From: Minisyncoccota bacterium
Lineage (GTDB): Bacteria; Patescibacteriota; Minisyncoccia; JAHIHE01; JAGLIN01
Assembly (NCBI GenBank): GCA_041661265.1
Contig: JBAZUT010000004.1
Location: forward strand, 63,980 to 127,979
Length of the DNA stretch: 64,000 nt
Direction of reading: 5' to 3'
Part shown: in pieces, positions 1 through 64,000 of the stretch
How the letters are laid out: each line of letters begins with the position of its first letter
Numbering within the stretch: position 1 is the first letter of the stretch
Made by a program: the position numbers and the translations under genes
The notes under the pieces: generated by a model
Databases searched by the model: none
What the model saw: the letters and a program-made list of their open reading frames with translations, nothing else
What the model was told of the DNA's origin: nothing

Positions 1-132
1 AATCAATTAATATGCGGAATGATGGATCGGCATAACCTTATTCGGAACTTGTGGCGGGAGTCGAATAGAATTAAACTGTAGAAAGTGACAAAGGTATTGG
101 AAAGGCGTTATTGCGTTATATCATTAAACTAT

Positions 133-1170
133 ATGGTTACTATAATAATTCCAACTTACAATAGACCTGATCGTTTAAAAAGACTCTTGGGCTATTTCAG
201 TGATTCCGGAATCCATGGTAAGATAATAATTGCGGATTCAAGCACTTCTGAAAATAAAAAGAGAAACAAAGCGATCGTTTCGTCTTATTCTGGAATGGAT
301 ATTTTGTATCTTGATCACTTCGCGCCTGACACTATTGGATGGGTTAAGTGGGGAGAAGCAATCGGCCGATCCAATAGTAAATACACGGTCATTTGCGCAG
401 ATGACGATTTTATTGTCCCGAAATGCATAGATGAGGCTGTGAGCTTCCTTGAAAAAAACTCAGATTTTGTCTTGGCGGATGGGGCTTATGTTTCTTTCGA
501 AGCAGGAAAGGGGGCAGAAGAAAAATCACGATTCTTGTGGCGGCCTATCTATCCTCATAAAACAATTGATTTTTCGGATCCGGCAACCAGGGTTGCTTTT
601 CATTTTGCCAATTATTATCCTACTTTGTTTTCAGTGCATCGTACCTATATTCTCGAAATGATCTTTAAACAAACGGTGAAATATTCTATGGAAAATGGAT
701 ATATGGGAGAGCTTTTTTGTTCAATACTATCTTTGATTTATGGCAAATCGAAAAGTCTTAATAGTCTATATTCAGCCAAAGAATCTATTTCTGATTCATA
801 TAGTAAAGTTCATGAAGATGTTGATGATTTGGTTGATAGGGGCAGCTATGGAGCGCTATATAAGAAATTCAAGCAAGGCTTGGTGATAAATTTATGTAAA
901 GAAGCGAGAATAAGCGAGGAAGAAGCTGGCAAGGTCATTGATGCAGGAATGAATATATATCTTAAGAAATATTATTTTAATTCCGGAGTCAGGATTAAAA
1001 AAATTCTGCGTGAGACAAAGTTACCGTTTGGACTGAATCAAGTATTGAGATCTATTTATGTAAAAATGCTAAAGCACAAACAGCCCAAAGGCTATTCGGA
1101 TGATTTGGCCAATAGCGAAAACTTTAAGAAAATTCATGAGGCAATTATGACATATTTAGATGATAAATGA
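133..1170 (+). CDS. Family 2 glycosyltransferase (GT2).
   Basis: N-terminal IIIPTYNRPDRL motif typical of GT2 and an acidic ADD/DDD region. The longest ORF begins at GTG 85; the ATG at 133 just before the IIPTYN motif is the more likely start. Confidence 0.75.
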   Translation: MVTIIIPTYNRPDRLKRLLGYFSDSGIHGKIIIADSSTSENKKRNKAIVSSYSGMDILYLDHFAPDTIGWVKWGEAIGRSNSKYTVICADDDFIVPKCIDEAVSFLEKNSDFVLADGAYVSFEAGKGAEEKSRFLWRPIYPHKTIDFSDPATRVAFHFANYYPTLFSVHRTYILEMIFKQTVKYSMENGYMGELFCSILSLIYGKSKSLNSLYSAKESISDSYSKVHEDVDDLVDRGSYGALYKKFKQGLVINLCKEARISEEEAGKVIDAGMNIYLKKYYFNSGVRIKKILRETKLPFGLNQVLRSIYVKMLKHKQPKGYSDDLANSENFKKIHEAIMTYLDDK

Positions 1171-1350
1171 GCACGAGCAATATTCGAAAGTGTTCCAAGA
1201 CCTATGGTTGAAAAGTAGAGCATAGTGAATATATTTATTTCAGGTTGGCGCCAGGGGGATGGATTTCTCATTAAAGCTTTTTCTTAATAAAAAAAGTGCT
1301 TTTTCTCTCGAATGAGATAAATAGGCAGTATATAGCTTAATTAAAATTAA

Positions 1351-2121
1351 TTGAAAAATAATATGCAAAAAGATCCAATTGAACAATTTCGAGTTGAAGC
1401 AATTGAAAGAGCGAAATCATATCAAAACAATGAAGAGCTTCAAAGAACTTGGCAAAATTTCCACAAACAGATCGTTAAGGCGAAATATGCTTATAACTTT
1501 TTTTGGCTTGGAGTGCCAATCATCCAAGCACCACAGGACCTTCAGGCGATGCAGGAGATCATTTGGGAGGTCAAGCCGGACTTGATAATTGAAACCGGCA
1601 TAGCATGGGGCGGATCTATCGTGTTTAGCGCTTCTATGCTTGCTATTTTGGAGGCATGCGGCAAGATTGAGCATGGAAAAGTTGTTGGCATTGATACCGA
1701 TATTCGTCCTCATAATAAAAAGGCCATCCTTGCTCATCCTTTGAGCAGTAAAATCACAATGATAGAAGGGTCGAGTACGGATAAGGCAATAGTGCGGCAA
1801 GTCATGGAGATCGCAAAGACCAAGAAGAGGGTTCTGGCTTGTTTGGACAGCAATCATACGCATGATCATGTACTTGGCGAATTAAGAGCATATGCTCCAA
1901 TGATAAGCGTGGGGAGTTATTTTGTCGTTGGGGATACGGGAGTTGAAGATTTGCCTTCTGGGACGACTGATAAAGATCGGCCGTGGGGCAAAGGAAATAA
2001 TCCTAAAACGGCAGTATGGGAATTTTTAAAAGAAAATAAAGATTTTGAGATTGACAAAAGTATTGATTCAAAACTTATAATTACCGGTTCTCCCGATGGA
2101 TATTTAAAGCGAGTTAGATAA
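1351..2121 (+). CDS. CmcI / cephalosporin-hydroxylase-family class I SAM-dependent methyltransferase (sugar O-methyltransferase type).
   Basis: LIIETGIAWGGS glycine-rich SAM-binding stretch, conserved GVDTDIRPHN and CLDSNHTHDHVL motifs typical of CmcI-like methyltransferases in glycan loci. Confidence 0.7.
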   Translation: MKNNMQKDPIEQFRVEAIERAKSYQNNEELQRTWQNFHKQIVKAKYAYNFFWLGVPIIQAPQDLQAMQEIIWEVKPDLIIETGIAWGGSIVFSASMLAILEACGKIEHGKVVGIDTDIRPHNKKAILAHPLSSKITMIEGSSTDKAIVRQVMEIAKTKKRVLACLDSNHTHDHVLGELRAYAPMISVGSYFVVGDTGVEDLPSGTTDKDRPWGKGNNPKTAVWEFLKENKDFEIDKSIDSKLIITGSPDGYLKRVR

Positions 2122-2327
2122 TGTAAAATGAATTTTAAGTTGAATGCAGTAGTATTTATCAAGGGAAAAAGGGTCAAGTCTTAACATTTCACTTTATTGC
2201 ATCGATGTTCGTTTTGAAATTTGTTATACGTTAAGATTTGACTCTGTATGTATTCTGTTTCACAGAAGCTCCGGTGCCAAAATTTTAGACATAAAAAAAG
2301 AGCAGGATACTTTTTTTCCAGCTATGT

Positions 2328-3194
2328 TTAGCGTAGAAGAATAAGAATTATTCCTGCCACTCCGGCTAAGAATCCCAGTTTTTCCGCTTTTGAAAGCGAT
2401 TTTTTTTCTTTGAACAGGAACCATCCGACTATTATCGGTATGGTTGTGACGAGAACGCCTTTTAGCGGGGAGACCAGGCTGATCGGTCCTCCAAGCTGAT
2501 ACGTCCAATATAGCGCGAACAGCGATCCGATTATGGCGAGGCTGAGAGGCAGAACGATCATAAGCGTTTTCTTTGACACTTTCAATGGATTCTGTTTCTC
2601 AAGCATCAGGATCGGTATCGAGCCCAGAAAGGCTCCGCCATACCATGCCATAAGAAATGTCTCACGGTTTACGGTATATGAGAACACTTTCAGCAGGAAA
2701 CTTGCTGTTCCGAAGATCATCACCATTCCGAGCGTATAGAACAGCCATTTCTTGTCCAGAGAGGACTTCTTTCCATTGTCATTCTTCGGCAATCGGAACA
2801 GCCACATAGCCATAAAGCAGAGTCCCGCTCCAAGGATCATCTGGAAGTTCCAGAGGCTGCCTTCTTTCAGAAATATTATCGCCAGAAGAACTGCCCAAAC
2901 TTCCATGAGAGGCAGGAATAAAACGCTTCTGCTCAGGCTGATCTCAAACGCGCGCCATTGGAAATAGTTTCCGAAAGCATTGATGAGGCCGACTATCCCG
3001 ACCCAAATAAGCATCGGACCCGGATCGTTATTTCCGCTGAAAACATACAGAAAGATCGCGATAATGGCGCAGAATAGATATTGATAGAAGATGCCGTTAG
3101 CTTTTTTGGGAGCGCTATCCGTCGCCACCTTGCTCAGGATCACGCTTGCAATGTTTATTACTGCGAGTATTAATAGTGCATATTGCCAGATCAT
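2328..3194 (-). CDS. Polytopic integral membrane protein, about 9-10 TM; tentatively DMT/EamA-like transporter or glycan-associated membrane protein.
   Basis: 288 aa, hydrophobic throughout with regularly spaced TM segments, short loops, no soluble domain. Convergent with the upstream methyltransferase gene. Confidence 0.55.
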   Translation of the reverse strand: MIWQYALLILAVINIASVILSKVATDSAPKKANGIFYQYLFCAIIAIFLYVFSGNNDPGPMLIWVGIVGLINAFGNYFQWRAFEISLSRSVLFLPLMEVWAVLLAIIFLKEGSLWNFQMILGAGLCFMAMWLFRLPKNDNGKKSSLDKKWLFYTLGMVMIFGTASFLLKVFSYTVNRETFLMAWYGGAFLGSIPILMLEKQNPLKVSKKTLMIVLPLSLAIIGSLFALYWTYQLGGPISLVSPLKGVLVTTIPIIVGWFLFKEKKSLSKAEKLGFLAGVAGIILILLR

Positions 3195-3573
3195 ATTTAT
3201 TTCCTCCTTTAATAAAGTAATTTTGTTTTATATACATTCTATATTTTCCAGGGACAGTATTCGGTCGATAATTCAATATTGACCAAGTATTGTCCCCGGA
3301 GACGATGTATGATGCATAATCGGCTTTTAGTATTCTAGCCTATTCCGATATTTATTCAAAGAGCGATCTTTTCGTGGTTTGATCAACAAGCAGTAATAAA
3401 TACTGACTAAGCAGCATAACATATCCGCCATCATTAGTCAATCCAGGAACTGATCTCGGGCGATTTTTGCTTTATTTGAATGTTTTTTTGAGAGGTTATT
3501 TTCTTGCCAAAAACGGTAGATTAATTTAATATTAAAGATGTGATATTTAAGTTATCGATAAAATTTATATAGT

Positions 3574-4686
3574 ATGATGATTCCCTTGTCTCAGCCGGAT
3601 ATCGGCGAGAAGGAGCGAAAGGCCGTGTTGGACGTTTTAAAAACGCCGTGTTTGGCGTTGGGGCCGAAGTTGACAGAGTTTGAAGAAAAATTTTCCCGCT
3701 ATATCGGGACAAAATATGCGGTTGCCGTAAATTCAGGAACCAGCGGATTGCATCTCATCGTACGCGCACTCGGTATCGGGCGCGAGGACGAAGTGATAAC
3801 CTCGCCATTCAGTTTCATAGCTTCGGCAAATTGCATTTTGTTTGAAAATGCGAAACCTGTTTTTGTCGATATTGATCCCGATACTTTGAATATCGATGCC
3901 GGAAAAATTGAAAAAGCGATCACAGACAGAACGAAGGCGATAGTGGCGGTGGATATTTTAGGCCATCCGCTGGATTGGGATCGGGTTACAAAGGTGGCAA
4001 GAAAAAATAAATTAAAGATAATAGAAGACAGTTGTGAAGCTTTTGGCGCCGAATACAGGGGAAGAAAATGCGGAACATTCGGAGAGGCGTCTGTTTTTGC
4101 GTTTTATCCCAATAAACAGATGACGACAGGCGAGGGAGGAATGATCCTGACTGACAGCCGAGAGATAAAAGATCTGTGTTCAAGCATGGCCAATCAGGGA
4201 AGGAAGGTTGAAAACGGGAAATGGCTGGAGCATGTCCGTTTGGGATACAACTATCGCATGTGCGATATCAATGCCGCTTTGGGAATAGCGCAGCTCTCAA
4301 GGATCAATGATATGTTCAAAAAAAGAGACAGGGTCGCAAAGCTTTATGATAAATATCTTGGTGGCGTCGATGGTGTAAGCGTTCCCTATGTCGCTCCGTG
4401 GGCGAAGATCTCATGGTTTGTTTATGTGATCAGGCTTTCTGGTAAATATGTCCGCAAGGACAGGGACAGGATCATGGAAAAATTAAAAGACGCCGGAATA
4501 CAATGCAGTAATTATTTTCAATGCATTCATCTTCAGCCGTTCTATAAAGATCTGTATGGTTATAAACGCGGCGATTTCCCGATCGCGGAAAATATTTCCG
4601 ATCACACGGTTGCTCTGCCTTTTTATAATAACCTGAGCGAAGATAAGATAAAGTACGTGGTCAAATCCCTGAAACGGATCATATAA
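3574..4686 (+). CDS. DegT/DnrJ/EryC1/StrS-family PLP-dependent sugar aminotransferase (PglE/WbpE-like).
   Basis: 370 aa. Motifs LSQPDIGEKERKAV, AVNSGTSGLHL, SFIASAN, EDSCEAFGA and SFYPNKQMTTGEGGM (PLP-lysine region) are characteristic of the family. Confidence 0.88.
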   Translation: MMIPLSQPDIGEKERKAVLDVLKTPCLALGPKLTEFEEKFSRYIGTKYAVAVNSGTSGLHLIVRALGIGREDEVITSPFSFIASANCILFENAKPVFVDIDPDTLNIDAGKIEKAITDRTKAIVAVDILGHPLDWDRVTKVARKNKLKIIEDSCEAFGAEYRGRKCGTFGEASVFAFYPNKQMTTGEGGMILTDSREIKDLCSSMANQGRKVENGKWLEHVRLGYNYRMCDINAALGIAQLSRINDMFKKRDRVAKLYDKYLGGVDGVSVPYVAPWAKISWFVYVIRLSGKYVRKDRDRIMEKLKDAGIQCSNYFQCIHLQPFYKDLYGYKRGDFPIAENISDHTVALPFYNNLSEDKIKYVVKSLKRII

Positions 4687-4722
4687 ACAAGATCAAATAT
4701 TTCAAATAATTATATTAAATCG

Positions 4723-6660
4723 ATGCAGCTGTTGGATCGTTTGGCAAAAAGCGATATATTCAAGAAAACCGCCGGAAAAAGAACAATGTTTTTTTTGATT
4801 TGTGATATAATATTCATAACCTTATCTTTCTATCTGGCATTTATTCTGAGGTTTGACGGGCAGATACCTTCGCAGTATTTTTTTGGAAATATCCAGTCGT
4901 CAATTTTACTTGCGCTCGTTGCCTGCGTTCCGATCTTTTATCTCTCCAAGCTGTACCATTTTTCTTGGTCATATGTCAGTACGCAAGAATTGATCGCACT
5001 TTTGAGAGCGGTATCTCTCGGGTTTTTGGTCATTGGCGCATCGTTGTTTATTTTCAGGGATTATAGCGCGTTTAGCGGATTTCCCCGCTCGGTTCTCGTG
5101 ATCAGCTATTTTTTGGTTTTGTTTTCAACCGGGCTGATCCGTTTTTCGAAAAGAATTTATTTGAATATTGCGAGCGGCAAGGGTGAAGCCAAAAATGGAA
5201 AAAGGACGTTGATCGTGGGGGCCGGAGACGCGGGGGAGCAGATCCTGCGGAGCATTCAAACGGGAAAACAGAGAATGTATCTGCCGATAGGGTTCGTGGA
5301 TGACAACCAGATGAAACAGAAAGTTATAATCCATGGCTTGAAAGTCTTTGGTTTTATCGATAATATAACTGAAATCGCAAAGACTGAGAATATCGAGGAG
5401 ATGATCATTGCGCTTCCATCGGCCGGATCAAAGACCATCAAGAGAGCGGTGGAACTTGGGAGAAAGGCCGGAGTAGGGAATATAAAGATACTTCCGTCGA
5501 TGGCGGAGTTGATCGGTGGAAAAGTTTCGATCGGGAACATCAGGGAAGTTGAAGTGGAGGATCTTTTGGGCCGGGAGCCCGTGTCGGTTGATACTGAAAA
5601 GATCGAAAGATTCATAAAGGATAAAACTGTCCTGATCACAGGCGCGGCAGGTTCGATCGGAAGCGAGCTTTCAAGGCAAGTTGCAAAATTCAGACCCCGG
5701 AAGCTTCTTATTTTGGACCAAGATGAAACGGGCATGTTCTATATAGCGAATGAGCTAAAGGCGAATTTTTCCAATTTACAGATTGTTTCAGTTATTGCGG
5801 ACATCAGAGATCCGAATAAAATAAATGAAGTATTCAAGCAATTCAAGCCGAATATTGTTTTCCATGCGGCCGCCTATAAGCATGTTCCTCTCATGGAAGA
5901 GAATCCCGAAGAAGCGGTGAAGAATAATATTTTTGGCATGAAGACCGTTTCGGAAGCTTCTTTGAAACATGGCGCCGAGAAGTTTGTTCTTATATCGACT
6001 GACAAAGCGATCAATCCCACTTCGGTCATGGGTGCAACCAAGCGGGTTGGAGAAATGATATCGCAAGTTTTGAATCAAAAGGATCACACCAAGTTTGTTT
6101 CGGTGCGATTCGGGAATGTCTTGGGAAGCAGGGGGAGCGTCATTCCCACTTTCAAGGATCAGATAAAGCGGGGTGGACCTGTGAAAGTGACGCATCCGGA
6201 TATGAAAAGATATTTTATGATCACTTCCGAGGCATGTCTTTTGGTCATGCAGGCGGCGGAAATGGGCGGCGGCGGAGAGGTTTTTGTTCTGGATATGGGC
6301 GAGCAGATCAAGATCGTGGATCTTGCAAGGGAAATGATCAAGCTATCCGGCTTTAAGCCCGATGAGGATATGCCGATCGTTTTTACAGGTGTGAGGCCGG
6401 GAGAGAAATTATATGAAGAGATCCTGACTCCAAAAGAGGGTACTGTGGCGACAAAGAACAACAAGATATTCATTGCAAAGCTTGCTGCAACGGATGAACG
6501 AAAACTTAATGATGGGATGGGAAAATTGAAAAACATCATGTATAATTCAAATGGTGCTGAAATTAAGCGAGTTTTGAAGGAATTAGTGCCAAGCTATAGT
6601 GGAGTGTCGAATGTCGAAAGTGGAAAGTCCATAAAGTCAGAAAATAATTCTGGATATTAG
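4723..6660 (+). CDS. Polysaccharide biosynthesis protein CapD / PglF / WbpM-like membrane-anchored UDP-GlcNAc 4,6-dehydratase.
   Basis: 645 aa. Four N-terminal TM segments, Rossmann LITGAAGSIGSEL, YxxxK (AAYKHV) and downstream SDR-extended fold motifs. The 3' end of the CDS lies inside composite repeat copy A. Confidence 0.88.
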   Translation: MQLLDRLAKSDIFKKTAGKRTMFFLICDIIFITLSFYLAFILRFDGQIPSQYFFGNIQSSILLALVACVPIFYLSKLYHFSWSYVSTQELIALLRAVSLGFLVIGASLFIFRDYSAFSGFPRSVLVISYFLVLFSTGLIRFSKRIYLNIASGKGEAKNGKRTLIVGAGDAGEQILRSIQTGKQRMYLPIGFVDDNQMKQKVIIHGLKVFGFIDNITEIAKTENIEEMIIALPSAGSKTIKRAVELGRKAGVGNIKILPSMAELIGGKVSIGNIREVEVEDLLGREPVSVDTEKIERFIKDKTVLITGAAGSIGSELSRQVAKFRPRKLLILDQDETGMFYIANELKANFSNLQIVSVIADIRDPNKINEVFKQFKPNIVFHAAAYKHVPLMEENPEEAVKNNIFGMKTVSEASLKHGAEKFVLISTDKAINPTSVMGATKRVGEMISQVLNQKDHTKFVSVRFGNVLGSRGSVIPTFKDQIKRGGPVKVTHPDMKRYFMITSEACLLVMQAAEMGGGGEVFVLDMGEQIKIVDLAREMIKLSGFKPDEDMPIVFTGVRPGEKLYEEILTPKEGTVATKNNKIFIAKLAATDERKLNDGMGKLKNIMYNSNGAEIKRVLKELVPSYSGVSNVESGKSIKSENNSGY

Positions 6661-6837
6661 ATGCTAATTGCCCTATTGTTATATTGTCCCATTATTGAAT
6701 TGTTCTTTGCTTCAGTGGATCATGCTTTCTCAGAGTACTGACCTCCTTGGGGAGGTACAGAGCTCTCCGAGTTCTTTCGTACGTTGCCTCAGAGGATCCG
6801 ACCTCTTGGGGGAGATACGGACCTCTTAGCAAAGAGG
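6601..6837 (+). repeat. Composite repeat, copy A. A 5' (A)AAGTC/GAAAGT oligomer array is followed by an AT-rich ATTGTT segment and two GC-rich hairpin units of form CAGAG-N-GACCTC-N5-GAGGT-N-CAGAGCTCT.
   Basis: 6601-6766 aligns at about 80% identity with 8140-8286 (copy B); the same architecture recurs at about 11960-12080 and 13596-13750. The second hairpin unit is 6790-6837. The 5' part encodes the last ~20 aa and stop of the CapD-like gene. Confidence 0.7.
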
Positions 6838-6856
6838 GGAATGAATACTATTGCCG

Positions 6857-6884
6857 TTGACAGTATTATATATGGTTGTATAAT
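6857..6884 (+). promoter_or_regulatory. Sigma70-like promoter (TTGACA, 16-nt spacer, TATAAT) upstream of the AAA+ ATPase gene.
   Basis: ttgaca at 6857-6862 and tataat at 6879-6884, about 50 nt upstream of ATG 6936. Confidence 0.5.
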
Positions 6885-6935
6885 TAATATAACAAAAAGA
6901 CGCATAATTGTAATGCAATAATTACACATAGCAAA

Positions 6936-8138
6936 ATGGAGAGTAATTTCAAGAAAAGGCTTATATTAAGCCAAATAGAGAAGCATATTGATCACAAGAA
7001 TGCCATTGTGATCACCGGAATGCGACAAGTCGGCAAAACAACGCTTATGCGGTGTGTTTTTGATAAAATTATCGACAAACCCAAACTTTGGTTCGATTTT
7101 GATAATCCCCTGGATCAAAAAATATTTGAAGATATTGAATATCGGAATATTTATGAAAATCTGAAAAATCAATCGAAAGCAGGGGACGACGAGAGAATTT
7201 TTGTTTTTGTCGATGAAATTCAAAACTTTCCTGAGATCACAAAGGTGATGAAGTTTCTGATAGGTCAGTATGGCGTGAAGTTTTTTGTGACAGGGTCATC
7301 AAACTTTTATCTAAAAAACCTTTTCCCGGAGTCATTAAGCGGGCGAAAATTTCTTTACGAATTGTCCCCCCTGTCATTTCGAGAATATTTATATTTTAAG
7401 GAGAAAATCTCATTTGAGGATGCGGAAAATTGGAATATCGATAAGGCCATTAAATCTTCAAATTTGATCGATTTCAAAAAGCTGGAAGTGGATTACACGG
7501 AATTCATTACGTTTGGAGGGTTTCCTGAAGTTTGCCTCACGAAGGATCTGGCGACAAAGCGAGAAGTTCTAAAAAACATATTTGTGTCTTTTTTCGAAAA
7601 AGATCTGAAAATTATTTCAGACTATAGGGATATCCGTGAACTTCGGGACCTCATTCTTCTTCTTGTCCCGCGGGTCGGTTCAATGCTTGATGTGACGAAA
7701 ATTGCTTCCGAACTGGGCGTAAACAGAGTGAAGATATATGAATACCTCGCTTTTTTGCAAGGCACTTTCTTCATAAAACTTATCCCAAAATATTCAAAGA
7801 GCATCGATCGCACGGTGGCTGGAGGGAGGCGTGTGTATTTTTCTGATACGGGCATTCTTAATTCGATTGGAAGCGTGAATGAAGGGCAGCTTTTTGAGAA
7901 TGCAGTTATCAATCAGCTGGACAGATTCGGAGAAATCCATTTTTATAGGGGAAAAAGCGGGTCGGAAATAGATGCAATATTGGATAAAAAAATTGCTTTT
8001 GAAATTAAAACTAAAGGAACAAAGGAATATTTAAGGGATCTGGAAAAGAGATCCGAAGGAATTGGAATTTCAAACAGTTATTTGGTAAGCAGGGATTATG
8101 CGAATATTCCAAAAACGATCTTTGGGTCGATGCTTTAG
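6936..8138 (+). CDS. AAA+ ATPase of the AAA_14/DUF4143 type (P-loop NTPase with C-terminal DUF4143-like region).
   Basis: Walker A ITGMRQVGKTTL and Walker B VFVDEIQ. 400 aa, the typical length and architecture of the archaeal-ATPase-like DUF4143 family. Unrelated to the flanking glycan genes and bracketed by repeat copies A and B. Confidence 0.8.
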   Translation: MESNFKKRLILSQIEKHIDHKNAIVITGMRQVGKTTLMRCVFDKIIDKPKLWFDFDNPLDQKIFEDIEYRNIYENLKNQSKAGDDERIFVFVDEIQNFPEITKVMKFLIGQYGVKFFVTGSSNFYLKNLFPESLSGRKFLYELSPLSFREYLYFKEKISFEDAENWNIDKAIKSSNLIDFKKLEVDYTEFITFGGFPEVCLTKDLATKREVLKNIFVSFFEKDLKIISDYRDIRELRDLILLLVPRVGSMLDVTKIASELGVNRVKIYEYLAFLQGTFFIKLIPKYSKSIDRTVAGGRRVYFSDTGILNSIGSVNEGQLFENAVINQLDRFGEIHFYRGKSGSEIDAILDKKIAFEIKTKGTKEYLRDLEKRSEGIGISNSYLVSRDYANIPKTIFGSML

Positions 8139-8139
8139 C

Positions 8140-8312
8140 GGAGTGTCGAACGTCGGAAGTAGAAAGTAGAAAGTCTATAAAGTCGGAGAAAGATTCCGAA
8201 TATTAGATACTAATTGTTAGATTGTTCTATTGTTGAATTGTTCACTTTCTCAGAGCACTGACCTCGCGGTCGAGGTGCAGAGCTCTGTGAAAAGGGGTGC
8301 AGACCCCTTGCG
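8140..8312 (+). repeat. Composite repeat, copy B, starting 2 nt after the ATPase stop codon.
   Basis: Direct repeat of 6601-6766 (GTCGAA/AGTAGAAAGT oligomers, ATTGTTGAATTGTTC, CAGAGCACTGACCTCGCGGTCGAGGTGCAGAGCTCT), followed by a second hairpin AAGGGGTGCAGACCCCTT at 8291-8310. Confidence 0.7.
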
Positions 8313-8347
8313 CTAAAGGTTTATATTTACTAAAATAAAACAATCAT

Positions 8348-9274
8348 ATGGAGGAAATCGGGAGAAAAGAGGGTGAGGAGGTTTATTTAATCGATTATGT
8401 AAAAGTGATGGTAAAAAGAAAAAAAGTGATCACGACGGTGGTCTTGAGCGTTGTTGTTTTGGCGACAATCGTCAGTTTGGTCATGAATAGGGTATACAAG
8501 ATCGAATCCGTGATTGAGATCGGTACGGTATCGGTCGGTGCGCCGATAGAGAGCCCGGAACAGGTGTTGCAGGGGATCAAAAGGGATGTCTATGGCGCCA
8601 TGGTCAGGGAAAAGCTTGATATTTCCGAAACGGATTTCCCTAAGATAAAGACAGGGAATACTTCCGGGACGAATTTGATCTCAATGGAAATTAATTCCAA
8701 TAGGGCTGATCAGGCGAAGAGTGTTTTGGATGAGTTGAGCAATCTGATCATAGCCGGTCATCAGGAAAAGACAAAAGACGCAAAAGCACTTCTGGAAAGC
8801 GAGATTGAGTTAAGGAAGAAGGATATTGAAACTGTCGGTAAGGACGTTGAAAGAGTGAAAGCTAAGATCGTTTTTTTGGAGGAAGAAAGAAATAATCTGG
8901 ACGCGAAAGTTGCAGCTTTGCAGAAAGTGCTGGTTTATCGGCAGGATGCAGGAAGTCAGTTCGCCCTTTTTGATACAAAAGAAAAACTGGCATCAAAAAA
9001 ACAGGAAATAGAGAATACTTATATAGAAGTCAATTCCTCGGAGAACAATATAAATGCAATAAATGGGCAGATTAATATACTGGAAAAACAGATCTCTGAT
9101 ATCCGCATGACAAAAGTGGTGAAAGGTCCGGCTGTTTCTGAGAAAATTGTCAGTCCGGATATTGTTTCCAATCTGATTATTGCAGTGATATTCGGGTTAT
9201 TCCTGGGCATATTCCTGGCTTTTGTGATGGAGTGGTGGGAGAAGAACGGCAAAGAAATGAAAAGTGAAAAATGA
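8348..9274 (+). CDS. Wzz-like polysaccharide co-polymerase (chain-length determinant family).
   Basis: 308 aa. N-terminal TM after a charged leader, long coiled-coil central region, C-terminal TM (LIIAVIFGLFLGIFLAFV): PCP-1 topology. Confidence 0.65.
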   Translation: MEEIGRKEGEEVYLIDYVKVMVKRKKVITTVVLSVVVLATIVSLVMNRVYKIESVIEIGTVSVGAPIESPEQVLQGIKRDVYGAMVREKLDISETDFPKIKTGNTSGTNLISMEINSNRADQAKSVLDELSNLIIAGHQEKTKDAKALLESEIELRKKDIETVGKDVERVKAKIVFLEEERNNLDAKVAALQKVLVYRQDAGSQFALFDTKEKLASKKQEIENTYIEVNSSENNINAINGQINILEKQISDIRMTKVVKGPAVSEKIVSPDIVSNLIIAVIFGLFLGIFLAFVMEWWEKNGKEMKSEK

Positions 9275-9297
9275 AAAGTGAAAAATGAAAAGTGAAA
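9256..9297 (+). repeat. Three tandem copies of a 14-bp unit (AATGAAAAGTGAAA) spanning the Wzz stop codon.
   Basis: Perfect tandem copies at 9256-9269, 9270-9283 and 9284-9297. The last codons (EMKSEK) and the stop at 9272-9274 are encoded by the repeat. Confidence 0.85.
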
Positions 9298-9433
9298 AAG
9301 TAAATAGCACAAAGTGAATAGTAAATCGTAAATGGTAAATCGAGTTTATTGGTTGATTGTTGAGAGAAGTTAATAAAAATCAAGCGAAACTGAGCAAGTG
9401 GCATTTCCTAAAACCGAGTTTGGGCCAGATGCG

Positions 9434-9476
9434 CCTAAAGCTTAGTTTTAGGAAAATCCTAAAACTAAGCTTTAGG
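9434..9476. repeat. Perfect 19-bp inverted repeat with a 5-nt loop (CCTAAAGCTTAGTTTTAGG aaaat CCTAAAACTAAGCTTTAGG), copy 1.
   Basis: The identical palindrome (loop ataat) recurs at 48400-48442. It lies 10 nt upstream of the ATG of the O-antigen-ligase-family gene and about 160 nt downstream of wzz. Extra CCTAAAAC half-site at 9410-9417. Confidence 0.85.
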
Positions 9477-9486
9477 AAGCAGGTCT

Positions 9487-11901
9487 ATGAGTAAAAGAAA
9501 GAAAAATAGATATAGACAGGATGATATTGTTAACAATCCCAAAAGGGACTATACGAAATATTATCTCTTTATTATAAAGGCAGGGATCGTCGCTTGTCTT
9601 TTTTTGCCGTTGCTCGTTGTTCATTCCCATATGTTTGCAATGCAGGTAGGAAAGGTTCTAGTGTTCCGGACTATTATTGAAATAATAGCCTTTTTTTATA
9701 TTATTTTGATTATCAAAAAAGAGGAGTATCGTCCGAAATGGGGTTTGTTCGAGCTTTCAATCGCGGCATTTATAATGGTTTATCTATTGACTTCTTTAAC
9801 GGGTGTGAACTTTCTCAGGAGTTTTTGGGGAACAACTGAAAGAATGGGTGGGTTTTTCACAATGCTCCACTTCTGGGCATATTTTATGATCCTGATTAGC
9901 GTGTTTCGAACAAAAAAAGACTGGAAGATACTTTTTTCTGTTTCGATCTTTGTGGCGGTCATTTCGTCAATGTATGCGTTCGGGCAGAGCGCATTTTTTT
10001 GGAGAGATATTCTTCCATGGATAAAATCCGAAAATATCAATATATATACGGAAATAGCCAGATATGTTACGACTGATAATTTTGTCATCATCAATGACTG
10101 GAGAACTTTCGGTATGATCGGGAATGCAGGGCCCTTTGCGGGATATATTATGTTTAATGTCCTTCTGGGGTTGTATGTTATCAGTTCGGCAAGAAGCATT
10201 AAAAATAAATTCAGTGGCATTATCGCACTCTTGTTTCTATTTTCCGCTTTGTCTGGTGCAGGCACGAGAAGTGCATACATCGCAATTCTGGCGGGATTTG
10301 CCGTTTTATCGGTTATAAATGTCATTTTGTCCAAAAAAAAGAAGATGAGGATCGTTTCCGTCTTGTTCATTCTATTATTAATTATTGGAAGCGGAATTGT
10401 TTGGGCTAATAAGAAAGAGGATTGGGTCAAAAATAGTACTATACTTTCGAGGATGGTTAGTATATCTTTTGAAAATAATGAATCCAGGACTATGACGTGG
10501 GAATCATCCTGGAAAGGATTTGCCGATAGGCCCTTATTGGGAGCGGGGCCCGAGAATTATAATGTTGTTTTTAATAAGTATTTCAATCCTCTGCATTTCA
10601 CGGGATATGGTTCGACTTCTTGGTACGACAAGGCTCATAATATATTTCTTGATATTTTGACGACTATGGGAATTGTGGGACTGTTGAGCTATCTTGGCAT
10701 CTTTGCCATAATTTATTGGTTCTTGATCAAAAACAGGAGAAAAGCGCGGGAGAATCTGCCGGCATTTGCGCTGATCGCTTCGCTTCCCGTTGCTTATTTT
10801 GTCCAGAATATGTTCTGGTTCGATGACTTTTCAAGTTATCTGATGCTTTTCATGTTTTTCGCATTCGTGAGCAATTTTTTCAACCATGGACTTGGGTTTG
10901 AATATAGTGCCGAAAAGGGAAAGAAAGTTACGGATTTTATCCGGAGGAAATTATCTCTCAAGGCTTCTGCTGCGGGCGGCGATAGCGGGAATATCATTAT
11001 CGCGGTTGCGGGAATTGTTTTAATTTTTTCCACTTATTCTGCCAATTTCAAAGCTTGGAGATTCCATGATCTGACAACCGTTGCTGTCGGGGCAATCTCG
11101 CTTAATGCAGATGATTCATTTCTGTGGTACAAGGAAGCTATGAAAAATTCGACTTACCTTGGGAGGCAGGAGCTTTATAAGCGTTTTGGAAATTACGCCA
11201 ATGCGAAATATGTGCTTTCTGATCCGGGAGATCGGCGCAAGACGGAAGAATTCCAAGCCAATCTGAAGTTTGCCATATCCGAGATGGAAAATGCGGTAGC
11301 GGAAAACAAAGAAGACGTGCAATTCTATTCGCTTTTGGGTGCGCTCTATAACAAATATTACAGCAATTTCAGGGAGCCGGAATATATAGACAAAGCCGAA
11401 AAGACTTTGCAAAGGGCGGTTGAGCTCAGTCCTGAGCGCGAGACTGTGTATTATGAATATGGCCAGGCTATGGTTTTCAAAAAAGATTACAAGAAAGCAA
11501 TCGAGTTATTTAAGAAGGGGGTTGACCTGAACCCTCCTGTTCCCATCTCGCATTGGTATCTTGGAATGGCTTATCTTAATGCAAAGGAATATGGTTTGGC
11601 GGATTCTGAGATCAGTGAGGCGATCAAGCTGGGGTATGGATATAAAACGATCAAAGATTTGCTCAGTATCACTCCGATCTATATCGAACTCAAGGACTAT
11701 CAAAGACTTGAGAAGATATATCTGGATGTTTTGGAACTTGATCAAAATAATCCTGAAATCTATGTATCTCTGGCGTTGGTCTATAGAGAGCTTGGTGACA
11801 AAACCGGTGCGATCAAGATGGCGGAAAAGGCTATATCTTTGGACGAATCATTCAGGGTTGAAGGGGAGAAATTTATTGATGAATTGGAAGGTGGGAAGTA
11901 G
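9487..11901 (+). CDS. Wzy_C/O-antigen-ligase-family polytopic membrane protein with C-terminal TPR repeats; candidate O-oligosaccharyltransferase (PglL/PilO-type) or O-antigen polymerase/ligase.
   Basis: 804 aa. About 12 TM segments with a large loop carrying the ligase-family signature (GAGTRSAYIAILAG, AHNIFLDILTTMGIVG) and a soluble C-terminal ~300 aa of TPR-like repeats. Confidence 0.75.
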   Translation: MSKRKKNRYRQDDIVNNPKRDYTKYYLFIIKAGIVACLFLPLLVVHSHMFAMQVGKVLVFRTIIEIIAFFYIILIIKKEEYRPKWGLFELSIAAFIMVYLLTSLTGVNFLRSFWGTTERMGGFFTMLHFWAYFMILISVFRTKKDWKILFSVSIFVAVISSMYAFGQSAFFWRDILPWIKSENINIYTEIARYVTTDNFVIINDWRTFGMIGNAGPFAGYIMFNVLLGLYVISSARSIKNKFSGIIALLFLFSALSGAGTRSAYIAILAGFAVLSVINVILSKKKKMRIVSVLFILLLIIGSGIVWANKKEDWVKNSTILSRMVSISFENNESRTMTWESSWKGFADRPLLGAGPENYNVVFNKYFNPLHFTGYGSTSWYDKAHNIFLDILTTMGIVGLLSYLGIFAIIYWFLIKNRRKARENLPAFALIASLPVAYFVQNMFWFDDFSSYLMLFMFFAFVSNFFNHGLGFEYSAEKGKKVTDFIRRKLSLKASAAGGDSGNIIIAVAGIVLIFSTYSANFKAWRFHDLTTVAVGAISLNADDSFLWYKEAMKNSTYLGRQELYKRFGNYANAKYVLSDPGDRRKTEEFQANLKFAISEMENAVAENKEDVQFYSLLGALYNKYYSNFREPEYIDKAEKTLQRAVELSPERETVYYEYGQAMVFKKDYKKAIELFKKGVDLNPPVPISHWYLGMAYLNAKEYGLADSEISEAIKLGYGYKTIKDLLSITPIYIELKDYQRLEKIYLDVLELDQNNPEIYVSLALVYRELGDKTGAIKMAEKAISLDESFRVEGEKFIDELEGGK

Positions 11902-11959
11902 AGAGTGGGTGGCGGTTAGTAGATTGTAAAGGGGGAAATCAATATATCTCCAAGTTCTC

Positions 11960-12080
11960 TAGAGAGGGGAACAAATTGTATATTGTAAATCGTTCCATTG
12001 CTGAGTTGTTATTGGTCAGAGGATCCGACCTCGTTGGCGAGGTGCGGACCTCTTCGTAAGGGAGTGCAGACCTCTTTGCG
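11960..12080 (+). repeat. Composite repeat, copy C (ATTGT-rich segment plus GC hairpin units).
   Basis: AAATTGTATATTGTAAATCGTTCCATTGCTGAGTTGTTATTGG then CAGAGGATCCGACCTCGTTGGCGAGGTGCGGACCTCT (12017-12053) and a degenerate second unit containing GTGCAGACCTCTTTGCG. A weak GAAGTAGAGAGT match extends into the ligase 3' end from about 11895. Confidence 0.6.
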
Positions 12081-12086
12081 ATAATT

Positions 12087-12115
12087 TCCGCCTTTACGGC
12101 GGGTTTATTTTGTGC
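12087..12115 (+). terminator. Candidate intrinsic terminator (CCGCC-tttac-GGCGG followed by a T-rich run).
   Basis: 5-bp GC stem plus gtttatttt, downstream of the ligase-family gene and repeat copy C. Confidence 0.4.
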
Positions 12116-12154
12116 TATAATTAAAATATCTCAGATAAAAGAAAACAAAAATAG

Positions 12155-13132
12155 ATGATCGGAGGCTTCAAAAACACATTTGGTTTTCAAAATTGCAAGG
12201 AATATAACTTGGGACTTTGGCAGTGCCCAACTTTTTTATTTGTCGTAATGGGCATAGTCAACATGTGCGCAATGGTTGGAGTGTATATTCTTGTCAGCAA
12301 CAACTATAATTCTCCGGAAATCATGGTGGGAAGCGTGAGCGGAGTGAGCATGCTGATATTCATACTTGGATCGTCGGTGATTACCGGGGTGGAGCAGATA
12401 GCAAAGGCGAATTATGCCAAGTCGGAATTCGTTTCGATCGCTTCGCACCAGCTCAAGGCGCCTCTTTCCGGCATGAGGTGGGCGACTGACGTGCTCCTCA
12501 GCAAGAAAGTTGGAGAAATAACCGGGAAGCAGGAGGAATATCTGAAGGACATTCAGGAGAATACATCGAGGATGATCAGGCTGGTGAACGATCTTTTGGA
12601 TGTTTCCAGGATAGATTCAGGAAGAATGAATATGAAAACCGAGCAGGTAAGTCTATGTGAGATTATCGAGGGGGTCATAAGAGAACTGGGTTCATTCGCT
12701 CTCGCGAACAATGTCCAGATTATATTCAAGCCGATGTCAAAGGCTTGTCTGATCAATACGAATCCTGTCCGTATCAAGATGGTTATACAGAATTTTATCG
12801 ACAATGCCATAAAGTATACAGGGAACAAGAGGGGTGTTGTCGAGATCATATTGAGAAACGAAGGAAAACAGATCTATTGCGCAGTAAAGGATAATGGAAT
12901 AGGAATTCCGGCCGAGGAAAGAAAGCACATTTTCGACAAATTCTTCCGAGGAAGCGGAATTGCGAAGACACAGACCATCGGGACGGGTCTTGGGCTATAT
13001 ATCGCAAAAGCGGCCATAGAAAGTTCCGGAGGGAAGATTGGATTTGATACGAAAGACGGCAAAGGAACCACATTTTGGTTTACGTATCCGGTGTGCGCGA
13101 AATGCGAGGATATCAAAAATAGTATCAAGTAG
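12155..13132 (+). CDS. Membrane-bound sensor histidine kinase (HisKA plus HATPase_c) with a minimal sensor.
   Basis: H-box SIASHQLKAPLSGMRW, N-box NAIKYT, G-boxes DNGIGIP and GTGLGLYIA; two N-terminal TM segments. The real start may be the internal Met at 12236. Confidence 0.85.
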   Translation: MIGGFKNTFGFQNCKEYNLGLWQCPTFLFVVMGIVNMCAMVGVYILVSNNYNSPEIMVGSVSGVSMLIFILGSSVITGVEQIAKANYAKSEFVSIASHQLKAPLSGMRWATDVLLSKKVGEITGKQEEYLKDIQENTSRMIRLVNDLLDVSRIDSGRMNMKTEQVSLCEIIEGVIRELGSFALANNVQIIFKPMSKACLINTNPVRIKMVIQNFIDNAIKYTGNKRGVVEIILRNEGKQIYCAVKDNGIGIPAEERKHIFDKFFRGSGIAKTQTIGTGLGLYIAKAAIESSGGKIGFDTKDGKGTTFWFTYPVCAKCEDIKNSIK

Positions 13133-13149
13133 CTAGTAGTAAGTATCAT

Positions 13150-13205
13150 GCTTAATACTCTCTACTTAATGCTTAATACTCTCTACTTAATACTTAATAT
13201 TTAAT
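13150..13205 (+). repeat. About 2.6 tandem copies of a 21-bp unit (GCTTAATACTCTCTACTTAAT) between the kinase stop and the regulator start.
   Basis: Two perfect copies at 13150-13170 and 13171-13191 plus a partial ACTTAATATTTAAT. Confidence 0.8.
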
Positions 13206-13209
13206 AAAC

Positions 13210-13590
13210 ATGGCAAAGAATAATAAAAAAATACTTGTAGTTGAAGATGAGGCGACACTTCAGAAAGCGCTCAATGACGTTCTTGTCGGAGAGGGGTTTG
13301 ATGTTGTGAGCGCGCTTGATGGAGAAAAAGGTTTTCAATTGGCAAAGGAGGAAAAGCCCGACATAATATTGCTCGATATAATTCTTCCCAAGATGGATGG
13401 TTTTGAAGTTCTTACCAATCTGAAAGCTACGGAAGAAACAAAAGAAATACCCGTGATAATTCTGACCAATCTCAGCGATCTTGAGAACATCCAGAAAGCT
13501 CTTGATCTTGGGGCGAATACATATCTCGTGAAGGCTGATTTCCATCTTGATGATGTGCTGAAGAAAGTTAAAGCGACGTTGAAGATGTAG
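13210..13590 (+). CDS. Single-domain response regulator (CheY-like receiver, no output domain).
   Basis: 126 aa. Acidic pocket VVEDE, phospho-acceptor in ILLDIILPKMDG, T at IILTNLS, K in TYLVKAD. Confidence 0.88.
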   Translation: MAKNNKKILVVEDEATLQKALNDVLVGEGFDVVSALDGEKGFQLAKEEKPDIILLDIILPKMDGFEVLTNLKATEETKEIPVIILTNLSDLENIQKALDLGANTYLVKADFHLDDVLKKVKATLKM

Positions 13591-13595
13591 GGAGA

Positions 13596-13750
13596 TAGTC
13601 TATCAAGTCAAAAGTCCATAAAGTTAAAAGTCCGTAAAGTCTATAAAGTCAAAAGTCAATCAAGTCGAAATCACTCATTCTTCTTTTTTGAGCAATTCCA
13701 GGCATATCTGTCATTGCGAGCCCTGTACTCGGGGCGCGGCAATCTCTGTG
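13596..13750 (+). repeat. Composite repeat, diverged copy D: AAAGTC/TAAAGT heptamer array followed by a GC-rich hairpin ending CTCTGTG.
   Basis: CAAGTCAAAAGTCCATAAAGTTAAAAGTCCGTAAAGTCTATAAAGTCAAAAGTC... then TGTCATTGCGAGCCCTGTACTCGGGGCGCGGCAATCTCTGTG, comparable to the ...GACCTCGCGGTCGAGGTGCAGAGCTCTGTG end of copy B. Confidence 0.5.
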
Positions 13751-13821
13751 TTTATGATGTAAGAATGATCTGTATTATTTTCTTAGCCGCAGTTTTGCCG
13801 TGTTATTATTAAATGGAATAA

Positions 13822-15615
13822 ATGAAAGTTGACGATCAACAGCTGAAAATATTTCTTATAGACACAAACCTTATTACTAAGGAAGATTTGGAAATTGCTC
13901 TGACCGAATCGAGGGATACGGGGACAAGTCTTGAGGATGTTGTTTTGAAGAAAAATCTGGTAACCGAGGAACAGCTGAACAAGCTCAAGGCTTATATCCT
14001 TGGGATACCTTATGTTGATCTGAAGAAAAGCGAAGTGGATCCGGATATCCTGAAGATCATACCCGAACAGGTCGCAAGGCAATATAATGCTGTTGCATTC
14101 GATAAACAGGGCAACCAACTGAAGGTTGCCATGACCGACCCGAATGATCTGCAATTCTTGGATTTTATAAGCAAAAAAACGAGCTATGAAATAATTCCCT
14201 GTCTGACGGACAGCGAGAGTATCAAAAAAGCGCTGAAACTTTTTCAGAAAAGCCTCAAAGCGGAATTCGGAGCCCTTGTGCAGGAAGTCGGTATCAAAGA
14301 GGGCGCGGAAGGAGAACCGCTGGTCATAAAGGCTGAGGGAGAGGCTGAAGGAGAAGGTATTGACCTGAAGAAGGCGGCGGAAGACCTTCCTGTCGTGAAG
14401 ATCGTAGATACGCTTCTGAAGCATGCGATCTTGCAGGGTGCAAGCGATATTCATATAGAACCTGAGGAGAATGATCTGGTTGTGAGATATAGGATCGACG
14501 GAGTTCTCCACGACGCCATGACGCTTCCCAAGATGGCTTTTGCGGGAATTGCGGCAAGGATAAAAGTCCTTTCGAATTTGAAGATAGACGAACACCGGCT
14601 TCCTCAGGACGGAAGATTTAAAGTTGAAACGAGCGATTACAGGGTGGCGTTCCGTGTTTCCATAATCCCTGTTTTTGACGGAGAGAAAATAGTTATGAGG
14701 CTTCTTGATGAATCGAGCGACAGAGTGCTGACCCTGGAGCAGATGGGTTTCAGAAAAAGAGATTTCGAAGTGGTGAAAAGGGGGGTGGAAAAACCAAATG
14801 GAATGATCCTTGTCGTAGGTCCGACAGGATCCGGAAAAACCACGACTCTGTATACGATCCTTGGAATGTTGAACACGCCGGATGTGAACATCAGCACGCT
14901 TGAGGATCCGATCGAATATAGGATGGCAAGAGTGAATCAATCCCAGATCAACGCCAAGATAAATTTCACTTTCGCGGCAGGCCTCCGGTCGCTACTCCGC
15001 CAGGATCCGGACATTATAATGGTGGGAGAGATCCGAGACAGGGAAACCGCCGAGCTTGCAGTTCATGCGGCCCTTACAGGACATCTCGTCCTTTCAACTC
15101 TCCATACCAGCAGCGCCGCGGGAACGCTTCCCCGGCTCACGGACATGGGAGTTGAATCGTTCATGCTCGCTTCGACCGCGAATATCATAGCATCCCAAAG
15201 GCTTGTGCGAAGAGTATGCCAGGACTGCAAGGGAGAGTTCAATATAGACAATGAGACATATGAAAGCTATTCCAAGTCTTTTGATACGGACCAGATCGCA
15301 GAATTATTAAAAAAGGAAAAGATCGTCAGCGGAAGCTTCAAGAACAACAAGGATCTGTGGCTTAGTATCAAATTTCAGAAGGGCAAGGGGTGCAACAAAT
15401 GCCGAAATGAGGGATATAGGGGAAGGGCCGGAATATATGAAGTTCTGGAAATAACCGAAAAAATAACCAAGCTTATCAATACGAATGCCACAAGCGACGA
15501 CATTGAGAATGAATCCAGAAAAGAAGGAATGACCACAATGATGGAAGACGGGCTGATCAAGGCTGTTATGGGAGTGACGACCATTGAAGAGGTTATGAGG
15601 GTTACGACGGAATAG
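13822..15615 (+). CDS. pilB: Type IV pilus assembly ATPase PilB (GspE family) with an N-terminal GSPII_E_N domain.
   Basis: 597 aa. Walker A GPTGSGKTTT, Asp box, His box, tetra-Cys motif CQDCK...CNKCRNEGYRGR and the N-terminal MshE/GspE-N-like region. Confidence 0.92.
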   Translation: MKVDDQQLKIFLIDTNLITKEDLEIALTESRDTGTSLEDVVLKKNLVTEEQLNKLKAYILGIPYVDLKKSEVDPDILKIIPEQVARQYNAVAFDKQGNQLKVAMTDPNDLQFLDFISKKTSYEIIPCLTDSESIKKALKLFQKSLKAEFGALVQEVGIKEGAEGEPLVIKAEGEAEGEGIDLKKAAEDLPVVKIVDTLLKHAILQGASDIHIEPEENDLVVRYRIDGVLHDAMTLPKMAFAGIAARIKVLSNLKIDEHRLPQDGRFKVETSDYRVAFRVSIIPVFDGEKIVMRLLDESSDRVLTLEQMGFRKRDFEVVKRGVEKPNGMILVVGPTGSGKTTTLYTILGMLNTPDVNISTLEDPIEYRMARVNQSQINAKINFTFAAGLRSLLRQDPDIIMVGEIRDRETAELAVHAALTGHLVLSTLHTSSAAGTLPRLTDMGVESFMLASTANIIASQRLVRRVCQDCKGEFNIDNETYESYSKSFDTDQIAELLKKEKIVSGSFKNNKDLWLSIKFQKGKGCNKCRNEGYRGRAGIYEVLEITEKITKLINTNATSDDIENESRKEGMTTMMEDGLIKAVMGVTTIEEVMRVTTE

Positions 15616-15729
15616 ATAAGCTTATCAGTTTGCAGCTTCTCGGCTATTTGAAGTATGGAGAAGCTCCGAGATGGAATGTTCGGATATATTTTTTATGAGT
15701 TAAACAGCTAAAAAGCTAAGAAGCTAATC

Positions 15730-16944
15730 ATGTCTCTATTATCCTACAAGGCGCGAACGATCAAGGGGGAGACGAAAAGCGGAAAATTGGTCGCAAAAGA
15801 CAAAAACGAACTGGCAAAAATGCTTCGGGCTCAGAATCTGATCCTGGTTTCAGTTGACGAAGAAAATAAGGGAGCCGGCATGCAGATCAAAATGCCTCAC
15901 TTCTTTCGGCGCGTCAAAGCAATGGACAGGATGCTTTTCACGAGGCATCTCGGGATCATGTTGAAGGCCGGACTTTCGTTTTCAAGGGCGCTGACTGTGC
16001 TTTCCGAGCAGACCGGAAATGCATATTTCAAAGAAGTGCTGGAAAAAGTGCAGGATGATGTGCAAAAAGGGAGCCAGCTCGGAGAGAGCCTTGAAAAACA
16101 TCCCAAAGCTTTTGATGAGCTTTTTGTGAACATGATAAAAGTCGGGGAAACCGGAGGCAACCTCGAAGAAGTTTTGGATCTTCTCTATGTTCAGATCAAG
16201 AAGAGCAATGAATTGACCTCAAGAGTGAAGGGCGCCATGATGTATCCGGCCGTGATCATATTCGCGATGTCCGTGGTGGGAGCTCTCATGATGACATTCG
16301 TTCTTCCTTCGATACTTTCGATCTTCCGCGATATGGATGTGCCGCTCCCGCTTCCGACCAAGATATTGATATTCATAAGCGATACCATTCAGAAGCACGG
16401 AGTATTGCTTCTTATCGGAATAATCGCTTTTTTCTCAATATTAATCTCGATTATCAGGACTCCAAGAGGAAAGAAGGGATTTGATTATATATTGCTCCGT
16501 TTGCCGACGATAAAAACGATAATAATGAAAATAAACATGGCCCGTTTCTGCAGGACGCTGAGTTCCATGATCGCCAGCGGTGTTTCGATCGTAAAGGCGC
16601 TTGAGATCGTTTCCAGAATATTGGGCAACACCTATTATAGGGAGGCTGTAGGCAAAGCTTCCGCCAGCGTTCAGAAGGGCACGACATTGAGCGAATTCTT
16701 TACGCAATATCCAAAACTATTCCATCCGATGATGGTTCATATGGTTGAAGTGGGAGAGGAGACAGGTACTCTCGAAGAAACCTTGAAGCAGGTTGCGGAG
16801 TTCTATGAAGAGGATGTAGAGCAGGTTACGGAGAATATGTCGGCTATAATAGAACCGATCCTTATGCTTGTGATAGGTGCCGCGGTCGGAGTTTTCGCGG
16901 TTGCGATCATTCAGCCGATGTATGGAATAATGGGGAAGATGTAG
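15730..16944 (+). CDS. pilC: Type IV pilus inner-membrane platform protein PilC (GspF family).
   Basis: 404 aa. Two T2SF repeats (each with GxxLxxAL, ExG/ETG and a GETGG-like motif) and three TM segments. Confidence 0.9.
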   Translation: MSLLSYKARTIKGETKSGKLVAKDKNELAKMLRAQNLILVSVDEENKGAGMQIKMPHFFRRVKAMDRMLFTRHLGIMLKAGLSFSRALTVLSEQTGNAYFKEVLEKVQDDVQKGSQLGESLEKHPKAFDELFVNMIKVGETGGNLEEVLDLLYVQIKKSNELTSRVKGAMMYPAVIIFAMSVVGALMMTFVLPSILSIFRDMDVPLPLPTKILIFISDTIQKHGVLLLIGIIAFFSILISIIRTPRGKKGFDYILLRLPTIKTIIMKINMARFCRTLSSMIASGVSIVKALEIVSRILGNTYYREAVGKASASVQKGTTLSEFFTQYPKLFHPMMVHMVEVGEETGTLEETLKQVAEFYEEDVEQVTENMSAIIEPILMLVIGAAVGVFAVAIIQPMYGIMGKM

Positions 16945-17049
16945 TGGAATAGTATAAAGTATTCAGTATTAAGTATAAAGCTAAATACTAAATACCAAAT
17001 TTCCAGATCAAGAGATAAAAAATTTAATTATATTTATCGCAATATTATC

Positions 17050-17937
17050 ATGTCTTACAGTTCAGTTAAATATAACCGTGGGTTCACATTGATCGAGTTG
17101 ATGATCACAATTGCGATCTTTTCGATAATTATAGGAGTTATGTTGCAACAGGGACGATCCATGAACACGACAGTGGAACTTGAGAATGCAAGCAGAAATA
17201 TAGATCTCAAAATAAAAACAGCAAAATCGAGGTCTATAGGCGCACTGAACAACACCAGCTATGGCGTGCATTTTGAAGCGTCCAAGGTCGTGATCTTCGA
17301 CGGATCGGGGTTGTATGTGGATGGAGCCGCATCGAACGAGGAGTTTATCTTGCCGACGGGCGTCGAGATTTACAGTATCAGCCTTGCGGGAGGCGGGACC
17401 GGATCGGATATTTTTTTTGAAAGACTTACGGGAAATACGGTTAATTTCGGAAGTGTTGTTCTGAGATCCGTCAGGGACACGACGAGGATGAAGACTATAT
17501 TCATAAATTCCAACGGACAGGACAGTTTTTCTTCTTTCAATATAAGCTCGGGGCCTGCCATAGCGAATGCGAGACACACTCATTTCAATCTAAACTGGGA
17601 TATAGGAAGTTCTTCGCAATTGATCTTGAAGTGGTATGACCTATCCAACAATCTGATACTGACCAAATCGATCAGTACGTCGGCATATTTCAATGCAGAT
17701 AAGTCAAGATTCAACTGGGAAAGTACGATAAGCGAAAGCGGAATAGATCAGACAATAACAATAAACAGCTGGCTGGACGCAAGCAATTATACAGTGCTTG
17801 ATGTCATAAGGCATAACACCGAGGCAGATAAGCTTGAAATATATTTTGATACGGAAAAAATCGCTACATATGCCAATATCGGAGGGGTGATAACCATTAC
17901 ACCCGGATCCAGCGTCATTTCGACAAATGAACTATGA
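17050..17937 (+). CDS. Prepilin-type protein (type IV pilin or minor pilin, class III signal peptide).
   Basis: N-terminal KYNRG|FTLIELMITIAIFSII with G-1 and Glu+5; 295 aa. Confidence 0.85.
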   Translation: MSYSSVKYNRGFTLIELMITIAIFSIIIGVMLQQGRSMNTTVELENASRNIDLKIKTAKSRSIGALNNTSYGVHFEASKVVIFDGSGLYVDGAASNEEFILPTGVEIYSISLAGGGTGSDIFFERLTGNTVNFGSVVLRSVRDTTRMKTIFINSNGQDSFSSFNISSGPAIANARHTHFNLNWDIGSSSQLILKWYDLSNNLILTKSISTSAYFNADKSRFNWESTISESGIDQTITINSWLDASNYTVLDVIRHNTEADKLEIYFDTEKIATYANIGGVITITPGSSVISTNEL

Positions 17938-17957
17938 TCGGAAATAATATCATATAA

Positions 17958-18467
17958 ATGAACAGCAATCAGCCAAATGGATATGGAATTATTGAAATAT
18001 TGGTCGCTTCGACCATAGGAGTGATCTTGTTTTTGAGCGTGAACGGTTTTCTGACCCTGTCGTTGAAAATGGCGATCGATGATATGCATAAGGTGGAAGC
18101 GATGAATCTCGTAAGGGCCACGCTTGAAGAGGCGAGGGCGGCGAGAGATGAGGATCAATCTACGCCCACTGTCGATCCCAAGCTCGGCTGGAATAATATC
18201 TATGCATTGACCCGGGATACGGCATATTATTTTGCGCAAAGCGGCACGGGACCCTATACATGGGGATCTGTTTCGGGTGCTCAGACAGTCGGCAGATATA
18301 CTGTCTGGTTCACGGTTTCGGATGTTACGAGAGCGAGCGATGGCGATATCGTAACCGGGGGGACGCTTGATCCCGGAACCGTAAAAATCACATCATATGT
18401 CAACTGGACATCATCTCGGGGTGCAGAGGAAATAAGTCTTTATGAATATCTTACAGACATAAAATAA
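17958..18467 (+). CDS. Minor pilin-like protein (PilV/PilW-like, non-canonical prepilin N-terminus).
   Basis: N-terminal NG|YGIIEILVASTIGVILFL, with Glu+5 if cleaved after the first Gly. 169 aa, between two pilin genes. Confidence 0.65.
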   Translation: MNSNQPNGYGIIEILVASTIGVILFLSVNGFLTLSLKMAIDDMHKVEAMNLVRATLEEARAARDEDQSTPTVDPKLGWNNIYALTRDTAYYFAQSGTGPYTWGSVSGAQTVGRYTVWFTVSDVTRASDGDIVTGGTLDPGTVKITSYVNWTSSRGAEEISLYEYLTDIK

Positions 18468-18473
18468 ACGATC

Positions 18474-19028
18474 ATGGCCGGAATAAAGGAAAACGATCCA
18501 ACACGAAAAAAAAACAGCTCGGGATTCACGCTTATCGAGATGGTTATTTATGTCGCTCTTTTCGGAATAATCATGGGGATGATATTCAACATGATATTGT
18601 TTGTCTATGGAATGAACAAAAGAATAACTTCCTATTCGAGCGTGACGGCGGACGCGCATTCGGCAATGGAGCGTATTGTATATGAAGTCACGAATTCCAA
18701 ATATTTCTATCTTCCTACCAGTAATTTCACTAATTATAATTATATTGCCGGAAAAAGCGGACAGCTTTCGATCGCAACGGAAAAATATGCCACTGTGGAC
18801 GACAGCATATCGTTCATGGATTTTTATGTTGAAGGCGGGACGCTTTTCTTGAATATGGACGGGTTTGATCCGGTGCCATTGACTTCGAGCAATGTCACAG
18901 TGTTCGATTTTGATCTCGATTATTTCAAAAATGGCCAGCGCGAATCGGTGAGGATCAGCCTCAAGGCGCGATCAGCGTCAGAGCCTACGATCATGATAGA
19001 TCTCATAAATACGGCTACTATAAGATAA
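18474..19028 (+). CDS. Prepilin-type minor pilin.
   Basis: NSSG|[16 protein letters not shown] with Glu+5; 184 aa. Confidence 0.85.
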
Positions 19029-19032
19029 AAAA

Positions 19033-21093
19033 ATGGGTCCGATAAAAATAGAAAACGACAATAGAGGTTATATCGCGCTGATCACGGTCGCTCTCATGAC
19101 GGGACTTATTTTGATCATTGTCATGGCTTTGACGAACATCGTGATCTCCAAAAGAAATATAAGCAAAAATATCGTATTTTCCGCACAATCTTTTTATTCT
19201 GCGGAATCCGGGCTGGAAGACGCTATATATAGGGAAATGACGCCCTATGATTCGCCTTCAGGTACGCTGACCCTGGACGGGGCTTCTATTGATCAGACCA
19301 GAAATTCGAGTGGTGATACGATCACGATCGAGTCTATTTCCGATTTTTCAAACAACACAAGAAAAATGACGGCAAAGCTCAAGGTTGCCGTTACGACAAA
19401 TGTTAAATTTCGCTATGGCGTGCAGGTGGGTGCGGGCGGATTGTTCATGCATCAAGGTTCCACTATCACGGGTAACTTGTATTCTGATGGCTCCGTGGAA
19501 AAGGGAAGCGGAAGCGCAGCCACGATCACCGGAGATGTTTTCGTCGCCACGGGCATAGAGTTGGACGGATCAGCAGGTAATTGGACTGGACAGACAACTG
19601 ACAAGAATTTTGGACTTAAACAACCTCCTAACACAGAAACCACTGATATCGCAATGCGCTATGTTCCCGAATTTCCTCCGGTGGCGATCTCAGGCGGCGG
19701 GGGATCGGGTGCCAAGGCTACTGCAATTGTCAGCGGAGGTGCGATAGCGTCGATTACTATCACCGCAGGCGGTACAGGATACACATCCCCTCCTGTGATA
19801 TCGATCGGCGGCGGATCGGGAGCGGTTTTTTCCGCTCCGACCATAAGCGGAGGTGCTTTGCAAAATGATATTACAGTCAGTGCGGGCGGAAGCGGATATA
19901 GTTCAACCAGCGGAAATTTATCGCAAGTTTCTTTCTATTTGAAAAGGACGAATACCGAACCGACCGACGGAATGATATATGTCACAGAGGATAATGGCAG
20001 CGGTTCTCCCATGACATCAGCGATCTCAGGCGGCAGTACGCAACTTATAGCTGAGAATATCGGTACCAGTTATAGCTGGGTCAGTTACAGCTTTGCCACG
20101 CCGCCGCTCCTGACAGCTGGATCTACTTATTGGATCGTGATAGATGCGCCTTCTTCAAGTTCGGCTACTAAATATTATTCTGTCGGAAGGTCGGCTGCCA
20201 ATTCGGATATTTCCAAATATAGCGCTCCAAATTGGACCAGTCCCTCCTGGACAACTGATACGGGCCAGGGATATGCATATAAAGCGTGGATCGGAGGGAA
20301 TCCGACTCATATTGATGGCATAACTGTGGGCGGAAACGCTAAAGCCAACACGATACTTAATAGTATTATCGCGGGAGACGCTTATTATAAAACGATAGAT
20401 GACGATACTACGGTCCGTGGATCCCAGTGCCTTAATGCATATTGCCATCCTGGCAGCGAGGATCCTCCTTTTGAAGCCTTGCCTGTTTCTGATGGTAATA
20501 TTACCGATTGGAAAGCGGATGCTTTGGCAGGAGGAACTTTTTCCGATGCGGCTCATTGCAATCCATCTGATGGCGCTGTGATTGGTCCGGCGGTTCTGGA
20601 TTGCGACCTTGTAATTTCTACGGGAAATACTGTGACTTTGGGTGGTACGATCTGGGTGAAGGGTAATATCACCTTCGATGGCAATTTGCAGCTGGATGGC
20701 GGATATGGGACGAAGAGCGGGCTTGTAATTGCCGATTCCACAGATCCTGCCAAGGGAATGATAGATGTCAGCGGTTATGTCTGCGGTTCGCAGGGATATA
20801 ATGGTTCAAATTGCGGCACCTCCAATGATACATATATCATGATGCTGTCAACTCATCCGGGAACCGCCGATAATGCAATTTATGGAGGCGCTCATAGCGA
20901 CGCTTCCGTATATTATGCTACCAATGGCAAGGTAACGATCAAAAATCAGGGTGATGTAAAAGAGGTGACCGGCTACATGCTGGAAATATTACAGAATGCC
21001 AACGTTAGCTATCAGACCGGACTCGCTAATGCCGATTTTACTTCCGGTCCCGGTGGAGGGTGGAGCATAAGCGGATGGAACGAAATTGAATAA
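19033..21093 (+). CDS. Large PilX_N-domain pilus-associated protein (candidate tip or minor pilin with C-terminal extension and Gly-rich repeats).
   Basis: N-terminal hydrophobic anchor plus [17 protein letters not shown] (PilX N-terminal-like motif, compare 35359..35778). Internal about 27-aa repeats [23 protein letters not shown] / [23 protein letters not shown]. 686 aa. Confidence 0.7.
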
Positions 21094-21330
21094 TGTGTTA
21101 TAATAATATTGTATCTGTGAGAAGAAATATGTATCAATAGATTATCGAATTGAGCTGAGGGTAAACTATTGTTACATAATTCAAAAATCAAAAAAGTTGA
21201 TTTTAGAGATTTTTAAATTTTGAATTGTAATTTTGAATTTTTAGTTTTGCATCTTTAATTTTCGCCGCAGACCAGCATTGAACCGCTGTATGCTTGATTT
21301 CGTAATGCGATGATAATTACACTAGAATAA

Positions 21331-22401
21331 ATGATCATGTCAATCTTCAACGACAACATAGCGGCTTTTGGAATGGATCTCAGCGACAGATCCGTCAAGG
21401 TGGCCCAGCTTGGCAAAAAGAACGGGAAAGTGCATCTTTTGTCTTTCGCGCGCAAAGATATTCCCAAGGGGTGGATCGAAGATGGGGAAATAAAGAAAGA
21501 GGATGAGGTTATTGACCTCGTCAAGAAGACCATGAGGGAGGCGAAACCGAGATCTATCAGTTCAAAATACGTGGTTTATTCGATTCCCGAAACAAAAGGA
21601 TTTATCAGGGTGATCAAGATTCCAAAGATAGAAGGAGATAATCTGGAGGAGGCTGTGAAATATGAAGCGGAGCAGTTATTTCCGATTGATATCAGCGAGT
21701 CGTATATCGATTGGCAGGTTCTGTCCGGAGAGGATGGTAAGGTCCTTGAGGTGCTGGTTGCCGCGGTTCCGATGAAGCTGGTGGATTCATATTCTTCGAT
21801 GCTGAGAAAAGCGGGTCTGATGCCGATCACTGCAGAGATCGAGTCTATAGCTATTTCCAGAAGCTTGATAAACGACAGACAGTCGGCGAGGCCGATATTG
21901 ATAATCGATCTTGGCAAGGACAGGACAAGCTTCATAATCTATAAGAATCCTACGGTACAATTCACTGCCAGTATTCCGGTATGCGGGAATGAATTCAATA
22001 AAGCCATATCTGAAACGCTGAACATGAGCGATAATGATGCGGAGGTGTTGAAAAGAAAGTGCGGCCTCAGCGCCAAAGGGGAATGCAAAGATCTGTATAG
22101 GGCGATACAGCCGTCTCTTCATGAAATGATCAAATATATAAACAAACTTTCGGATTATTACAAAGAGCATTACAAGGAAGAGTCAGATATCGCCAAAGTG
22201 ATCATATGCGGCGGAGAGGCGAGGATCCTGGGCATAAGTTCTTTTTTGTCGCTCCGGATAAAAAAAGAAGTGGAAAAGGGAAATCCGTGGGTGAATATAG
22301 TCTTATCTTCGGAAAAAGAGATCCCTCCGATCTCCAGGAACGATTCGCTCATTTTTGTTACGGTGTTGGGTCTTGCAATCAGAGGCATAAGCGAATCATA
22401 A
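21331..22401 (+). CDS. pilM: Type IV pilus assembly protein PilM (actin-like ATPase fold).
   Basis: 356 aa. FGMDLSDRSVKVAQL N-terminal acetate/sugar-kinase-like fold, ...IIDLGKDRTSFII..., C-terminal VIICGGEA. Confidence 0.88.
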   Translation: MIMSIFNDNIAAFGMDLSDRSVKVAQLGKKNGKVHLLSFARKDIPKGWIEDGEIKKEDEVIDLVKKTMREAKPRSISSKYVVYSIPETKGFIRVIKIPKIEGDNLEEAVKYEAEQLFPIDISESYIDWQVLSGEDGKVLEVLVAAVPMKLVDSYSSMLRKAGLMPITAEIESIAISRSLINDRQSARPILIIDLGKDRTSFIIYKNPTVQFTASIPVCGNEFNKAISETLNMSDNDAEVLKRKCGLSAKGECKDLYRAIQPSLHEMIKYINKLSDYYKEHYKEESDIAKVIICGGEARILGISSFLSLRIKKEVEKGNPWVNIVLSSEKEIPPISRNDSLIFVTVLGLAIRGISES

Positions 22402-22417
22402 ACATGATAATCGGAAT

Positions 22418-23053
22418 ATGATAAAAATAAATCTTGTATCAAAAGAGGACAAAGAAAGCCTGAAATGGGAGAAGATCAACAGGATCGCTGTTTCGTATGG
22501 CCTGAAAGTTGTTATTATCCAGGCATTTTTTGCAATTTCCTTGGCGGCTACGATGGTATATTTGAATTATGAAAGAGATATGGCGAAGAATCAGCTCACA
22601 ATGATTGAATCGACAAAGGAGACTCTTGAGATCAAGGAGATGGAGGACAGTTTGAAGAAATATGAAAAAAATCTTAAAGTTGTGACAAATATTCATCAGA
22701 ATCATATCAGATGGACTGATGTCATAGATGCGTTCTCTTTTCTTGTTTCAAAAGGTATAAAAATAAGCAGTATCAGGTTCAGGCCGTACGAACAAGAAGT
22801 GGCTGGAATAAGCAATAAGGCGAAAACTAAAGTGGTTGTTGACAAAGGCAGATATATTTTTGAAGTTACAGGCGAGGCTTTGAAAAGGGAAGATCTTGTC
22901 GTGTTTGAAAATCAATTGAACGAAACTAAAGTGTTTAATATTTTAGAAACAGGAGATCCGGCATATAATAAATATGTTAATTCGGAAAATATTGGTTTTA
23001 AGTTCAATTTTGAAGTTGCACGTGAAGATCTTGCTAAAATATCGGGGGAATAA
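22418..23053 (+). CDS. pilN: PilN-like bitopic pilus alignment protein.
   Basis: 211 aa. Short cytoplasmic N-terminus that could bind PilM, single TM, periplasmic coiled coil; directly follows pilM. Confidence 0.7.
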   Translation: MIKINLVSKEDKESLKWEKINRIAVSYGLKVVIIQAFFAISLAATMVYLNYERDMAKNQLTMIESTKETLEIKEMEDSLKKYEKNLKVVTNIHQNHIRWTDVIDAFSFLVSKGIKISSIRFRPYEQEVAGISNKAKTKVVVDKGRYIFEVTGEALKREDLVVFENQLNETKVFNILETGDPAYNKYVNSENIGFKFNFEVAREDLAKISGE

Positions 23054-23060
23054 ATATTTT

Positions 23061-23615
23061 ATGAACAAAAAAAAACAAAAAACATATATCAATATTGCGA
23101 TCCTTATTCTTGTTGCAGGCGGTATGTTCTATTTTATGAGTCAATACCTGTTGGCTTATATCGGAAACATGAGCAATGAGGTGGTTGTTGCGAAAAAGAA
23201 TACTGTGCTGATAACCGAACGGAATAAAAAGATCGATGAGGTCCGGCGCAACTATAATAACATCGAAAAAGAGATCGGTGTGATCTCGGATACTTTTGTG
23301 AAAAAGGATTATCAGAAAGTCGGAGAGATGTTCATGGAGTTGGAAGAAATAGCCCGGATGAATAATATTGTACTTATAAAAAATCCGGCGCAAAAACCTG
23401 AGGAAAAGATGGGAAACAGTATTTCAGCGGCATATTTCACTATGTCCTCGAATGGCGGATTTGACGACATGATGAGGTTCTTGCTTTATCTGGATAATTT
23501 CAGGTATTATATAGATCTGAATAATATTCAAATGTCTGGTACGGGCGAAGATCAAAACGGTATCACCCAGGTGGTAATGAACGCGGAGCTTCAGGTCTAT
23601 CTTGACAGTAAATAG
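23061..23615 (+). CDS. pilO: PilO-like bitopic pilus alignment protein.
   Basis: Start chosen at MNKKKQK (23061) rather than the overlapping 22974 start. Single TM, coiled coil, C-terminal ferredoxin-like region; follows pilN. Confidence 0.7.
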   Translation: MNKKKQKTYINIAILILVAGGMFYFMSQYLLAYIGNMSNEVVVAKKNTVLITERNKKIDEVRRNYNNIEKEIGVISDTFVKKDYQKVGEMFMELEEIARMNNIVLIKNPAQKPEEKMGNSISAAYFTMSSNGGFDDMMRFLLYLDNFRYYIDLNNIQMSGTGEDQNGITQVVMNAELQVYLDSK

Positions 23616-23623
23616 GAACAAAT

Positions 23624-24088
23624 ATGAAAAAAATCGAAATAAATTCGAGAACCTTGAATAAAATGGCGCTTTGGATAGTCGCAAAAAGAGGTGTTTTTTT
23701 GATCGTTTTTTTTGGCGCTCTTTTGATATATAGTTTCGATGTGATCTATAAAAATGCATATATCAAATTGGAATACATCGATTATTCGAATAGCGCGGTT
23801 ATCTTTGATGGAAGGAAAGAAAGCGCTGTGATCACAAAGATCACTGATAGTTTGCGGGAAAAAGATGCCATTATAAACAAAGCTTTAGATAAAGAGTATA
23901 AAGATATTTTCGTATATGAGGTTATTCAGAAAGCGGAGAATTCCGTGCCTCTGGAAACAGAATATAGCACAGAACGCCCTGTTTCCGAGAACGCGGATGG
24001 CTCAGCCGCAGGCGTGGGCGCAGCAGAGGGGGGCAATGCGGGAAGTCCGATAGATCCCGGCATAATAGTGGATGAAACGGTCAAATAG
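23624..24088 (+). CDS. Small bitopic membrane protein at the end of T4P cluster 1 (PilP-like position).
   Basis: 154 aa. N-terminal TM (LIVFFGALLIYSF); C-terminal low-complexity acidic/Gly tail. Family not recognised. Confidence 0.5.
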   Translation: MKKIEINSRTLNKMALWIVAKRGVFLIVFFGALLIYSFDVIYKNAYIKLEYIDYSNSAVIFDGRKESAVITKITDSLREKDAIINKALDKEYKDIFVYEVIQKAENSVPLETEYSTERPVSENADGSAAGVGAAEGGNAGSPIDPGIIVDETVK

Positions 24089-24166
24089 TACGACAGTGCC
24101 ATCCGATCAAATTATCATTGACTTTGAAATGATTTCCTGCTAGCATTCAAAGGAGATTATTTTTAT

Positions 24167-24238
24167 GTCCCCGTAGTTCAATGGATAGAACGGGAGCCTT
24201 CTAAGCTCTAGATGTAGGTTCGATTCCTACCGGGGATA
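24167..24238 (+). tRNA. tRNA-Arg (anticodon TCT).
   Basis: Cloverleaf read directly: acceptor GTCCCCG/CGGGGAT (one G-U pair), D-arm GTTC-aatggata-GAAC, anticodon stem GGAGC/GCTCT with loop cTTCTaa, T-arm GTAGG-ttcgatt-CCTAC, discriminator A; no encoded CCA. Confidence 0.85.
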
Positions 24239-24417
24239 CATAGAAAGTTAAAAATGCAAAGATCAAATATCAAAAATTTGGAATACGGTACATTTCAAAT
24301 GGGAGAAACCTTGACCTGTTTATTTGCCAAGAGGCGGATTTAGCGAGATGAGGAAAACGCGTGTCCGCCCACTGGCGGAGGATTCTTTCGAAAATGGAAG
24401 CATGATGCTGAAAAAAA

Positions 24418-24441
24418 GCGCAAAATTTTGCGGCTTTTTTT
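24418..24441 (+). terminator. Candidate rho-independent terminator (GCGCAAAA/TTTTGCGG hairpin plus T7 run).
   Basis: About 180 nt downstream of tRNA-Arg; short GC stem plus AT extension followed by ttttttt. Confidence 0.45.
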
Positions 24442-24453
24442 GATTTTAGGGAC

Positions 24454-24482
24454 TTGCGATAACGCGTTTTTTGTGGTATAAT
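24454..24482 (+). promoter_or_regulatory. Sigma70-like promoter with extended -10 (TTGCGA, 17-nt spacer, TGgTATAAT).
   Basis: tgtggtataat at 24472-24482, about 28 nt upstream of the preferred ATG (24510) of the HAMP protein gene. Confidence 0.45.
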
Positions 24483-24509
24483 TATCACATAAGCTGCTAT
24501 TCATCAAAG

Positions 24510-26036
24510 ATGGAAGCCCAAAACAAAGAAAAAACCGCAAGGCATCAAAATAAAATAAAATTCAGTTTCGGAAACCTGAAGATCAGAAATAAGATAATTT
24601 TTGGTTTTTTTATTGTATCGATAATATCCGGACTGGCCAATTATTACAGCAATTCTTTCATAGTCAATGAGTTCAGGGCGGTGAACAATACTATGCACAT
24701 GTTTCATAACATATTTGCATTGCAAAAGAAGTTGGAGATAATGGTGGAGGGATATGTTTCGTCGGAAACGAAAGAAAGCATACCGGATTCTGAATTTCAG
24801 GATATATATATGGAAATTGAGAAAGAATTCGGTGATTTTATGTCTTCCGGAGGTTCGTTTCTGAACGAAGACCTGACTGCAAGGTACACGAGTGAAAGCG
24901 CATCTTTCTTTGAAAAAGAATCGGATGTGGTAGAGGTTCATAAGCGGGAGATAGCAGCCAGAATTTCAATGATCCGGCTTCAGGCGGAAGAAAAAGAAAA
25001 AAGATATGTGATCAGGAGATACGTGGAGGATCTGGGTGACGGCGATATGTATACCGCATTTTTGTATTCCGAATACGTAAGTAAGGAAATGTTGTATCAG
25101 TATAAAGATACCGAACATGCAAAGCGATGGATCGAGGCTTTGGATAAAGTGAAAGAAGCCGCAGCTCAGAGGTTGATCGACATACCCGGATTTGATGATT
25201 ATCGTGATATAGCGCTCAAGACCTCGGAAGCGGTCGTGTTGCTTGAATCGATCGCCCGGGAAGAGCAAAAAAAATTAGATGATTTCAGATTTTCCATTGA
25301 AGGCTTGAACGACATACAGGACGAGCTCTCCAAAGAGCTCACAAACCAGAACCTGTCGGAGATCAACACGATCGTACTTATGGGAGTTTTTGTATTTATT
25401 TTCATATTGGTTTTTTTCACCGTGCTATTCGGATATATACTGTCGAGTTTTGTTTCAAGGCCTATCAGGGAACTGTCCGAATTCGCATTGATGGCCGCGA
25501 AAGGTAATTTCAAGCGAAGGATAGGCGTGGATACGCACGATGAGATCGGACAAGTGGCGGAAGCATTCAATTTAATGCTCGATAAGGTTGAAGAGTCAAC
25601 GCAGGTGCTCGAAGTGAAGGTTGATGCGAGAACAAAGCGGCTTGAGGAACTGTCCAGGAATCTTGAAGCTCAAATAGACAGCAAAACCAAAGAATTGAAT
25701 GAAAAAATAAATGAACTGGAAAGGTTTAATGACCTAGCGGTCGGGCGGGAACTCCGTATGATCGAACTTAAAAGGGAAATGGAAATAATAAGGCAGGGAA
25801 AGGGATCGGAAAAGGAAAAAAAGAAAGGTGCGGAAGTTTCAGGCGACAAAATAATGAATTGCTGGGATTTTTGGAAATGCGGGAAAGAAGTTCGTGAAAA
25901 ATGCCCGGCATATACAACGAAATCAGGAAGGGAATGCTGGCTAGTTTCGGCCGGAAAGTGTCCGCGTTCAAAAGAAAGGGGATTTGAGGATTGCAAAGAT
26001 TGCGGATGGTATAAGAAAATAAATAATATCGGTTGA
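24510..26036 (+). CDS. Membrane signal-transduction protein: N-terminal TM, sensor region, TM, HAMP domain, long coiled coil, C-terminal Cys/Trp-rich module (7 Cys); no catalytic output domain.
   Basis: HAMP signature RPIRELSEFALMAAKGNFKRRIGVDTHDEIGQVAEAFNLMLDKV; coiled coil VLEVKVDARTKRLEELSRNLEAQI...; tail CWDFWKCG...C...CWLVSAGKC...CKDCGWY. Start moved to ATG 24510 (the 24471 ORF start lies inside the putative promoter). Confidence 0.75.
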   Translation: MEAQNKEKTARHQNKIKFSFGNLKIRNKIIFGFFIVSIISGLANYYSNSFIVNEFRAVNNTMHMFHNIFALQKKLEIMVEGYVSSETKESIPDSEFQDIYMEIEKEFGDFMSSGGSFLNEDLTARYTSESASFFEKESDVVEVHKREIAARISMIRLQAEEKEKRYVIRRYVEDLGDGDMYTAFLYSEYVSKEMLYQYKDTEHAKRWIEALDKVKEAAAQRLIDIPGFDDYRDIALKTSEAVVLLESIAREEQKKLDDFRFSIEGLNDIQDELSKELTNQNLSEINTIVLMGVFVFIFILVFFTVLFGYILSSFVSRPIRELSEFALMAAKGNFKRRIGVDTHDEIGQVAEAFNLMLDKVEESTQVLEVKVDARTKRLEELSRNLEAQIDSKTKELNEKINELERFNDLAVGRELRMIELKREMEIIRQGKGSEKEKKKGAEVSGDKIMNCWDFWKCGKEVREKCPAYTTKSGRECWLVSAGKCPRSKERGFEDCKDCGWYKKINNIG

Positions 26037-26062
26037 TAAATATTAATTAATAACAAATAAAT

Positions 26063-27241
26063 ATGGGAATAAAAGCTGGAGTCGGGGTCAGTCTGAAGAC
26101 TGATTCAAAACAAGCCGGGATCGAGGCGTGCAATAATGCGTTAAATGGCGCATCTGATCCGGGATTGATGATCGTTTTTTGTTCCGTGAAGCATAATCAG
26201 GAGGAAGTTGTAGCGGGAGTGCGGGAGGTTAGCGGAAAGACTCCTCTTATTGGGTGCAGCAGCGCGGGCGAGATCACGAACGAAGGCGTATATGACGGCA
26301 GTGTTGCGGTTATGGCCATAGAATCCGACCAAATGAAGGTTGTTCTTGCGTCCGGCGGAGAGGTGAAACCGGGAGCCAGGCAAGCCGGAGCCAAACTTGC
26401 GGAAAATCTGAAAAGCCAGTATTTTTTTGACAGCAAATATGTTTTATTTCTCACTGACGTTTTGACCGGGAACGGAGCCGATGTTGTAAGGGGTATGAAA
26501 GACGTTCTCGGAAAAGATTATTTCATTGTCGGAGGAGCCGCAGGAGATGATTTTCTTTTTAAGGAAACGTATCAATATCTTAATGATAAGGTCTTAAGAT
26601 CTTCAGTGGTTGGGGCCGGAATATCGGGGAATACCGCGGTTGGTGTCGGTGTCAGGCATGGATGGTCGCCGATCGGCATTCCAATGAAAGTTACGAAATC
26701 AAAAGGAGCGGTACTCGAAGAATTGGATGGAAAACCGGCGCTTTCAATATATGAAGATTATTTCGGAAAAAAAGCGGAAGAGATCAAGAAAGAACCTTTG
26801 GCCAGGATGGCTATCACATATCCTTTGGGCATGGACGTTGAGGGAAATTCGGAACTTCTGATCAGGGATCCGATCACGGTGGATGAAAAGGGAGCTATAA
26901 CTTGCGCCGCGGAAATACCGCAAGGGTCCGAGATCAGGCTTATGATAGGGAGCAAAGAGGATGCAATAAAAGCCGCAAAAGATGCTGCGATGCAGGCCAA
27001 AGAACAGCTGAAGGGAAAAGAGGCGAAGGCTGTTGTTATTTTTGATTGCATCGCGCGCAAGAAGCTTTTTGGAAAAGATGCTTTTGACGAGATCAAGGCT
27101 ATAAAAAGCGTTTTGGGGGAAAATGTTCCGATATTGGGATTCTATACGTATGGAGAGATCGCTCCTCTCGGAGGAGATGTCTCCAGCTGCAATTCAAGTT
27201 TCCACAATGAAACTTCGGTTATTCTGGCCCTTGGAGAGTAG
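26063..27241 (+). CDS. Stand-alone FIST-domain protein (FIST_N plus FIST_C sensor).
   Basis: 392 aa. Gly-rich segments GCSSAGEI, VGGAAGDDF, GFYTYGEIAP typical of FIST N/C domains; no fused output. Confidence 0.7.
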   Translation: MGIKAGVGVSLKTDSKQAGIEACNNALNGASDPGLMIVFCSVKHNQEEVVAGVREVSGKTPLIGCSSAGEITNEGVYDGSVAVMAIESDQMKVVLASGGEVKPGARQAGAKLAENLKSQYFFDSKYVLFLTDVLTGNGADVVRGMKDVLGKDYFIVGGAAGDDFLFKETYQYLNDKVLRSSVVGAGISGNTAVGVGVRHGWSPIGIPMKVTKSKGAVLEELDGKPALSIYEDYFGKKAEEIKKEPLARMAITYPLGMDVEGNSELLIRDPITVDEKGAITCAAEIPQGSEIRLMIGSKEDAIKAAKDAAMQAKEQLKGKEAKAVVIFDCIARKKLFGKDAFDEIKAIKSVLGENVPILGFYTYGEIAPLGGDVSSCNSSFHNETSVILALGE

Positions 27242-27288
27242 CGACCTTTCCGGCCCCCGGTTTTGTTTGACTAAGTTCATATATTATT

Positions 27289-28701
27289 ATGCCCGAAAAG
27301 TATCTGCAAAAAAAACAATCGGATGAGAAGAATTATGAAAACCTGCTTATTGAAATGGATAAGACGGCTAAGCTTTTGGTCAGGCGCGATCTTGAATTGA
27401 ACAGGGTCAATGCAGAGCTTGATGAAACGATCTATCAGCTCAAAGAAGATGAGAAAAAATTGAAAGAAATGAATGAGGTCTTGGAGATCAGGCTTAATGC
27501 AAGAACGAAGGAGCTGAGGGAAAACATCCTGTCTCTCGACGGCCAGGTAAAAGAAAGGACGAGGAAGCTTGAAAACTCGAAGATCGCGCTTATGAACATA
27601 CTTGAAGATTTCAGGAGGCAAAAAATATTGACGGAAGACGAGCAGAAGAAGAATCTCGCGATCATCAACAATTTCCCGGATGGGCTGCTGATATTCGATA
27701 ATCACAACAAGCTGTCGATCATAAACAAAAAAGCGAAGGAATATCTTGGAATTTCCCAGCTCGATTATATCTATCATGAATCATGGGACGTTGAAAATGT
27801 GCTTGAATTCAAGAGCCTTATGAAAGTGATCGGCAGCGACATAAAGATCGTTTTTAAGGAAGAACTTGATATGGGCCCTGAGCTTATTCTCGAGGTTTCG
27901 GTTCAGGAATATTCGGAGATGAGCATGAGGTATGGAAAATTCGTCATTCTTCACGACATCACAAGGGAAAAAAAGGTCCAGTCGCTGAAAAGCGAATTTG
28001 TTTCAATAGCTGCGCATCAGCTGAGGACCCCGCTTTCCGCCATAAAGTGGACGCTGACCTCGCTTCTGGATGGAGATTTCGGAGCTCTCAGCGATGATCA
28101 GAGAAAATATCTCGGAAAAACCAATTTATCCAACGAAAGGATGATAAATCTGGTTGACGACCTATTGAATCTTTCGAGGATCGAAGAGGGCAGATATATA
28201 TACAAAACGTCCGTTGCTTCCATATATGACCTGCTAAATACGGTCCTGAAAGCGGTTGAACTTAAAGCGAACGAAAAAAAGATCAAATTAAGCACCAGTA
28301 TCGACAAACATCTTCCTGATCTGACGATCGATGAGGAAAAGATAAAACTGGTGATGCAGAATCTGGTCGAAAATGCGATAAACTACAGCCGCCGGGAAAG
28401 TTCCGTAAAGATTGAGGTTACTGATGATATAAATAAGAACGAAGTGATATTTTCCATAAAAGACAGCGGCATAGGGATACCGGAAGACCAAAGAGAAAGG
28501 ATCTTTACGAAATTCTTCAGAGCGGAAAATGCGGTAAGGGCGGAAACCGTAGGGTCGGGACTGGGGCTTTTTATTGATAAAAATATCATTGAAGCCCATA
28601 AAGGGCGAATATGGTTTGAATCGGAATTGGATAAGGGTTCGACGTTCTATTTCACCATACCTTATGCCAAAAAGGATGAGCAGTTTTTCGGTAAATTCTA
28701 G
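27289..28701 (+). CDS. Cytoplasmic sensor histidine kinase (coiled coil, PAS, HisKA, HATPase_c).
   Basis: No TM. Coiled coil VLEIRLNARTKELRENILSL... closely resembles that of the 24510 protein. PAS-like region then H-box SIAAHQLRTPLSAIKW, N-box NAINYS, G-box GSGLGLFI. Confidence 0.88.
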   Translation: MPEKYLQKKQSDEKNYENLLIEMDKTAKLLVRRDLELNRVNAELDETIYQLKEDEKKLKEMNEVLEIRLNARTKELRENILSLDGQVKERTRKLENSKIALMNILEDFRRQKILTEDEQKKNLAIINNFPDGLLIFDNHNKLSIINKKAKEYLGISQLDYIYHESWDVENVLEFKSLMKVIGSDIKIVFKEELDMGPELILEVSVQEYSEMSMRYGKFVILHDITREKKVQSLKSEFVSIAAHQLRTPLSAIKWTLTSLLDGDFGALSDDQRKYLGKTNLSNERMINLVDDLLNLSRIEEGRYIYKTSVASIYDLLNTVLKAVELKANEKKIKLSTSIDKHLPDLTIDEEKIKLVMQNLVENAINYSRRESSVKIEVTDDINKNEVIFSIKDSGIGIPEDQRERIFTKFFRAENAVRAETVGSGLGLFIDKNIIEAHKGRIWFESELDKGSTFYFTIPYAKKDEQFFGKF

Positions 28702-28793
28702 TGATGTTTTTTGGGCATTCTGAGTATAACCGAATTTGTAAGAATAAATTAAAAACTGTATAATATGAATAGTTAACAAATAAGTGCACAAAT

Positions 28794-29174
28794 ATGGCAA
28801 AGAAAATAATGCTTATAGAAGATGAAGAAATATTGTCGGGTCTTCTCAGGCGAAAACTTGAAGAAAATGGATATGAGGTTATAGTCGCATTTGACGGGGA
28901 GGAAGGCATCGAGATAATGAAAAAACAGAGGCCGGACCTGGTATTATTGGATATAGTTATGCCGAAAATGGGAGGATTTGAGGTGATGGAAGAAATGAAC
29001 AAGATACCCGAGTTGAACCTAAAAGATCTCCCTGTCATAATCGTTTCGAATTCAGGCCAGCCCGTGGAGATCGGAAAGGCGCAAGAATTGGGAATAAGGG
29101 ACTATCTGATAAAGACGCAATTCGATCCGCAGGAGGTTGTTGACAAGGTTAAAAAATATTGCCTGAACGAGTAA
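28794..29174 (+). CDS. Single-domain response regulator (CheY-like receiver).
   Basis: 126 aa. IEDEE, LVLLDIVMPKMGG, IIVSNSG, DYLIK. Confidence 0.88.
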   Translation: MAKKIMLIEDEEILSGLLRRKLEENGYEVIVAFDGEEGIEIMKKQRPDLVLLDIVMPKMGGFEVMEEMNKIPELNLKDLPVIIVSNSGQPVEIGKAQELGIRDYLIKTQFDPQEVVDKVKKYCLNE

Positions 29175-29194
29175 TTCACTATTAAAATAAAAAT

Positions 29195-29923
29195 ATGTTT
29201 CTACCGCTAACCGGCATCGTTCATCTTGTGAATTCGGCCATGATCTATATGTGCTATTTAAAGCTTAATAAAACATATAAGGACATGCAAATCAAGGATG
29301 AGGCGCTGAAATATCTGCTGTGGTTCATATTATATGTGGATATATTTCAGATTCTTGTCGGGATTGGCCATTTGCCGATATTGTTCGGTATGACGGATAT
29401 TTTTTATTATACATTCAACTTCGGGTATATCGTCGGGCATATTTTCCTTTATATGGCCGAGGCTTATATAGTTCTGGTGCCGATGTACCTATATTTTTCG
29501 AAAAGCGATTTTGAAAAATACGGCGTGAATTATTCCAGGTTTTTGCTGATATTCGGGGCCATCATAACGATCATTAATGTTATGATGCCCACAAATCCCG
29601 TATTTGATGAAAAGACGGGAGTTACTATTTTCAATGTGCCTTCTTTAGTGGCGAATCTTATTCCGATCATAACGATCATATCGGTTGGATTTTCGGGCAT
29701 ACTTTTTTTGGCGAAATCCGTTAAGCTTCAGGGAAGTGCAAAGGTTAAGGCGATAATCTTGGGAGTTGGGATGATCATGATCGTTATCGGGGGACCTATG
29801 CATGAGACTGCAAAGAACATATTCGAGTATTTTTTGGCCGATTTCCTGATCGTAGTCGCATTTTTCATCGTAATGCTGGGAATTTATTACGAGCAGTTCA
29901 GCTCCAAGGTGCAAAAGAAATAA
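29195..29923 (+). CDS. Polytopic membrane protein (about 6-7 TM), no soluble domain; paralogue-like neighbour of 29968..30708.
   Basis: 242 aa, hydrophobic throughout; embedded between signalling genes. Family not recognised. Confidence 0.5.
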   Translation: MFLPLTGIVHLVNSAMIYMCYLKLNKTYKDMQIKDEALKYLLWFILYVDIFQILVGIGHLPILFGMTDIFYYTFNFGYIVGHIFLYMAEAYIVLVPMYLYFSKSDFEKYGVNYSRFLLIFGAIITIINVMMPTNPVFDEKTGVTIFNVPSLVANLIPIITIISVGFSGILFLAKSVKLQGSAKVKAIILGVGMIMIVIGGPMHETAKNIFEYFLADFLIVVAFFIVMLGIYYEQFSSKVQKK

Positions 29924-29967
29924 TGTATCCGAATATTTCCACGATTAAAATAAGGTAGCAAATATTT

Positions 29968-30708
29968 ATGGTCATACCAATCGAAAGCATTGATAAATTA
30001 ATGGCGTTCTCTGTTGATTTTATATGCGGTATCTGGCTTTATTGCGCTTATGTTAAAAAAGGAAGATCGAATGAGAATTTGAAGAGCTTGTTTATTTTCT
30101 TTGTATTGATGTCGGCATATGAACTATTCGCGGCGGCAGGGATGTTGCTTCTGACGCTTGACGTGGCGGAGGTGTCCGTGCCATTGTATAATGCTTCATA
30201 TGTCATAGCGTATTTACTTTTATTTTTCGCATATGCTGAGTTAATATCCGTTGCATTAAGATTATATTTTGAAACGGCGGAATTAGTCATAAATGTCAGG
30301 AAATATTATCAGGCAATTATCGTGATATTCGGCCTTGTAATAATCATTGTAAGCGCTTTCTATCAGGCAAAGCCGTCATTCGATCAAGAAACTTTTTTGA
30401 TCAGTGCGAACCATGATCCGTTTGTTTATAAAATGATGGTGGCGATGATCCTGATCTCAATGTTTCCGTCTTCGCTTCTTCTTGCGGGAAGATCATTTTT
30501 TGCAAAACAAAATACTAGGGCTTATGTGATCATGGGGGCTGGTGTGGGGCTGTCACTTGTCGGGCAGCTATTAAACAATAACCTGCGGAGTATGGTTTAT
30601 GTGATGATTGCCGATGCGGCGGCAATAATAGGATTGATCATGTTATTCTATGGTGCGAATTTGACCGATGTTTTATGCAAACACCAAGTCAATTTAATTA
30701 AGAAATAA
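29968..30708 (+). CDS. Polytopic membrane protein (about 7 TM), no soluble domain.
   Basis: 246 aa; same size and topology class as the preceding gene. Possible 7TM sensor module (inference). Confidence 0.5.
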   Translation: MVIPIESIDKLMAFSVDFICGIWLYCAYVKKGRSNENLKSLFIFFVLMSAYELFAAAGMLLLTLDVAEVSVPLYNASYVIAYLLLFFAYAELISVALRLYFETAELVINVRKYYQAIIVIFGLVIIIVSAFYQAKPSFDQETFLISANHDPFVYKMMVAMILISMFPSSLLLAGRSFFAKQNTRAYVIMGAGVGLSLVGQLLNNNLRSMVYVMIADAAAIIGLIMLFYGANLTDVLCKHQVNLIKK

Positions 30709-30712
30709 GCAT

Positions 30713-31543
30713 ATGAATGAAAAGGTCTTGATAATCAAGGACAGCGAGGGGTGTTCCGAAAGCCTGAAGACGGGACTGGAAAATGAGAATTATGACGTTA
30801 TTGTGTTTGAGGATGGGGAGGGTGTTATGAAGGTGATCAGAGAATACAAACCCCAATTGATAATCCTGTTCGCGCTTTATAATAAGCTTACGGAATATTA
30901 TATCATAAAGGAGAAGCGGGAAATGCTTGATGAGGAGTCCATACCTCTTATGATAGTTACGAATACGGACAGGGGATCAGAGATCGAGGGTGTTTTTCAT
31001 TTCGGAGCCGTAAATTGTATTTTGAAGGGGGATTTTAATGCCAAAGAGATCGTAAATAATGTTAATGAATATTTTATGAGCCATAATACGGATAAAACTA
31101 TGCCAAAAAACAATATGGAAAATAAAACCATCAAAGAGATCGGCGAAGAAGTTAAAAACAAGGGTCTCAGGGTTCTTTTGGTGGAGGATGACGAGTTTCT
31201 GCGCGATATATGCAAGAGGAAACTGGAAATCGAGGGGTTTAATGTTTCAGTCGCGGTTGATGGAGCTCAGGCCCTGAAAAAAGTTGAAGAGGAGGATCCG
31301 CAGATGATACTTCTTGATGTAATTTTGCCGGGATTGGACGGATTTGAGATATTAAAAGCCGTGAAAGCGAATCCCGCAAGGGCAAAAACTCCCGTGATAA
31401 TGCTGACAAATCTTGGACAGACCAGCGAGGTTGAAAAGGGGCTGAGCCTCGGGGCGGATGAATATATTGTGAAGGCGCATTTTACGATCGGAGAGATAAT
31501 CGAAAAGATTAAAACTGTCATGAAGAGAAAGAACATAAAATAA
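30713..31543 (+). CDS. Tandem-receiver protein: degenerate N-terminal pseudo-receiver plus canonical C-terminal REC domain, no output domain.
   Basis: The second half has VEDDE, ILLDVILPGLDG, LTNLG, YIVK. The first half has receiver-like length and secondary-structure pattern but lacks the conserved acidic pocket and phospho-acceptor context. Confidence 0.75.
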   Translation: MNEKVLIIKDSEGCSESLKTGLENENYDVIVFEDGEGVMKVIREYKPQLIILFALYNKLTEYYIIKEKREMLDEESIPLMIVTNTDRGSEIEGVFHFGAVNCILKGDFNAKEIVNNVNEYFMSHNTDKTMPKNNMENKTIKEIGEEVKNKGLRVLLVEDDEFLRDICKRKLEIEGFNVSVAVDGAQALKKVEEEDPQMILLDVILPGLDGFEILKAVKANPARAKTPVIMLTNLGQTSEVEKGLSLGADEYIVKAHFTIGEIIEKIKTVMKRKNIK

Positions 31544-31570
31544 TAGTTCGAATATAAAAAAAGACAGGGG

Positions 31571-32983
31571 TCAAAATCCCTGTTTTTTTATTATTCCTCT
31601 TGCTGCAATGATGCCCGTAGCGGATGCATTGACTATATCCCTTGATAGACCAGCTCCATCTCCTGCGGCAAAAAGATTATTTATGGATGTCTCCATGTTT
31701 GTGTCGACTATCACTTCCATCGAATAGAACTTAACCTCAGGCGCGTACAGAAGCGTTGAATCTGCGGCCACGCCGGGTATGATCTCGTTCAATATCTCGA
31801 GCCCTTCTTTTATATCGGTTACGATACGATGCGGAAGCGCCATGGAGATATCTCCGGGAGTAACGTCTTTCAGCGTATTTCTTACGTGATTGTCCTCGAT
31901 CCTTTTTGCAGTGCTCCTTCTTCCTTTTTTGAGATCGCCCAGTTTCTGGATTATCGGTTTTTTACCGCCGATAGTATTTGCCAGTTTTGCGATCGAGCGC
32001 GCATATTTCAGAGTATTCTCTATTGGTTCGGTCAGTTCGACGTGGACGAGGAAGGCGAAATTCGTGTTCTCGGAGACCTGATTTGTCATCGAATGGCCGT
32101 TCGTCGCCACAAGGTCGTTGTATTCTTCCTTTACGACAAATCCTTTCTCATTCGTGCAAAAGGTCCTGACGAAGTCGTCGAATGTTTTTGTCCGAATGTG
32201 GAATTTCGGGTCGTGATTTATTTTTGTGATCGGGTCCATGGTCACGGCCTGAACTTCAACCCTGACGCCGACATCCGCAGGGGAATATTTTGCCTTAAGG
32301 GAATGCTTGTTTATGATCTCTTCGGTCCAAGATGCTCCGATCCTTCCCGGTGCAATGATGACATATTTGGACCTTATTCTGATCCTCCTTGCCCTGTTTC
32401 CCGCTGTTTTTTCTTTGATGATGACGCCTTCACAGGTCTTTTTTTTCACAATTATGTCGGCCACGCCCGTGTTGAATTTGAAGATCACGCCTCTTCTCTT
32501 CAAGTCTTCGATGAAATGTTTTATGACGACGGGCGCCTGATCCGAGCCGATATGTCTCTGTTTGATCTCTATGAATTTAGCTCCGAACGACGCGGCTTTG
32601 CGCTTCAGGTCCTCAACTTCTTTTCCTTTCGGAATGAACAGACGGTCCGGCGCGCCATATTTCACAAAGATTGTGTCGACAAGATCCACGAGGGTGTTTG
32701 CGTATATCTCGCTTCCTGTCTGCTTTGCCAGGTCTCCTCCGATATCGGGCCTCAAATTGAGAGTGCCGTCGGAGAATGTACCGCTTCCCCCCGCTCCGCT
32801 CATAATGTTGCAGATGCGGCATTTCGCGCACAGATTGCCGTTGTTTTTCATGATACACTTACGTTCATTTATGTCAGGCCCCATGTCTATGACAAGGACT
32901 CTGCATTTTTCAGCAAGCTCGTTTGCTGCAAAGATGCCTCCCGGGCCCGCACCGACTATTATTACGTCGAATTTATCTTCCAT
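31571..32983 (-). CDS. FAD-dependent oxidoreductase (COG2509-type uncharacterised FAD-dependent dehydrogenase).
   Basis: N-terminal dinucleotide-binding VIIVGAGPGGIFAANEL...VLVIDMG, Cys cluster CAKCRIC, C-terminal FAAGDGAGLSRDI FAD motif; 470 aa. Confidence 0.75.
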   Translation of the reverse strand: MEDKFDVIIVGAGPGGIFAANELAEKCRVLVIDMGPDINERKCIMKNNGNLCAKCRICNIMSGAGGSGTFSDGTLNLRPDIGGDLAKQTGSEIYANTLVDLVDTIFVKYGAPDRLFIPKGKEVEDLKRKAASFGAKFIEIKQRHIGSDQAPVVIKHFIEDLKRRGVIFKFNTGVADIIVKKKTCEGVIIKEKTAGNRARRIRIRSKYVIIAPGRIGASWTEEIINKHSLKAKYSPADVGVRVEVQAVTMDPITKINHDPKFHIRTKTFDDFVRTFCTNEKGFVVKEEYNDLVATNGHSMTNQVSENTNFAFLVHVELTEPIENTLKYARSIAKLANTIGGKKPIIQKLGDLKKGRRSTAKRIEDNHVRNTLKDVTPGDISMALPHRIVTDIKEGLEILNEIIPGVAADSTLLYAPEVKFYSMEVIVDTNMETSINNLFAAGDGAGLSRDIVNASATGIIAARGIIKKQGF

Positions 32984-33105
32984 TTATATTCACCTCGATT
33001 TTTAATGAGCATAATAACCCCACAAAGAGCCATTAGCCGACCTAATTATATATTAATTAAAAAAAAGAGCAAGCATTCAGCCCGCTCCGAAACATGCTAA
33101 AAAGA

Positions 33106-33327
33106 TCAATTGTCATTGCCTGTAGCAAGTGTGTCCTTGATCCTGTCATATCCATTAATGTCGAGGGTAACGCTGTTATTGCCAGCGCCGCTATCGCTGA
33201 TATTGAACACAGAATCGTTCATGTCCACAAGAAATCCGGTTATCAGAACAAAGCTGACGATCGTGATCATAATGATCGAAAGGCTTATGAGCGCGTATAT
33301 GTTATTTTTTATCTTGCTGCTGATCAT
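33106..33327 (-). CDS. Small bitopic membrane protein at the distal end of T4P operon 2.
   Basis: 73 aa with one TM (LISLSIIMITIVSFVLITGFL), co-oriented 10 nt downstream of pilO-2; competing + strand ORFs look less coding-like. Tentative. Confidence 0.35.
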   Translation of the reverse strand: MISSKIKNNIYALISLSIIMITIVSFVLITGFLVDMNDSVFNISDSGAGNNSVTLDINGYDRIKDTLATGNDN

Positions 33328-33336
33328 GTCCGGGCG

Positions 33337-33867
33337 TTACTTTTTTAAAAATATCGAAGCTCCGATCGTCATCAGGTCGGGAGCGGCATCGGTGTCCTGA
33401 GAATTTCTGATCTCGATCCTGTTTATTTTCGTAAGATGTGGAAGCTTGGAAAAACCATCGGTAAACCTAGAAAAGAATTCCTTCTTTCCCGAAAAAATTA
33501 CCGTGAAATTAAGTTTGTTCGTATTCGGGCTGAAAGATTCGGGGTTATTATCGAATTTGATCGTATTGCTTCCCCCAAGCTCGAGGGACAGTTTATCAAT
33601 CCTGTCAATGAGATCATCCATATCGTCTATTCCCGGAAACAGACTTCTTGCTTTTGGAAGGCCATCGCTTACTATCGCATAGTCCTTTTTCAGATTAACA
33701 AAATTGCTTTCCCGTTTATCGAGAGAAATAACCATGTTGCGCCTTTGGGAGATCTGGTTGACCTCTGCGGATATTTTGTCTTTCATTACAAAAAGCGCGA
33801 GCGTGGAGGAAATGGCCGCAATAATGACGAAAGCTGAGATCTTTATGATTGGCTTGGATATCGGCAT
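33337..33867 (-). CDS. pilO: PilO-like pilus alignment protein (cluster 2).
   Basis: 176 aa. N-terminal TM, coiled coil, C-terminal domain; follows the PilM-N gene in the same orientation. Confidence 0.65.
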   Translation of the reverse strand: MPISKPIIKISAFVIIAAISSTLALFVMKDKISAEVNQISQRRNMVISLDKRESNFVNLKKDYAIVSDGLPKARSLFPGIDDMDDLIDRIDKLSLELGGSNTIKFDNNPESFSPNTNKLNFTVIFSGKKEFFSRFTDGFSKLPHLTKINRIEIRNSQDTDAAPDLMTIGASIFLKK

Positions 33868-33870
33868 ATG

Positions 33871-35346
33871 TTATTTTATATACATCGTAAGATTGAAATT
33901 TATGTCGCTTTTTTTCGCAATATCCGATGAAGACAGAGAAGCGTTAAAAAAATCATCAGAAGCGGCTACAGTATTCTTGAAATACTTGTATCCTTCCCTG
34001 GATGATGATATTCCGGATATGTTTATCGTTTTTGCCAGGTCGTTTATGCTGATGTTCGAAAAGGATATTCCGGTCGTTGCGAGCCTGTTTATCTTTCCGA
34101 TCAGTTCGGAGTGATCAGTTTGCGACAGGGATCTGATGCTGCTGATATCGGAAATGTATCCGTTAAACTCTTTTGTGTCAGTTTCCATTTTGAGGTATTC
34201 TGCGGATATCGGGACACTGTTCTTTACATTCAGCTGATTTGTGAGGCCGGCTTCAAGCGATGTTATGAATATAAAGAATGCTATGAATATTGAAACGTAG
34301 AAGACCGATAAGGACGATATAAAGAAAAGTATTGATTTCGAAAAAGATATGGCTTTTTGGGTTTCGTACAGGCTTTCGGTCCCGACAGGGAGAAGGCTTA
34401 TTATGGTGTCGTCGCTTCTGGGTATGAAAGCTCTTGCGGCGGCGCCTGCAACAGGAAGCCAGTCGCTGTTTTCAAGGGATTTGATCTTGATACTCGTTTT
34501 TTCAATGGGGATCTGGATCTTCCCTATCTTTTTGATCAGGGCGTCTGTATTGAAACCCTGGCTGACAATAAGCGCTTTTTCTATGCCGATGGATCCGTTC
34601 TTGCTTTCGAAATACAGAGAGAGTGTGACGATCTTCGCTTTAATTACAGTTTTGAGATCGTTCAGGTTTTTTATGGGTTTTCCAGCTGATGCTTCCCGCC
34701 ATGTTTCAAATTGGCTGAAATAGGGCCGCTTGTTTTGATATATCGTGCTGCTTATGCCCTCGTCCGTGAGATGTATCAGGGCAATAGGGGACTCCGGCAG
34801 ATCAATCACTCTTTCCAGGCTGAGGAAGTATGTTTCGAGCGCGATAAGTTCGAATGAACTCGCCTTCAACGCTTCGATATATGCATCGATCAATGTTTTT
34901 TTTGCCAAAGAAACAAGGACCTGTTTTTTGCCGTTGATCTCGCCGACAATCTCCCAGTCAAAATAGCATGAAGACAGCGGGAATGGAAAGCTGTCGGATG
35001 CGTTCGTGGTGATCGCTTCGAGAAGCTGTTCGCTGTCGAGGATCTTCGGGAATTCCAGGATCTTGCTGTATATCCTGTTGGGCGGGATCGTGACCACTGC
35101 GAAGTTTGAAAGAAGTTTTTTCGGAGCGAACGTTTTTTTCAGCTTCTCCAGCGCCACAACCAGTTTTTTCTTGTCCGTGATCTCTCCTGAGGCGATTATG
35201 CCGTCATCGAGCTCAACCTCGGATCTTCCCTTGATGGAGATATTGCCATAAGCGTCCTGCTGCAAATAAAACATCCTCAGTTTCTCGCTGCTTATATCGA
35301 TCCCTACGATCTTTTCTTTTGGAACAAGGAGTTTTATCAGGTTCAT
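33871..35346 (-). CDS. pilM: PilM-PilN fusion protein (actin-like PilM domain plus TM plus PilN-like periplasmic domain).
   Basis: 491 aa. N-terminal PilM-like fold (IVGIDISSEKLRMFYL, ...IALIHLTDEGISSTI...), central TM (ILFFISSLSVFYVSIFIAFFIF), C-terminal about 130-aa periplasmic region. Confidence 0.75.
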   Translation of the reverse strand: MNLIKLLVPKEKIVGIDISSEKLRMFYLQQDAYGNISIKGRSEVELDDGIIASGEITDKKKLVVALEKLKKTFAPKKLLSNFAVVTIPPNRIYSKILEFPKILDSEQLLEAITTNASDSFPFPLSSCYFDWEIVGEINGKKQVLVSLAKKTLIDAYIEALKASSFELIALETYFLSLERVIDLPESPIALIHLTDEGISSTIYQNKRPYFSQFETWREASAGKPIKNLNDLKTVIKAKIVTLSLYFESKNGSIGIEKALIVSQGFNTDALIKKIGKIQIPIEKTSIKIKSLENSDWLPVAGAAARAFIPRSDDTIISLLPVGTESLYETQKAISFSKSILFFISSLSVFYVSIFIAFFIFITSLEAGLTNQLNVKNSVPISAEYLKMETDTKEFNGYISDISSIRSLSQTDHSELIGKINRLATTGISFSNISINDLAKTINISGISSSREGYKYFKNTVAASDDFFNASLSSSDIAKKSDINFNLTMYIK

Positions 35347-35358
35347 CGTTTTGTTTTG

Positions 35359-35778
35359 TTAGAATATCTCTTTTTTGGATAGCAGCGTCAGTCTGCCGTT
35401 GCTGTCCATATCAAAAGATGCTTGAATTTTTTTTGTGTTATTATCAAAAAGTCCGGTACTGGTTATTATGATCTGATTCGGGGGGGGGGAGCTGTCAAAA
35501 TCAATGGTCGCTGTGCCATTATTCAGCTGCAACGTATAGCCGGTATTATAGTTCTTGTCCCGTGCGACCTTTTCCAGCGCATCTCTTATTCCTGCTTCCG
35601 CGATATAGTAGGCGTTAAGCGCATTTTCGTTGTTCCTGATTATCTCGATCTTATTATAGCTTGCCAAGTTCATTGCCAGTCCGATCGCAAGCAGTGCGGC
35701 AGCAAGTATCAGAACAGTCGGAAGCGCGATTGCTCCCTTATCATGCAATGCGGTTTTGTTTGATATAAATTTGGTCAT
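35359..35778 (-). CDS. PilX_N-domain minor pilin / pseudopilin.
   Basis: 139 aa. N-terminal hydrophobic anchor plus ALNAYYIAEAGIRDALEKV (PilX N-terminal-like). Overlaps the upstream pseudopilin gene by 4 nt. Confidence 0.7.
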   Translation of the reverse strand: MTKFISNKTALHDKGAIALPTVLILAAALLAIGLAMNLASYNKIEIIRNNENALNAYYIAEAGIRDALEKVARDKNYNTGYTLQLNNGTATIDFDSSPPPNQIIITSTGLFDNNTKKIQASFDMDSNGRLTLLSKKEIF

Positions 35779-36356
35779 TTTGGTAAAACAGTTGTCTGGC
35801 TTGTTTGTCGATATACATAATCACGTCTTCCGTTATCATTATAGCTTATATTCAGCTTAATTTGAATAGAGCCGGCTATGTTTTTGAAGGTCGGATCATT
35901 CGGAGGATTTGATGCGGAAAGAGTGACTTTCGAGCTTAGAAGGTCCTGAGGCGTGCAGTCGGGGTCGGGGGTGGCGCAATCGATCTTGCACTCGCCCGAT
36001 GCCAGGCAGTTCGCTCCCAAAACACCCAAAGTTCTTTTGAGCGTTCCGTTTTGCGCATCAAATCGGAGCAGTATCTCGCCTGAATTCGATACGATATCCA
36101 AAATGTCTCCATTCGGATTTATATTGACGGAATCGGCTCCTTCCTGGCCTCTTGTGCCATTAACGATATTCTGCATGGCGAATTGAAGATTTTGCTGGAC
36201 CTCGGTTCTTGCCTCGCTTGATCCGGAGTTGATGGCAAAGATGGAAAAAACATTGGCAATGACCATCATGACTCCCGCCAAAAGCCCCATGTAGATGAGG
36301 AGTTCGAGGAGGGAGAATCCACCGCTATACTTATTTTTTATAGTTTTATCGGACAT
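35775..36356 (-). CDS. Prepilin-type minor pilin.
   Basis: YSGG|FSLLELLIYMGLLAGV with Glu+5; 193 aa. Confidence 0.85.
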   Translation of the reverse strand: MSDKTIKNKYSGGFSLLELLIYMGLLAGVMMVIANVFSIFAINSGSSEARTEVQQNLQFAMQNIVNGTRGQEGADSVNINPNGDILDIVSNSGEILLRFDAQNGTLKRTLGVLGANCLASGECKIDCATPDPDCTPQDLLSSKVTLSASNPPNDPTFKNIAGSIQIKLNISYNDNGRRDYVYRQTSQTTVLPK

Positions 36357-36371
36357 AATACTTATAATTTA

Positions 36372-36410
36372 CAATTCTCAATTTCCAATTTCCAATTTCC
36401 AATTTTCAAT
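36372..36410. repeat. Heptanucleotide tandem repeat (CAATTTC, 5 units, 3 perfect) starting 16 nt upstream of the pseudopilin start codon.
   Basis: caattct caatttc caatttc caatttc caatttt, in the 5' UTR/promoter region of the - strand gene 35775..36356. Confidence 0.85.
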
Positions 36411-36683
36411 GAATATTGATTAATTGAAAATTATTCCAGGAATGTAAAATGAAAAAATCAAAGATAAAAATTATGGTGTTTTTGTCTTCAGGCCAAAAAC
36501 AGATCTGAATCAATAAAGGAACCTCTGAAAAACTCCATTTTGTCATTCCTGTGAAAGCAGGAATCCACTATTTAAGCTAAACTTTATTTTACAAAATGTT
36601 ACATTCTGACTGTTTTTCAGACTTTCCTAAAGTTTGAAATCCGAGTTGTCATTTTCATTTTTTATTTAAAATTTACATTTGTT

Positions 36684-37961
36684 TCAGGGTGCCCAATTCA
36701 CGACAACGCTGTCAACTTGCGGATTGTTCGATCCGCTTATGGCGCAGCTCGGATCCGAGCATAGGATGATCTTGTATCGGAAATATTTTTTGTTGTTGTG
36801 ATCGTCATAGCACTTGATCTCCTGAGGGGCGCCGGATGCGTTCTCGTAGTATGTCGTGTCCAGACATCCCAACCCCTGATCGGGTCCGAGGTATGCCCAA
36901 TTGCCGCTGTCGTCACAGGCAGGAGGATTTGTTTTTCCGTTCGGGCAATTCGATGTTGCGAGCTGGAGTCTGACGCCCCCGCCGTTCAAAAGCCCAATCC
37001 ACATTATCGAATTATATGCGGCGCCTTTTGCGGATCCCGTGTCGAAGGTCGAGGATATCGAGTATCCGGTTATCGGATATGTGCCTTGTTCCGCGTGTTC
37101 GTAAGTCAGATAAAGACGGGCGCTCCAGGAGCTGACCGGTTTATCGGAAGTGAAGTGAAATGTATAATCTTTATTGTTGACGATGTCCATGTCGGATAAG
37201 GCATCATATCTTATCATGAATTTTGTCGTGCTTTGCGGACCAAGATCGATCGCATAAGACTTTTTATAGTTCACTGAAGCGCCCGAATTATAGAGACCTG
37301 CCTGAACCGTGCCGGCACCGGAGCCTTTGAAGACGCCGCCAATCTCGACAATCGCGCTTCTCAAAACGGGATTTGTTTCGGGAGCCGAGATCGAAAAATT
37401 TTTGGTGATCACTCCGTTTGCGGCAGTTTTGCTGTTTTCCTGTCCGACAAAGAATTCCGTTGTCTTGAGAAGAGTGCTTTGAACGCTGTCGTATTCATAG
37501 GTCAGGATCAGTTTTGCGGAAAATATGGAGAAATTACCCCCGGTTGCGCTTCCCGTCAGATTCAGGGTATAGGCAGCGGTTGTATTGAAAATTATGGATG
37601 TTGCATCGTAGTTTATATTGAATTCTTGTGCTTTGGTCGAAAGGTCGATCATATATGTTTTTGGATCAGAAGCTATTCCGCCCTGAAGGTCTGTTGTGAT
37701 GCTCTGAGATCCTGAGGTATTATATGAAATTCCGCTAATCTCGATGTGAGCTGTCTTGATCGTGACTGCATTTTCCGGGATCGTAACACTGAATGCGGAA
37801 GAATAGGGGGTTCCTGCCGTTTGAACGGCATTATCTTGTGCGGCAAAAAAAGTCACTGTCTTGGAAACCGTAAGCGCATTCAGTTTTTTTGAATATGAAA
37901 AAAATAGCGTTGTCAGCGGCAAGATCAAAAACATCAAAATAATTTTATTGCGCTTTTTCAT
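36684..37961 (-). CDS. Secreted protein: two copies of a ~125-aa beta-rich domain of unrecognised family plus a C-terminal 8-Cys domain; adhesin-like.
   Basis: Signal peptide MKKRNKIILMFLILPLTTLFFS. Domain copies end AKLILTYEYD and ARLYLTYEHA and share F[FV]AxQ, TIPE/SAPE, LRSAIVEI/KTAHIEI, YTLNL/YTFHF motifs; C-terminal Cys-rich ~130 aa. Confidence 0.7.
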   Translation of the reverse strand: MKKRNKIILMFLILPLTTLFFSYSKKLNALTVSKTVTFFAAQDNAVQTAGTPYSSAFSVTIPENAVTIKTAHIEISGISYNTSGSQSITTDLQGGIASDPKTYMIDLSTKAQEFNINYDATSIIFNTTAAYTLNLTGSATGGNFSIFSAKLILTYEYDSVQSTLLKTTEFFVGQENSKTAANGVITKNFSISAPETNPVLRSAIVEIGGVFKGSGAGTVQAGLYNSGASVNYKKSYAIDLGPQSTTKFMIRYDALSDMDIVNNKDYTFHFTSDKPVSSWSARLYLTYEHAEQGTYPITGYSISSTFDTGSAKGAAYNSIMWIGLLNGGGVRLQLATSNCPNGKTNPPACDDSGNWAYLGPDQGLGCLDTTYYENASGAPQEIKCYDDHNNKKYFRYKIILCSDPSCAISGSNNPQVDSVVVNWAP

Positions 37962-37970
37962 CTGATCGAA

Positions 37971-40900
37971 TTAGGGGGTGTAGGAATACGTTAAGATCAA
38001 TTTTGCGTTCAGGACATAAGTCGGTGTGGTTGTACCTTTCAGGAACAAGGTATAATTCTTGCTTCCGGCGGGGCCTGAGGTTGTGAGGTCCTGCATATTC
38101 TCCTGTCCGTTGCCCTGAACATTCAATGCGTCAAAAAGGATCGTGAACGGTGTGGGTCCTGAGGAAGAAGACTCGATCGTGAAATTGTCTCCTGCAGGCC
38201 CTGAGGGCTGATTTCCGCGCAGGAATCCCACGTTTATGGTCTGATCGGACGCAGAGGCTCCGGACACGCCATTCAGTTCTATCATTGCGGATCTCAGGGA
38301 TACGGTGTTATTCGGGTTTTCGGGGATGGTAACAGAAAAATTAAATGATCTGGCTGTTTCCACAACAGACCCTTGCTCCTGGGCAATAAACATCTCAACG
38401 GTCTTTATGGGCATGGCGGCTCCGGTGGCGAAAGTGCAGTTTGCAGAAAAGCCTTCGTTTCCAAAAAAGTCTTTCGAACGGGCCCTTAACACATAACCCG
38501 ATCCGGGCGAAAGATTTGAAAGGCTGATCATATGAATTCCGCCTGCTCTGGGATTCGGGATCGCCGGAGAAAAGTTTCCGGGAATGGACCATGTTTCGGC
38601 ATCTGTACCGATCTTATATTCGACTTGAGCTGTGGCGAAATCTTCTTCTCCCGGAGGATTGGCGTCGTTCGTATTCCAATCGATCATAGCGGATGTATCG
38701 GAAATATTCGATGCCGGGCAGACTCCTGCAAGGAGAGGGGGAGTGTTGTCGAGATAGAGGTCCGTGTTTGTCGCCTGAGGCGCGGTTCCGAATTCGGTCC
38801 ATGGGCCGATCTTTCCGGCTGAATTCGTCAGTCTTATATGCCAATGATAATTCCCGTCATTTGCTGCGGTTATACCGCTTACGTTCAGGAAGTCTCTGAT
38901 CATTATTCCGGAATAGGGGAACGATCCCTGAACAAAGAATCCGGAGGTCCGTTCAGGACAATTCGGGAGTATGCACTGAAAGCTTATTCCTATCGGCTGC
39001 ATTTCAAATTCTGGCGTGATCGTTTCCCCCGATGTCTTGTTGGAATCCATATCCAGTCTGAAATACGCCGATGATTGATTCCCGAGCCCTCCTCCTTCCG
39101 CAATGTCCAAGGTCGGGGGTTGGGCAAGATCAGTGTTGGCTGCGAACTGAAAAATGTTTGAGATTGCCGAATTTATGGTTAAGCTGCTGTAGCTTCCCGA
39201 TAGGCCGCTAGAGGGATTAGTTACGACGACAGTCCATGTGCCGACTTTTATTTCTGTAAAATCAAAAGCTCCTCCGTTCAAAAGTGCGGCACTTACTCTT
39301 GTAAAGGGAGTGGAAGGTGTTAGATCGGTTTCTCCTGCCATGGTAAGTTTTATAGTAGGACTTAAGTCAAAATTATTTCCATTTATTGAAATGCCCGACA
39401 GTAGTTCAAAATCAAATCCATTTGCGGGAGAGATTCCTGTAATACTTGGTCCGTTCGGATTTACAGTAAGGCATCCCCCGCAGGTGCTTACAAATCCGTC
39501 CATGTTTGTAAGCTCGAGGTCCCATGCTCCGTCGATGGCGCTGGATAAGTCAAATGTTGCGTACACATTCTGATATGCGGTTGTAACGCCATAGGCAGCT
39601 CCGACATTGTCTCCCTGAATGGAAGTTTGACCCGTTTTCTTCAGCCGGAAAACCGGTCTCGTGTCGGTGGGCATTGTGTCAGAATCGATCCCGAAACCAT
39701 TGAAATGTATGACGACACCTGTCTGTCCGCTTGTAACCGGAGATGAAGAGGAGCTGGTTATGAGCGGAGGGTCAATAGTAAAATTTCCTGCCGGATATTG
39801 ATTACTGGTTTTTGCGTCTGAACGAGTTAGCTGGATTTTGCCGGTCGTGACACCAACTCCCTGCTGTCCGGGAATTCGAACTGTCAGACTAGTTTCACTC
39901 CAACCTCCGATCAGTGCGGCAGAATTATTGATTACAGTCACGCTGCCGGTGCTTGTTCCAAAATGATCGCCGGAGATTACGATATTCGAGCCGATCTGTC
40001 CGTTTGCCGGTGCGGAACTGATATTCGGGTAAATATAAAAATCCAAAGGCGTGCTGTCGGGAGCTCCTGCGCTGACTACTTGCAGGGAAACCAGTCCTCC
40101 GTATGAGGCGAGATTGGCATTAACCGCAAATGTAATGGACGAGTTTGACCAGGCGGTTACATCGGCGTCAGTCACTGTGGCATTGCCACCCACGATAAAT
40201 CTCACGCATCCCGTTCCTGCGCCTCCCGCACAGTTTGCCCTGGAGCCTGCCAGCACCGTCCCAAAATTGGAGCCGGTTATGATGGCGCTATAGCCGCTTC
40301 GCGCTCCATCACCGCCGATCTCATAAGAAACGGAGGTTGCATCCATCACCGCCGCATTGATCGTAATCATGCCTGGAGAATAATCGCTGACATCAGGGTT
40401 GACGCCATCAGTGGCGATCCCATAAATATAATAATTTCCGGGAGTAATCCCTGTCGTGTCCCATGAACAAATGGCGCCGGAACCCTCAGCTTGATTCTGA
40501 CAGGTTGGAATTGCTGTATATCCATTTCCGCTATTGGTATCGCTGTCATAATAGAAATTAACCGTAGCCGCGTCTTCTGCGTCGGAAAGATCATACATGA
40601 TGTTGTATGGATCGCCAACAGCCACAGTGTCACTTGTGCCGTCGGGCTGGATGACAGAAAGTACGGGTGCAGTGTTAGGCTGTTTTTTTATAATAAACAT
40701 TCTGCCTGCGCCGGCCTGCGTGGTACCTGTAGTGGTAATCGTTTTGGCGGTTATGGTCTGGCTCGCGCCGGATGAATTCAATCCGGTTTGCACGACCGCT
40801 CCGGCATCGGTTCCCAAATTAGTATTGGCGGTAGTTCGCACCGCCCAGGTAAGCGAATTTCCCGAAAGCACGGTCTGGCCGGTAATATTTTCAAATCTGC

Positions 40901-41588
40901 CACCAAACACCACGGCCATGTCTCCGTCATTAACTGTGGCTATCGCCGGCGCGGCTATCGGTCCGATATTAAGCGATGATGCCCAGTTGGAAAGAGAGGC
41001 GGTGTAGTTGACGATCGGATTTATTGTATCTGTTCCCCTGTAAGTTTGAATGAATTCAATCACGGTTTCACCGGAATTACCTGCCGTGTGATTGGTGATA
41101 CTTGCCTGAAATGTTCCATCACCAGCTTGCTTCATTCGCCAGCCAACCGCAACCAGACCCCTACTTACCGTTACTGAACTGAAAACGGGAGTAAAGCCTG
41201 CAGGGAGATTTACGGTTTCATTTCCGCCTGTAGCGCGGGAATAGTGGTAGAAAACCAACAGATCGCCGTCTGAGGTGGAAGCGTTCGGAGTTATCGCGCC
41301 CGGTGCGCCTCCATTAGTATAAATTATGTTGGAGTTGCCGATATAACCGGCTGCCGCACGCGCTTCCTGAACTTTTATTCCCTCGGCCAAATTTCTGTAT
41401 GAATTGAATTTATCGACCACATTCTCGTCTTTTGAAATGTGAAAAGCCTTATCGACGATATCGCGCGAAGCGAGATAGGAGTTGATAACTGAATCGATAA
41501 CATAAAAAGGACCGTTGGAAAATGATATTCCCAAGATCGCTGTAAAGATCAGAAAAGATCTGAGGATTTTATTAATTATTTTCTTCAT
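37971..41588 (-). CDS. Giant secreted cell-surface adhesin-like protein (1205 aa) with multiple Ig/FN3-like beta modules; C-terminus is a third copy of the ~125-aa domain.
   Basis: Signal peptide. Gly/Thr/Ser/Ala/Asn-rich beta-strand-like composition with repeated about 90-100-aa modules. C-terminal ...FIAQEQG...TIPENPNNTVSLRSAMIELNG...YTLFLKG...AKLILTYSYTP matches the domain in 36684..37961. Higher local G+C than neighbours. Confidence 0.8.
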   Translation of the reverse strand: MKKIINKILRSFLIFTAILGISFSNGPFYVIDSVINSYLASRDIVDKAFHISKDENVVDKFNSYRNLAEGIKVQEARAAAGYIGNSNIIYTNGGAPGAITPNASTSDGDLLVFYHYSRATGGNETVNLPAGFTPVFSSVTVSRGLVAVGWRMKQAGDGTFQASITNHTAGNSGETVIEFIQTYRGTDTINPIVNYTASLSNWASSLNIGPIAAPAIATVNDGDMAVVFGGRFENITGQTVLSGNSLTWAVRTTANTNLGTDAGAVVQTGLNSSGASQTITAKTITTTGTTQAGAGRMFIIKKQPNTAPVLSVIQPDGTSDTVAVGDPYNIMYDLSDAEDAATVNFYYDSDTNSGNGYTAIPTCQNQAEGSGAICSWDTTGITPGNYYIYGIATDGVNPDVSDYSPGMITINAAVMDATSVSYEIGGDGARSGYSAIITGSNFGTVLAGSRANCAGGAGTGCVRFIVGGNATVTDADVTAWSNSSITFAVNANLASYGGLVSLQVVSAGAPDSTPLDFYIYPNISSAPANGQIGSNIVISGDHFGTSTGSVTVINNSAALIGGWSETSLTVRIPGQQGVGVTTGKIQLTRSDAKTSNQYPAGNFTIDPPLITSSSSSPVTSGQTGVVIHFNGFGIDSDTMPTDTRPVFRLKKTGQTSIQGDNVGAAYGVTTAYQNVYATFDLSSAIDGAWDLELTNMDGFVSTCGGCLTVNPNGPSITGISPANGFDFELLSGISINGNNFDLSPTIKLTMAGETDLTPSTPFTRVSAALLNGGAFDFTEIKVGTWTVVVTNPSSGLSGSYSSLTINSAISNIFQFAANTDLAQPPTLDIAEGGGLGNQSSAYFRLDMDSNKTSGETITPEFEMQPIGISFQCILPNCPERTSGFFVQGSFPYSGIMIRDFLNVSGITAANDGNYHWHIRLTNSAGKIGPWTEFGTAPQATNTDLYLDNTPPLLAGVCPASNISDTSAMIDWNTNDANPPGEEDFATAQVEYKIGTDAETWSIPGNFSPAIPNPRAGGIHMISLSNLSPGSGYVLRARSKDFFGNEGFSANCTFATGAAMPIKTVEMFIAQEQGSVVETARSFNFSVTIPENPNNTVSLRSAMIELNGVSGASASDQTINVGFLRGNQPSGPAGDNFTIESSSSGPTPFTILFDALNVQGNGQENMQDLTTSGPAGSKNYTLFLKGTTTPTYVLNAKLILTYSYTP

Positions 41589-42543
41589 GATAATCTCTTA
41601 TATAGGCGTAAGTTTTTTCTGAAACATCTTCCATTTTTTCCATGGCCATCTTTTCATTGTTGTCTCTTATCATTATGGTCAGCAAGTATGGCCTGTTTTT
41701 AAAATATATCAGTCCGGAATCCAAATAAATTTCTTTTTCCCGATCTATGCCGATTTTATGCGAAAAAATGATATCTTGGGGCAGTGCGCTTTGGATATAA
41801 TCTTTAAACGGCGATTGAGACAGGAAGTTAAGCAGTTTTTGCGAATTCTCGTCGGATAAATAGGAGGAATTATACAGCGTTCTAAAAATAACCGAATATC
41901 TTTTGGCGCTAAGATTGCCGTTCGTAGAGAGAAAACCTTTCAATCCCATGTGCTCATACACATCGTCGATTTCCTCCGTTTCCAAATTCCTAACCAGGAT
42001 AAAGTGTGCCGTGTTGTCAGAATCGGCAAGAGAACGTCTTACGAGTTCTTCTATGGTGAATGTCGATCCGGTAGATTCTTTGTGCAATGATCCGAATTTA
42101 TCATCCCTATCCGAAGACATGAGCACCAGCTTGTTGGTCCATTTCCATTCGCCTTTTTCTATTTTTTTTGCAACGGCCATAGCCGCTGGAACTTTCAGTA
42201 AGCTTGCCGGATAGAATTCGGCGTCTTTGTTTGTTGCGATACTGGCACCTGTCGGCAAATACTCAAAATAGATCGAAACATTCAAATCTTTTTTATATTT
42301 TTCGTCTAAGTATTCGCGGAGCGGCTGTACATTGATTATCAAGTCTTGTTTATCAATTAGTTTCCTGGCGGGATCAAGAAATTCGAATTTTCCGCTCGCA
42401 GACTCTTTCGAAATATTCGTTTCATCCGGCGCATAAACGAAAAATGTCCACAAGTTTGTTATCGTCAAAATCGCCGTCAAAATCCCTAATGCGATTACAG
42501 TTATATTTTTATCATTGTTTTTCTTGTTCCCGATTTCTTTCAT
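41572..42543 (-). CDS. Membrane-anchored class-A beta-lactamase-fold serine hydrolase (penicillin-binding-protein-like).
   Basis: N-terminal TM. SxxK (ASLLK), SDN (DSDNTA) and KxG (HKIG) motifs in the correct order and spacing for class A / PBP-like enzymes. Overlaps the adhesin gene by 17 nt. Confidence 0.65.
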   Translation of the reverse strand: MKEIGNKKNNDKNITVIALGILTAILTITNLWTFFVYAPDETNISKESASGKFEFLDPARKLIDKQDLIINVQPLREYLDEKYKKDLNVSIYFEYLPTGASIATNKDAEFYPASLLKVPAAMAVAKKIEKGEWKWTNKLVLMSSDRDDKFGSLHKESTGSTFTIEELVRRSLADSDNTAHFILVRNLETEEIDDVYEHMGLKGFLSTNGNLSAKRYSVIFRTLYNSSYLSDENSQKLLNFLSQSPFKDYIQSALPQDIIFSHKIGIDREKEIYLDSGLIYFKNRPYLLTIMIRDNNEKMAMEKMEDVSEKTYAYIRDYHEENN

Positions 42544-42558
42544 AAAATATATAATTAA

Positions 42559-43146
42559 CTAAATTTCCGCATTAACCGTATGGCTGCCTTTTGGAAAGAA
42601 GATCGTCCAGATGAATTTTTTAGCTCCAGCATCATAATGCATCGATAGGCTTGTGATCTCAGGATTTTCCGGATAAGTCGAGAAGAATGTTTTTGCGACA
42701 AGCGTAGAATCCACAAATTCTCCTTTCAGTGTCTGAAGAGCTTTCACCGATTCTTTTTCTTCTCCGCCCCGCGATTCTCCGTCTTTAACGACGATCTCAT
42801 AGAGCATGTTCTTCGCCTGTGAATAGAAAACGAATTTCCAGCCATTGGACTTTCCTTCGGCCGTGAACTTTTTGGAAAAAAGGGTGATCTCGGAAAGATA
42901 TGAATCTTCTGACCAGGCCAGGGCATCCTGATCTGCAAGCCGCAGAGCTTCTTTCGCCGTAAGGTCGGCCTGAACTGTTTCTCGTTCGATCAATTTATTG
43001 TCATTTTTTTCAGAAGGAACATCGTTTTGCAGATTGATGGTCTTTGTTCCGGATAGGGGTCCTGGTTTCAGCGTATAGCCAAGCGCAAGACCCGTGAGGA
43101 ATGCGAGGATGATCGCAAGACCTGATAAAGCTTTACCATATTTCAT
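42559..43146 (-). CDS. Membrane-anchored or lipoprotein-like hypothetical protein.
   Basis: 195 aa; N-terminal hydrophobic segment ALSGLAIILAFLTGLALG then a soluble domain. Inside T4P operon 2. Confidence 0.55.
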   Translation of the reverse strand: MKYGKALSGLAIILAFLTGLALGYTLKPGPLSGTKTINLQNDVPSEKNDNKLIERETVQADLTAKEALRLADQDALAWSEDSYLSEITLFSKKFTAEGKSNGWKFVFYSQAKNMLYEIVVKDGESRGGEEKESVKALQTLKGEFVDSTLVAKTFFSTYPENPEITSLSMHYDAGAKKFIWTIFFPKGSHTVNAEI

Positions 43147-43164
43147 ATTCTTTTTATTAGAAGG

Positions 43165-43878
43165 TTATTTAAATTTCAGCGAGCCCGCACCGGTGTCCAG
43201 TTTACCGCTGCCATTATCCAGGTCGCTATAGGAATCCCATCCATTCTCATTTGCGGGGTTATCCAATCCTGCGGTGCAAACGGACAATGCGGCGTTCCAT
43301 GTTCCCGAAAGCGCCTCGCATCCGGCCTGATCGGCGGGAGCGGGGGATCCCCAGCCGTCCTGTTTCATTATCCTGTTCTTCCATCGTGTGACATATTGTT
43401 CCAGAATAGCGTCTTTCCCGTCGGCATAGGATATTACTATCTTTATTTTCTGCGTTGACGGATCTTCGGACCCGGATGATATCGAGATGTTTCCGTTGTC
43501 GCGATTGACGTTGTCGATGATTATCTTTCTCGTATAGACCTTGTTGTTAAGCGTGATATCGCAATCGGACGCGACGTCGGTGAGCAGCCAGGAGGATGCG
43601 TCATTCTTCAAGCAATAAACGAAACTTTCGCCCTTGTTGTTCTTGCTGCCGTTTCCGTCCGGAGGAAGATAAATGCTGTGCCAGGAGCTTTCGCTTATGG
43701 ATTTGACAGCTTCCATGCCTTCTTGGGCGAGCATCAACGCATCAAATCTGCTTTCCGTGAACTTTCCTTCTTTCATGTTCACGAAAAAGAGGTTTGAGAC
43801 CGCGATCACGATAATCGCAACCACCATTATGGCAACGAGCATTTCTATTAAAAGCTGGCCTTTTGAATTTAATTTCAC
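43165..43878 (-). CDS. Prepilin-type minor pilin.
   Basis: NSKG|QLLIEMLVAIMVVAII with Glu+5; 237 aa. Confidence 0.8.
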   Translation of the reverse strand: MKLNSKGQLLIEMLVAIMVVAIIVIAVSNLFFVNMKEGKFTESRFDALMLAQEGMEAVKSISESSWHSIYLPPDGNGSKNNKGESFVYCLKNDASSWLLTDVASDCDITLNNKVYTRKIIIDNVNRDNGNISISSGSEDPSTQKIKIVISYADGKDAILEQYVTRWKNRIMKQDGWGSPAPADQAGCEALSGTWNAALSVCTAGLDNPANENGWDSYSDLDNGSGKLDTGAGSLKFK

Positions 43879-43902
43879 TTTATTTCCTGAATTATCTCTG
43901 AT

Positions 43903-44388
43903 TTAAGGCATGCCGACAAATCCGGAAGTTCTTATGGATATATCTATATACAAGCTGGTATCTGCGAAGTCCTCTATCCTGATAGTGCAGTCGCGCGTTG
44001 TTTCTGCATTGGGCCGCGAGAAAATGATCTCATTACATCCGCCCAAAAGCGAATCGGCATTGATCTTCAGGGTGTTCGGCAGATAATCTTCCTTGACCGT
44101 GGTTTTTGTCGTGCCGTCATCGCTGAACGTCGAGATCTTGCCGCTTGCCGCATCAAATGAAACTCCCCAATTCTTTGCTTCGTTTCCGCTTAGGGCTTTC
44201 GCCTGAGCGCTCCGGAGCAAGCTGATGATTATCCTTGAAGAAGAATCGAGGTCTGCCGATTTTTTATACCCTCCCAGCCAGAGCGAAATTCCGGAAGCAA
44301 AAACAGCAAGGATGGCGATCGATATCAGAAGCTCGATCAGGCTGAAACCATGCTCAGTATCAAGTATCAAGTATTTTGTATTTAGCAT
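43903..44388 (-). CDS. Prepilin-type pilin.
   Basis: DTEHG|FSLIELLISIAILAV with Glu+5; 161 aa. The leader peptide is encoded by a 9-bp tandem repeat (see 44355..44443). Confidence 0.85.
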   Translation of the reverse strand: MLNTKYLILDTEHGFSLIELLISIAILAVFASGISLWLGGYKKSADLDSSSRIIISLLRSAQAKALSGNEAKNWGVSFDAASGKISTFSDDGTTKTTVKEDYLPNTLKINADSLLGGCNEIIFSRPNAETTRDCTIRIEDFADTSLYIDISIRTSGFVGMP

Positions 44389-44443
44389 TAATATATGGAA
44401 TCAAACAGTTAGTATCTAGTATCCAGTATCTGGCATCTAGTAT
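44355..44443. repeat. ATACT(T/A)GAT-type periodic repeats (9-nt period) spanning the 5' UTR and leader-peptide codons of the pilin gene 43903..44388.
   Basis: Within the CDS (- strand sense): atacttgat atacttgat actgag encodes KYLILDTE; upstream (sense) tatactagat gccagatactg gatactagat actaa. Plus-strand coordinates 44355-44374 and 44410-44443. Confidence 0.7.
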
Positions 44444-44487
44444 AAATTCTAATACCATATATCACATACCATATACTATGTACCGAT

Positions 44488-45699
44488 TCATCCCACCGTC
44501 CCGACGATCTGATATATGGGAACGATGATCGAGAACGCGATGCCTCCGACGATCAGCCCCATCACAAGGATGAGCAGAGGTTCTATCAGGGAGATGACAT
44601 TCTTGAGTCCGTTATCAACTTCTTCCTCATAAAAAGCGGCAAGATCTTTCAGGACCGAATCCAGTTTTCCGGTTTTTTCTCCCACTGAAACCATGTTTAT
44701 CACGAGGTAGGGGAAATCCTTCTTTCTTCTTCGCAGTGACATTCCCAGCGATGATCCCTGGCTGATCTCGGTGTTGATCTCCTTGAAGTCGTTGCGATAT
44801 CGGTTGTATCCGAGGACTTCGCTTGATATGTCAATGGCCTTGAGGATGCTGACTCCGCTTGAAAGAAGGATCCCCAATGTCCGCGTGAATCTCGCCAGCA
44901 CTATTTTCCTATAAAGGTCCGAAACGACGGGCGTCCTCAGCATCAGCGATGAACTGAAAAACTGGAATGAAGGCCGGTTCTTGACAAGCATGAATGTTGC
45001 AACGGATGCAATAAGCGCAATTATGATGACAAGGATATTCTTTCCCAGAAAATCGCTGACGCTCATTATGAATTTTGTGCTCCATGGAAGATTCAGGTTG
45101 TTCTGAAAAAAGACCTTGGTCAGCCGGGGGATCACAAGGACCATGAGGATCGTTATGACGCCGAGGGATGCCAGAACAAGGATCGCCGGATATATCATCG
45201 CATTTTTAACCTTCTGCCTCATCTTATAATCCTTTTCGATCTGGATCCCGAGATAATCAAGAGATCTTTCCAAGGTTCCGGACACTTCTCCGGATTCGAG
45301 GATCGCGATGAATACTTTTGAAAAGAAATTCGGATATTTTTTGAAAGTATAGGACAGCGGCTGTCCTTTTTCCAGGTTTGATTTCGCTTCAGTGAGGATC
45401 CTGATGAGGATCTTTTTTCTTGCGTCATTAAGAAGTGTGTCCAGCCCTTCCTTTAGGCTGAGGCCGGCTTTGATTATTATGGAAAGATGTTTCGTGAGCA
45501 TGAGCTTGTCGACTGCAGACGGCGCCGAATGACCAAAAAGCGAAAGCCTTCCCATGGGATTCTGCTTTTCTTTTATGGAGACGACCGTCAGATTCTGACG
45601 GTTGAGATAGCCGAGGGCGATATCCTTGTTCTGAGCCTCTGTCTCCCCGTTGGTTATCTTTCCCTTGCTGTTTACCGCGGTATATATGAATGTGGACAT
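44488..45699 (-). CDS. pilC: Type IV pilus platform protein PilC (GspF family), second copy.
   Basis: 403 aa; two T2SF repeats, three TM; same architecture as 15730..16944. Confidence 0.9.
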   Translation of the reverse strand: MSTFIYTAVNSKGKITNGETEAQNKDIALGYLNRQNLTVVSIKEKQNPMGRLSLFGHSAPSAVDKLMLTKHLSIIIKAGLSLKEGLDTLLNDARKKILIRILTEAKSNLEKGQPLSYTFKKYPNFFSKVFIAILESGEVSGTLERSLDYLGIQIEKDYKMRQKVKNAMIYPAILVLASLGVITILMVLVIPRLTKVFFQNNLNLPWSTKFIMSVSDFLGKNILVIIIALIASVATFMLVKNRPSFQFFSSSLMLRTPVVSDLYRKIVLARFTRTLGILLSSGVSILKAIDISSEVLGYNRYRNDFKEINTEISQGSSLGMSLRRRKKDFPYLVINMVSVGEKTGKLDSVLKDLAAFYEEEVDNGLKNVISLIEPLLILVMGLIVGGIAFSIIVPIYQIVGTVG

Positions 45700-45936
45700 T
45701 GAAGTAAATTCAAAAATAAAAAATCAAAATGTAAAATGACAGATCAAAATGATAAAAGTTTGCATTTAATAACTGATGACCGGGAAACAAACGCCAAACA
45801 AGTTTCAATCACCGAATGAACAAAGTACGAGCATCTGATTATTACTCGCCTGCAGGCAGACAGATATTTTGATGTTTGGATATTTTAAGCTTTGCATTTT
45901 CACTTTGATTTTTGATATTTAAATTTTACATTATCA

Positions 45937-47637
45937 TCACTCCCTTATCACCCTCAATATCTCCGAAATGGTAGTGAGCCCTTTCTGCACTTTCTCAAGT
46001 CCGTCCTCGAACATAGGGACCATGCCTTCTTTTTCCGCGGTATCCCTGATCTCGCTTCCCTGGGCTTTTCTCAGGATCAGCTTTTTTATTTCGCTCGTGA
46101 TGTTCAAGAATTCAAATATGCCGATCCTTCCGCGATACCCGCTTTTTCCGCAGATCTCGCAGCCATTCGCGCTGTATATAGTGTCGAAGGTGCCTATATT
46201 GAACTTGGAGTGCGGATTCTGAGACAGCTGGCTCTTGATGATCTCAAGCGTTTCGGCGTCGATCTTTCCGCTCGAAAGGCATTTGGTGCAGTTCTTCCTG
46301 ACCAGCCTTTGCGCTATGACAAGGTTCAGCGTGGAAGCGAGAAGGAACGGTTCAGCTCCCATGTCGATCATTCGGGGGATCGCAAGAGACGCGCTGTTCG
46401 TGTGGAGGGTTGCAAGGACGAGGTGTCCCGTGAGCGAGGCCTGGATCGCCATATTAAGTGTTTCTTTATCCCTTATCTCTCCGACCATGATGATGTTCGG
46501 GTCCTGGCGGAGGAATGACCGGAGTCCGTCCGCAAAAGTGATGCCGGTCTTTTTGTTGACCTGCGTCTGGTTTATCCTGGCTATGTCGTATTCGATCGGA
46601 TCTTCAATGGTGCAGATGTTGACCTCCTGTTTGTTCAATATGTGCAATATGGAATAAAGAGTGGTTGTTTTTCCGCTTCCGGTGGGGCCTGTCACGAGGA
46701 TCATTCCCTGAGTTTTCATGATGTTCGCATAAAGCGATTCATGGCAGTTCTCGGATAGTCCCAGTTCGGCGAAGCTGACGGGTCCGAGGGATCCTGAAAG
46801 TATCCTGAGCACGGCTTTTTCTCCATGGAATGTCGGCATGATGGAAACTCTGACCGAAATATCCCTGTCTTGAGATCTGAATTTGAACCGGCCGTCCTGG
46901 GGCGCTCTGTGTTCATCGATCTGCAGGTTCGAAAGGATCTTGATCCTTGCGATAAGGGCGGAATGAACGATGGCGGGAAGTTCCGTGATGTCATGCAAAA
47001 TGCCGTCGATCCTGAATCTCACAACGACCTTGTTCGCAAATATCTCAAAGTGGATGTCGGACGCGTTGCCATAGGCCGCATAGTCCAGGATCGTGTCCAT
47101 GATGGAAATGATCGGGATCTCCTGGGCGATCTTTGCGGGATCATCCTGGCTCGTTTTTGCTTTTTCGATGTTGCTTTCGATTATATCATAGAATTCCTTT
47201 CCGATATCGCGCTTGTAGTTTTTCATCGCCTTTTTCAGCTTTTCTTTTCCGGCAATATATATTTTGACCGGCATGCCAGTCGTTATTTTCACATATTCTA
47301 TGGTTTCAAGGTCCAGGGGATCCTGCATGGCAATCTTCAGGAATCCTTTTTCTTCCCCGAATGCGATGAGCTGTTTTTTTTGGGCCATGCTTTCGCTTAT
47401 TCTGGAAAGTACCTTCGAATCGATCTTTTCTTTGGAGGGATCGGCTTCGGGAACATCAAGATATTCCGAAAGAAGTTCGGTGAGATAGTTTTCGGTCAGC
47501 ATGTTGCCGCCGATGAGCACATCCGCTATCGATTCTCCGGACCGGATGGACTCTTCTTTCGCTTTTGCAAAATCGGATCCGTCGATAATTCCGGAATCCA
47601 GGATTATTTTTTCCAATGTTTTTTCGGGGAGAAGCAT
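45937..47637 (-). CDS. pilB: Type IV pilus assembly ATPase PilB (GspE family), second copy.
   Basis: 566 aa; Walker A GPTGSGKTTT, tetra-Cys CTKC...CEICGKSGYRGR, N-terminal GSPII_E_N-like domain. Confidence 0.92.
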   Translation of the reverse strand: MLLPEKTLEKIILDSGIIDGSDFAKAKEESIRSGESIADVLIGGNMLTENYLTELLSEYLDVPEADPSKEKIDSKVLSRISESMAQKKQLIAFGEEKGFLKIAMQDPLDLETIEYVKITTGMPVKIYIAGKEKLKKAMKNYKRDIGKEFYDIIESNIEKAKTSQDDPAKIAQEIPIISIMDTILDYAAYGNASDIHFEIFANKVVVRFRIDGILHDITELPAIVHSALIARIKILSNLQIDEHRAPQDGRFKFRSQDRDISVRVSIMPTFHGEKAVLRILSGSLGPVSFAELGLSENCHESLYANIMKTQGMILVTGPTGSGKTTTLYSILHILNKQEVNICTIEDPIEYDIARINQTQVNKKTGITFADGLRSFLRQDPNIIMVGEIRDKETLNMAIQASLTGHLVLATLHTNSASLAIPRMIDMGAEPFLLASTLNLVIAQRLVRKNCTKCLSSGKIDAETLEIIKSQLSQNPHSKFNIGTFDTIYSANGCEICGKSGYRGRIGIFEFLNITSEIKKLILRKAQGSEIRDTAEKEGMVPMFEDGLEKVQKGLTTISEILRVIRE

Positions 47638-47639
47638 GG

Positions 47640-47735
47640 GCGAAAGTCAAAAGTTAATAGTCCAAAGTCAAAAGTCGTAAGTTTAAAACCAAAAGTCAAA
47701 AGCTTAAAGTCTAAATCAAAATCAAAATTATAGAA
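47640..47735 (+). repeat. (A)AAAGTC / AAAGTT heptamer-type oligomer array between the membrane-protein gene and pilB-2.
   Basis: gcgAAAGTCaAAAGTTaatAGTCcAAAGTCaAAAGTCgtAAGTTtaaaaccAAAAGTCaAAAGCTtAAAGTCtaaatcaaaatcaaaa; same unit as the 5' part of the composite repeat (copies A, B, D). Confidence 0.75.
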
Positions 47736-47738
47736 TCA

Positions 47739-48344
47739 TTATGATACCAGCTTCAGCTTGTCGAGGCCCAGTCTGTCGCCGAAATATAGCGAGAGGGAAA
47801 GGACGGTGATGGCCGCTATGATCATATATGGCGCGATGGGTATGAGCTCTCTTTTTTGAAGTGCGTAATAATTGAAAATTTGCTTTATGACCAGAAGCCC
47901 GAAAACGGCAAAGACATAGATGATAAAATTCGGCCAGCCGGCGATGAGCGCCGTGAGAAAACCCAGATAAACTTCCTTTTCATCCAGGAAGCGTCTGTTC
48001 GAATATTTGCAAAGCAGCATGAGATAGAAAGCCCAGGCGAGAGCTATTGCGACGTCAAGGACATAGGGGAGCCAGAAGCGATATATTGCATAGTTATAGA
48101 AATAGTCGATCGAGCGGAAAGGGGGGAGGATAAATTGGCTCAAGGGATCTTTTTCCCAGACCTGGAATTGGATCGACGTCGAAAAGCACGCGGTCATAAT
48201 AAAAACAGACATCAAAAATAGGATGCCGAATTTAACAAAGCCCGCGCTGACCCTTTTGTTTTTCACATAATCGTATAGCAGCAAAAACATCCATAGGAAG
48301 GATATTGCAAGCTCGGATATTTTTAATGCAGGAAGAATTTGCAC
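47739..48344 (-). CDS. Polytopic membrane protein (about 6 TM) between the major pilin gene and pilB; possible A24-like prepilin peptidase, very tentative.
   Basis: 201 aa; GTG start. Position (pilA, this gene, pilB, pilC) is where pilD often sits and there are Asp residues in predicted membrane segments (YVLDVAIALAW; YFGDRLG), but the canonical A24 motifs are not clearly recognisable. Confidence 0.5.
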   Translation of the reverse strand: MQILPALKISELAISFLWMFLLLYDYVKNKRVSAGFVKFGILFLMSVFIMTACFSTSIQFQVWEKDPLSQFILPPFRSIDYFYNYAIYRFWLPYVLDVAIALAWAFYLMLLCKYSNRRFLDEKEVYLGFLTALIAGWPNFIIYVFAVFGLLVIKQIFNYYALQKRELIPIAPYMIIAAITVLSLSLYFGDRLGLDKLKLVS

Positions 48345-48399
48345 AGTGTTTTGTTTAGAATATTTTTGTGAAGAATTTGTTTTTGTTTTGCTCGGCGAG

Positions 48400-48442
48400 C
48401 CTAAAGCTTAGTTTTAGGATAATCCTAAAACTAAGCTTTAGG
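48400..48442. repeat. Perfect 19-bp inverted repeat with a 5-nt loop (CCTAAAGCTTAGTTTTAGG ataat CCTAAAACTAAGCTTTAGG), copy 2.
   Basis: Identical arms to 9434-9476. Lies between the major pilin gene (about 100 nt downstream of its stop) and the GTG start of 47739..48344 (56 nt upstream). Confidence 0.85.
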
Positions 48443-48500
48443 GCACAAGGCGCTGAAGATTTAATTTGCTTTAAGACCCATCGATCTAGCAGCCATTATG

Positions 48501-48526
48501 GATAGATCGTTTTTTAACGATCTATC
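48501..48526 (-). other. Perfect 9-bp stem-loop (GATAGATCG-ttttttaa-CGATCTATC) 16 nt downstream of the major pilin stop codon; candidate attenuator, terminator or mRNA-stabilising hairpin.
   Basis: Read directly. No clear U-tract on the pilin-sense strand, so the terminator assignment is uncertain. An overlapping second imperfect hairpin (CGATCTA...TAGATCG) lies at 48484-48510. Confidence 0.35.
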
Positions 48527-48541
48527 GAAATGAGTGCTAAC

Positions 48542-49216
48542 TTAGAAATCTGTTCCTCCACCCAAAATTGTCAGACTAGTTCCGGTTTCGTATAAATCCG
48601 GGTTATTGCCGCCGTCCGATACTGCCTTCGCACCGAATTCGGTGCTTTCGAGTTTGGCATCTATCTCATAAGTTAAGCTATCTCCGCAAGCATATCTATA
48701 AACAAGGTCTGAATTGGCCACGCCTGCAGCAGTAACTGTATTGACCGGGTCAACTGGAAAATTCGATATTGGAGAGCCTCCCGCTAGACTGCTTATATTA
48801 ACGGGAATCCATCCATTTCCGGTCGTAAGCCCGATATTTGCTGCGGTTACCTGACCAGCGCCAGCTGTTCCTGTGAAAGTGGTTCCATCCAGTATCATAT
48901 CCGAAATATCGGTGGTATCGCTTGGAACGCTGTAATATATCTTACCACTGGATTCTTCTCCTACCCAGGTTGCTCCCACTTTGCAGGAACCATTGCTTCC
49001 CATGTCCATGGCAGGGGTCGTACTATTTGTAAGATATAGTCCGATGGCTGTTTTAACTGTTGAAAGATCGGTCATCCTTTGAGTGTCCCTGCTTTTCTTC
49101 ATCGTTTCTGCCGGATTTAGCACCAGGATCAGGGCCATAGCCAAGATTGATAGTATTGCAATGACTATCAAAAGTTCCAGAAGCGTAAATCCTTTTAATT
49201 GTTCTTGTTTAGTCAC
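48542..49216 (-). CDS. pilA: Type IV major pilin (PilA-like).
   Basis: EQLKG|FTLLELLIVIAILSILA with Glu+5, conserved pilin alpha1 helix, 224 aa; first gene of operon 2, followed by a strong hairpin. Confidence 0.85.
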   Translation of the reverse strand: MTKQEQLKGFTLLELLIVIAILSILAMALILVLNPAETMKKSRDTQRMTDLSTVKTAIGLYLTNSTTPAMDMGSNGSCKVGATWVGEESSGKIYYSVPSDTTDISDMILDGTTFTGTAGAGQVTAANIGLTTGNGWIPVNISSLAGGSPISNFPVDPVNTVTAAGVANSDLVYRYACGDSLTYEIDAKLESTEFGAKAVSDGGNNPDLYETGTSLTILGGGTDF

Positions 49217-49481
49217 AATTTTTCACCCCCTTTCAAAATTAGTTATTATATGTTAGTTCATTTGATTCATCAATAAAAAGTCCGGCATTGCCAAAATCAC
49301 AAACAACAAACAAAAATCATTTGTGTTTTGGACACTGTAGTTTGTTCATATATTTTCATTTGTGATTTGTTTTTTTGATATTGATTTGAAATTTGCCATT
49401 TGAGCTTTGACGTTAAGGCTTTATTCATCCTATTGTTTCATTCGTCGCAGTAACATTGAGCTTATCGCTATTCTGTCCAAA

Positions 49482-49859
49482 CTATCCGATGTGCTTATTT
49501 ACGAACTCGATTATATTATCCAGAGAATAATCCGCCTTGATGAGATATTCTTTCGCTCCGAGAGAGAGCGCTTTGTCTTTGTCGCTTTGCTGTCCAAGAT
49601 TGGAAAGAATGATGACCGGAATGTTCTTTATTTTTTCATCTTGCGCCATCCTCTTCAGGAATTCAAAACCGTCGATCTTCGGAAGCATCAGGTCCAGAAG
49701 GATCAGCTTGGGCAATTCGCTCTTTGCCTGGTCCAGCCCGGAAACTCCGTCCATAGCCGTGACGACATTGAACCCTTCTTTTGTGAATTTGATGTTGTAG
49801 GCCTTGATCAAAAATTTGTCGTCTTCGACTACCAAGATCTTTTTTCCGTTTTTTGCCAT
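49482..49859 (-). CDS. Single-domain response regulator (CheY-like).
   Basis: 125 aa; VVEDD, ILLDLMLPKIDG, IILSNLG, EYLIK. Tandem paralogue of 49944..50321. Confidence 0.88.
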   Translation of the reverse strand: MAKNGKKILVVEDDKFLIKAYNIKFTKEGFNVVTAMDGVSGLDQAKSELPKLILLDLMLPKIDGFEFLKRMAQDEKIKNIPVIILSNLGQQSDKDKALSLGAKEYLIKADYSLDNIIEFVNKHIG

Positions 49860-49943
49860 GTTTTTTTGCGGTAATGTTTAATTCGTTCTATGCAATCATT
49901 TTTGCCCGGACGACCGTGGTCTTTTTCGGGGAATGGAAGGGGG

Positions 49944-50321
49944 TTATTTGAGGTATTCCTTGATCCTGTCAACAATATCTTCCAGCTTATATTCCGTTTT
50001 GATGAAATATGCCTCTGCACCGAGCGCGAGAGCCCTTTCCTGGTCGCTTTTCTGGCCGAGAACGGAAATGGTCAGAACCGGTATACCCTTGAGCTCATCG
50101 TCCGCTTTGATCTGTTTCAGGAACTCGAATCCATCGACTCTCGGAAGAAGCAGGTCCAGAACGATAAGGTCCGGTTTTTTTTCTTTAGCCATGACCAGCC
50201 CGTCTTCGCCGTTCGCGGAAAGGAGTACATTAAAACCCGCATTCTTTATTTTTATGGAATACGCTTTCGTGAGGTATCTGTCGTCTTCAACTATAAGTAT
50301 AGTCTTTTTTTTCTTTGCCAT
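49944..50321 (-). CDS. Single-domain response regulator (CheY-like).
   Basis: 125 aa; IVEDD, IVLDLLLPRVDG, LTISVLG, AYFIK. Confidence 0.88.
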   Translation of the reverse strand: MAKKKKTILIVEDDRYLTKAYSIKIKNAGFNVLLSANGEDGLVMAKEKKPDLIVLDLLLPRVDGFEFLKQIKADDELKGIPVLTISVLGQKSDQERALALGAEAYFIKTEYKLEDIVDRIKEYLK

Positions 50322-50392
50322 ATGTTTTTGTTGTTACAGGATGATTATAGCACAAAATAAGCGAAATTTGAACAATCTCCGGAGAACTGCGG

Positions 50393-53017
50393 TCAGATCA
50401 GCATTTTTTTGTCATTTTCATCGATCTCGCAGACCATATTTTCGATTGGAATCGTGAAATAGAATGTCGTGCCCTTGTTCTCAACGGATTCGAACCAGAT
50501 CTTCCCGCAGACCATATTTATGATCGATTTCACTATATAGAGGCCCAAGCCAGTTCCATTCGCTTCATATCTGATGGCATTGCTTGCCCGCGCGAACTTT
50601 CTGAAGATCTTCACCTGTTCATCTTCGGGGATGCCTATGCCATTGTCTTTGATCTTAAACAGCACGAAATCTTTGTTATATCTGCTGACCTGAAGCTCGA
50701 TGATCCCTTTTTGCGGAGTATATCTCGATGCGTTGAGCAGGACGCTGCTCAGGACATTCCGGAGGAGGTTCTTGTCGGTGTTTATCTCAAGGTCTTTGTC
50801 GGCGATGCAGTTATATGATATCTTCTGTTTCTTTTCCGTGAAAAAGGGCTTGATCTCTTTCAGAAGTTCGCTTATAGTCTTGCAAAGTTTTATTTTCTCG
50901 ATGTTTATCGCGAGGCGCCGGCTTTCGATCCTGGATACGTTGAGCATTTGGTTCACGAAATTGATCATATTCTTGTTGCTTTCATGTATCTCGCTGACGA
51001 CATCTTTCTGTTCTTTTTTGAGAGCTCCGACATCTCCGTCAAGAAGGATCTCCAGGAACCACTTCATTGCCGAAAGGGGAGTTCTCAGCTGGTGTGAAAC
51101 GATCGAGATGAAATCTGTTCTCATTCTTTCCGCTTCCCTTTTGAACGTCACGTCTTTGAAAATTATGATGCATCCGATAATGACGCCTTTGTAGTTCTTG
51201 ATCGGGGCGGCATTTATGTCGACAAGGACCATTTTTCCTTTTTTATTCAAAATGGCGAGATCGTCCAGCTCCACTTTTTCACCTTTCAAAAGGACCTTGT
51301 CGATAAAATCCTCCTTGGTCTTTTGGGTCTCTTCTTCAATGAACTTGATCTTTTTGCTGAATGTTTCTCCTTCGAATTCATCCACTCCAAGTCCCGTGAT
51401 CTTTTCTGCGACCGGATTGAATGCGATCACTTTTTTCTCTTCGTCGATCGCAAGAACCGCGTCGCCCATGCTGTTGAGAAGCGCTTCGAGCTTGTCTTTC
51501 TCTTCCTGGACGTTGTCGCGCTCTATGTATATGCTTTTTAAAACGCTTTCAAGGTTTTTTCTTGAAAATTCCCGTTCTTCTTCTATCAGTTTCATTTCCG
51601 TTATGTCCTTGAACACAACAATCGCTCCGGTAGAATTTCCGCTTTCGATGGGTGCTATCATGATCTCGACGGGGAAGATCCGTCCTTCTCTTGTTTTGAA
51701 ATAGTATTCATCGTTTAATTTCAGCGAGATGGACCTTCCGGTTTTGAAAACATGCTCGAACGGCCACTTGTCGCTGGGCACCATGTCCATGTTGTGCAAT
51801 ATTTCGAGGGTTTCTTTCAGATTCTTTCCCTGCAGATCTTTTGAAGCGGTTCTGGTTATAAGCGAAGCCGCGGTGTTTGCGAGGAGTATGTTGTATTTCT
51901 CGTCGATCAACAGCAGTCCTTCGCTTATGGAGGAAAGGAGAGTCTTCAGCTGCAGGCTTTCTTTTTTGAGACGGACATTTTTTTCATCTATGCTGTCGAG
52001 CATCTTGTCGAATGTGTCGGAAAGGTATCCCATTTCGTCATTTGATCTTATCCTTGCTCTGACAGACAGATCTCCTCCGAGTATCTTTTTTGAAACATCG
52101 ATCAGGCTCAATATCGGCGCTGTAGTCTTTCTTGAATATATTGCAAGCATTATGCTTCCGAAAAGAAGCAGGAAGAATATGAAGAAGATGGATCCCAGTT
52201 TGAAAACATTATTGCTTTGCCGGACTCTGCTGATCATCGAATCAATATATTCTTTTGTTTTTGCATTCCGTACCCGATTCTCGAGCGACACATTATCTAT
52301 TTTTTCCAGATAATATCCGTAATTGAGGTCAAGATCGATCAATGAATTTTTTTCAATAATGGACCGATCGGCAATTCCCGCATATGTTGCCACAAGCCCC
52401 GAGAACTCATCCGACTCTTCTTTTTTTGAGGCGGCTTCCAGATCTTCGATCAATGCCAGCCACTCGTCCGAATGTTCTTTGTCTTCAAATTGGAAATTAA
52501 ATTCTTTTTCGCTGTAACCCACTTGCGTCAACAGCAGTTCCATATCGGCCGTTAACTTGCTGTATTCTCCGATGCGTCCTTCTCTTGTTTCCTCAAGGTC
52601 GGAAAGGGTGGCGCTGTGTGCCAAGTTCTGTTCGTAACGGGATTTTCTGTTCAAGGAGATCTTCTGTGCAAGGTCGAGATATTGATCTTTGATCTTTTTG
52701 ATGCTTGAAATATAGTCATGCAAATTGGGATCGTTTTGCATAACCTCTATGGCATGGTCAAAATGTGAAGCTGAAAATGTCATTTCGGACCGGAGCGAGT
52801 CGTATTTATCGGGGCTCAACGTCGAATATGAATACGCGACCTTGGAAAAATCTTCCGAGTGAGTTATGATGTCGTCTACCGCTTTTCCGAGGGATGACAT
52901 GTTTTCTATCGAACTCCCCAGTTTTTCAATATAAATGATCGCAAAGCCGGTGCTTATGCAGAGAAAAACCGCATTAGTCAGGAAGAAAAGGAAAAGTTTT
53001 GTTTTGATCTTGAGCAT
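50393..53017 (-). CDS. Large membrane sensor histidine kinase (extracytoplasmic sensor, TM, HAMP, about three PAS domains, HisKA, HATPase_c).
   Basis: 874 aa. N-terminal TM plus a ~250-aa external region, TM IFFIFFLLLFGSIMLAIY, HAMP (ILGGDLSVRARIRSNDEMGYLSDTFDKML), PAS-like blocks, H-box SIVSHQLRTPLSAMKW, N-box NASRYT, G-boxes DNGIGIP and GTGLGLYIV. Confidence 0.9.
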   Translation of the reverse strand: MLKIKTKLFLFFLTNAVFLCISTGFAIIYIEKLGSSIENMSSLGKAVDDIITHSEDFSKVAYSYSTLSPDKYDSLRSEMTFSASHFDHAIEVMQNDPNLHDYISSIKKIKDQYLDLAQKISLNRKSRYEQNLAHSATLSDLEETREGRIGEYSKLTADMELLLTQVGYSEKEFNFQFEDKEHSDEWLALIEDLEAASKKEESDEFSGLVATYAGIADRSIIEKNSLIDLDLNYGYYLEKIDNVSLENRVRNAKTKEYIDSMISRVRQSNNVFKLGSIFFIFFLLLFGSIMLAIYSRKTTAPILSLIDVSKKILGGDLSVRARIRSNDEMGYLSDTFDKMLDSIDEKNVRLKKESLQLKTLLSSISEGLLLIDEKYNILLANTAASLITRTASKDLQGKNLKETLEILHNMDMVPSDKWPFEHVFKTGRSISLKLNDEYYFKTREGRIFPVEIMIAPIESGNSTGAIVVFKDITEMKLIEEEREFSRKNLESVLKSIYIERDNVQEEKDKLEALLNSMGDAVLAIDEEKKVIAFNPVAEKITGLGVDEFEGETFSKKIKFIEEETQKTKEDFIDKVLLKGEKVELDDLAILNKKGKMVLVDINAAPIKNYKGVIIGCIIIFKDVTFKREAERMRTDFISIVSHQLRTPLSAMKWFLEILLDGDVGALKKEQKDVVSEIHESNKNMINFVNQMLNVSRIESRRLAINIEKIKLCKTISELLKEIKPFFTEKKQKISYNCIADKDLEINTDKNLLRNVLSSVLLNASRYTPQKGIIELQVSRYNKDFVLFKIKDNGIGIPEDEQVKIFRKFARASNAIRYEANGTGLGLYIVKSIINMVCGKIWFESVENKGTTFYFTIPIENMVCEIDENDKKMLI

Positions 53018-53022
53018 AATGA

Positions 53023-53898
53023 TTAGAAATTCATGATTTTTTCAACTTCCCTGAAATCGCTATTGCTTGTTTTGATAAACCGGTCGATGTCCATGTTTTC
53101 CAGGACCAGCCTTCCCTCCTCGGAATTGTTCATGGTCAAAAGAAGGTTTTGTATTTTGGCAGCCGTTTGATCGTCTAAATCGACGCTCAGCATAAAAGTG
53201 TTGTTTGGATAAGACCCCCCTTTTTCAATCACATTGATCTTGTCCTGGATGCCGGGATCTTTTTCGATCAAAGCTAGCAGATCCAAGCTTTTCACTGCGC
53301 CGCCGTCGAAATTGCCGGAAATGACCGCATCGACTACGTTTGATGTGGTTTTGAGGAAAGAAGATGCTCTGAAAAAAATATCGGGGTCATGGCCCAATGA
53401 CCTCAGGAGATATGCCGGAAAAAGATATCCGGACGTCATATTTATGTCGACATATGCGAATCTTTTGTTTCTCAGGTCCTCAATGGATTCTATCCCACTG
53501 TCTTTTTTCGCTATGACGTAGGCATCATATGTGGATATTCCGTTCTGTTCACCCCTTGCGACGGGAAAGCCAAGGTTATTCTTTATTATGCGATATCCCA
53601 CGGCGCTTCCGACGAACGCGCTTTTTATCTTGTGATTTTCTATCTGTTCAATAAAAGACCCCGCATCTTTGACTGGTACGACATACCATTGGACGCCGGA
53701 GTATTTATTCAGATAGTCTGCAAAGGCTTGATATTGAGCGATGACTTTATCGTCCGAGGTCAATATTCCCATTGCGACGGTGGAGATCTCCGGTTCGACA
53801 GTCGATATCCTGTTCCGGATGAAAAACACATATAACATTGCGCAAAAAACAAGAAGCAAAGTTATGGCCGACACTATGAAAATGTTTTTTAGTTTCAT
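53023..53898 (-). CDS. Membrane-anchored PhnD/SsuA-like periplasmic-binding-protein-fold protein; candidate co-sensor for the downstream kinase.
   Basis: 291 aa. N-terminal signal anchor, then a type-2 PBP-like fold (…YVVPVKDAGSF…, …AYVDINMTSGYLFPAYLL…, …GNFDGGAV…). 5 nt upstream of and co-oriented with the kinase gene. Confidence 0.65.
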   Translation of the reverse strand: MKLKNIFIVSAITLLLVFCAMLYVFFIRNRISTVEPEISTVAMGILTSDDKVIAQYQAFADYLNKYSGVQWYVVPVKDAGSFIEQIENHKIKSAFVGSAVGYRIIKNNLGFPVARGEQNGISTYDAYVIAKKDSGIESIEDLRNKRFAYVDINMTSGYLFPAYLLRSLGHDPDIFFRASSFLKTTSNVVDAVISGNFDGGAVKSLDLLALIEKDPGIQDKINVIEKGGSYPNNTFMLSVDLDDQTAAKIQNLLLTMNNSEEGRLVLENMDIDRFIKTSNSDFREVEKIMNF

Positions 53899-54138
53899 TA
53901 TTTTTAAATTGATTTGATATTATTATAACATAGAAATGAAAAAAAACGAAATGATACTGATATGCCTTTCGGTCAAAGACATTCTGCCTTGTGCGATATT
54001 GACGATTATGGCATATCCTGGTATCATGACGTGATGTTTACATGCCCCGAAAGCATGTTATATCTGAAATATAACGTATTTTCGGGACAGGTAAATCCGG
54101 GAAAATATTAAGCCCGAATTCTTTGTCCGATTTGAGAG

Positions 54139-55224
54139 GTGATATATATGGAAAGTAAAGAAGAATTGAAAGAGCTATATGCAAGACTGGCGCTCTTTTC
54201 GAATGCATGCGGCACATCGGGAAACGAGACGAGAGTAGGAGAACTTTTGTCTTCAGAACTTCTCAACTTTGCCGGCGATGTAAAAACGGACAGCATGGGG
54301 AATCTCATCGCGACAAAAGCGGGAAACGCTCCAAGGATCATGATCGCCGCCCACATGGACGAGATCGGACTTATGGTGCAGAGCATAGACGCAAGGGGAT
54401 TCATAAGATTCATAAAGACAGGAGGATGGTATGATCCGGTCGTGCTGGCGCAAAGAGTTGTCCTGCACGGTTCGAAGGGAGACGTGATCGGAGTTATCGG
54501 ATCCAAGCCTCCGCATGCCATGCAGGATGATGAAAAGAAAAGAGCTGTGGACGCAAGCAGCATGTTCATCGACATGGGTGCGGGCACAAAAGATGATGTG
54601 CTGAAGTGCGGTATAAACATAGGCACATCCATAACGATCGAACGCGAGCTTTCATATCTTGGCGGCAGCGAGTATTTGGTCACGGGCAAGTGCCTGGATA
54701 ATCGGGTGGGCGTCATCGAGATGATCGAGGTCATGAAAAGGCTCAAAGACACGAATCTGGAAATTTCGGCCGTAGGCACCTGCCAGGAAGAGGTCGGCTG
54801 CAAAGGCGGAGGGGTCAGCGGATTCAGGGTTAACCCCGATCTTGCGATCGTACTTGATACGACTGCAGCAGGCGGAAATCCCGGCATGGGAAGCGCGATC
54901 ACTCCGCTTAAAATAGGCGAAGGTCCTGCGATCGTCATTGCAGACAAAGAAGGCAGGGGATTCATTGCCCCGATGCATATGGTCGAGAGGATAAAAAAGA
55001 TCGCTGAAGAGAACAAAATAAAATATCAGCTCCAGGTGTCATCTTTCGGCACCACGGACGCGTCCGAGATCCAGCTGAGCCAGAGCGGCATTTTGACGGT
55101 TGCCATAAAAAATCCCGCGAGATATATCCATTCTCCGGTGGAAGTTGCGGATCTTAGGGACATGGAAAGCGCAATAAGGCTTGTTGTCGCTCTCATAGGC
55201 GATATCGAGAAAAATGGATTATAA
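54139..55224 (+). CDS. M42-family metallopeptidase (FrvX / glutamyl-aminopeptidase / 'endoglucanase'-like).
   Basis: 361 aa. HMDEIG metal-binding motif, DNRVGV, EEVGCKGG, ...FGTTDAS...; start may be the ATG at 54148. Confidence 0.85.
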   Translation: MIYMESKEELKELYARLALFSNACGTSGNETRVGELLSSELLNFAGDVKTDSMGNLIATKAGNAPRIMIAAHMDEIGLMVQSIDARGFIRFIKTGGWYDPVVLAQRVVLHGSKGDVIGVIGSKPPHAMQDDEKKRAVDASSMFIDMGAGTKDDVLKCGINIGTSITIERELSYLGGSEYLVTGKCLDNRVGVIEMIEVMKRLKDTNLEISAVGTCQEEVGCKGGGVSGFRVNPDLAIVLDTTAAGGNPGMGSAITPLKIGEGPAIVIADKEGRGFIAPMHMVERIKKIAEENKIKYQLQVSSFGTTDASEIQLSQSGILTVAIKNPARYIHSPVEVADLRDMESAIRLVVALIGDIEKNGL

Positions 55225-55230
55225 ACACAC

Positions 55231-55254
55231 AGACTGGAACCCCGGTCTTTTTTT
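55231..55254 (+). terminator. Rho-independent terminator (AGACTGG-aacc-CCGGTCT plus T6).
   Basis: 7-bp stem (one G-U pair), 4-nt loop, tttttt; 7 nt after the peptidase stop codon. Confidence 0.6.
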
Positions 55255-55348
55255 AATGCAAATTATTAACTTTATGGGAAAAATAGTGTAAAATAAATAT
55301 ATGAATTGCGGTTATAAGATGTAAAATAATAATATACTAAATACAAAA

Positions 55349-57628
55349 ATGAAAACAAATTTCGCCTATGAAATTAAAAAAACGGTCTCAAGAAACTTTG
55401 CCGTGTTTTTTTGTTTCGGCGTGCTTGTGCCATTGGCTTCGGCCGATACCGCATTGGCCGCTGTTGCAGTCACCAAGAGGGTGGTCAGCATTGATTCTTG
55501 CGTAGATTCGGATGGCGGCATAGCTTACTACACCAAAGGAACGGTCGATACGGCTGATGCCGGTTCCAGAGGGCACTATATCGATATTTGCTCCGACGGA
55601 AAGAACCAGCTGCATGAATGGTATTGCAAAGGTATGCAGCCTGCGGAAATCACCAAGGATTGTCCGAATGGCTGCCAGGATGGCGCGTGCCGGGACAGCG
55701 GCATCGGTCCGGAATTTTCGCTCGAGATCGGCAAAAGGATATATTCGATCGGCGATGAGGTCATGATCCGGGCCAATTTTCAGGATATCGACCAACAACA
55801 CAGATCTTTTATAAAAGGGGTGGTCGTTGCTCCGGACGGATCGTTCGAAACGTCATATTTCTATAAACAGCATCTGTCCGGCGTCGAGACATCATCTGCG
55901 TTGATCAAGGGTTCGAACCTGGTCAGCGGCAGGTCCGGGAGCGCTTTCAGTTTTGACGGAAACACTTATATAGGAGATCTCCCGGGGTTCGGAAAAAAAG
56001 ACGATGTGACCATTAGCATGTGGTTCAAAACCAAAGTCGGAGGAAAATTCTATGAAGCCGAATATTATAAGGACTCGGGAGACCACTTCGCGCCGAAGTT
56101 CAGCATCAGAAAAGACAACGGGACGGTGGAATATTTCGCTTTTGTAAATAATAACGGAACCAGGAACGACCTTTCCGTTTCGACTGACGGTTCATATGAC
56201 TACCGGGATGATAAATGGCACCTCTTCACGGCTGTTTTCCGCGGCGGCGATTTTCCCAAGGGCGAACTTTATGTCGATGGAAAATTTATCGGAGAGGACG
56301 TTGATACACCAATGTCGAATTTCGACTGGGACGCTCCGGATATGAAGAACGTCAATCTTGGTTATGCCTGCGGATATCATTATAGGAATTGCATCGATTG
56401 GTCGGACGGTTTTGTCGGGGATATCGATCAGGTCCGGGTCTATAAAAGAGCCTTGTCTCAGTCCGAGGCAGGAGCTCTTTATTCGGATATAAACGTGAGC
56501 AAAAAAAACCTGGAAGTTCTCTGGGATTTCGAAAGGACGGAAAAAGAGATCGTGTTCGACAGCAGCGGAAATGGAAATAACGGCGTGTTCCATAACGCAA
56601 GCGAAGTCGGGGGCGAGAACGTGATATATGTGAACGCGATGCAGGAGGGGGTATATAGGATAACGGCAACTGCCGACTATCAGGGAAAGACTGGTAATTC
56701 ATACGCGGAATTTACGGTCGGCATCGCCGCGATAGAAGATTGGGACGTATCGGTCAATTTCGATGTCGCCAATAAAGGATCTTTCTATCCGTTTTCTTCA
56801 GCGACCGGAGTTGTCGGAAACAAGTATTATGCGAAATTAAATGCAACAGATGATCTTTACGATGAATATATCGGAAGAGAAGCCTGCACAAGCAGTTATT
56901 GGGGAGATATTTTTGAGGCGGAGCAAGCCAGGAGAGCAAAGGGATGGTATGCGGAAAGAAAAAGGATGGATAACGGGGACTACAAGATACTTATAAGGGG
57001 CACTGCTCCGGCCGATTGCGGCTATTCGTCTCCCGGGGAATCAAAAGGAGAACTGACAGTGAATCCGTATTCCGACTGGAAAATAAAAGAAGTTGTGAAA
57101 TGCAATGCGCAAGGAAGCAACAAGGGTCAGGAGGTGAAATGCGAGTCGGGCGACGGATATATTGAATTTTCGGCGGGAAGCAATTGCGGAGGATGCTGCG
57201 CGTGCGCCGACAGCGGAAGTCTGGATATAGAGGTGATCCTGGGGAAAAATGGCGGCTCGTCTCCGGTAAAACCGCAAGGATCATGCACCGATACGGACGA
57301 AGGACAGGATGTTTTCAGAAAAGGCGATGTGGTGTATATGGGAAAAACCAATTCCGATCAATGCGTATCGCAGGATACGCTGAAGGAATATTATTGCGAA
57401 AAAGATGGCAGAGGCAAGGCCGCCGATCACGTTTGCGAGAACGGATGCGAGGATGGGGCGTGTATTAAAACAGATGGTGCAAGCGATAACAATGCGAATG
57501 ATGATGCCTTGGCGAAATTTAATGAGGAAATAGAGAATTCCGGCTTGAGCGGTGTGATCGTTGCTGTTTTGGGAGTGGTTCTCAGCATAATCATCATTAT
57601 TGCAGTCGCGCTCAGCAAGAAAATGTAA
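55349..57628 (+). CDS. Cell-surface protein: signal peptide, N-terminal Cys-rich module, LamG/ConA-like lectin domain, Cys-rich segments, C-terminal TM anchor.
   Basis: 759 aa. LamG-like block ...FSFDGNTYIGDLPGFGKKDDVTISMWFKT...WHLFTAVFRGG...GELYVDGKFIGE...DQVRVYKRALS; paired Cys (CxDGAC, CxNGCxDGAC) at both ends; C-terminal hydrophobic VIVAVLGVVLSIIIIIAVAL plus KKM. Confidence 0.8.
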   Translation: MKTNFAYEIKKTVSRNFAVFFCFGVLVPLASADTALAAVAVTKRVVSIDSCVDSDGGIAYYTKGTVDTADAGSRGHYIDICSDGKNQLHEWYCKGMQPAEITKDCPNGCQDGACRDSGIGPEFSLEIGKRIYSIGDEVMIRANFQDIDQQHRSFIKGVVVAPDGSFETSYFYKQHLSGVETSSALIKGSNLVSGRSGSAFSFDGNTYIGDLPGFGKKDDVTISMWFKTKVGGKFYEAEYYKDSGDHFAPKFSIRKDNGTVEYFAFVNNNGTRNDLSVSTDGSYDYRDDKWHLFTAVFRGGDFPKGELYVDGKFIGEDVDTPMSNFDWDAPDMKNVNLGYACGYHYRNCIDWSDGFVGDIDQVRVYKRALSQSEAGALYSDINVSKKNLEVLWDFERTEKEIVFDSSGNGNNGVFHNASEVGGENVIYVNAMQEGVYRITATADYQGKTGNSYAEFTVGIAAIEDWDVSVNFDVANKGSFYPFSSATGVVGNKYYAKLNATDDLYDEYIGREACTSSYWGDIFEAEQARRAKGWYAERKRMDNGDYKILIRGTAPADCGYSSPGESKGELTVNPYSDWKIKEVVKCNAQGSNKGQEVKCESGDGYIEFSAGSNCGGCCACADSGSLDIEVILGKNGGSSPVKPQGSCTDTDEGQDVFRKGDVVYMGKTNSDQCVSQDTLKEYYCEKDGRGKAADHVCENGCEDGACIKTDGASDNNANDDALAKFNEEIENSGLSGVIVAVLGVVLSIIIIIAVALSKKM

Positions 57629-57638
57629 CACATAGGTC

Positions 57639-58418
57639 ATGACTACCAGAAAAATCGTGCGAAATGCCGGCAGGGGAAGAGACGGAGCCTTGCGGCCTGA
57701 ATTTAAAAGCTATATAAAAGCCCAAATACAACTTCCGAGAAATGAGTGGGATGCAGCTTTCGGGAATTATGTAGAGAAAAAAAGACGCGAAGCCGTGGAA
57801 ATGCTAAGCGATGATTCGCCGGAGGTTTTTAACGACAATGCATGCAAAAAGAGATATAATATCTATCTTAAATATCTTTGCGTTACCGGAGGAGACAGAT
57901 ACTTTTCCGGGAAAGATGTCATTGATCTCGGATGCGGCGAAGGAGAATTCATCCTTGAGTGTCTGAAGAGGGGCAAGGTGAAAAGCGCATATGGCCTGGA
58001 CCTCGAAATAAGAAAAGAGCTTTCAGATGGAAAATACGGAAAAAATTTTATCAAGGGGGATTATACAAAAAAGTTGCCGTTTTCGCGCGCGGATATAATA
58101 GTTTCGAATGGAGGAGCCAGCACGCTTTTTTTCGAGAGGGACGGGAAGCGAAAATTTGAAAAGCTGATCAGAAATTGCATCAGGATCCTGAGTGCAAATG
58201 GAGAAATAAGGATCGCCCCGATCAATTGCTGCTATAGTTCGAAAATCAGGCTGGTTGGCATCGATAAGAGCATCAAAAAATTGGCCAATGTATTGAAAAA
58301 ACTTTCAGGGGAAAAGCTTATCGATCACAGTTTTGAACCGATCGATATTCAAGTAAGCGGATGGGAGTTCCGGGATGTTTTTCTTTGGCAGGCCTTGATC
58401 ATCAAAAAACGGTCTTGA
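57639..58418 (+). CDS. Class I SAM-dependent methyltransferase.
   Basis: Motif I VIDLGCGEGEF and the following acidic beta2 (GLDLE); 259 aa. Confidence 0.7.
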   Translation: MTTRKIVRNAGRGRDGALRPEFKSYIKAQIQLPRNEWDAAFGNYVEKKRREAVEMLSDDSPEVFNDNACKKRYNIYLKYLCVTGGDRYFSGKDVIDLGCGEGEFILECLKRGKVKSAYGLDLEIRKELSDGKYGKNFIKGDYTKKLPFSRADIIVSNGGASTLFFERDGKRKFEKLIRNCIRILSANGEIRIAPINCCYSSKIRLVGIDKSIKKLANVLKKLSGEKLIDHSFEPIDIQVSGWEFRDVFLWQALIIKKRS

Positions 58419-58509
58419 CCGGAGGGTAAAATTGGTGTATAATTATAGTATAGAATTTGATATTTAGGATAAAGGGTGAAAGGCCCTTTGTTTTATTTAT
58501 AGCCGGAAA

Positions 58510-59523
58510 ATGCAGACAAAAACACAAACAAAAATGCAAATATGCTCAAAAAACACAATAATTAAGATCGGCGCAATCGTCTCCCTGATTGCCATCTTTA
58601 ATGTCGGCGTTGTCGTCGCTTTTGCTTTTGAAAAACATGAGATCGCCCCCGAGATCATGCTGGAACTTACCAACAGGTCCAGGGAAGCAAACGGGGTACC
58701 GGAACTTAACATGAATACGCAGCTCGTTTCGGCCGCTGAGGCAAAGGCGAATGACATGTTCAAATCTCAATATTTTAACCATGAAAGCCCGAACGGGAAA
58801 ACTCCATGGGAATTCATCAGATCGGCCGGATATGAATATTTATTCGCCGGAGAAAATCTGGCGATGGATTTCGTTTCTGCGGAAGGAGTTCACAAGGCTC
58901 TGATGGATAGCAGCTCGCACAGGGAAAATCTTTTGAATGCGAATTATTCCGATGTAGGTATTGCAGTAAAGAGGGGAATTTTCGATGGAGCGGAGACTGT
59001 TATAGTCGTGGAAGAATTCGGTTCGCCGCTCGCCAGGAAGAATGCCGTTGAATTCCAAAAGGCGGAAGTGCAGGTCGAGACAGACGGGCCGACATCCACG
59101 GAAACAGATAAAGTTCAGGCGCCAACGGCAGTTCGGGTTGTGCCGGAGCAGGACAGCGCCGCGATCAATGATCCTGAGAACGATGATTCCTGCAATTCGG
59201 CAGGCGTTGAACTGGAGGAAGAAAATACACCGGAAGCCGCAGGAAATATACCCATTCGTATATCAGATACGCAATATACATTTTTCAAAGATTTCTATAT
59301 TTGCAGCTCCGATATCGATGATGAAATAGAGAATATCCCGGATGTATATGTCGCGGATATAAAAGGGGAACGGAGCGGAATGATGTCTGCTGAGGGGCCA
59401 TTGAAATATCTCGCAGTCATCGATTCATTCGAAAAAGAGATAATGCTGATACTTCTTTCTTTTGCGGTTTCGATGAATCTTTACTATATCTCGGATGAAG
59501 ATCTTCGGAATGATGACGGATGA
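58510..59523 (+). CDS. Membrane-anchored CAP/SCP/PR-1-domain protein (YkwD-like) with an acidic C-terminal extension.
   Basis: N-terminal signal anchor. CAP motifs ...ELNMNTQLVSAAEAKANDM..., HRENLLNANYSDVGIAV, and the GEN / HxxN pattern; C-terminal ~150-aa acidic low-complexity region. Confidence 0.75.
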   Translation: MQTKTQTKMQICSKNTIIKIGAIVSLIAIFNVGVVVAFAFEKHEIAPEIMLELTNRSREANGVPELNMNTQLVSAAEAKANDMFKSQYFNHESPNGKTPWEFIRSAGYEYLFAGENLAMDFVSAEGVHKALMDSSSHRENLLNANYSDVGIAVKRGIFDGAETVIVVEEFGSPLARKNAVEFQKAEVQVETDGPTSTETDKVQAPTAVRVVPEQDSAAINDPENDDSCNSAGVELEEENTPEAAGNIPIRISDTQYTFFKDFYICSSDIDDEIENIPDVYVADIKGERSGMMSAEGPLKYLAVIDSFEKEIMLILLSFAVSMNLYYISDEDLRNDDG

Positions 59524-59611
59524 TTCCCGGTTCTGTTCATAGAAAGTGCAGCTTAATTCGTATATAAAATAAAATACCCAACTGATGCCGGGTATGTTTT
59601 TATAATGACTA

Positions 59612-59812
59612 TTATGCAACGCTGATCTTTTTAACCGATCCCAACCCGGTGATAATGTAATTTGTCGATATTGATACAGCGATTATTATCCATCCGGATA
59701 ACATGATAAATATCTTCTGGGTCGGCTCATTTCCGCTGAAATATGCAATTGGCGCAACTGCAACCGCATATGATATCAGCACTGCAACTAAGAATACCAT
59801 TGGTCTTTCCAT
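59612..59812 (-). CDS. Small 2-TM membrane protein (hypothetical).
   Basis: 66 aa, two hydrophobic helices; co-oriented downstream of 59947..60570. Could be spurious. Confidence 0.3.
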   Translation of the reverse strand: MERPMVFLVAVLISYAVAVAPIAYFSGNEPTQKIFIMLSGWIIIAVSISTNYIITGLGSVKKISVA

Positions 59813-59946
59813 AATATTTCCTCCGATTCGTATTATAATATATTTATATAATTTGTCAGGTGTTTGGCTTTGTCTATTCTTTGCGGATGGAAGCCTGGAT
59901 TCTTCGGCAAAAAATAAAAAGAGGAAAGTATCTTCGGTCTTTTGAC

Positions 59947-60570
59947 CTATTTTTCTTCCTCTCTGGTTTCAAATTCTTTGTCTCTTGCGATTGACAGCAT
60001 CTTGATTATCAAGAAGAGAGTCGTGCCTCCGCCCAATGTGGTGAATATTACGATCATGGCTTTTCCGAAGTATATATCGGAATATTCTTCATCAAATATT
60101 ATCCCCCTTCCATCTTCCGTTGGCCTTGGATTGGAAAAAAACATTCCGTCTCCAGGTTTTTTCGGTACTGGCGCCAATTCGGTGGAATATAGGTCCCATC
60201 TGGCTGATATATTGTTATATGCCAGCTCGGGTTCATATCCGTACAGCTTGACGCTGTGGTCTTTGATTACGTATCTAACTTTCTCGATCTTTCCTGTCTC
60301 AACTTTATACAGGAACAGTGCGCTGCTGATCGGGCTCTCTATTGTCTCCCGTTCCGTGTCTATCCATGGAAATGGGCGGACACTTACATCATATGATGTA
60401 AGATTTTCCCATCCGGGGTTGATTTTGACAACATTTGATTCTGCCCAGCTTGGTACTGCCATTGTTTCCGGCAGGGTAGTGAACATCAGGTATGAGCCTA
60501 GGCCAATAACTGAGCTCATAAACAACAAAATAATCAATGCTACTTTTTTACTTCTTTTCTTCTCTGACAT
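59947..60570 (-). CDS. Hypothetical membrane protein (N- and C-terminal TM flanking an about 140-aa external domain).
   Basis: 207 aa; KK-rich N-terminus then TM ALIILLFMSSVIGLGSYLMF; C-terminal TM MIVIFTTLGGGTTLFLIIKML. Family not recognised. Confidence 0.5.
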   Translation of the reverse strand: MSEKKRSKKVALIILLFMSSVIGLGSYLMFTTLPETMAVPSWAESNVVKINPGWENLTSYDVSVRPFPWIDTERETIESPISSALFLYKVETGKIEKVRYVIKDHSVKLYGYEPELAYNNISARWDLYSTELAPVPKKPGDGMFFSNPRPTEDGRGIIFDEEYSDIYFGKAMIVIFTTLGGGTTLFLIIKMLSIARDKEFETREEEK

Positions 60571-60965
60571 AATGTGAACCTCCCAGTTCTTGTATCGTCA
60601 CTTTAATAAGTGGCTTCAATTGGCCATTAATACTCAATAACCAGTTAAAGCCACTCAAATCCATGTTATAAAAGGTCATTATTAATCACAATTATATTAT
60701 AGCACAAAAACAGTAAACTGTCAATATGAGCACATATGGAATGTCTGGCAGTCGGAAACCAATATAAGTGTTTTTAAAAGTATTTGAGCGTAAATAGCCG
60801 TATTTGATATGACTATTTGTCCATCCGATAAAATTGACATGGATATCTTTATGCATGGAGGTAAATGAATGCTAAACTTGCATATTTTCGGAATGGATGA
60901 AAATACTGCCGGCGAGGTCAAAAAAACAAGGTTGGTCATCCGATCAAGCACCTTTTTTTATTTGA

Positions 60966-60994
60966 TTGACATGGAAAATTCAATGATATAATAT
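60966..60994 (+). promoter_or_regulatory. Near-consensus sigma70 promoter (TTGACA, then TATAAT at 15-nt or TAATAT at 17-nt spacing) with a strong Shine-Dalgarno (AAAGGAGGTG) 7 nt before the ATG at 61021.
   Basis: ttgaca at 60966-60971 and tataat at 60987-60992. The RBS aaaggaggtg at 61004-61013 is the strongest SD in the window. Confidence 0.5.
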
Positions 60995-61020
60995 GAATCC
61001 AGTAAAAAGGAGGTGCGTCA

Positions 61021-61443
61021 ATGGAAATTGCGAAATCCGGCGGGATCATGCTGTTCATAATAGACAGGATAATTGCCAGAACAAGAGAAAGAAAATGGAT
61101 AAAAAAGAAATGGGTTGAAAAAAAAACACTCGAAGATCTTTTCGACGAACTTGACCGAAAAGGGGTCAGGAATATTTATACGCATGTTGATTTTGATGAA
61201 CCATGGCCGACTTTTGACGGAGATCTGTCTTTGTTCGTCGAGGTCGGATGGATAGAGGTCGAATCCTTTATCGTTCAAGTGTCGTCAAAAGAGACAGGCA
61301 CGGATATTGGCCTGGAAGAAAGGGTATTTATATGTCTGACTGAGAGAGGAAGAAAGGCAATTGAAGGCAGCACTCTTTATTTTCCGGAGCATCAAAAGAT
61401 CATAGAAGAAGTCATAAGCGGCATTGCTTTGAATAAAAATTAG
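61021..61443 (+). CDS. Hypothetical 140-aa soluble protein (family not recognised).
   Basis: ORF with strong promoter/RBS context; mixed charged composition, no TM. Confidence 0.5.
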   Translation: MEIAKSGGIMLFIIDRIIARTRERKWIKKKWVEKKTLEDLFDELDRKGVRNIYTHVDFDEPWPTFDGDLSLFVEVGWIEVESFIVQVSSKETGTDIGLEERVFICLTERGRKAIEGSTLYFPEHQKIIEEVISGIALNKN

Positions 61444-61583
61444 CAATGTCTTTTTTTATCGGGACGCAGGGTCCGTGAGGGATTTCCGAAGAGCGTTTTT
61501 GGCTTGGATCTTTCGGGGCTAAATCCTTTACTTTCCATATATTTCATGCTAGAATATCCTGGTAATTTATATCTTTCATAATA

Positions 61584-63035
61584 ATGGCAGATTCAGAGGT
61601 AGTGCTTCGGTTCGACGAAGTGTCATTCGAATATCAATACAAAAAGCCCCTTTTGGACGAGGCCAGTTTCAGCGTGAGGAACGGTTCGAAAATAACATTG
61701 ATGGGGCAGAACGGGGCGGGCAAGAGCACCATGTTCGGACTCATAACCGGAGCGATCAAACCAAAAAACGGGAGGATCTCAGTTTCAAATGGCGCGACTA
61801 TTGCGACCTCGAAGCAGGTTATGGACAGGGGAGATCTAGCGCTTACGGTTCTGGAATACTTCAAAAAGGCCTATAGGGATGTGCCGTATAATATTCCGGT
61901 AAAGATCAAGGAAGTTCTGGAAGCGGTCAATCTTAATGTTCCTGTTGAAAAGAAAGTCAGCGACCTTTCGGGCGGTCAGCAGGCCAGGTTGCTCCTTGCT
62001 TTTGCGCTTATTCAGAATCCCGACATCCTGCTTCTTGATGAACCGACGAATAATTTGGATGAAGATGGCATTGCCCATCTCATCAATTTTCTGATGATGT
62101 ATGAGAAGACTGTTATTGTCATATCACATGATGCCGATTTCTTGAACTGTTTTACCGACGGCGTTGTCTATCTTGATGTGTTCACTCATAAAACGGAGCA
62201 ATATGTCGGCGATTATTATACCGTGGTGGAAGAGATCAAAAACAGGATCGAGCGCGAGAAAAAGAAGAATGCCCAGCTGGAAAAGAACATAATTGACAGG
62301 AAAGAAAAGGTCAACTTTTTTGCCCATAAGGGAGGCAAGATGAGGCGTCTTGCGAAGAAGCTCAAAGAGGAGGTTACGGAAGACGAGGAGAATATGGTTG
62401 ACGTGAGGCGGGAGGATAAGACGATCAGGAGTTTTTCCATTCCAAGCCAGGATATCGCGGGAAAGATAGTCGAGATAGCGGCGGTGAAAGCCCTGAAGAA
62501 TGGCGAGGAAGTCGAAAAAAAACTGGAGATGGTCCTGCGCAGGGGAACTCATATGCTTGTTTCCGGCCCCAATGGTGTTGGAAAGAGCACATTCCTCCGC
62601 TCGCTCGTGTCCGGCAATTCCCCCGAGCATAAGATCATGGAAGGAGTCCGGGTCGGATATTATAGCCAGGATTTTTCTTCGCTGGATTTCGATCAGACAG
62701 TATATGATTCTCTTTTTGGTGCCATAATCGAAAATGATGTCCAGGAAATGAGGTCCATCGCCGCGGGATTTTTGATCACGGGCGAGCTGATGGGCCACAA
62801 GATCTCCGATCTTTCTGAAGGACAAAAGGGGCTATTGAGCTTCGCGCGCCTGGTTCTGATGAAACCGGGGCTTTTGATCCTGGATGAACCGACGAATCAC
62901 ATCAATTTCAGGCACATTCCGGTAATAGCCAAAGCTATTGATGAATATGACGGAACGATGATCATGGTGAGTCATATGGATGAGTTCGTTCGCGAGATCA
63001 GGATCGATGAAACGCTTGATCTTGGAAAGTTGTAA
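61584..63035 (+). CDS. ABC-F family ATPase (two tandem ABC ATP-binding domains, no TMD; Uup/EttA-like).
   Basis: Walker A GQNGAGKST and GPNGVGKST; ABC signatures LSGGQQARL and LSEGQKGLL; Walker B LLLDEPTNNLD and ILDEPTNHI; linker between the domains. Confidence 0.88.
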   Translation: MADSEVVLRFDEVSFEYQYKKPLLDEASFSVRNGSKITLMGQNGAGKSTMFGLITGAIKPKNGRISVSNGATIATSKQVMDRGDLALTVLEYFKKAYRDVPYNIPVKIKEVLEAVNLNVPVEKKVSDLSGGQQARLLLAFALIQNPDILLLDEPTNNLDEDGIAHLINFLMMYEKTVIVISHDADFLNCFTDGVVYLDVFTHKTEQYVGDYYTVVEEIKNRIEREKKKNAQLEKNIIDRKEKVNFFAHKGGKMRRLAKKLKEEVTEDEENMVDVRREDKTIRSFSIPSQDIAGKIVEIAAVKALKNGEEVEKKLEMVLRRGTHMLVSGPNGVGKSTFLRSLVSGNSPEHKIMEGVRVGYYSQDFSSLDFDQTVYDSLFGAIIENDVQEMRSIAAGFLITGELMGHKISDLSEGQKGLLSFARLVLMKPGLLILDEPTNHINFRHIPVIAKAIDEYDGTMIMVSHMDEFVREIRIDETLDLGKL

Positions 63036-63115
63036 TAATATAAATACGTTTATATATAGAAAATAGCCGTTGTCTAGGACGGATATTTTTATACAAAAAA
63101 ATAGAGCCGATCCAT

Positions 63116-63688
63116 TTATTGAACCGACTCAATTAATTCTTTTTCGCAATTTTTCCGAACTTCAATTATCACTCCTTCGTTGTAGGGCAGCGTAGTGCCA
63201 ATATCTTCGGCGTAAAACGTATGAATATTGTCATCAAATTTGATCGCTATGCTCGATGACGGCTGAAAAATATGCGTGGGGTCATTCGCATTGTCGTTTA
63301 CATTGCCTATGGAATAATTTCCCCATGATCTATCTATATTTTTCAGACAAATGATTACTACGGGATAATCTTTCTCTTGAAAGTCATATACCCGAATACT
63401 TGATATATTATTTTTTGTTTTGGCCGCAGTTTTAACGGGAGCCCTTGTTTTTGCCGGCGTGATGTTTGCCTTAGTCATATTGCCGGTATTTTCATGAATG
63501 ATTCCATTTATGTCTATCGATGTATTATTGTTATGGTTCGAGTCGGTGGAATTATTTCCATTTTTCTCCAAACAGCCCGAGGTTATCAACACTATTATTG
63601 CGAGTATAAAGAACATTTTTAATTTTGTCATAGATCCTCCGTGAAGCCACAAACACTGCTTCAGAACAAATGCCAAAATATCACTCAT
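63116..63688 (-). CDS. Secreted hypothetical protein (signal peptide, Asn/Thr-rich N-terminal region).
   Basis: 190 aa; MTKLKMFFILAIIVLITSGCLE (lipoprotein-like Cys after the hydrophobic core). Family not recognised. Confidence 0.5.
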   Translation of the reverse strand: MSDILAFVLKQCLWLHGGSMTKLKMFFILAIIVLITSGCLEKNGNNSTDSNHNNNTSIDINGIIHENTGNMTKANITPAKTRAPVKTAAKTKNNISSIRVYDFQEKDYPVVIICLKNIDRSWGNYSIGNVNDNANDPTHIFQPSSSIAIKFDDNIHTFYAEDIGTTLPYNEGVIIEVRKNCEKELIESVQ

Positions 63689-64000
63689 GGCATCCGATCT
63701 GAAATAGTGTTTATGTTTTGAGATAAACCGTCATTTGTTTTGATAATTTATATTTTCCAGATCTACAAGATATTTATAGGCTTGGAAAAAATAAGGAAAG
63801 GCAGTTACATTATTTGATTCCTATGATAAGGATATTCATAACTGACTTTCCCTCTGGAAACCAGATAGTGCTGCCGTCTGACTGCCAAAAGGAGCCGACT
63901 TGTTCCGATCCGTTGATCAGAGAGAACCTGAAAATCCTAAAGTCGGCGCTTTGATCCGCCGGGTCCGTCAAGTTGTTCAGCTCTTCCGCGGAGCCATTGA

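Follow-up and report, generated by a model that had tools for sequence, protein, structure and literature searches.

A WaaL-fold membrane transferase with an outward TPR domain in a Patescibacterial surface-glycan locus: a candidate terminal glycan ligase or general O-oligosaccharyltransferase

Positions 85-11901 of the window, the whole 64,000-nucleotide stretch of DNA that was analysed, form a genuine cell-surface glycan gene cluster, the downstream part of a surface-glycan locus that exceeds 20 kb; the host is a Patescibacterium of the Paceibacteria type. The cluster ends with the gene (9487..11901, + strand) for an 804-residue WaaL-fold (Wzy_C) membrane transferase with a predicted extracytoplasmic C-terminal TPR domain. 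The probable role of this enzyme is to transfer the completed glycan onto an acceptor at the cell surface, and the best explanation, put forward tentatively, is that it acts as a terminal undecaprenyl-diphosphate (Und-PP)-glycan ligase or general O-oligosaccharyltransferase (O-OTase), with surface proteins generally as acceptors. A role dedicated to pilins, proposed in the first-pass annotation, is not supported.

The glycan genes continue for at least 10 kb upstream, and the window start cuts the locus. Every gene named in the first-pass annotation is found and all its coordinates are reproduced, whereas a Wzz-type gene at 8348-9274 had been overlooked. The suspected Patescibacterial origin agrees with the record of an identical protein as 'O-antigen ligase family protein [Candidatus Paceibacterota bacterium]'. 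To our knowledge, such a host lacks an outer membrane that would enclose a periplasm, and the lipid A-core acceptor of WaaL is not expected in it; a Patescibacterial host thus makes the classical lipid A-core acceptor unlikely, in line with the earlier argument from a missing LPS outer membrane.

The sugar-nucleotide logic ascribed to the locus holds, with both enzyme families confirmed. The membrane-anchored PglF/CapD-type UDP-HexNAc 4,6-dehydratase (4723..6660, + strand; PF02719, 389 bits, plus CoA_binding_3) displays four N-terminal TM helices and, among solved structures, matches C. jejuni PglF/WlaL best (5BJU, 298 bits; PseB, 146 bits). The DegT-family PLP sugar 4-aminotransferase (3574..4686, + strand; PF01041, 411 bits) scores 338 bits against the PseC model, under the cutoff of 423, and, among solved relatives, 249 bits against perosamine synthetase, 208 bits against ArnB and 161 bits against PglE. 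The bacillosamine-type first steps that had been assigned thus stand for the dehydratase, which is PglF-like, but not specifically for the aminotransferase, which is no nearer to PglE than to perosamine synthetase or ArnB. Together, the two enzymes would supply a UDP-4-amino-4,6-dideoxy-HexNAc-type sugar, a PglF-plus-aminotransferase pathway being classic for pgl systems.

Assembly and decoration of the glycan may involve (i) a family-2 glycosyltransferase (GT2; 85/133..1170, + strand; PF00535, 28 bits; NCBIfam TIGR04440, 167 bits, cutoff 70), which has no TM helix and shares 54% identity with its counterpart in relative L003; (ii) a CmcI/rhamnosyl-O-methyltransferase-family (CmcI/RMNT) sugar methyltransferase (1351..2121, + strand; PF04989, 296 bits), which, at 94 bits, falls below the NCBIfam equivalog cutoff of 400; and (iii) many tailoring enzymes encoded upstream, the product being a putative decorated undecaprenyl-diphosphate-linked glycan. 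The GT2 reading frame is listed from a GTG at 85, and its first ATG, at 133, is the likely true start. The methyltransferase has no counterpart in relatives L003 and L005 and is therefore a variable decoration gene. The sole transporter-like gene of the locus, encoding an EamA/DMT-superfamily polytopic protein (2328..3194, - strand; PF00892, 36.7 bits; at least eight TM helices), is also its best-conserved gene (86% identity to L003), and its product might act as a flippase.

Neither the window nor the upstream 10 kb encodes a priming phosphoglycosyltransferase, a Wzx flippase, an ABC exporter or a PglD-like acetyltransferase; the search for PglD-like and PglC-like genes that had been advised therefore finds neither in this span. 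The priming enzyme and the flippase serving the locus would be encoded elsewhere in the genome. The AAA_14/DUF4143 ATPase (6936..8138, + strand; PF13173, 100 bits; PF13635, 81.5 bits) is an insertion unrelated to the glycan pathway: it is missing between the PglF and Wzz genes of L003 and L005, and consensus scans place ahead of it a terminator-like hairpin (6746-6771) and a sigma-70-like promoter of its own with a 12/12 match (6857-6884).

The 804-residue protein reads as a WaaL/PglL-superfamily enzyme with intact active-site residues. The profile comparison that had been suggested finds Wzy_C (72 bits, cutoff 31.7; residues 247-403), whereas PglL_A and Wzy_C_2, the Pfam marker domains of the PglL/PglS class, are missing. 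Among solved structures, WaaL is nearest in both fold and sequence; in addition, the family profile matches Neisseria PglL (9RMK) at E 1e-10, which, with the intact active site, bears out the earlier placement in the PglL superfamily. In the outer catalytic loop (residues 308-385; 10408..10641, + strand), R334, G352, G354, D381 and H384 are invariant across 42 homologs, and R261 (10267-10269) lies just ahead of the loop. R261, R334 and H384 align with R191, R265 and H313 of WaaL, and H384 also with His349 of PglL.

Hydropathy, the positive-inside rule and a helix map give 13 TM helices and put the N-terminus on the inside and the 308-385 loop on the outside; the thirteenth helix (residues ~500-522) is predicted to place the TPR domain (residues 523-804; 11053..11898, + strand) on the outer side together with the catalytic loop. 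Pfam locates TPR repeats at residues ~590-790, and the helix map of the domain has pLDDT above 90. Wzy_C followed by a C-terminal TPR is the architecture of the protein O-OTases WsfB and PglL (PMC2943079), and the suggestion that the TPR tail suits a protein acceptor stands. The domain is nevertheless no proof of a protein substrate, since TPR domains also scaffold polysaccharide export, as that paper cites (Whitfield and Mainprize 2010, ref 99 of PMC2943079); likewise, a Wzy_C domain and WaaL-like features alone do not tell O-OTases from lipid-directed ligases (PMC12645811).

The Wzy_C+TPR family spans at least 422 species-level loci, Patescibacteria-wide; the best 80 of these, to which all neighbour counts refer, are all Patescibacterial and comprise full-length matches at 28-57% identity. 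A Bac_transf priming phosphoglycosyltransferase adjoins the family gene in 47 of the 80 loci (median gap ~135 bp) and a Wzx flippase lies within 10 kb in 24, so that the family sits with the other membrane steps of the Und-PP pathway. The surrounding glycan genes vary in almost every locus; among close relatives, the Wzy_C+TPR gene diverges at a housekeeping-like rate (51-66% identity, versus 58-69% for PilB). A conserved enzyme amid completely changing glycan genes runs counter to what is usual for Wzy. Since the family persists across classes whereas the glycan genes beside it differ, it behaves, as far as sequence comparison goes, as a ligase and not as a repeat-unit polymerase. In addition, Wzt is found near the family gene in 4/80 loci, and in locus L007 the family gene lies directly beside a Wzm/Wzt ABC exporter; the ABC-exporter pathway uses no Wzy polymerase and needs a ligase, and this placement therefore counts for a ligase.

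At the terminal step, the outer-face WaaL-fold site, with its Arg/Arg/His residues, would bind the Und-PP-glycan and transfer it en bloc to an acceptor hydroxyl, the extracytoplasmic TPR domain presenting the acceptor to the catalytic site. The acceptors would most likely be secreted and surface proteins in general, i.e. S-layer or wall proteins, possibly pilins. By domain description, not by sequence, the closest architecture appears to be that of a Gram-positive S-layer O-OTase, WsfB from Paenibacillus alvei, which combines Wzy_C with a C-terminal TPR in the same way, whereas the TPR of WsaB from Geobacillus stearothermophilus resides on a separate neighbouring protein, WsaA (PMC2943079). 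Like the Patescibacterial host, the WsfB and WsaB hosts are without an outer membrane, and, as for the 804-residue family, the genes belong to, or adjoin, a variable surface-glycan cluster that has a Bac_transf-type priming enzyme; the glycans reported for these systems are of the ABC-exporter as well as the methylation-capped type (PMC2943079). No S-layer gene or glycoprotein target is recognised here, and the Wzz neighbour in the present clade is a further difference from WsfB/WsaB.

PglL (Neisseria, 9RMK; general) and PglS (ComP-specific) belong to the same superfamily, PglS also being described with 13 helices and a periplasmic C-terminal domain (PMC12800693); nevertheless, the PglL_A and Wzy_C_2 domains that characterise these classes are missing from the 804-residue protein, and its C-terminal domain is a 280-residue TPR superhelix. 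WaaL from Cupriavidus metallidurans (7TPG/7TPJ) preserves the same Arg/Arg/His positions and the same Und-PP-glycan donor logic, but shares 15% identity and displays neither the thirteenth helix nor the TPR domain.

The adjacent Wzz gene introduces an alternative left unweighed in the first-pass annotation, in which the 804-residue protein is a Wzy-type repeat-unit polymerase inside the ring of this Wzz, with the TPR domain scaffolding the elongating chain outside the cell. Topology, homologs and family profile identify the neighbour (8348..9274, + strand) as a 308-residue polysaccharide co-polymerase (PCP) of the Wzz type that lacks a kinase domain: TM helices at residues 27-45 and 276-294 surround a coiled-coil ectodomain, and the family profile matches Wzc (E 5e-8) and FepE. 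The protein alone reaches 19.5 bits against Pfam Wzz, under the cutoff of 25.5; PF02706 and PF13807 are present in most of 137 homologs. The PCP would imply chain-length-controlled polymerisation in the close clade, and the 804-residue gene lies directly downstream of it in the window and in relatives at 51-67% identity, with no other polytopic Wzy candidate in the window or 10 kb upstream. Wzx is common near the family gene, as noted, and Wzy and WaaL share one superfamily fold, with Wzy known within Wzz, e.g. WzyE/WzzE (PMC10030265). In the close clade the polymerase is a serious rival. Nevertheless, the Wzz neighbour is limited to that clade, tblastn with the Wzz protein finding it in 0/80 of the species-level loci, and the DegT-PglF-Wzz module also occurs at loci without the Wzy_C+TPR gene, one of them with its own 453-residue, Pfam-less polytopic Wzy candidate. 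These observations, together with the conservation across classes and the placement beside ABC-transporter-dependent clusters, leave the polymerase doubtful. Slightly less likely than the polymerase is a ligase with a non-protein acceptor, such as a membrane glycolipid anchor (LTA- or lipoglycan-like) or other envelope polymer, which would make the enzyme a monoderm WaaL analogue. The WaaL match, the common active-site residues, the failure of domain content to separate ligases from O-OTases and the use of TPR domains in polysaccharide pathways are all consistent with it, but WaaL lacks both the thirteenth helix and the sizeable outward-facing C-terminal domain, an architecture that is described for O-OTases, and no lipid-anchor synthesis genes are conserved beside the family gene in the loci compared.

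Far less probable is an O-OTase dedicated to the pilins of the neighbouring type IV pili, as are TfpO/PilO, TfpM or PglS. The two pilus clusters reported near the glycan locus are real, comprising (i) PilB, PilC, pilin-like genes, PilM and others (13822..24088, + strand) and (ii) a second cluster at 33337-49216 (- strand). The order Wzy_C-TPR, histidine kinase, response regulator, PilB, PilC, pilins is kept in four related genomes, PilB lies 120 bp downstream of the family gene in a distant Doudnabacteria locus (L050), and the pilin-like proteins of the window are Ser/Thr-rich (Ser+Thr, 18-22%). However, the synteny is not kept beyond the close clade (51-67% identity), and PilB occurs within 10 kb of the family gene in only 2/80 loci, by a rough estimate about chance level. 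Because the priming enzyme and Wzx are linked so much more often, pilus proximity fails as evidence of pilin glycosylation, and the 804-residue gene stands beside the pilus genes through chance in the local gene order. In the window, the nearest pilin-like gene lies 5.1 kb from the 804-residue gene, beyond four others (histidine kinase, response regulator, PilB and PilC), whereas known pilin-specific O-OTases, among them TfpO/PilO and TfpM, which also carry Wzy_C without PglL_A or Wzy_C_2, are encoded beside their pilin (PMC12645811). The junction between the 804-residue and kinase genes bears, by the weak evidence of a consensus scan, a terminator-like hairpin (12087-12103, + strand) overlapping a promoter-like site (12093-12121), and an IS200 transposase is inserted there in relative L004. 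The best major-pilin candidate, of 224 residues (48542..49216, - strand; N_methyl, 28.8 bits; KGFTLLELL motif; 21% Ser+Thr), is encoded 36.6 kb from the 804-residue gene; were pilins glycosylated, this protein could serve as an acceptor.

The 804-aa protein encoded at 9487-11901 (+) carries a Wzy_C domain (PF04932; residues 247-403; 72.1 bits against a gathering score of 31.7) followed by C-terminal TPR repeats, and, as judged from its sequence and predicted structure, belongs to the WaaL/PglL superfamily as an intact transferase of Und-PP-glycans, its repeats facing the same side of the membrane as the active site. The AlphaFold2 model, built on 42 homologs (pLDDT 90.9, pTM 0.88), displays a predicted WaaL-like polytopic fold, and a Foldseek search with a separate model of residues 1-535 returned WaaL as the only significant match. 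A phmmer search of the N-terminal 579 residues alone against the PDB gave no match; the PDB matches came from a 17-sequence profile of the membrane domain, which detects WaaL (44.8 bits, E = 6e-11) and 9RMK (44.1 bits, E = 1e-10) equally well. The latter is a 610-residue sequence labelled 'Oligosaccharyltransferase', which we take to be Neisseria PglL from its HSHN motif at His349, a histidine that is essential in that enzyme. The profile alignments place R261, R334 and H384 in coincidence with WaaL R191, R265 and H313, and H384-N385 opposite H349-N350 of 9RMK, so that an equivalent of the catalytic histidine of PglL is present. R334 and H384 do not vary across the 42-sequence alignment; R261 is conserved to at least 90% there and is invariant in smaller alignments. 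Hydropathy, the positive-inside rule and the helices of the model predict 13 transmembrane helices, an internal N-terminus and a catalytic loop (308-385) exposed on the outside; the thirteenth helix (about 500-522) would bring the 280-residue TPR domain, the TPR tail of the first-pass annotation, to the outer face.

Comparison with characterized enzymes highlights a shared core and different appendages. WaaL belongs to the same Pfam family and shows the same polytopic fold and Arg/Arg/His arrangement on the outer face, but it has no large extracytoplasmic C-terminal domain comparable to the thirteenth helix and TPR region of the 804-aa protein. In the PglL/PglS class, Wzy_C is accompanied by PglL_A (PF15864) and Wzy_C_2 (PF11846) (PMC12645811), neither of which was found in the Pfam scan of the 804-aa protein at E-values up to 0.01. 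PglS comprises a 13-helix core with an outward C-terminal domain (PMC12800693). The S-layer O-oligosaccharyltransferase (O-OTase) WsfB and PglL are described as Wzy_C followed by C-terminal TPR, with WsaB relying on a separate TPR partner (PMC2943079), and it is this described architecture that likens WsfB to the 804-aa protein.

A protein search recovered 97 relatives, nearly all of them combining Wzy_C and TPR, whose organism names are Patescibacterial or an unclassified 'bacterium', with none from another phylum. Scanning one genome per species with a 14-sequence alignment, the 42-sequence alignment being too diverse for this purpose, identified at least 422 loci of this Wzy_C-TPR family; the best 80 of these are full-length matches of 28-57% identity from Yanofsky-, Portnoy-, Kuenen- and Doudnabacteria, Paceibacterota and Minisyncoccia, some of the binned MAG labels being generic or doubtful. 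Neighboring genes in the best 80 loci, labelled by tblastn, blastp and Pfam, include (i) a Bac_transf priming enzyme, which adjoins the family gene in 47 loci at a median gap of about 135 bp and lies on the opposite strand in 45 of 46; (ii) Wzx, within 10 kb in 24 loci; and (iii) SecA, downstream in 22 of the 52 loci whose sequence extends 5 kb or more past the family gene. In individual loci the adjacent glycan genes differ almost every time. The scan shows that the Wzy_C-TPR family is conserved across many Patescibacterial lineages, in every case bordering a glycan cluster that changes rapidly. This is the new, if modest, result, the fold, chemistry and domain architecture of the 804-aa protein being already known; the literature searched contained no description of the Wzy_C-TPR family in Patescibacteria. 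A close clade (51-67% identity) keeps the order DegT, PglF, Wzz, Wzy_C-TPR, histidine kinase, response regulator, PilB, PilC and pilins, the upstream decoration genes varying already inside this clade. Other Patescibacteria have the DegT-PglF-Wzz module but no Wzy_C-TPR gene with it, and one such locus carries its own Pfam-less polytopic Wzy candidate.

The ORF map, together with Pfam and NCBIfam scans, bore out every gene named in the first-pass annotation, and the Patescibacterial origin supposed there agrees with the record of an identical 804-aa protein from a Candidatus Paceibacterota MAG. From the left, the glycan locus comprises a GT2 glycosyltransferase (85-1170; its first ATG, at 133, is the start used earlier), a CmcI-type methyltransferase (1351-2121; 296 bits), an EamA transporter on the opposite strand (2328-3194 (-)), a DegT aminotransferase (3574-4686; 411 bits), a membrane-anchored CapD/PglF-type dehydratase (4723-6660; 389 bits, four transmembrane helices, CoA_binding_3), an AAA_14/DUF4143 ATPase (6936-8138 (+)), a Wzz-type polysaccharide co-polymerase of 308 residues (8348-9274; two transmembrane helices around a coiled-coil ectodomain) and the 804-aa protein. 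The Pfam Wzz score of the 308-aa protein itself is sub-threshold (19.5 bits), the majority of its 137 homologs contain PF02706 and PF13807, and its family profile matches Wzc (E = 5e-8) and also FepE; by these sequence features, which are those of a PCP protein, the gene is read as a genuine Wzz-type co-polymerase. The ATPase gene is absent between PglF and Wzz in the close relatives L003 and L005, as is the CmcI gene from relatives, and it has its own promoter-like site (6857-6884; a perfect 12/12 sigma-70-like match) downstream of a hairpin (6746-6771); on both grounds the ATPase gene would seem to be an orphan gene that was inserted recently and is possibly mobile or related to defense.

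The window start cuts the locus, which on a contig of the same organism runs on upstream of the GT2 for at least 10 kb of further glycan genes. The stretch directly before window position 1 (459-9926 of contig L009, from another assembly of the organism) continues the locus with a TylC3-like sugar C-methyltransferase, RmlC-like and RmlD-like proteins, a Methyltransf_21 protein, a GT1 and radical-SAM genes, namely one SPASM enzyme and two B12-binding enzymes. This radical-SAM and methyltransferase content suggests that Patescibacterial glycans are C-methylated or tailored to an unusually high degree; radical-SAM genes recur in the glycan clusters of the relatives L003, L006 and L007. Over the 64-kb window and the 10 kb upstream (74 kb), no Bac_transf (PglC/WbaP-type) priming enzyme, Wzx flippase, Wzm/Wzt exporter, PglD-like acetyltransferase or second Wzy-like polytopic protein was found, so the pathway as seen is incomplete; SecA is likewise missing from this stretch. 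WsfB-type enzymes are encoded in or beside a surface-glycan cluster with a Bac_transf priming enzyme; the Patescibacterial family has such a neighbor in the 47 loci mentioned, and in the window the glycan cluster is present with no priming enzyme within 74 kb. No LPS genes occur among the genes of the window and its flanks, no S-layer gene was identified, and the host lineage is not known to have LPS.

The EamA/DMT gene is the best conserved of the glycan locus (86% identity to L003, compared with 54-78% for its neighbors) and, with Wzx missing, its sole transporter-like gene, a candidate flippase or metabolite exporter. Besides, independent assemblies of the same organism (L001 and L009 from ENA, L002 and L010 from Logan) break in or next to the glycan locus, with breakpoints inside PglF, inside EamA and a short way before the 804-aa gene, which hints at strain-level variation in this region.

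As regards sugar chemistry, the dehydratase scores 298 bits against C. jejuni PglF/WlaL (5BJU), compared with 152 for FnlA-type enzymes, 146 for PseB, an inverting dehydratase, and 140 for CapE; an N-terminal transmembrane region, CoA_binding_3 and an SDR domain closest to PglF uphold its PglF-type assignment. The aminotransferase, previously called PglE-like, is retained as a DegT-family 4-aminotransferase, but the closer assignment weakens, PglE (1O61; 161 bits) ranking behind perosamine synthetase (249 bits) and ArnB (208 bits). It is a reasonable inference that the two enzymes yield UDP-4-amino-4,6-dideoxy-HexNAc. A single-sugar route resembling ArnB/ArnC/ArnE-F, considered from the combination of EamA, DegT and GT2, was set aside, the GT2 having no membrane anchor and the route no other support.

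Because the transferase stays conserved while the adjoining glycan genes turn over, the enzyme must recognize features that do not vary; these would be Und-PP, a conserved acceptor and possibly the sugar at the reducing end. The family gene is regularly found with the priming enzyme and a flippase, and also with ABC-exporter pathways, in which the glycan is polymerized in the cytoplasm. From what is established for Wzy, WaaL and PglL, we infer that the family behaves as a ligase or oligosaccharyltransferase and not as a repeat-unit polymerase. This ligase-like behavior, together with the O-OTase-like 13-helix core, the outward C-terminal domain and the TPR repeats, favors a terminal glycan ligase with a surface-protein acceptor, of the general protein O-OTase type, a reading that is put forward tentatively, the absence of PglL_A and Wzy_C_2 counting against it. 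A Wzy polymerase paired with Wzz is less likely, yet a serious alternative. In its favor, the Wzz gene adjoins the 804-aa gene in the window, L003 and L005, and the window and the 10 kb upstream hold no other Wzy candidate. Against it, the window's Wzz protein is without a match in all 80 species-level loci, the family is not restricted to Wzx/Wzy clusters (its gene abuts a Wzm/Wzt exporter in L007, and the Wzt ABC exporter is nearby in four of the 80), and there is no co-variation with the repeat unit, the transferase keeping 28-57% identity across classes beside variable glycan genes. A ligase with a non-protein acceptor, to be considered because Wzy_C/WaaL-like domains do not by themselves tell O-OTases apart from lipid-directed ligases (PMC12645811) and because TPR domains also scaffold polysaccharide export and hence are not protein-specific, is judged unlikely.

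The narrower proposal of an O-OTase dedicated to pilins had been argued partly from two nearby type IV pilus clusters, and both are present in the window (13822-24088 (+) and 33337-49216 (-)). The link to pilins itself does not survive the comparison across loci, in which type IV pilus genes, including PilB, lie near the family gene in only 2 of 80, a 57%-identity relative and a locus from Doudnabacteria in which PilB follows after 120 bp; by a rough estimate, this is about what chance predicts for one to two pilus clusters per megabase. Pilin-dedicated O-OTases such as TfpO/TfpM are encoded beside their pilin substrate and general ones are not (PMC12645811), whereas the nearest N_methyl gene to the 804-aa gene, at 17050, is 5.1 kb downstream, past the histidine kinase, response regulator, PilB and PilC, and 36.6 kb separate the 804-aa gene from the best major-pilin candidate (224 aa; 48542-49216 (-)). 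In addition, the 253-bp gap before the kinase gene contains a terminator-like hairpin and a promoter-like site, and one relative tolerates an IS200 transposase at this junction. The pilin-like proteins are rich in Ser and Thr; nevertheless, with the failure of proximity, the one pilin-specific argument, a dedicated pilin system becomes very improbable, and pilus-gene proximity should not serve as functional evidence for the Wzy_C-TPR enzyme. A general system may still act on pilins among other substrates.

Patescibacteria live as episymbionts, are ultra-small and mostly uncultured, and attach to hosts by way of their cell surface; to our knowledge almost nothing has been established on how that surface is glycosylated. 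The Wzy_C-TPR enzyme provides a concrete, testable candidate for the terminal surface-glycosylation step in a lineage not known to have LPS. A broader and more speculative proposal, which we regard as possible, is that the family is the general surface-protein O-glycosylation enzyme of Patescibacteria, decorating S-layer, wall and pilus proteins with hypervariable methylated glycans. The outward TPR domain would act as the 'substrate arm' of one conserved WaaL-fold transferase, and the fast-changing cluster beside its gene would supply the hypervariable, heavily methylated glycans. If true, the family would determine the surface identity under which these episymbionts meet hosts and phages. 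The enzyme could also be of practical interest as an O-OTase-like protein that may tolerate diverse glycans.

Around the pilus clusters, a 201-aa protein with six transmembrane helices and no Pfam match (47739-48344 (-)), encoded between the major-pilin candidate and PilB2 (45937-47637), might be a divergent or truncated prepilin peptidase. The interval 49217-50392, about 1.2 kb, which separates the major-pilin gene from a PAS histidine kinase gene, holds only two implausible ORFs without family matches and gives no Rfam match at the gathering threshold. Pilus cluster 1 is followed by a signalling block (24471-31543 (+)) with a HAMP protein, a FIST-domain protein, a histidine kinase, a receiver, a double-receiver protein and two Pfam-less polytopic proteins (242 and 246 aa). 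Between the two lies tRNA-Arg(TCT) (24167-24239), the single hit of the Rfam and tRNA scan of the window, which returned none within the glycan locus.

The distance from the family gene to secA is 76 bp in the family locus L008 and 821 bp in L007, with a median of 4.5 kb, and secA also follows in L006; a coupling to secretion was set aside in view of that median, and the arrangement is probably inherited synteny. The suggestion that O-OTases may act at the Sec translocon is a speculation in PMC12800693.

A second family, with a polytopic membrane domain and C-terminal TPR (590-620 aa, 9-12 transmembrane helices), is encoded beside Wzy_C-TPR in 8 of the 80 loci (L032:4923-6776, L044:6898-8670, L036, L046, L061, L068, L070 and L077), its membrane part having no Pfam match; YfhO-like and PMT_2-like GT-C proteins also occur near family loci, and fusions of membrane enzymes with TPR seem a recurring theme there. 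Three species carry tandem Wzy_C(-TPR) paralogs (L062:8064-12184, L076:3837-8189 and L081:1200-5467), which could represent a polymerase and ligase pair or two enzymes with different acceptors, Acinetobacter, with its two O-OTases, offering a comparison for the latter. Finally, the 618-aa metagenomic protein P0095 is annotated with both Bac_transf (PF02397) and Wzy_C (PF04932) and would be a fusion of a priming enzyme with a ligase-like domain, which fits the two acting in one pathway.

Follow-up and report, generated by a model that had tools for sequence, protein, structure and literature searches.

The repeat-rich spacers that follow surface-glycan genes in this genome of an uncultured Candidatus Paceibacterota (CPR) bacterium are best read, at a probability of about one half, as REP/BIME-like mosaics with a probable role at the RNA level, and not as copies of a single composite transposon. 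In the window (the whole 64,000-nucleotide stretch analysed, to which all coordinates refer; features are on its + strand unless stated otherwise), these spacers are 200–380 bp long, are filled with heptamer arrays and carry at least three hairpin families, in a glycan locus and two type IV pilus clusters. They are assembled from three kinds of block: degenerate 7–8-nt tandem arrays (AAAGTCN, AAATGAA/AAGTGAA, ATTGYTNN and others), probably made and resized via replication slippage and unstructured as RNA; a small, lineage-restricted family of 44-nt GC-rich hairpins, referred to here as H; and other hairpin families that can stand in for H at that position. In a surface-glycan locus whose genes share one orientation, the modules follow a gene's stop codon and precede the sigma-70-like promoter of its downstream neighbour, and the hairpins would most likely work at the RNA level by forming 3'-end structures, either to terminate transcription or to shield mRNA from 3' exonucleases. 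Each spacer is followed by a promoter-like site (6857–6884, a 12/12 match; 12093–12121).

A first-pass annotation of this DNA had described at least four copies of one element, A to D, with the same architecture. A discrete, hairpin-bearing repeated unit is indeed found at the 3' ends of co-oriented genes, and it has remodelled one C-terminus, that of the CapD-like protein. However, only A and B are homologous; copy C has just the ATTGT array and the hairpins in common with them, and copy D just AAAGTC repeats. Copies A (6593–6771) and B (8132–8291) are collinear, with 127 of 153 aligned positions identical (83%), indels of 7, 8 and 18 nt, and an alignment score of 98, as compared with −110 ± 14 for shuffled sequences. 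Their homology has sharp edges, with the left boundary falling between GCT[A/T]TAG and YGGAGTG, and the flanks beyond are not homologous; with 83% identity over ~155 aligned nt, A and B are true repeat homologues. The repeat sequence is the same in four independent assemblies, indicating that it is not an assembly artefact.

In its full extent, composite copy A (6593–6853) consists, in order, of an AAAGTC-type array (6601–6642) inside the 3'-terminal 20 codons of the CapD-like gene, a small hairpin CAGAA-AATA-ATTCTG (6638–6652), the sequence ATTAG-ATG-CTAAT (6656–6668), which includes the stop codon (6658–6660), an ATTGYT octamer array (6667–6705), two copies of H (A1, 6728–6771; A2, 6787–6831), and a hairpin CCTCTT-AGCA-AAGAGG (6824–6839). 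CapD-like homologues end in ...VP[ST]Y plus 2–10 aa, and the window protein extends further with the array-encoded SGVSNVESGKSIKSENNSGY, confirming the earlier claim that copy A supplies the C-terminal tail. Composite copy B (8132–8319) has a corresponding order of modules: an AAAGTC/AAGTAGA array (8139–8185), a small hairpin CGGAG-AAAGA-TTCCG (8184–8198), ATTAG-ATA-CTAAT (8202–8214), an array of four ATTGTT units (8213–8243), H (8248–8291), and a second hairpin AAGGGGT-GCAG-ACCCCTT (8292–8309). Copy B is closed by a perfect 8-nt terminal complement of CTTTAGCG (8133–8140) with CGCTAAAG (8311–8318). Read from the sequence, copy A has a 7/8 match at the equivalent place, and the two ends co-vary between the copies; A also has an 8-nt complementary pair around just the hairpin part of the copy. 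The conserved GTGCAGACCYCTT tail noted previously is present at 8297 and 12064.

Copy C and its surroundings (11926–12113) comprise an ATTGT/ATTGCT array (11975–12012), H (12014–12058), a second hairpin AAGGGAGT-GCAG-ACCTCTTT (12058–12078), and a canonical terminator, CCGCC-TTTAC-GGCGG plus a T-run (12087–12113), that is conserved in relatives. This copy does not begin inside the ligase-family gene, as had been suggested: the stop codon of that gene is at 11899–11901, the ATTGT array starts only at ~11975, and the hairpin starts at 12014. Further upstream in the spacer, GTAAAGGGGGAAAT (11926–11939) is complementary at 13 of 14 positions to ATTTCCGCCTTTAC (12084–12097); this pairing overlaps the terminator stem and would thus compete with it. 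"Copy D" (13597–13670), which follows the response-regulator gene, is an AAAGTC-type array of ~7–9 units with a period of 7–9 and without H, and the hairpin near it, GTCATTGCGAG...GGCAATC (13710–13744), belongs to a different family (GTCATTSC...GSAATC) that has a second copy at 36542–36565. A fifth spacer of the same architecture, following the Wzz-like gene (9255–9476), was overlooked in the first-pass annotation; its AAATGAAAAGTGAA/GTAAATCG heptamer arrays (9255–9342) begin within the last codons of the Wzz-like gene and are followed by ATTGGTTGATTGTT (9348–9361) and a 43-nt palindrome of another hairpin family, CCTAAAGCTTAGTTTTAGG..CCTAAAACTAAGCTTTAGG (9434–9476). The longest AAAGTCA array of the window (~12 units; 47643–47727) occupies the whole spacer separating a pair of minus-strand pilus-cluster genes, to which it is antisense, showing that AAAGTC arrays occur independently of hairpins. 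With arrays found without hairpins, hairpins found without AAAGTC arrays, and the same arrays joined to another hairpin family, the composite does not hold together as one element.

H is a 44-nt GC-rich double palindrome, AGAGG-YCYGACCTCN-loop-NGAGGT-R-CRGACCTCT, in which two GAGGT-N3-4-ACCTC units fold into a single 14–15-bp bulged stem. The hairpin pattern CAGAG-N4-5-GACCTC-N5-6-GAGRT, a form of which had been reported before, occurs four times in 64 kb (6731, 6790, 8251 and 12017; all on the + strand), with 0.00 occurrences expected. All four copies lie within 5.4 kb, in three adjacent spacers, and a covariance model search of the window with 10 kb to its left and 9 kb to its right (~84 kb) found no further H; the low copy number in the ~84 kb sampled may be a sampling effect. 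Folding of H is stable (z = −2.1 to −3.5). In an alignment of nine copies from five sources, 93.7% of cells are paired, as compared with only 34–51% when the register is slid. Pair 13:33 is CG in five copies and UA in four, and pair 20:25 is GC, CG, UG or UA across copies. The covariation score is 0.171, as compared with 0.073 for shuffles, none of 500 of which reached 0.171, for an alignment that was fitted to the model and in which some copies are related through recent duplication. These compensatory changes argue for selection on the stem, and not merely recent copying.

Eight of the nine H copies are sense-oriented relative to flanking genes, as read from the flanking ORFs, and one copy has a C-A mismatch, which would read as G-U on the opposite strand. 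Being almost a palindrome, H could also act at the DNA level, as a cruciform or protein site. An intrinsic-terminator scan flagged 6746–6771 (tail TTCTTTCG) and, at 12087–12103, the conserved terminator that is distinct from H; the H hairpins have no proper U-tract, and no U-run follows the H copies at 6787, 8248 and 12014. Because a separate canonical terminator follows copy C, H is not needed for termination there. Among Rfam families, only tRNA reached the gathering score, and positions 6400–14000 contained no match with an E-value < 0.05.

A period-7 signal, previously overlooked, runs generally through the intergenic DNA of the window, and the AAAGTC oligomers are one instance of it. Intergenic autocorrelation peaks at lag 7 (0.335 versus 0.283 for shuffles, z = 8.7; 0.314 at lag 14), and arrays with periods of 7, 14, 21 or 28 cover 7.2% of non-coding bases versus 0.28% of coding bases. 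Period 7 accounts for 17 of the 55 rows reported by TRF, with further rows at 14, 21 and 28. The arrays therefore have the properties of heptanucleotide simple-sequence repeats, namely tandem 7-nt units, an excess over chance, and non-genic enrichment. They also change length by whole units: a 14-nt indel separates the array at 9255–9299 from that in ENA contig k141_518607, from the same strain, and two of the indels between A and B are of 7 and 8 nt. Such heptanucleotide repeats are reported to be the commonest long simple-repeat class in prokaryotes and have been ascribed to slippage (Mrazek 2007, as cited in PMC4679880). Array unit sequences vary between spacers, with many degenerate units; the arrays lie mostly directly after stop codons, sometimes abut start codons, and often form inverted pairs. 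ATTGYT octamer arrays have 10 matches versus 2.9 expected, with nine in four spacers, each on the + strand and immediately 5' of a hairpin; these arrays are always on the sense strand and directly 5' of a hairpin. The order of A-rich array, ATTGYT array and hairpin recurs in the spacer at 9255–9476, in relatives L016 and L015, and in L025. Period-7 arrays concentrate in glycan-cluster spacers and in those of the two type IV pilus clusters, and were not found in other spacers of the window or in the extra 19 kb examined. This restriction, together with the recurring order, suggests some selected function beyond slippage alone.

One such function would be that of a cis-regulatory or phase-variable module that tunes read-through between surface-structure genes, with the arrays as binding platforms or length-variable spacers and the hairpins and closing stems as alternative anti-terminators and terminators. 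We consider this very unlikely as the overall explanation. The concentration of arrays in the glycan and pilus clusters, the variation in array length between assemblies, and the invariant position of ATTGYT arrays are consistent with it, as is the minimum free energy fold predicted for the C spacer, which uses the 13/14 long-range pairing that competes with the conserved terminator. However, the closing stem of C was not found in relatives, the 14-nt change in the array at 9255–9299 alters neither a reading frame nor promoter spacing, and the variation of unit sequences from spacer to spacer makes a single sequence-specific binder unlikely.

The distribution of H in relatives bears on whether the repeats are mobile. 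The close relative L015 has two H copies, both in spacers that are non-orthologous to those of the window; one of these spacers is 95% identical to copy C, as compared with 84% nucleotide identity for the CapD gene. The orthologous spacers of L016 and L017 lack H. In L015, the arrays 3' of the orthologous CapD gene are kept (~90% identity) and are followed not by H but by CCTAAAAC..GTTTTAGG and GATTCCCGA..TCGGGAATGAC hairpins; the CCTAAAAC..GTTTTAGG hairpins are joined to the same arrays in L015, L016 and L025. Three more H copies are on other metagenome contigs: L009, where H is next to a tRNA, and L010, where it is between unrelated genes, both from the same metagenome as the window, and L008, from a 34%-GC organism. 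The exact H motif had no credible match in 185,579 GTDB species-representative genomes, had only a handful of matches in JGI metagenomes, and had no match in the viral contigs searched.

These sequence comparisons could be explained by a true non-autonomous transposable element, MITE-like or PATE/REPIN-like, that inserts at gene 3' ends, with either the ~190-nt composite or the 44-nt hairpin doublet being moved by cut-and-paste, or copied, through a transposase whose gene lies elsewhere in the genome. The proposal of a MITE-like insertion stands insofar as A and B are discrete, sharply bounded units with non-homologous flanks, and the co-varying terminal complements, the non-orthologous H spacers of L015, the H-free orthologous spacers of L016 and L017, and the H copies on L008, L009 and L010 also favour mobility. 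Nonetheless, we judge this explanation unlikely. No direct repeat that would represent a target-site duplication is present outside the boundaries of A, B or C. MITEs typically have terminal inverted repeats of ≥10 bp at both ends; the terminal complements of A and B are only 8 nt, and the right arm of the 14-nt pair of C is the ancestral terminator, shared with L016 and L017, and so does not belong to an insert. No transposase or integrase Pfam family was found among the window ORFs scanned (about 40 of 58) or in existing annotations for the rest of the cluster, and Y1_Tnp had no match in the window. The many dispersed copies expected of a MITE are not seen: the four H copies occupy three adjacent spacers, with none in the other ~78 kb examined, and the absence of credible matches in GTDB representatives and viral contigs, like the separate occurrence of the parts of the composite and their recombination with other hairpins, argues against a mobile composite. 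Under the mosaic reading, the unit spreading between spacers would be the hairpin alone, perhaps through gene conversion or by means of an enzyme acting in trans.

Copies A and B bracket an accessory gene encoding an AAA_14/DUF4143 ATPase (6936–8138), which is preceded by a promoter (TTGACA-16-TATAAT, 12/12 match) and a 5' leader with a TGTAAT..ATTACA hairpin (6857–6935). This promoter/leader stretch is kept wherever the gene occurs, including unrelated contexts. In L016 and L017, the ATPase gene is absent and CapD is directly followed by Wzz. In L015, the gene is replaced by a 191-aa gene and AbiEii; the promoter and ~14 codons remain (86.8% identity), with other genes thereafter. By our own count, the AbiEii gene of L015 is bracketed by direct repeats of ~85 nt that are roughly 88% identical, and the ATPase homologue of L021 is bracketed by ~60-nt direct repeats. 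The Wzz alleles of the window and L015 are wholly different except for the last 120 nt and the array, which are 96.7% identical, placing the array at a recombination breakpoint. The CapD-Wzz spacer is a gene-turnover hot spot, and gene insertions, gene replacements and allele exchanges fall at the repeat-rich spacers.

Because A and B flank an inserted gene, their similarity is at least partly due to local duplication. The earlier caveat that the similarity might reflect local duplication only thus applies in part. In its strongest form, this explanation involves purely local duplication and gene conversion within one hypervariable glycan locus, with nothing mobile; the spacers would owe their likeness to cassettes that entered the locus, duplicated and were homogenised there. 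The confinement of the four hairpins to 5.4 kb, the bracketed genes of the window, L015 and L021, and the Wzz allele exchange are all in keeping with this explanation. We nevertheless think it quite improbable, since H also occurs in the unrelated contexts of L008, L009 and L010 and in L015 spacers that have no counterpart in the window, and since the compensatory changes point to selection on the stem. In the mosaic reading, the long A-B similarity would go back to the arrival of the ATPase gene and its promoter in the CapD-Wzz spacer, when a complete CapD 3' module was duplicated.

A further prospect, which we regard as improbable, is that the succession of unstructured A-rich heptamer array, sense-strand AUUGYU octamer array and interchangeable stable hairpin is a selected, lineage-specific 3' module of surface-structure loci in Paceibacterota. 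Such a module would mark cassette boundaries and serve as a junction for gene or allele exchange, as suggested by the insertion of the ATPase gene, the replacement involving AbiE, and the Wzz allele swap ending at the array. It may also act, in an episymbiont, as a platform of variable length on which the read-through or mRNA stability of glycan and type IV pilus genes depends. It would then represent a contingency or cassette system of a new type in CPR bacteria.

REPs have a conserved GTAG head, and H differs from them in being without one. In other respects the spacers resemble known REP/BIME-type repeats more than a proven jumping element. REP/BIME sequences of enterobacteria and REPINs of Pseudomonas are likewise extragenic, GC-rich imperfect palindromes that follow genes, with units that occur as doublets or tandem runs forming one longer hairpin in single-stranded DNA or mRNA, as in H; they form mosaics with other short motifs, as in the window spacers, and their lineage-specific families turn over between relatives, as does H (Bertels and Rainey 2011, PMC3116915). 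The H palindrome matches the REP format of an extragenic imperfect palindrome of ~20–40 nt with the doublet as one hairpin, and the mosaic is of the BIME type, in that the same arrays occur with H or other hairpins and H occurs with and without AAAGTC arrays. The likeness to BIMEs is one of analogy only, with no sequence relation to those of E. coli. By contrast with the hundreds of dispersed copies of REP/BIME/REPIN families, H copies are few and clustered, and neither a high copy number nor a random extragenic distribution was seen in the DNA examined. REPINs are associated with a RAYT (Y1 transposase) gene that the repeats flank, and no RAYT was seen in the window. Unlike REP/BIME/REPIN units, H is embedded in heptamer/octamer arrays, and its host is a CPR bacterium.

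Correia elements of Neisseria, BOX and RUP of Streptococcus pneumoniae, and ERIC are intergenic 3'-end units of 100–250 nt that can extend or replace C-terminal codons and form transcript hairpins. The window repeats share with them the 3'-end intergenic position, C-terminal remodelling, and hairpins. Correia-type MITEs have defined terminal inverted repeats (26 bp in Correia), TA target-site duplications, and tens to hundreds of copies, whereas the window copies have an 8-nt terminal complement, no duplication and low number. Cyanobacterial STRR are heptanucleotide tandem repeats. TAACTGA repeats occur in Beggiatoaceae, Cyanobacteria and Bacteroidetes (MacGregor 2015, PMC4679880), and heptanucleotide elements have been described in Geobacter (PMC2700814). 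Like these repeats and LSSR, the window arrays are tandem, of 7 nt and enriched in intergenic DNA, with whole-unit length changes and slippage as the proposed origin. Unlike them, the window arrays have many degenerate units in place of one dominant heptamer, lie mostly just past stop codons, often as inverted pairs, and are joined to an octamer array and a hairpin in a set order. Integron cassette arrays, which involve an intI integrase and attC sites with R/L core boxes, consist of co-oriented genes that are each followed by an imperfect palindrome (attC). The window likewise has co-oriented genes with palindromes, and an accessory gene between two similar sites; however, its genes are driven from promoters of their own, and core pathway genes are among them. 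An integron cassette array is not supported, given these promoters and the lack of an integrase family among the ORFs scanned. A literature search for such repeat elements in CPR/Patescibacteria found nothing relevant.

CPR/Patescibacteria genomes are small and tightly packed, and the repeat-rich spacers sit in loci that build the cell surface; ultrasmall CPR bacteria use such surface structures for host attachment. As repeats, the spacer sequences are only moderately unusual. If the modules promote exchange or tune expression, they would help to explain the diversification of surface structures. If they are merely slippage products and REP-like hairpins, they would be useful as strain markers, and would be a likely cause of assembly breaks, since many related contigs end within these repeat spacers.

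The window (43% GC) comes from a metagenome-assembled genome of an uncultured Candidatus Paceibacterota bacterium (Patescibacteria/CPR). A row of + strand genes comprises a CapD-like epimerase/dehydratase gene (4723-6660), an AAA_14/DUF4143 ATPase gene (6936-8138), a Wzz-like protein gene (8348-9274), a gene for a Wzy_C + TPR protein (9487-11901), a histidine kinase gene (12155-13132), a receiver-only response regulator gene (13210-13590) and, from 13822, pilB followed by pilC and pilin genes. NCBI lists the CapD-like and ATPase proteins as MFA6096777.1 and MFA6096778.1, both from a 176-kb contig. The same DNA is present in an ENA assembly, a JGI metagenome and two Logan assemblies with a single difference of one 14-nt repeat unit, and we therefore reject an assembly artefact. 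The array concerned, AAATGAAAAGTGAA (9255-9299), counts 3.2 units in the window, and ENA contig k141_518607 lacks one of them; this is the sole difference between the two over 12.1 kb. We read the repeats between these genes, with a probability of about 0.5, as a REP/BIME-like mosaic in the 3' spacers of surface genes that are co-oriented and have promoters of their own. Such a mosaic would consist of 7-8-nt arrays made by slippage, a small REP-like hairpin family with its stem under selection, and replacement hairpin families. It would belong with known kinds, namely REP/BIME-type hairpin mosaics and heptanucleotide simple repeats; our literature search found no paper describing such elements in this lineage.

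The first-pass annotation had proposed a MITE-like composite family with at least four copies, at the 3' ends of four of these genes. Copies A (6593-6853, after the CapD-like gene) and B (8132-8319, after the ATPase gene) are genuine homologues: 6593-6771 aligns with 8132-8291 at 127 identical positions out of 153 (83%), with indels of 7, 8 and 18 nt and an alignment score of 98, versus -110 +/- 14 in shuffles. Both start, at the 5' end, with an AAAGTC-type array (period 7-9 nt). The small hairpin that follows reads CAGAA...TTCTG in A and CGGAG...TTCCG in B, a compensatory difference; next come another small palindrome (ATTAG-ATR-CTAAT) and ATTGYT octamers, four to five of them. A GC-rich hairpin that we call H is then present once in B and twice in A, and a short additional hairpin ends the series. 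An 8-nt terminal complement closes B (8133-8140 with 8311-8318); in A, an 8-nt complementary pair encloses both H copies. The spacers lead into a sigma-70-like promoter of the next gene, a perfect TTGACA-16-TATAAT at 6857-6884 and another at 12093-12121. Copy A does supply the end of the CapD-like gene, as had been proposed: the extra C-terminal tail of the window protein, SGVSNVESGKSIKSENNSGY, is encoded by the array, and is found in this protein and its 87%-identical relative, whilst 30 CapD homologues end in ...VP[ST]Y plus a few residues. Homology between A and B begins abruptly, between GCT[A/T]TAG and YGGAGTG, and ends at the element edges without including the flanking genes, so a segmental duplication with those genes is rejected. 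A and B are two direct repeats on either side of one insert at the CapD-Wzz junction, and on our preferred reading their similarity reflects duplication of the whole module when the ATPase gene entered.

We compared this junction with relatives that share the locus. In L016 (CapD 83% identical) and L017 (78%), CapD is directly followed by Wzz, Wzy, the kinase and so on, with neither the ATPase gene nor H hairpins at the CapD-Wzz-Wzy-kinase locus. In the third and closest relative, L015 (CapD 87%), what is left of the ATPase gene is its promoter, leader and ~14 codons (86.8% nucleotide identity); 3' of this remnant, a 191-aa gene and a gene of the AbiEii toxin family stand in its place (L015 12429-14400). 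The AbiEii gene lies between direct repeats of ~85 nt, roughly 88% identical by our count; these consist of a TAGAATN array and GATAAGGCGTAAA..CAAAGCTCAAGCAACAAATTACAAA. Between the window and L015, nucleotide similarity of the Wzz alleles is limited to 9218-9337 versus L015 15358-15477 (96.7% identical), which appears to mark an allele-replacement breakpoint at the Wzz heptamer array. That stretch comprises the last ~55 coding bases and the heptamer array; for comparison, CapD identity between the two is 84%. Taken together, the ATPase insert, the gene replacement in L015 and the change of Wzz allele make the CapD-Wzz junction a hot spot at which genes are gained and lost and alleles replaced. 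Elsewhere, in six further contexts that are mostly glycan clusters, the ATPase gene still has a promoter of its own (TTGACA-17-TGTATAAT) and the leader hairpin; the downstream sequence is unrelated to B in all six, and we reject the possibility that the gene carries B along. The conserved leader hairpin is TGTAAT...ATTACA, and promoter and leader lie at window 6857-6935, L015 12146-12265, L018 4908-5000, L021 4920-5000 and L022 2270-2361. Several loci have tandem ATPase paralogues, and L021 has a promoter-plus-start-codon remnant of an adjacent paralogue.

H was correctly described as a repeat that is richer in GC than its surroundings: it is 44 nt long and 57-64% GC, in spacers that are much more AT-rich, and its pattern occurs four times in the window (6731, 6790, 8251 and 12017), always on the + strand, versus 0.00 expected. 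Two GAGGT-N3-4-ACCTC palindromic units form a single 14-15-bp stem with one bulged purine. A covariance model built from seven copies found nine in total. Four are those of the window, and L015 contributes two, one between Bac_transf and E1_dh and the other between transketolase and aminotransferase. L009 and L010, further contigs of the metagenome also containing this organism, have one each, as does L008, a contig of 34% GC. The model found none in L016-L027, including the ~19 kb gained by extending the genome beyond the window (10 kb left, 9 kb right). A product of local duplication and conversion only, as the pairing of A with B might suggest, is a quite improbable reading of these spacers. 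Over the nine copies, 93.7% of cells are paired, versus just 34-51% in slid registers. At pair 13:33, five copies have C-G and the other four U-A; G-C, C-G, U-G and U-A all occur at the closing pair. Covariation scores 0.171, versus 0.073 +/- 0.020 in shuffles, with 0 of 500 shuffles reaching the observed value; since the alignment was fitted to the model, this is supportive of a selected stem and not proof of one. Judged from the flanking ORFs, eight of the nine copies lie in sense with respect to the genes beside them. We infer a role for H at the transcript level, as a 3'-end structure that may terminate or stabilise, because of its location between stop codon and next promoter, its sense-strand bias, its stem covariation, and the sense-strand G-U pairs in some copies.

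A scan of 185,579 species-representative genomes gave no credible match to the exact H motif; one of two matches falls within what appears to be coding sequence in a Clostridia MAG, and the other, on a 64%-GC Rhizobiales contig, was taken as chance or an analogue. The same scan of JGI metagenomes gave eight loci. L007, L013 and L014 were set aside as contigs of 60-74% GC, and L012 as the Rhizobiales sequence again; L008, L009 and L010 were retained because the upstream arm, which the search pattern does not demand, complements the 3' arm. Viral contigs contain no match to the hairpin or to an array motif, and phage origin was therefore dropped. No known RNA family in Rfam matched the elements by gathering score or E-value. 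The structure of H is that of a REPIN, but its copy number is not, and the proposed MITE-like elements lack both target-site duplications and long terminal inverted repeats, with copies that are few and clustered in the DNA examined. No transposase family was hit among the window ORFs scanned. A true MITE or REPIN mobilised by an unseen transposase is unlikely. Single short palindromes resembling one unit of H, CGAGGTCGGACCTCG and CGAGGTTGGACCTCG, lie 3' of an ATPase homologue in L022 (3640-3660 and 3765-3785).

Our preferred reading, a mosaic, draws on the order of the modules. ATTGYT octamer arrays are confined to four glycan-locus spacers, always on the sense strand and directly 5' of a hairpin, and those of L015 and L025 are placed likewise. 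The spacer after the Wzz-like gene (9255-9476) runs from A-rich heptamers through ATTGGTTGATTGTT to a 43-nt palindrome of the CCTAAARC..GYTTTAGG family, and this same composite also occurs 3' of CapD in L025, 3' of Wzz in L016 and 5' of Wzz in L015. The orthologous site at the 3' end of CapD in L015 still has AAAGTC and ATTGTT arrays (~90% identity), with hairpins CCTAAAAC and GATTCCCGA..TCGGGAATGAC in place of H. The same arrays accompany different hairpins at different sites, and the modules are therefore mosaics in which the architecture is conserved and the hairpin is swappable. The reported feature is real and wider than first described, but it is not one composite transposon.

The second hairpin family is a 43-nt near-perfect palindrome, CCTAAAGCTTAGTTTTAGG-N-CCTAAAACTAAGCTTTAGG, at window 9434-9476 and 48400-48442, and also has half-size forms (CCTAAARC-N2-4-GYTTTAGG). 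One or both forms occur at L015 12033-12051, 13106-13150 and 14354-14372, L016 13155-13173, L017 16611-16646, L022 1-25 and L025 8407-8425. Its presence across several related Patescibacteria, frequently at contig ends, suggests that the family is multi-copy and assembly-breaking. A third family, GTCATTSC...GSAATC, lies at window 13710-13744 and 36542-36565 (2 matches versus 0.06 expected), and in relatives in both orientations (L015 ~12085-12135; L024 9172-9201). Similar hairpins, ATTGC..GCAAT, are widespread in many phyla. Orthologous spacers of L016 (3740-4250, 4830-4968, 6970-7110 and 9770-10003) have a further family, TTCGACAAGCTCA / GGTAAACT..CTGAGC-type hairpins. There is therefore turnover of hairpin families among close lineages.

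The remaining two copies in the first-pass annotation fared less well. C (11926-12113 with surroundings) has the ATTGT array, hairpin and GTGCAGACCTCTT tail in common with A and B, but not the AAAGTC part. Nor does it begin inside the Wzy_C gene (the "ligase-family" gene of that annotation), the stop codon of which (11899-11901) is >70 nt 5' of the ATTGT array and hairpin. D (13597-13670) has only AAAGTC repeats in common, and its hairpin (13710-13744, GTCATTGCGAG...GGCAATC) is from another family. In L016 and L017, the Wzy-to-kinase spacer has a terminator and promoter as in the window, different arrays and no H; the C hairpins are thus lineage-specific additions, though the spacers are too divergent for a clean empty site. 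A 14-nt segment of C, GTAAAGGGGGAAAT (11926-11939), pairs at 13 of 14 positions with the 5' half of the conserved terminator (12087-12103; arm region from 12084), which lies 5' of the kinase promoter, and the minimum-energy fold of the spacer takes this long-range pairing, not the terminator. The two pairings are mutually exclusive, in the manner of an anti-terminator and terminator; the upstream arm GTAAAGGGGGAAAT is absent from L016 and L017. Just 3' of the Wzy_C gene stop, GGCGGTTAG (11911-11919) is like the ops element of polysaccharide operons, GGCGGTAG, plus one base; this is probably chance.

The tandem arrays are a feature of the window's intergenic DNA, not a component of one element. 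Tandem Repeats Finder detected 17 period-7 arrays in the window and others at periods 14, 21 and 28, which together cover 7.2% of non-coding versus 0.28% of coding bases. Intergenic autocorrelation is maximal at lag 7 (0.335 versus 0.283 +/- 0.006 shuffled; z = 8.7), with a further peak at lag 14. Units vary between spacers (AAAGTCN, AAATGAA/AAGTGAA, GTAAATC, CTTAATA, AGTATNA, AATTTCC and TTTTGAA; TAGAATN in relatives). The arrays cluster in the intergenic gaps of three regions, namely the glycan locus and the type IV pilus clusters at 13.8-24 kb and 36-49 kb, with none in the window's remaining spacers or in the additional 19 kb examined. Most interesting among the features that we cannot explain are the fixed module order, the restriction to glycan and pilus clusters, and the coincidence with recombination breakpoints. 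Intergenic heptamer tandem repeats are known in Cyanobacteria, Beggiatoaceae and Bacteroidetes, with polymerase slippage invoked (PMC4679880), and those in intergenic DNA of Geobacter have likewise been put down to polymerase slippage (PMC2700814). A regulatory or phase-variable module, which could accommodate both a difference of one repeat unit between assemblies and the long-range fold of C, is the least probable of the readings weighed here. As RNA, the arrays alone are unstructured and fold like shuffles (z = -0.5 to +1.4). The same values lead us to reject pairing of arrays 1 and 2 with each other as a general rule.

Some spacers do contain genuine inverted array pairs, in the window (45700-45936, 36357-36683 and 16945-17010) and in relatives (L016 ~20490-20600; L017 15437-15560, the Wzy-to-kinase spacer; L010 ~1060-1150). 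These pairs, such as (AATTTCT)n...(AGAAATT)n and AAAGTC...GACTTT, lie on either side of a central segment and could form long imperfect AT-rich stems. Two spacers between co-oriented genes (13133-13209 and 47638-47738) consist of arrays throughout; these abut the start codon of the following gene, and no Shine-Dalgarno sequence can be seen. Two different tRNA-Arg genes (window 24240-24280, anticodon TCT; L009 ~2490-2540, CCT by our reading) both have a similar A-rich array, ...AAAAATGCAAAGATCAAA..., on their 3' side.

Follow-up and report, generated by a model that had tools for sequence, protein, structure and literature searches.

A compact, self-contained unit with its own promoter, an operator-like site and a single open reading frame (ORF) lies between a CapD-like and a Wzz-like gene, and we consider it somewhat probable (roughly 0.6) that this unit was inserted there horizontally and duplicated its target, so that the two direct repeats on its sides, A and B, are diverged target copies. 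All positions refer to the window, the whole 64-kb stretch of DNA that was analysed (Table 1).

Table 1. Features of the ATPase locus and its surroundings in the window
Feature	Position	Strand	Basis
CapD/FlaA1-like NDP-sugar epimerase/dehydratase gene, target side	4723..6660	+	Pfam Polysacc_synt_2, 2e-116
Direct repeat copy A, upstream	6593..6766	+	Local alignment with B; orthologous copy after CapD in L005
REP-like 15-bp stem-loop A2	6789..6832	+	84-95% identical copies at 12016-12059 and L005:3351-3389; fold
Horizontally mobile unit (promoter, operator-like palindrome, ATPase ORF less its last 2 codons)	6850..8132	+	Single BLAST block with L008
Consensus sigma-70 promoter, TTGACA-N16-TATAAT	6857..6884	+	12/12 match; carried by the unit
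Palindrome TGTAAT-N6-ATTACA in the 5'UTR	6909..6926	+	Read from the sequence
AAA_14 + DUF4143 ATPase-nuclease gene	6936..8138	+	Pfam, PADLOC, predicted structure, fold comparison
Direct repeat copy B, downstream, non-coding	8132..8286	+	Alignment with A; contains stem-loop B1 (8245-8286)
Wzz-like chain-length determinant gene	8348..9274	+	Orthologues with Pfam Wzz; weak EpsF match; 68% identical to L007 Wzz
Third, incomplete repeat copy (C), 3' of the Wzy/TPR gene	~11900..12080	+	Score 72 against B; ATTGTT-like module and REP-like hairpin

The 400-amino-acid product of the ORF had been assigned to the AAA+/DUF4143 ATPases in the initial annotation, and the assignment was borne out by Pfam matches to AAA_14 (1.2e-28) and DUF4143 (7e-23), both above the gathering cut-offs. 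The protein belongs to the PADLOC defence-candidate family PDC-S01 (HMM PDLC04789, 2.8e-58, residues 7-362, nearly full length), whose domain architecture (AAA_14 + DUF4143; COG1373) it has. Walker A (G28-T35, GxxxxGKT) and Walker B (D93/E94) were invariant among 30 homologues, and the predicted model was confident (pLDDT 89), with an AAA+ fold that is ORC/Cdc6- and STAND-like. The C-terminal domain contained a PD-(D/E)xK signature (D346...E356-x-K358), with E321, E344, E356 and K358 invariant and D346 at least 90% conserved in the homologue alignment. Its modelled secondary structure (helix 316-328, strands 334-338, 344-349 and 353-358, helix 363-375, strand 380-385), together with these residues, fits the alpha-beta-beta-beta-alpha-beta core and the D...(D/E)xK pattern of the PD-(D/E)xK nuclease superfamily, in whose list DUF4143 is family 100 (Steczkiewicz 2012, PMC3424549). 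The predicted architecture is an ORC/STAND-like AAA+ ATPase followed by a winged-helix domain and a C-terminal PD-(D/E)xK nuclease domain. PDC-S01 has been reported as very abundant and often transferred (PMC12988326); it is a "guilt-by-embedding" defence candidate with a putative anti-phage role, and the four systems reported to be protective against T4, T5 or T7 in Escherichia coli did not include a representative of it that was tested. The protein may act as an NTP-dependent nuclease in defence or in selfish maintenance.

Compared with the related locus L008, the unit formed one BLAST block of 1283 nt at 87.9% identity within flanks at 72-74%, and the homology ended sharply at 6850 and 8132, of which the left edge is also that of an ATPase remnant in another relative, L005. 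The near-consensus promoter previously ascribed to the gene proved to be a perfect one; it was the top-scoring site within 4.5-14 kb and is kept both in L008 and in the L005 remnant. The palindrome downstream of it is presumed to be an operator for the winged-helix domain of the ATPase, or an RNA hairpin. Of 78 family members, 58 have a related palindrome in the 100 nt upstream of the gene, versus 6 of 401 control genes, and the ATPase could regulate its own expression through this site.

The ATPase was 92% identical to that of L008 in amino acids and 88% in nucleotides, against 74% for CapD, 42% for Wzz and 69% for Wzy, and its dS was 0.66 versus 1.96-2.6 for the flanks; T2SSE, 90% identical with L006, still had a dS of 2.3. 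The divergence of the block from its flanks in identity, together with that in dS, therefore indicates a single-gene unit that moved horizontally. The GC content of the gene was 37.6%, versus 44.6±3.5% for the genes of the window. Further pairs of units, 89-91% identical, were found in unrelated flanks, with edges from -74 to the stop codon and from -209 to +19, and the loci L044 and L123 had the unit plus both repeats in common at 93%, with the DNA outside more diverged or unrelated. Close relatives of the ATPase (76-87%) occupy other contexts, and its defence neighbours in relatives include AbiE, Schlafen/AlbA_2 and Pol-beta NTase genes.

The junction between CapD and Wzz behaves as a variable accessory-gene slot in the related genomes. 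In L006 and L007 it is empty and CapD is directly followed by Wzz, an arrangement that the initial annotation had proposed to look for in orthologous loci; L005 carries AbiEi/AbiEii and the ATPase remnant (121 nt at 86.8% identity, comprising the promoter, the 5'UTR and the start of the ORF), and L008 carries AbiE and the ATPase. An empty or differently filled junction in relatives, and an ATPase block more similar than its flanks, support the earlier view that a single accessory gene with no relation to the glycan genes was inserted here. The intergenic DNA of L006 and L007 was too diverged to align with the window, and no alignable empty allele was found either there or for L044. L005 has an orthologue of copy A, but other cargo at the junction. 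The last ~20 codons of CapD (6601-6660) are read from copy A and form a non-conserved tail, an observation that adds to the initial annotation: among four orthologues, the three of L006-L008 end 3-5 codons past VP(S/T)Y, most orthologues being ~20 amino acids shorter, and the L005 CapD (640 amino acids) has the same tail as that of the window.

The direct repeats that had been noticed around the gene were recovered by local alignment of A (174 nt) and B (155 nt) at a score of 103, versus 18.9±2.4 (maximum 28) for shuffles. Identity was 72-77% over the whole alignment, which contains three indels, and 84% across the first ~110 nt; the longest exact run common to the two copies was 11 nt. Copy A comprises GAAAGTNN words, GATATTAGATRCTAATTG, ATTGTT words and stem-loop A1 (6725-6766). 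In the 64 kb, the first ~110 nt of the repeat occur at A and B only, as do a 21-mer from the hairpin part (0 expected) and the collinear stretch GGAGTGTCGAA..GAAAGT..ATAAAGTC..GATTCYGRATATTAGATRCTAATTG. The last 7 nt of the ATPase ORF lie in copy B, which sets in where the homology with L008 breaks off, so that the TAG stop falls inside the repeat, and B supplies the last two codons and the stop. The description of the gene as exactly bracketed by the repeats is thus right for this side, where B overlaps the end of the ORF, but not for the left side, where 83 nt (6767-6849) with the separate hairpin A2 separate copy A from the start of the unit. A2 belongs to a dispersed intergenic hairpin family outside the A/B duplication.

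The hairpins of the locus have stems of 15 bp in which compensatory changes occur (z = -2.2 to -4.2). Copy C, an addition to the two copies known before, has an intrinsic terminator (12087-12103) 3' of it. On the plus strand, an ATTGTT module was found at four successive junctions (CapD-ATPase, ATPase-Wzz, Wzz-Wzy and Wzy-HK); L005, L008 and L139 have it at the corresponding junctions, and the remainder of the 64 kb is almost free of it. Given these words, the REP-like hairpins and copy C at other junctions, part of the similarity between A and B could reflect a shared local element family instead of one duplication event.

The repeat footprint extends to the family. Flanking direct repeats were present at 18 of 67 DUF4143 ATPase genes (27%) versus 8 of 205 non-adjacent control genes (3.9%; odds ratio 9, p=5e-7) and 3 of 76 length-matched controls (p=1e-4), and the repeat-flanked members come from many phyla. 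The repeats are locus-specific, 24-174 nt long and entirely different in sequence between genomes; in 8 of 20 cases they copy the 3' end of the neighbouring gene, as in L044, where 29 codons and the stop are duplicated in frame directly after the ATPase stop, and in L036, with 23 codons and the stop, and the repeat of L145 measures 120 nt. In four loci as little as 53-54 nt separate the end of the upstream repeat from the ATG, in ten the downstream repeat begins -9 to +30 nt from the stop, and in L060 the unit promoter forms a hybrid -35 box with the target; no inverted termini were found at 20 junction pairs. About 73% of family members have no flanking repeat; they may be old, or may have arrived in a different way. 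Repeats also flank some accessory genes other than the ATPase (AbiE, BRO-N), so that the mode of insertion may be a property of the host, such as DNA uptake and repair, rather than of this protein.

The initial annotation had regarded the repeats as element copies that mediate the movement of the gene or carry it. This part was not supported, given their short exact runs; the lack of any recombinase or integrase among the annotated genes from ~7 kb upstream to 10 kb downstream and in the related loci L005-L008; the strain contigs, every one of which, where this ATPase or Wzz protein is encoded, has the gene in place, with no empty or circular form; and the different, locus-specific sequences, often a neighbour's 3' end, that flank the same gene in other genomes. 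The A/B repeats are best read as a product of the insertion, neither a mobile element nor the agent of the movement. The insert, ~1.37 kb with one ORF, would have landed in the CapD-like/Wzz-like intergenic region of a Candidatus Paceibacterota glycan locus and duplicated a target of ~170 bp (possibly up to ~240 bp) made of the CapD tail and a native intergenic stem-loop, and A and B would be the two target copies, now 16-28% diverged. The duplication would have been made at insertion, probably by staggered or double-strand breakage and fill-in, or else through a circular intermediate joined at microhomology; recombination between the fresh, identical repeats could have permitted early excision or spread.

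Part of the evidence could be read differently. The distribution of the ATTGTT module over successive glycan-operon junctions and over those of three relatives, the score of copy C against B, and the paired hairpin stems, one type of which is dispersed, would suit a locus-specific intergenic element behind each gene, a transcript-end or leader module of word repeats, ATTGTT module and stem-loop serving regulation or termination, with the ATPase merely lying between two of them and the A/B similarity being no footprint of insertion. We regard this as unlikely, given that the long collinear A/B stretch is confined, within the window, to these two copies, that B starts at the exact edge of the transferred unit, and that unrelated, partly coding repeats bracket the same gene in other phyla, which a local regulatory element cannot explain. 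A deeper doubt attaches to the active form of the model in the initial annotation, an excisable cassette in which recombination between A and B would release a circle of one repeat and the gene that re-integrates in relatives by a single, Campbell-type crossover. Such a life cycle was proposed by Kobayashi's group for repeat-flanked restriction-modification units (PMC2853133), and it would account for the repeat-flanked structure, for B abutting the unit end as a circle junction would, for the shared unit and repeats of L044 and L123, and for the unit standing at the same junction in the window and L008, flanked left and right in each genome by repeats that contain ATTGTT. Nevertheless, the present A and B, with their short exact identity and three indels, and the gene in place on every such contig argue against it, and first arrival at new targets with different repeats would be left unexplained.

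Very little probability is assigned to a site-specific cassette system, integron-like or integrase-mediated, with the ATTGTT/hairpin modules as att sites and a recombinase encoded elsewhere. One- or two-gene cargo (AbiEi/Eii, ATPase) in succession at one junction, similar bounding modules in L005 and L008, and hairpin-forming repeats after ORFs recall such a system, whereas the annotated surroundings and related loci lack a recombinase, the repeats around other family members are unrelated target sequences of variable length, and the cargo genes have their own promoters, unlike typical integron cassettes. It is just as improbable that the ATPase is an ancestral resident, vertically inherited and lost in L006 and L007, with incidental repeats: among the relatives examined, both the most distant (L008) and, as a remnant, the nearest (L005) have it at this junction, which would agree with such a history, but the low dS beside saturated flanks, the sharp-edged block limited to the unit, the low GC content and the close homologues in other contexts would not.

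Insertion of a restriction-modification gene with long target duplication was reportedly noted by Nobusato et al. in 2000. The term "insertion with long target duplication" has been described for restriction-modification genes by Furuta, Abe & Kobayashi 2010 (PMC2853133), for inserts of <20 kb that carry no transposase, integrase or other mobile-element genes, with a flanking direct repeat of >30 bp that aligns once to the empty-site genome and is a unique target sequence, not a multicopy element. The ATPase insert has no mobile-element genes at its ~1.37 kb, and its repeats are 174 and 155 nt long at 72-84% identity. The two cases are alike in a nuclease-type defence gene unit (here a candidate), in locus-specific repeats, long (>30 bp) and of variable length, that are read as duplicated target and often reach into the 3' end of the neighbouring gene, and in the statistical enrichment of such repeats over average genes; single-gene cases (mcrA) are also included there, and the hosts are mostly proficient in DNA uptake, while the present CPR locus adjoins type IV pilus genes. 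They differ in cargo, here no restriction-modification system but one protein (PDC-S01/DUF4143) that joins an ORC/STAND-like AAA+ ATPase to a PD-(D/E)xK domain, in the sharp ends of the ATPase unit (on the left ~7-15 nt before its -35 box, on the right the stop codon) and its conserved palindromic operator, in hosts that include CPR/Patescibacteria, and in the empty sites that Furuta et al. used as a criterion, which were too diverged to align here.

Other known systems resemble the unit in part. Like integron cassettes, it belongs to a series of small, promoter-proximal single-gene cargo, toxin-antitoxin genes included, each followed by an imperfect hairpin-forming repeat, but the locus has no IntI among the annotated neighbours and no attI/attC core sites, the unit has its own promoter, and the repeats are target-derived and site-specific, so that we do not class it as one. 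Insertion sequences and MITEs share the compactness, an ORF ending at one edge, a promoter at the other and a direct target duplication, yet terminal inverted repeats (none at the 20 junction pairs) and a DDE, HUH, serine or tyrosine transposase are absent, the sole ORF being the ATPase-nuclease; the duplications are 24-174 nt and variable versus a fixed 2-14 bp, and nothing points to several identical copies in one genome, so an insertion sequence was rejected too. As in defence islands and hotspots, one junction between conserved genes holds alternative cargo (none, AbiE, AbiE plus ATPase, ATPase) in related genomes, although this slot is miniature (0-4 kb), has no prophage, satellite or integrase, and sits within an operon for glycan biosynthesis in a reduced CPR genome.

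In the literature found, DUF4143/COG1373/PDC-S01 is treated as a gene family, with no description of a mobile unit, a promoter/operator or flanking duplications. The comparison with restriction-modification genes suggests that their long-target-duplication mode of insertion would extend to the PDC-S01 ATPase/PD-(D/E)xK family. It is a speculative and rather unlikely further step that PDC-S01 genes are autonomous selfish elements, whose protein would recognize its own palindrome-bearing unit, cleave the target by a widely staggered or double-strand break, usually just past the 3' end of some gene there, and promote its own insertion with a target duplication of 25-175 bp. If this were true, a defence candidate that ranks among the most abundant in prokaryotes would be a single-gene mobile element of a new class, with no canonical transposase or integrase, and would provide a tractable model for the long-unexplained long-target-duplication insertions of restriction genes.

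In this Candidatus Paceibacterota (CPR) MAG, the ATPase gene lies within a glycan gene block (see table); past the Wzy_C/TPR gene come genes for a histidine kinase, a receiver protein and type IV pili. The initial annotation was correct in describing it as flanked by direct repeats: the local alignment of the two copies, A and B, scores 103 against 18.9±2.4 (maximum 28) in shuffles, their identity is 72–77% overall with three indels and 84% across the first ~110 nt, and outside this pair B aligns best, anywhere in the 64 kb, to a partial third copy, C, at ~11.9–12.1 kb (score 72). Copy A takes in the terminal ~20 codons of CapD; copy B overlaps the final 7 nt of the ATPase ORF and so contains its TAG. 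The protein matches both Pfam models, AAA_14 and DUF4143.

Features of the ATPase locus and word tracts, in window coordinates
Feature	Position	Strand	Remark
CapD/FlaA1-like gene	4723-6660		upstream of ATPase
Copy A core	6593-6766		imperfect direct repeat, left side of ATPase
Promoter TTGACA-N16-TATAAT	6857-6884		perfect; upstream of ATPase
Palindrome, TGTAAT	6909-6914		
Palindrome, ATTACA	6921-6926		
AAA_14 + DUF4143 ATPase ORF	6936-8138	+	400 aa; Pfam matches
Copy B core	8132-8286		imperfect direct repeat, right side of ATPase
Wzz-like gene	8348-9274		downstream of ATPase
Wzy_C/TPR gene	9487-11901		downstream of Wzz-like gene
Word tract	9255-9310		period 14
Word tract	11880-11940		
Word tract	13120-13200		
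Word tract	13597-13670		
Word tract	47647-47720		

Informative loci were found via CapD orthologues of graded identity. Wzz directly follows CapD in L006 and L007 (CapD identity 83% and 78%), whereas the junction between the two genes holds other cargo in L005 (87%; an AbiEi/AbiEii pair) and L008 (74%; AbiEi/AbiEii plus a 400-aa DUF4143 ATPase). PADLOC confirmed AbiEi/AbiEii and assigned the ATPase to candidate family PDC-S01 (3e-58). L005 retains the orthologue of copy A after CapD and a 121-nt remnant of the ATPase promoter, 5′ UTR and ORF start, 86.8% identical. Between the window and L008, protein identity is 92% for the ATPase against 74% for CapD, 42% for Wzz and 69% for Wzy, and Nei–Gojobori dS reaches 0.66 for the ATPase as against 1.96 (CapD) and 2.62 (Wzy), with Wzz saturated; by the same method dS is 2.3 even for a T2SSE that is 90% identical to that of L006. 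[quoted passage not shown] Together, the junction contents, the identity and dS contrast, the block edges and GC show that the ATPase gene has been exchanged horizontally, as a unit of one gene, and occupies a variable slot.

The single-gene insertion that the initial annotation had proposed is therefore supported by the variable junction, dS and block edges, but its idea that the repeats are element copies mediating recombination is not borne out: the longest exact run common to A and B is 11 nt, no contig of the source strain is without the ATPase gene, and among the genes annotated within ~7 kb on the upstream and ~10 kb on the downstream side none encodes a recombinase. The four public contigs with an identical ATPase and the three with an identical Wzz represent one strain (at least 99.8%), all have the gene, and being one strain are uninformative on excision; an exact look-up of the CapD protein gave no match. 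Copies A and B of the window and the L005 orthologue of A are mutually 84–89% alike, which makes the duplication about as old as the split of the window and L005 lineages, in agreement with the remnant in L005. All independent assemblies of the source strain (L001–L004, starting at window ~5581-6527) and those of two relatives, L138 and L139, break within or right after the CapD gene, probably because word repeats of low complexity, or a mixture of strains, interrupt assembly at the junction; L138 and L139, further contigs with CapD orthologues, terminate ~200 nt past CapD in such repeats.

The Wzz protein is only 39% identical between the window and L005, yet the final ~57 nt of wzz with the next 60 nt of intergenic DNA (window 9218-9337, L005:13358-13477) are 96.7% identical, which marks a sharp recombination breakpoint: the wzz allele itself has been exchanged. 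In every comparison Wzz and Wzy show the greatest divergence within the block, and wzz–wzy is bracketed by copies B and C. Close relatives of the ATPase often have another, diverged DUF4143 ATPase nearby or in tandem (L140:361-1656 and 2362-3564; L142:2112-3365 and 6001-7203; L145:6001-7203 and 7358-8497), and relatives of this type also occur beside Schlafen/AlbA_2-HATPase_c_4 or Pol-beta NTase genes. Since such gene groups recur within glycosyltransferase-rich loci, glycan operons seem to be favoured as slots for cargo of these kinds in CPR genomes.

Scans of genomes and metagenomes yielded 128 loci whose ATPases are 45–82% identical, plus one source-strain copy, hosted by many CPR phyla, Bacteroidota, Ignavibacteriota and Chlorobiota. 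When the 450 nt upstream of every gene were compared with the 450 nt downstream, 20 of 70 non-redundant loci were above the cross-locus control maximum; with equal flanks, 18 of 67 ATPase genes were positive, compared with 8 of 205 non-adjacent control genes (OR 9.0, p=5e-7) and 3 of 76 length-matched controls (p=1e-4). The repeats are 24–174 nt long and 72–98% identical, and have no relation between loci. Repeats take in the 3′ end of a neighbouring ORF in 8 of the 20 loci. In L044, the upstream gene's final 29 codons and stop recur in frame, beginning at the ATPase stop codon; the last 23 codons plus stop are duplicated in L036, and L043 has its target gene on the opposite strand with the remnant upstream of the ATPase; a 120-nt repeat is found in L145, a 76% relative of the window protein.

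Inner edges agree between loci: the upstream repeat comes as near as 53–54 nt to the ATG in four, and the downstream repeat begins −9 to +30 nt from the stop in ten. Two independent unit pairs, each 89–91% identical and in unrelated flanks, confirm these boundaries: −74 to the stop (L023/L081) and −209 to +19 (L031/L093). In the window, L025 and L031 the repeat contains the final bases and stop of the ORF, which suggests that junctions might form at microhomology. No terminal inverted repeats were seen at the 20 junction pairs. Synonymous and non-synonymous counts between the repeat copies of L036 and L044 fit both a foreign copy and an in-situ duplication; an empty allele of L044 was not found, the best homologue of its target gene being 45% identical. 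AbiE and BRO-N genes are likewise repeat-flanked, so that the insertion mode may be a property of host DNA uptake and repair and not of the ATPase protein.

For L035, L039 and L099–L105, whose ATPases are 99% identical, transposition between contexts was rejected because BLAST placed them in the same context. Some of these loci have an extra 1.9-kb cassette abutting the unit without target duplication; in L099 (2021-3937, versus L039:5185-5194; contigs 97–99% identical) it carries a 442-aa ORF and sits 64 nt ahead of the ATPase ATG, at the left boundary of the unit; that boundary is itself variable. In L031 the ATPase ORF's final 13 nt and its 3′ flank recur at 89–99% (7179-7253, 8252-8326, 9367-9441) behind both of the tandem BRO-N-domain genes that lie downstream, forming a small array of repeat-bounded single-gene units beside the ATPase. 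At L060:2166-2205 the junction apparently runs through the TTGACA −35 box of the ATPase promoter, with TT supplied by the duplicated target and GACA by the unit, comparable to the hybrid promoters of some insertion sequences.

Among 30 aligned homologues, Walker A/B, E321, E344, E356 and K358 are invariant and D346 is conserved in at least 90%. An AlphaFold model (pLDDT 89), searched with Foldseek, relates the N-terminal two-thirds to Orc1/Cdc6, clamp-loader and STAND/NLR/Avs ATPases, and this part is predicted to combine AAA+ with a helical and a winged-helix domain. Towards the C-terminus, the secondary structure is that of a PD-(D/E)xK core, and DUF4143 is listed within that superfamily (PMC3424549). 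A PDB sequence search gave no homologue, and NCBIfam has no named family for the ATPase. A palindrome, typically TGTAAT-N6-ATTACA...TGTAAT, occurs within 100 nt upstream in 58 of 78 family members versus 6 of 401 control genes; we infer that the winged helix could bind it for autoregulation, an RNA hairpin being the alternative.

Many intergenic regions of the lineage consist of degenerate tandem words of period 7–8, such as GAAAGTNN/AAAGTCNA, AGTAAAT/CGTAAAT, GGATATT, ATTGTTN, AATGAAAAGTGAAA and TACTTAAT, also present in L005, L008, L138 and L139. Word tracts mostly begin exactly at a gene stop codon, the period places a TAA or TAG within a word in all three frames, and contigs of relatives often terminate inside the tracts. 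At window 6601-6660 the CapD ORF extends 20 codons into such a repeat (SGVSNVESGKSIKSENNSGY, then stop); this tail is common to L005, and the L006–L008 orthologues stop 3–5 codons past the conserved VP(S/T)Y, so that the CapD C-terminal tail is repeat-derived. REP-like stem-loops (CAGAG-N5/6-GACCTC-loop-GAGGT-N-GA(G/C)CTCT, 15-bp stems), with variants at 6725-6766 and 8245-8286 and compensatory changes between copies (ACCTCC/GGAGGT versus ACCTCG/CGAGGT), are invariably on the gene strand, 3′ of an ORF. A 44-nt perfect palindrome, GCCTAAAGCTTAGTTTTAGGAnAATCCTAAAACTAAGCTTTAGG, occurs twice in the window (9433-9476 and 48399-48442; 98% identity) and in related genomes (L005:11106-11150, L007:14611-14646), with shorter CCTAAAACCGAGTTTTAGG copies in L005, L008 and L139, and seems to represent another family of dispersed intergenic repeats. 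Across the full window, Rfam at gathering thresholds picked up a single tRNA and no family over repeats or hairpins.

Since the intergenic DNA of the lineage is made of these periodic words and REP-like palindromes, the similarity of A, B and C could in part reflect a local family of transcript-end elements. An ATTGTT-word module recurs on the + strand at four successive junctions of the gene block and at cassette junctions of L005, L008 and L139, a 39–44-nt hairpin at 6789-6832 recurs at 12016-12059 and L005:3351-3389, and the stem-loops of the three copies (A1, B1, C1) have 15-bp stems with compensatory differences; we consider this explanation unlikely. A Campbell-type circle agrees with the geometry and with the L044/L123 pair, but is unsupported for the diverged A and B copies of today and seems quite improbable. 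An integron-like system, with no recombinase among the annotated neighbours, is very improbable, as is pure vertical descent of the ATPase with loss, which dS and the block edges contradict.

The locus is read as a further case of defence-type nuclease genes inserted with long target duplication, known but poorly understood; both the insertion mechanism and the role of the ATPase protein are what we infer. To our knowledge, the long-target-duplication footprint of restriction-modification genes, described in 2000–2010, was never explained mechanistically. Furuta, Abe & Kobayashi 2010 (PMC2853133) covered types I–IV, lone mcrA included, mostly in naturally competent species, with repeats overlapping gene 3′ ends and flanking repeats enriched versus average genes, and suspected double-strand breakage as the mechanism. 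The window unit appears to match this kind on three criteria; for the fourth, a repeat that is single-copy in an empty genome, the intergenic DNA of L006 and L007 has diverged too far to align. In prokaryotes, PDC-S01 reportedly ranks fourth in abundance among defence-type genes; its product combines an ATPase with PD-(D/E)XK, and it has often been transferred between domains (PMC12988326). In the one test found, it was absent from the four candidate systems reported protective against T4/T5/T7. In the literature on DUF4143, COG1373 and PDC-S01, we found no description of a mobile unit, operator or flanking duplications; what is new here is that the footprint extends across the family, that the ends of the unit are exactly placed and that PDC-S01 has a conserved promoter and operator-like element.

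Across the window locus and ~80 non-redundant related loci, the PDC-S01 gene moves as a discrete ~1.3-kb promoter–operator–ORF module and crosses phylum boundaries, and a long locus-specific repeat, probably a target duplication, brackets it in about a quarter of cases. PDC-S01 hence offers a large, simple, single-protein system for studying long-target-duplication insertion, and its defence-island embedding may in part reflect its own mobility. In the highly reduced genomes of CPR, the glycan (cell-surface) operon represents a slot that swaps defence cargo, including AbiE, DUF4143 and Schlafen-like genes.
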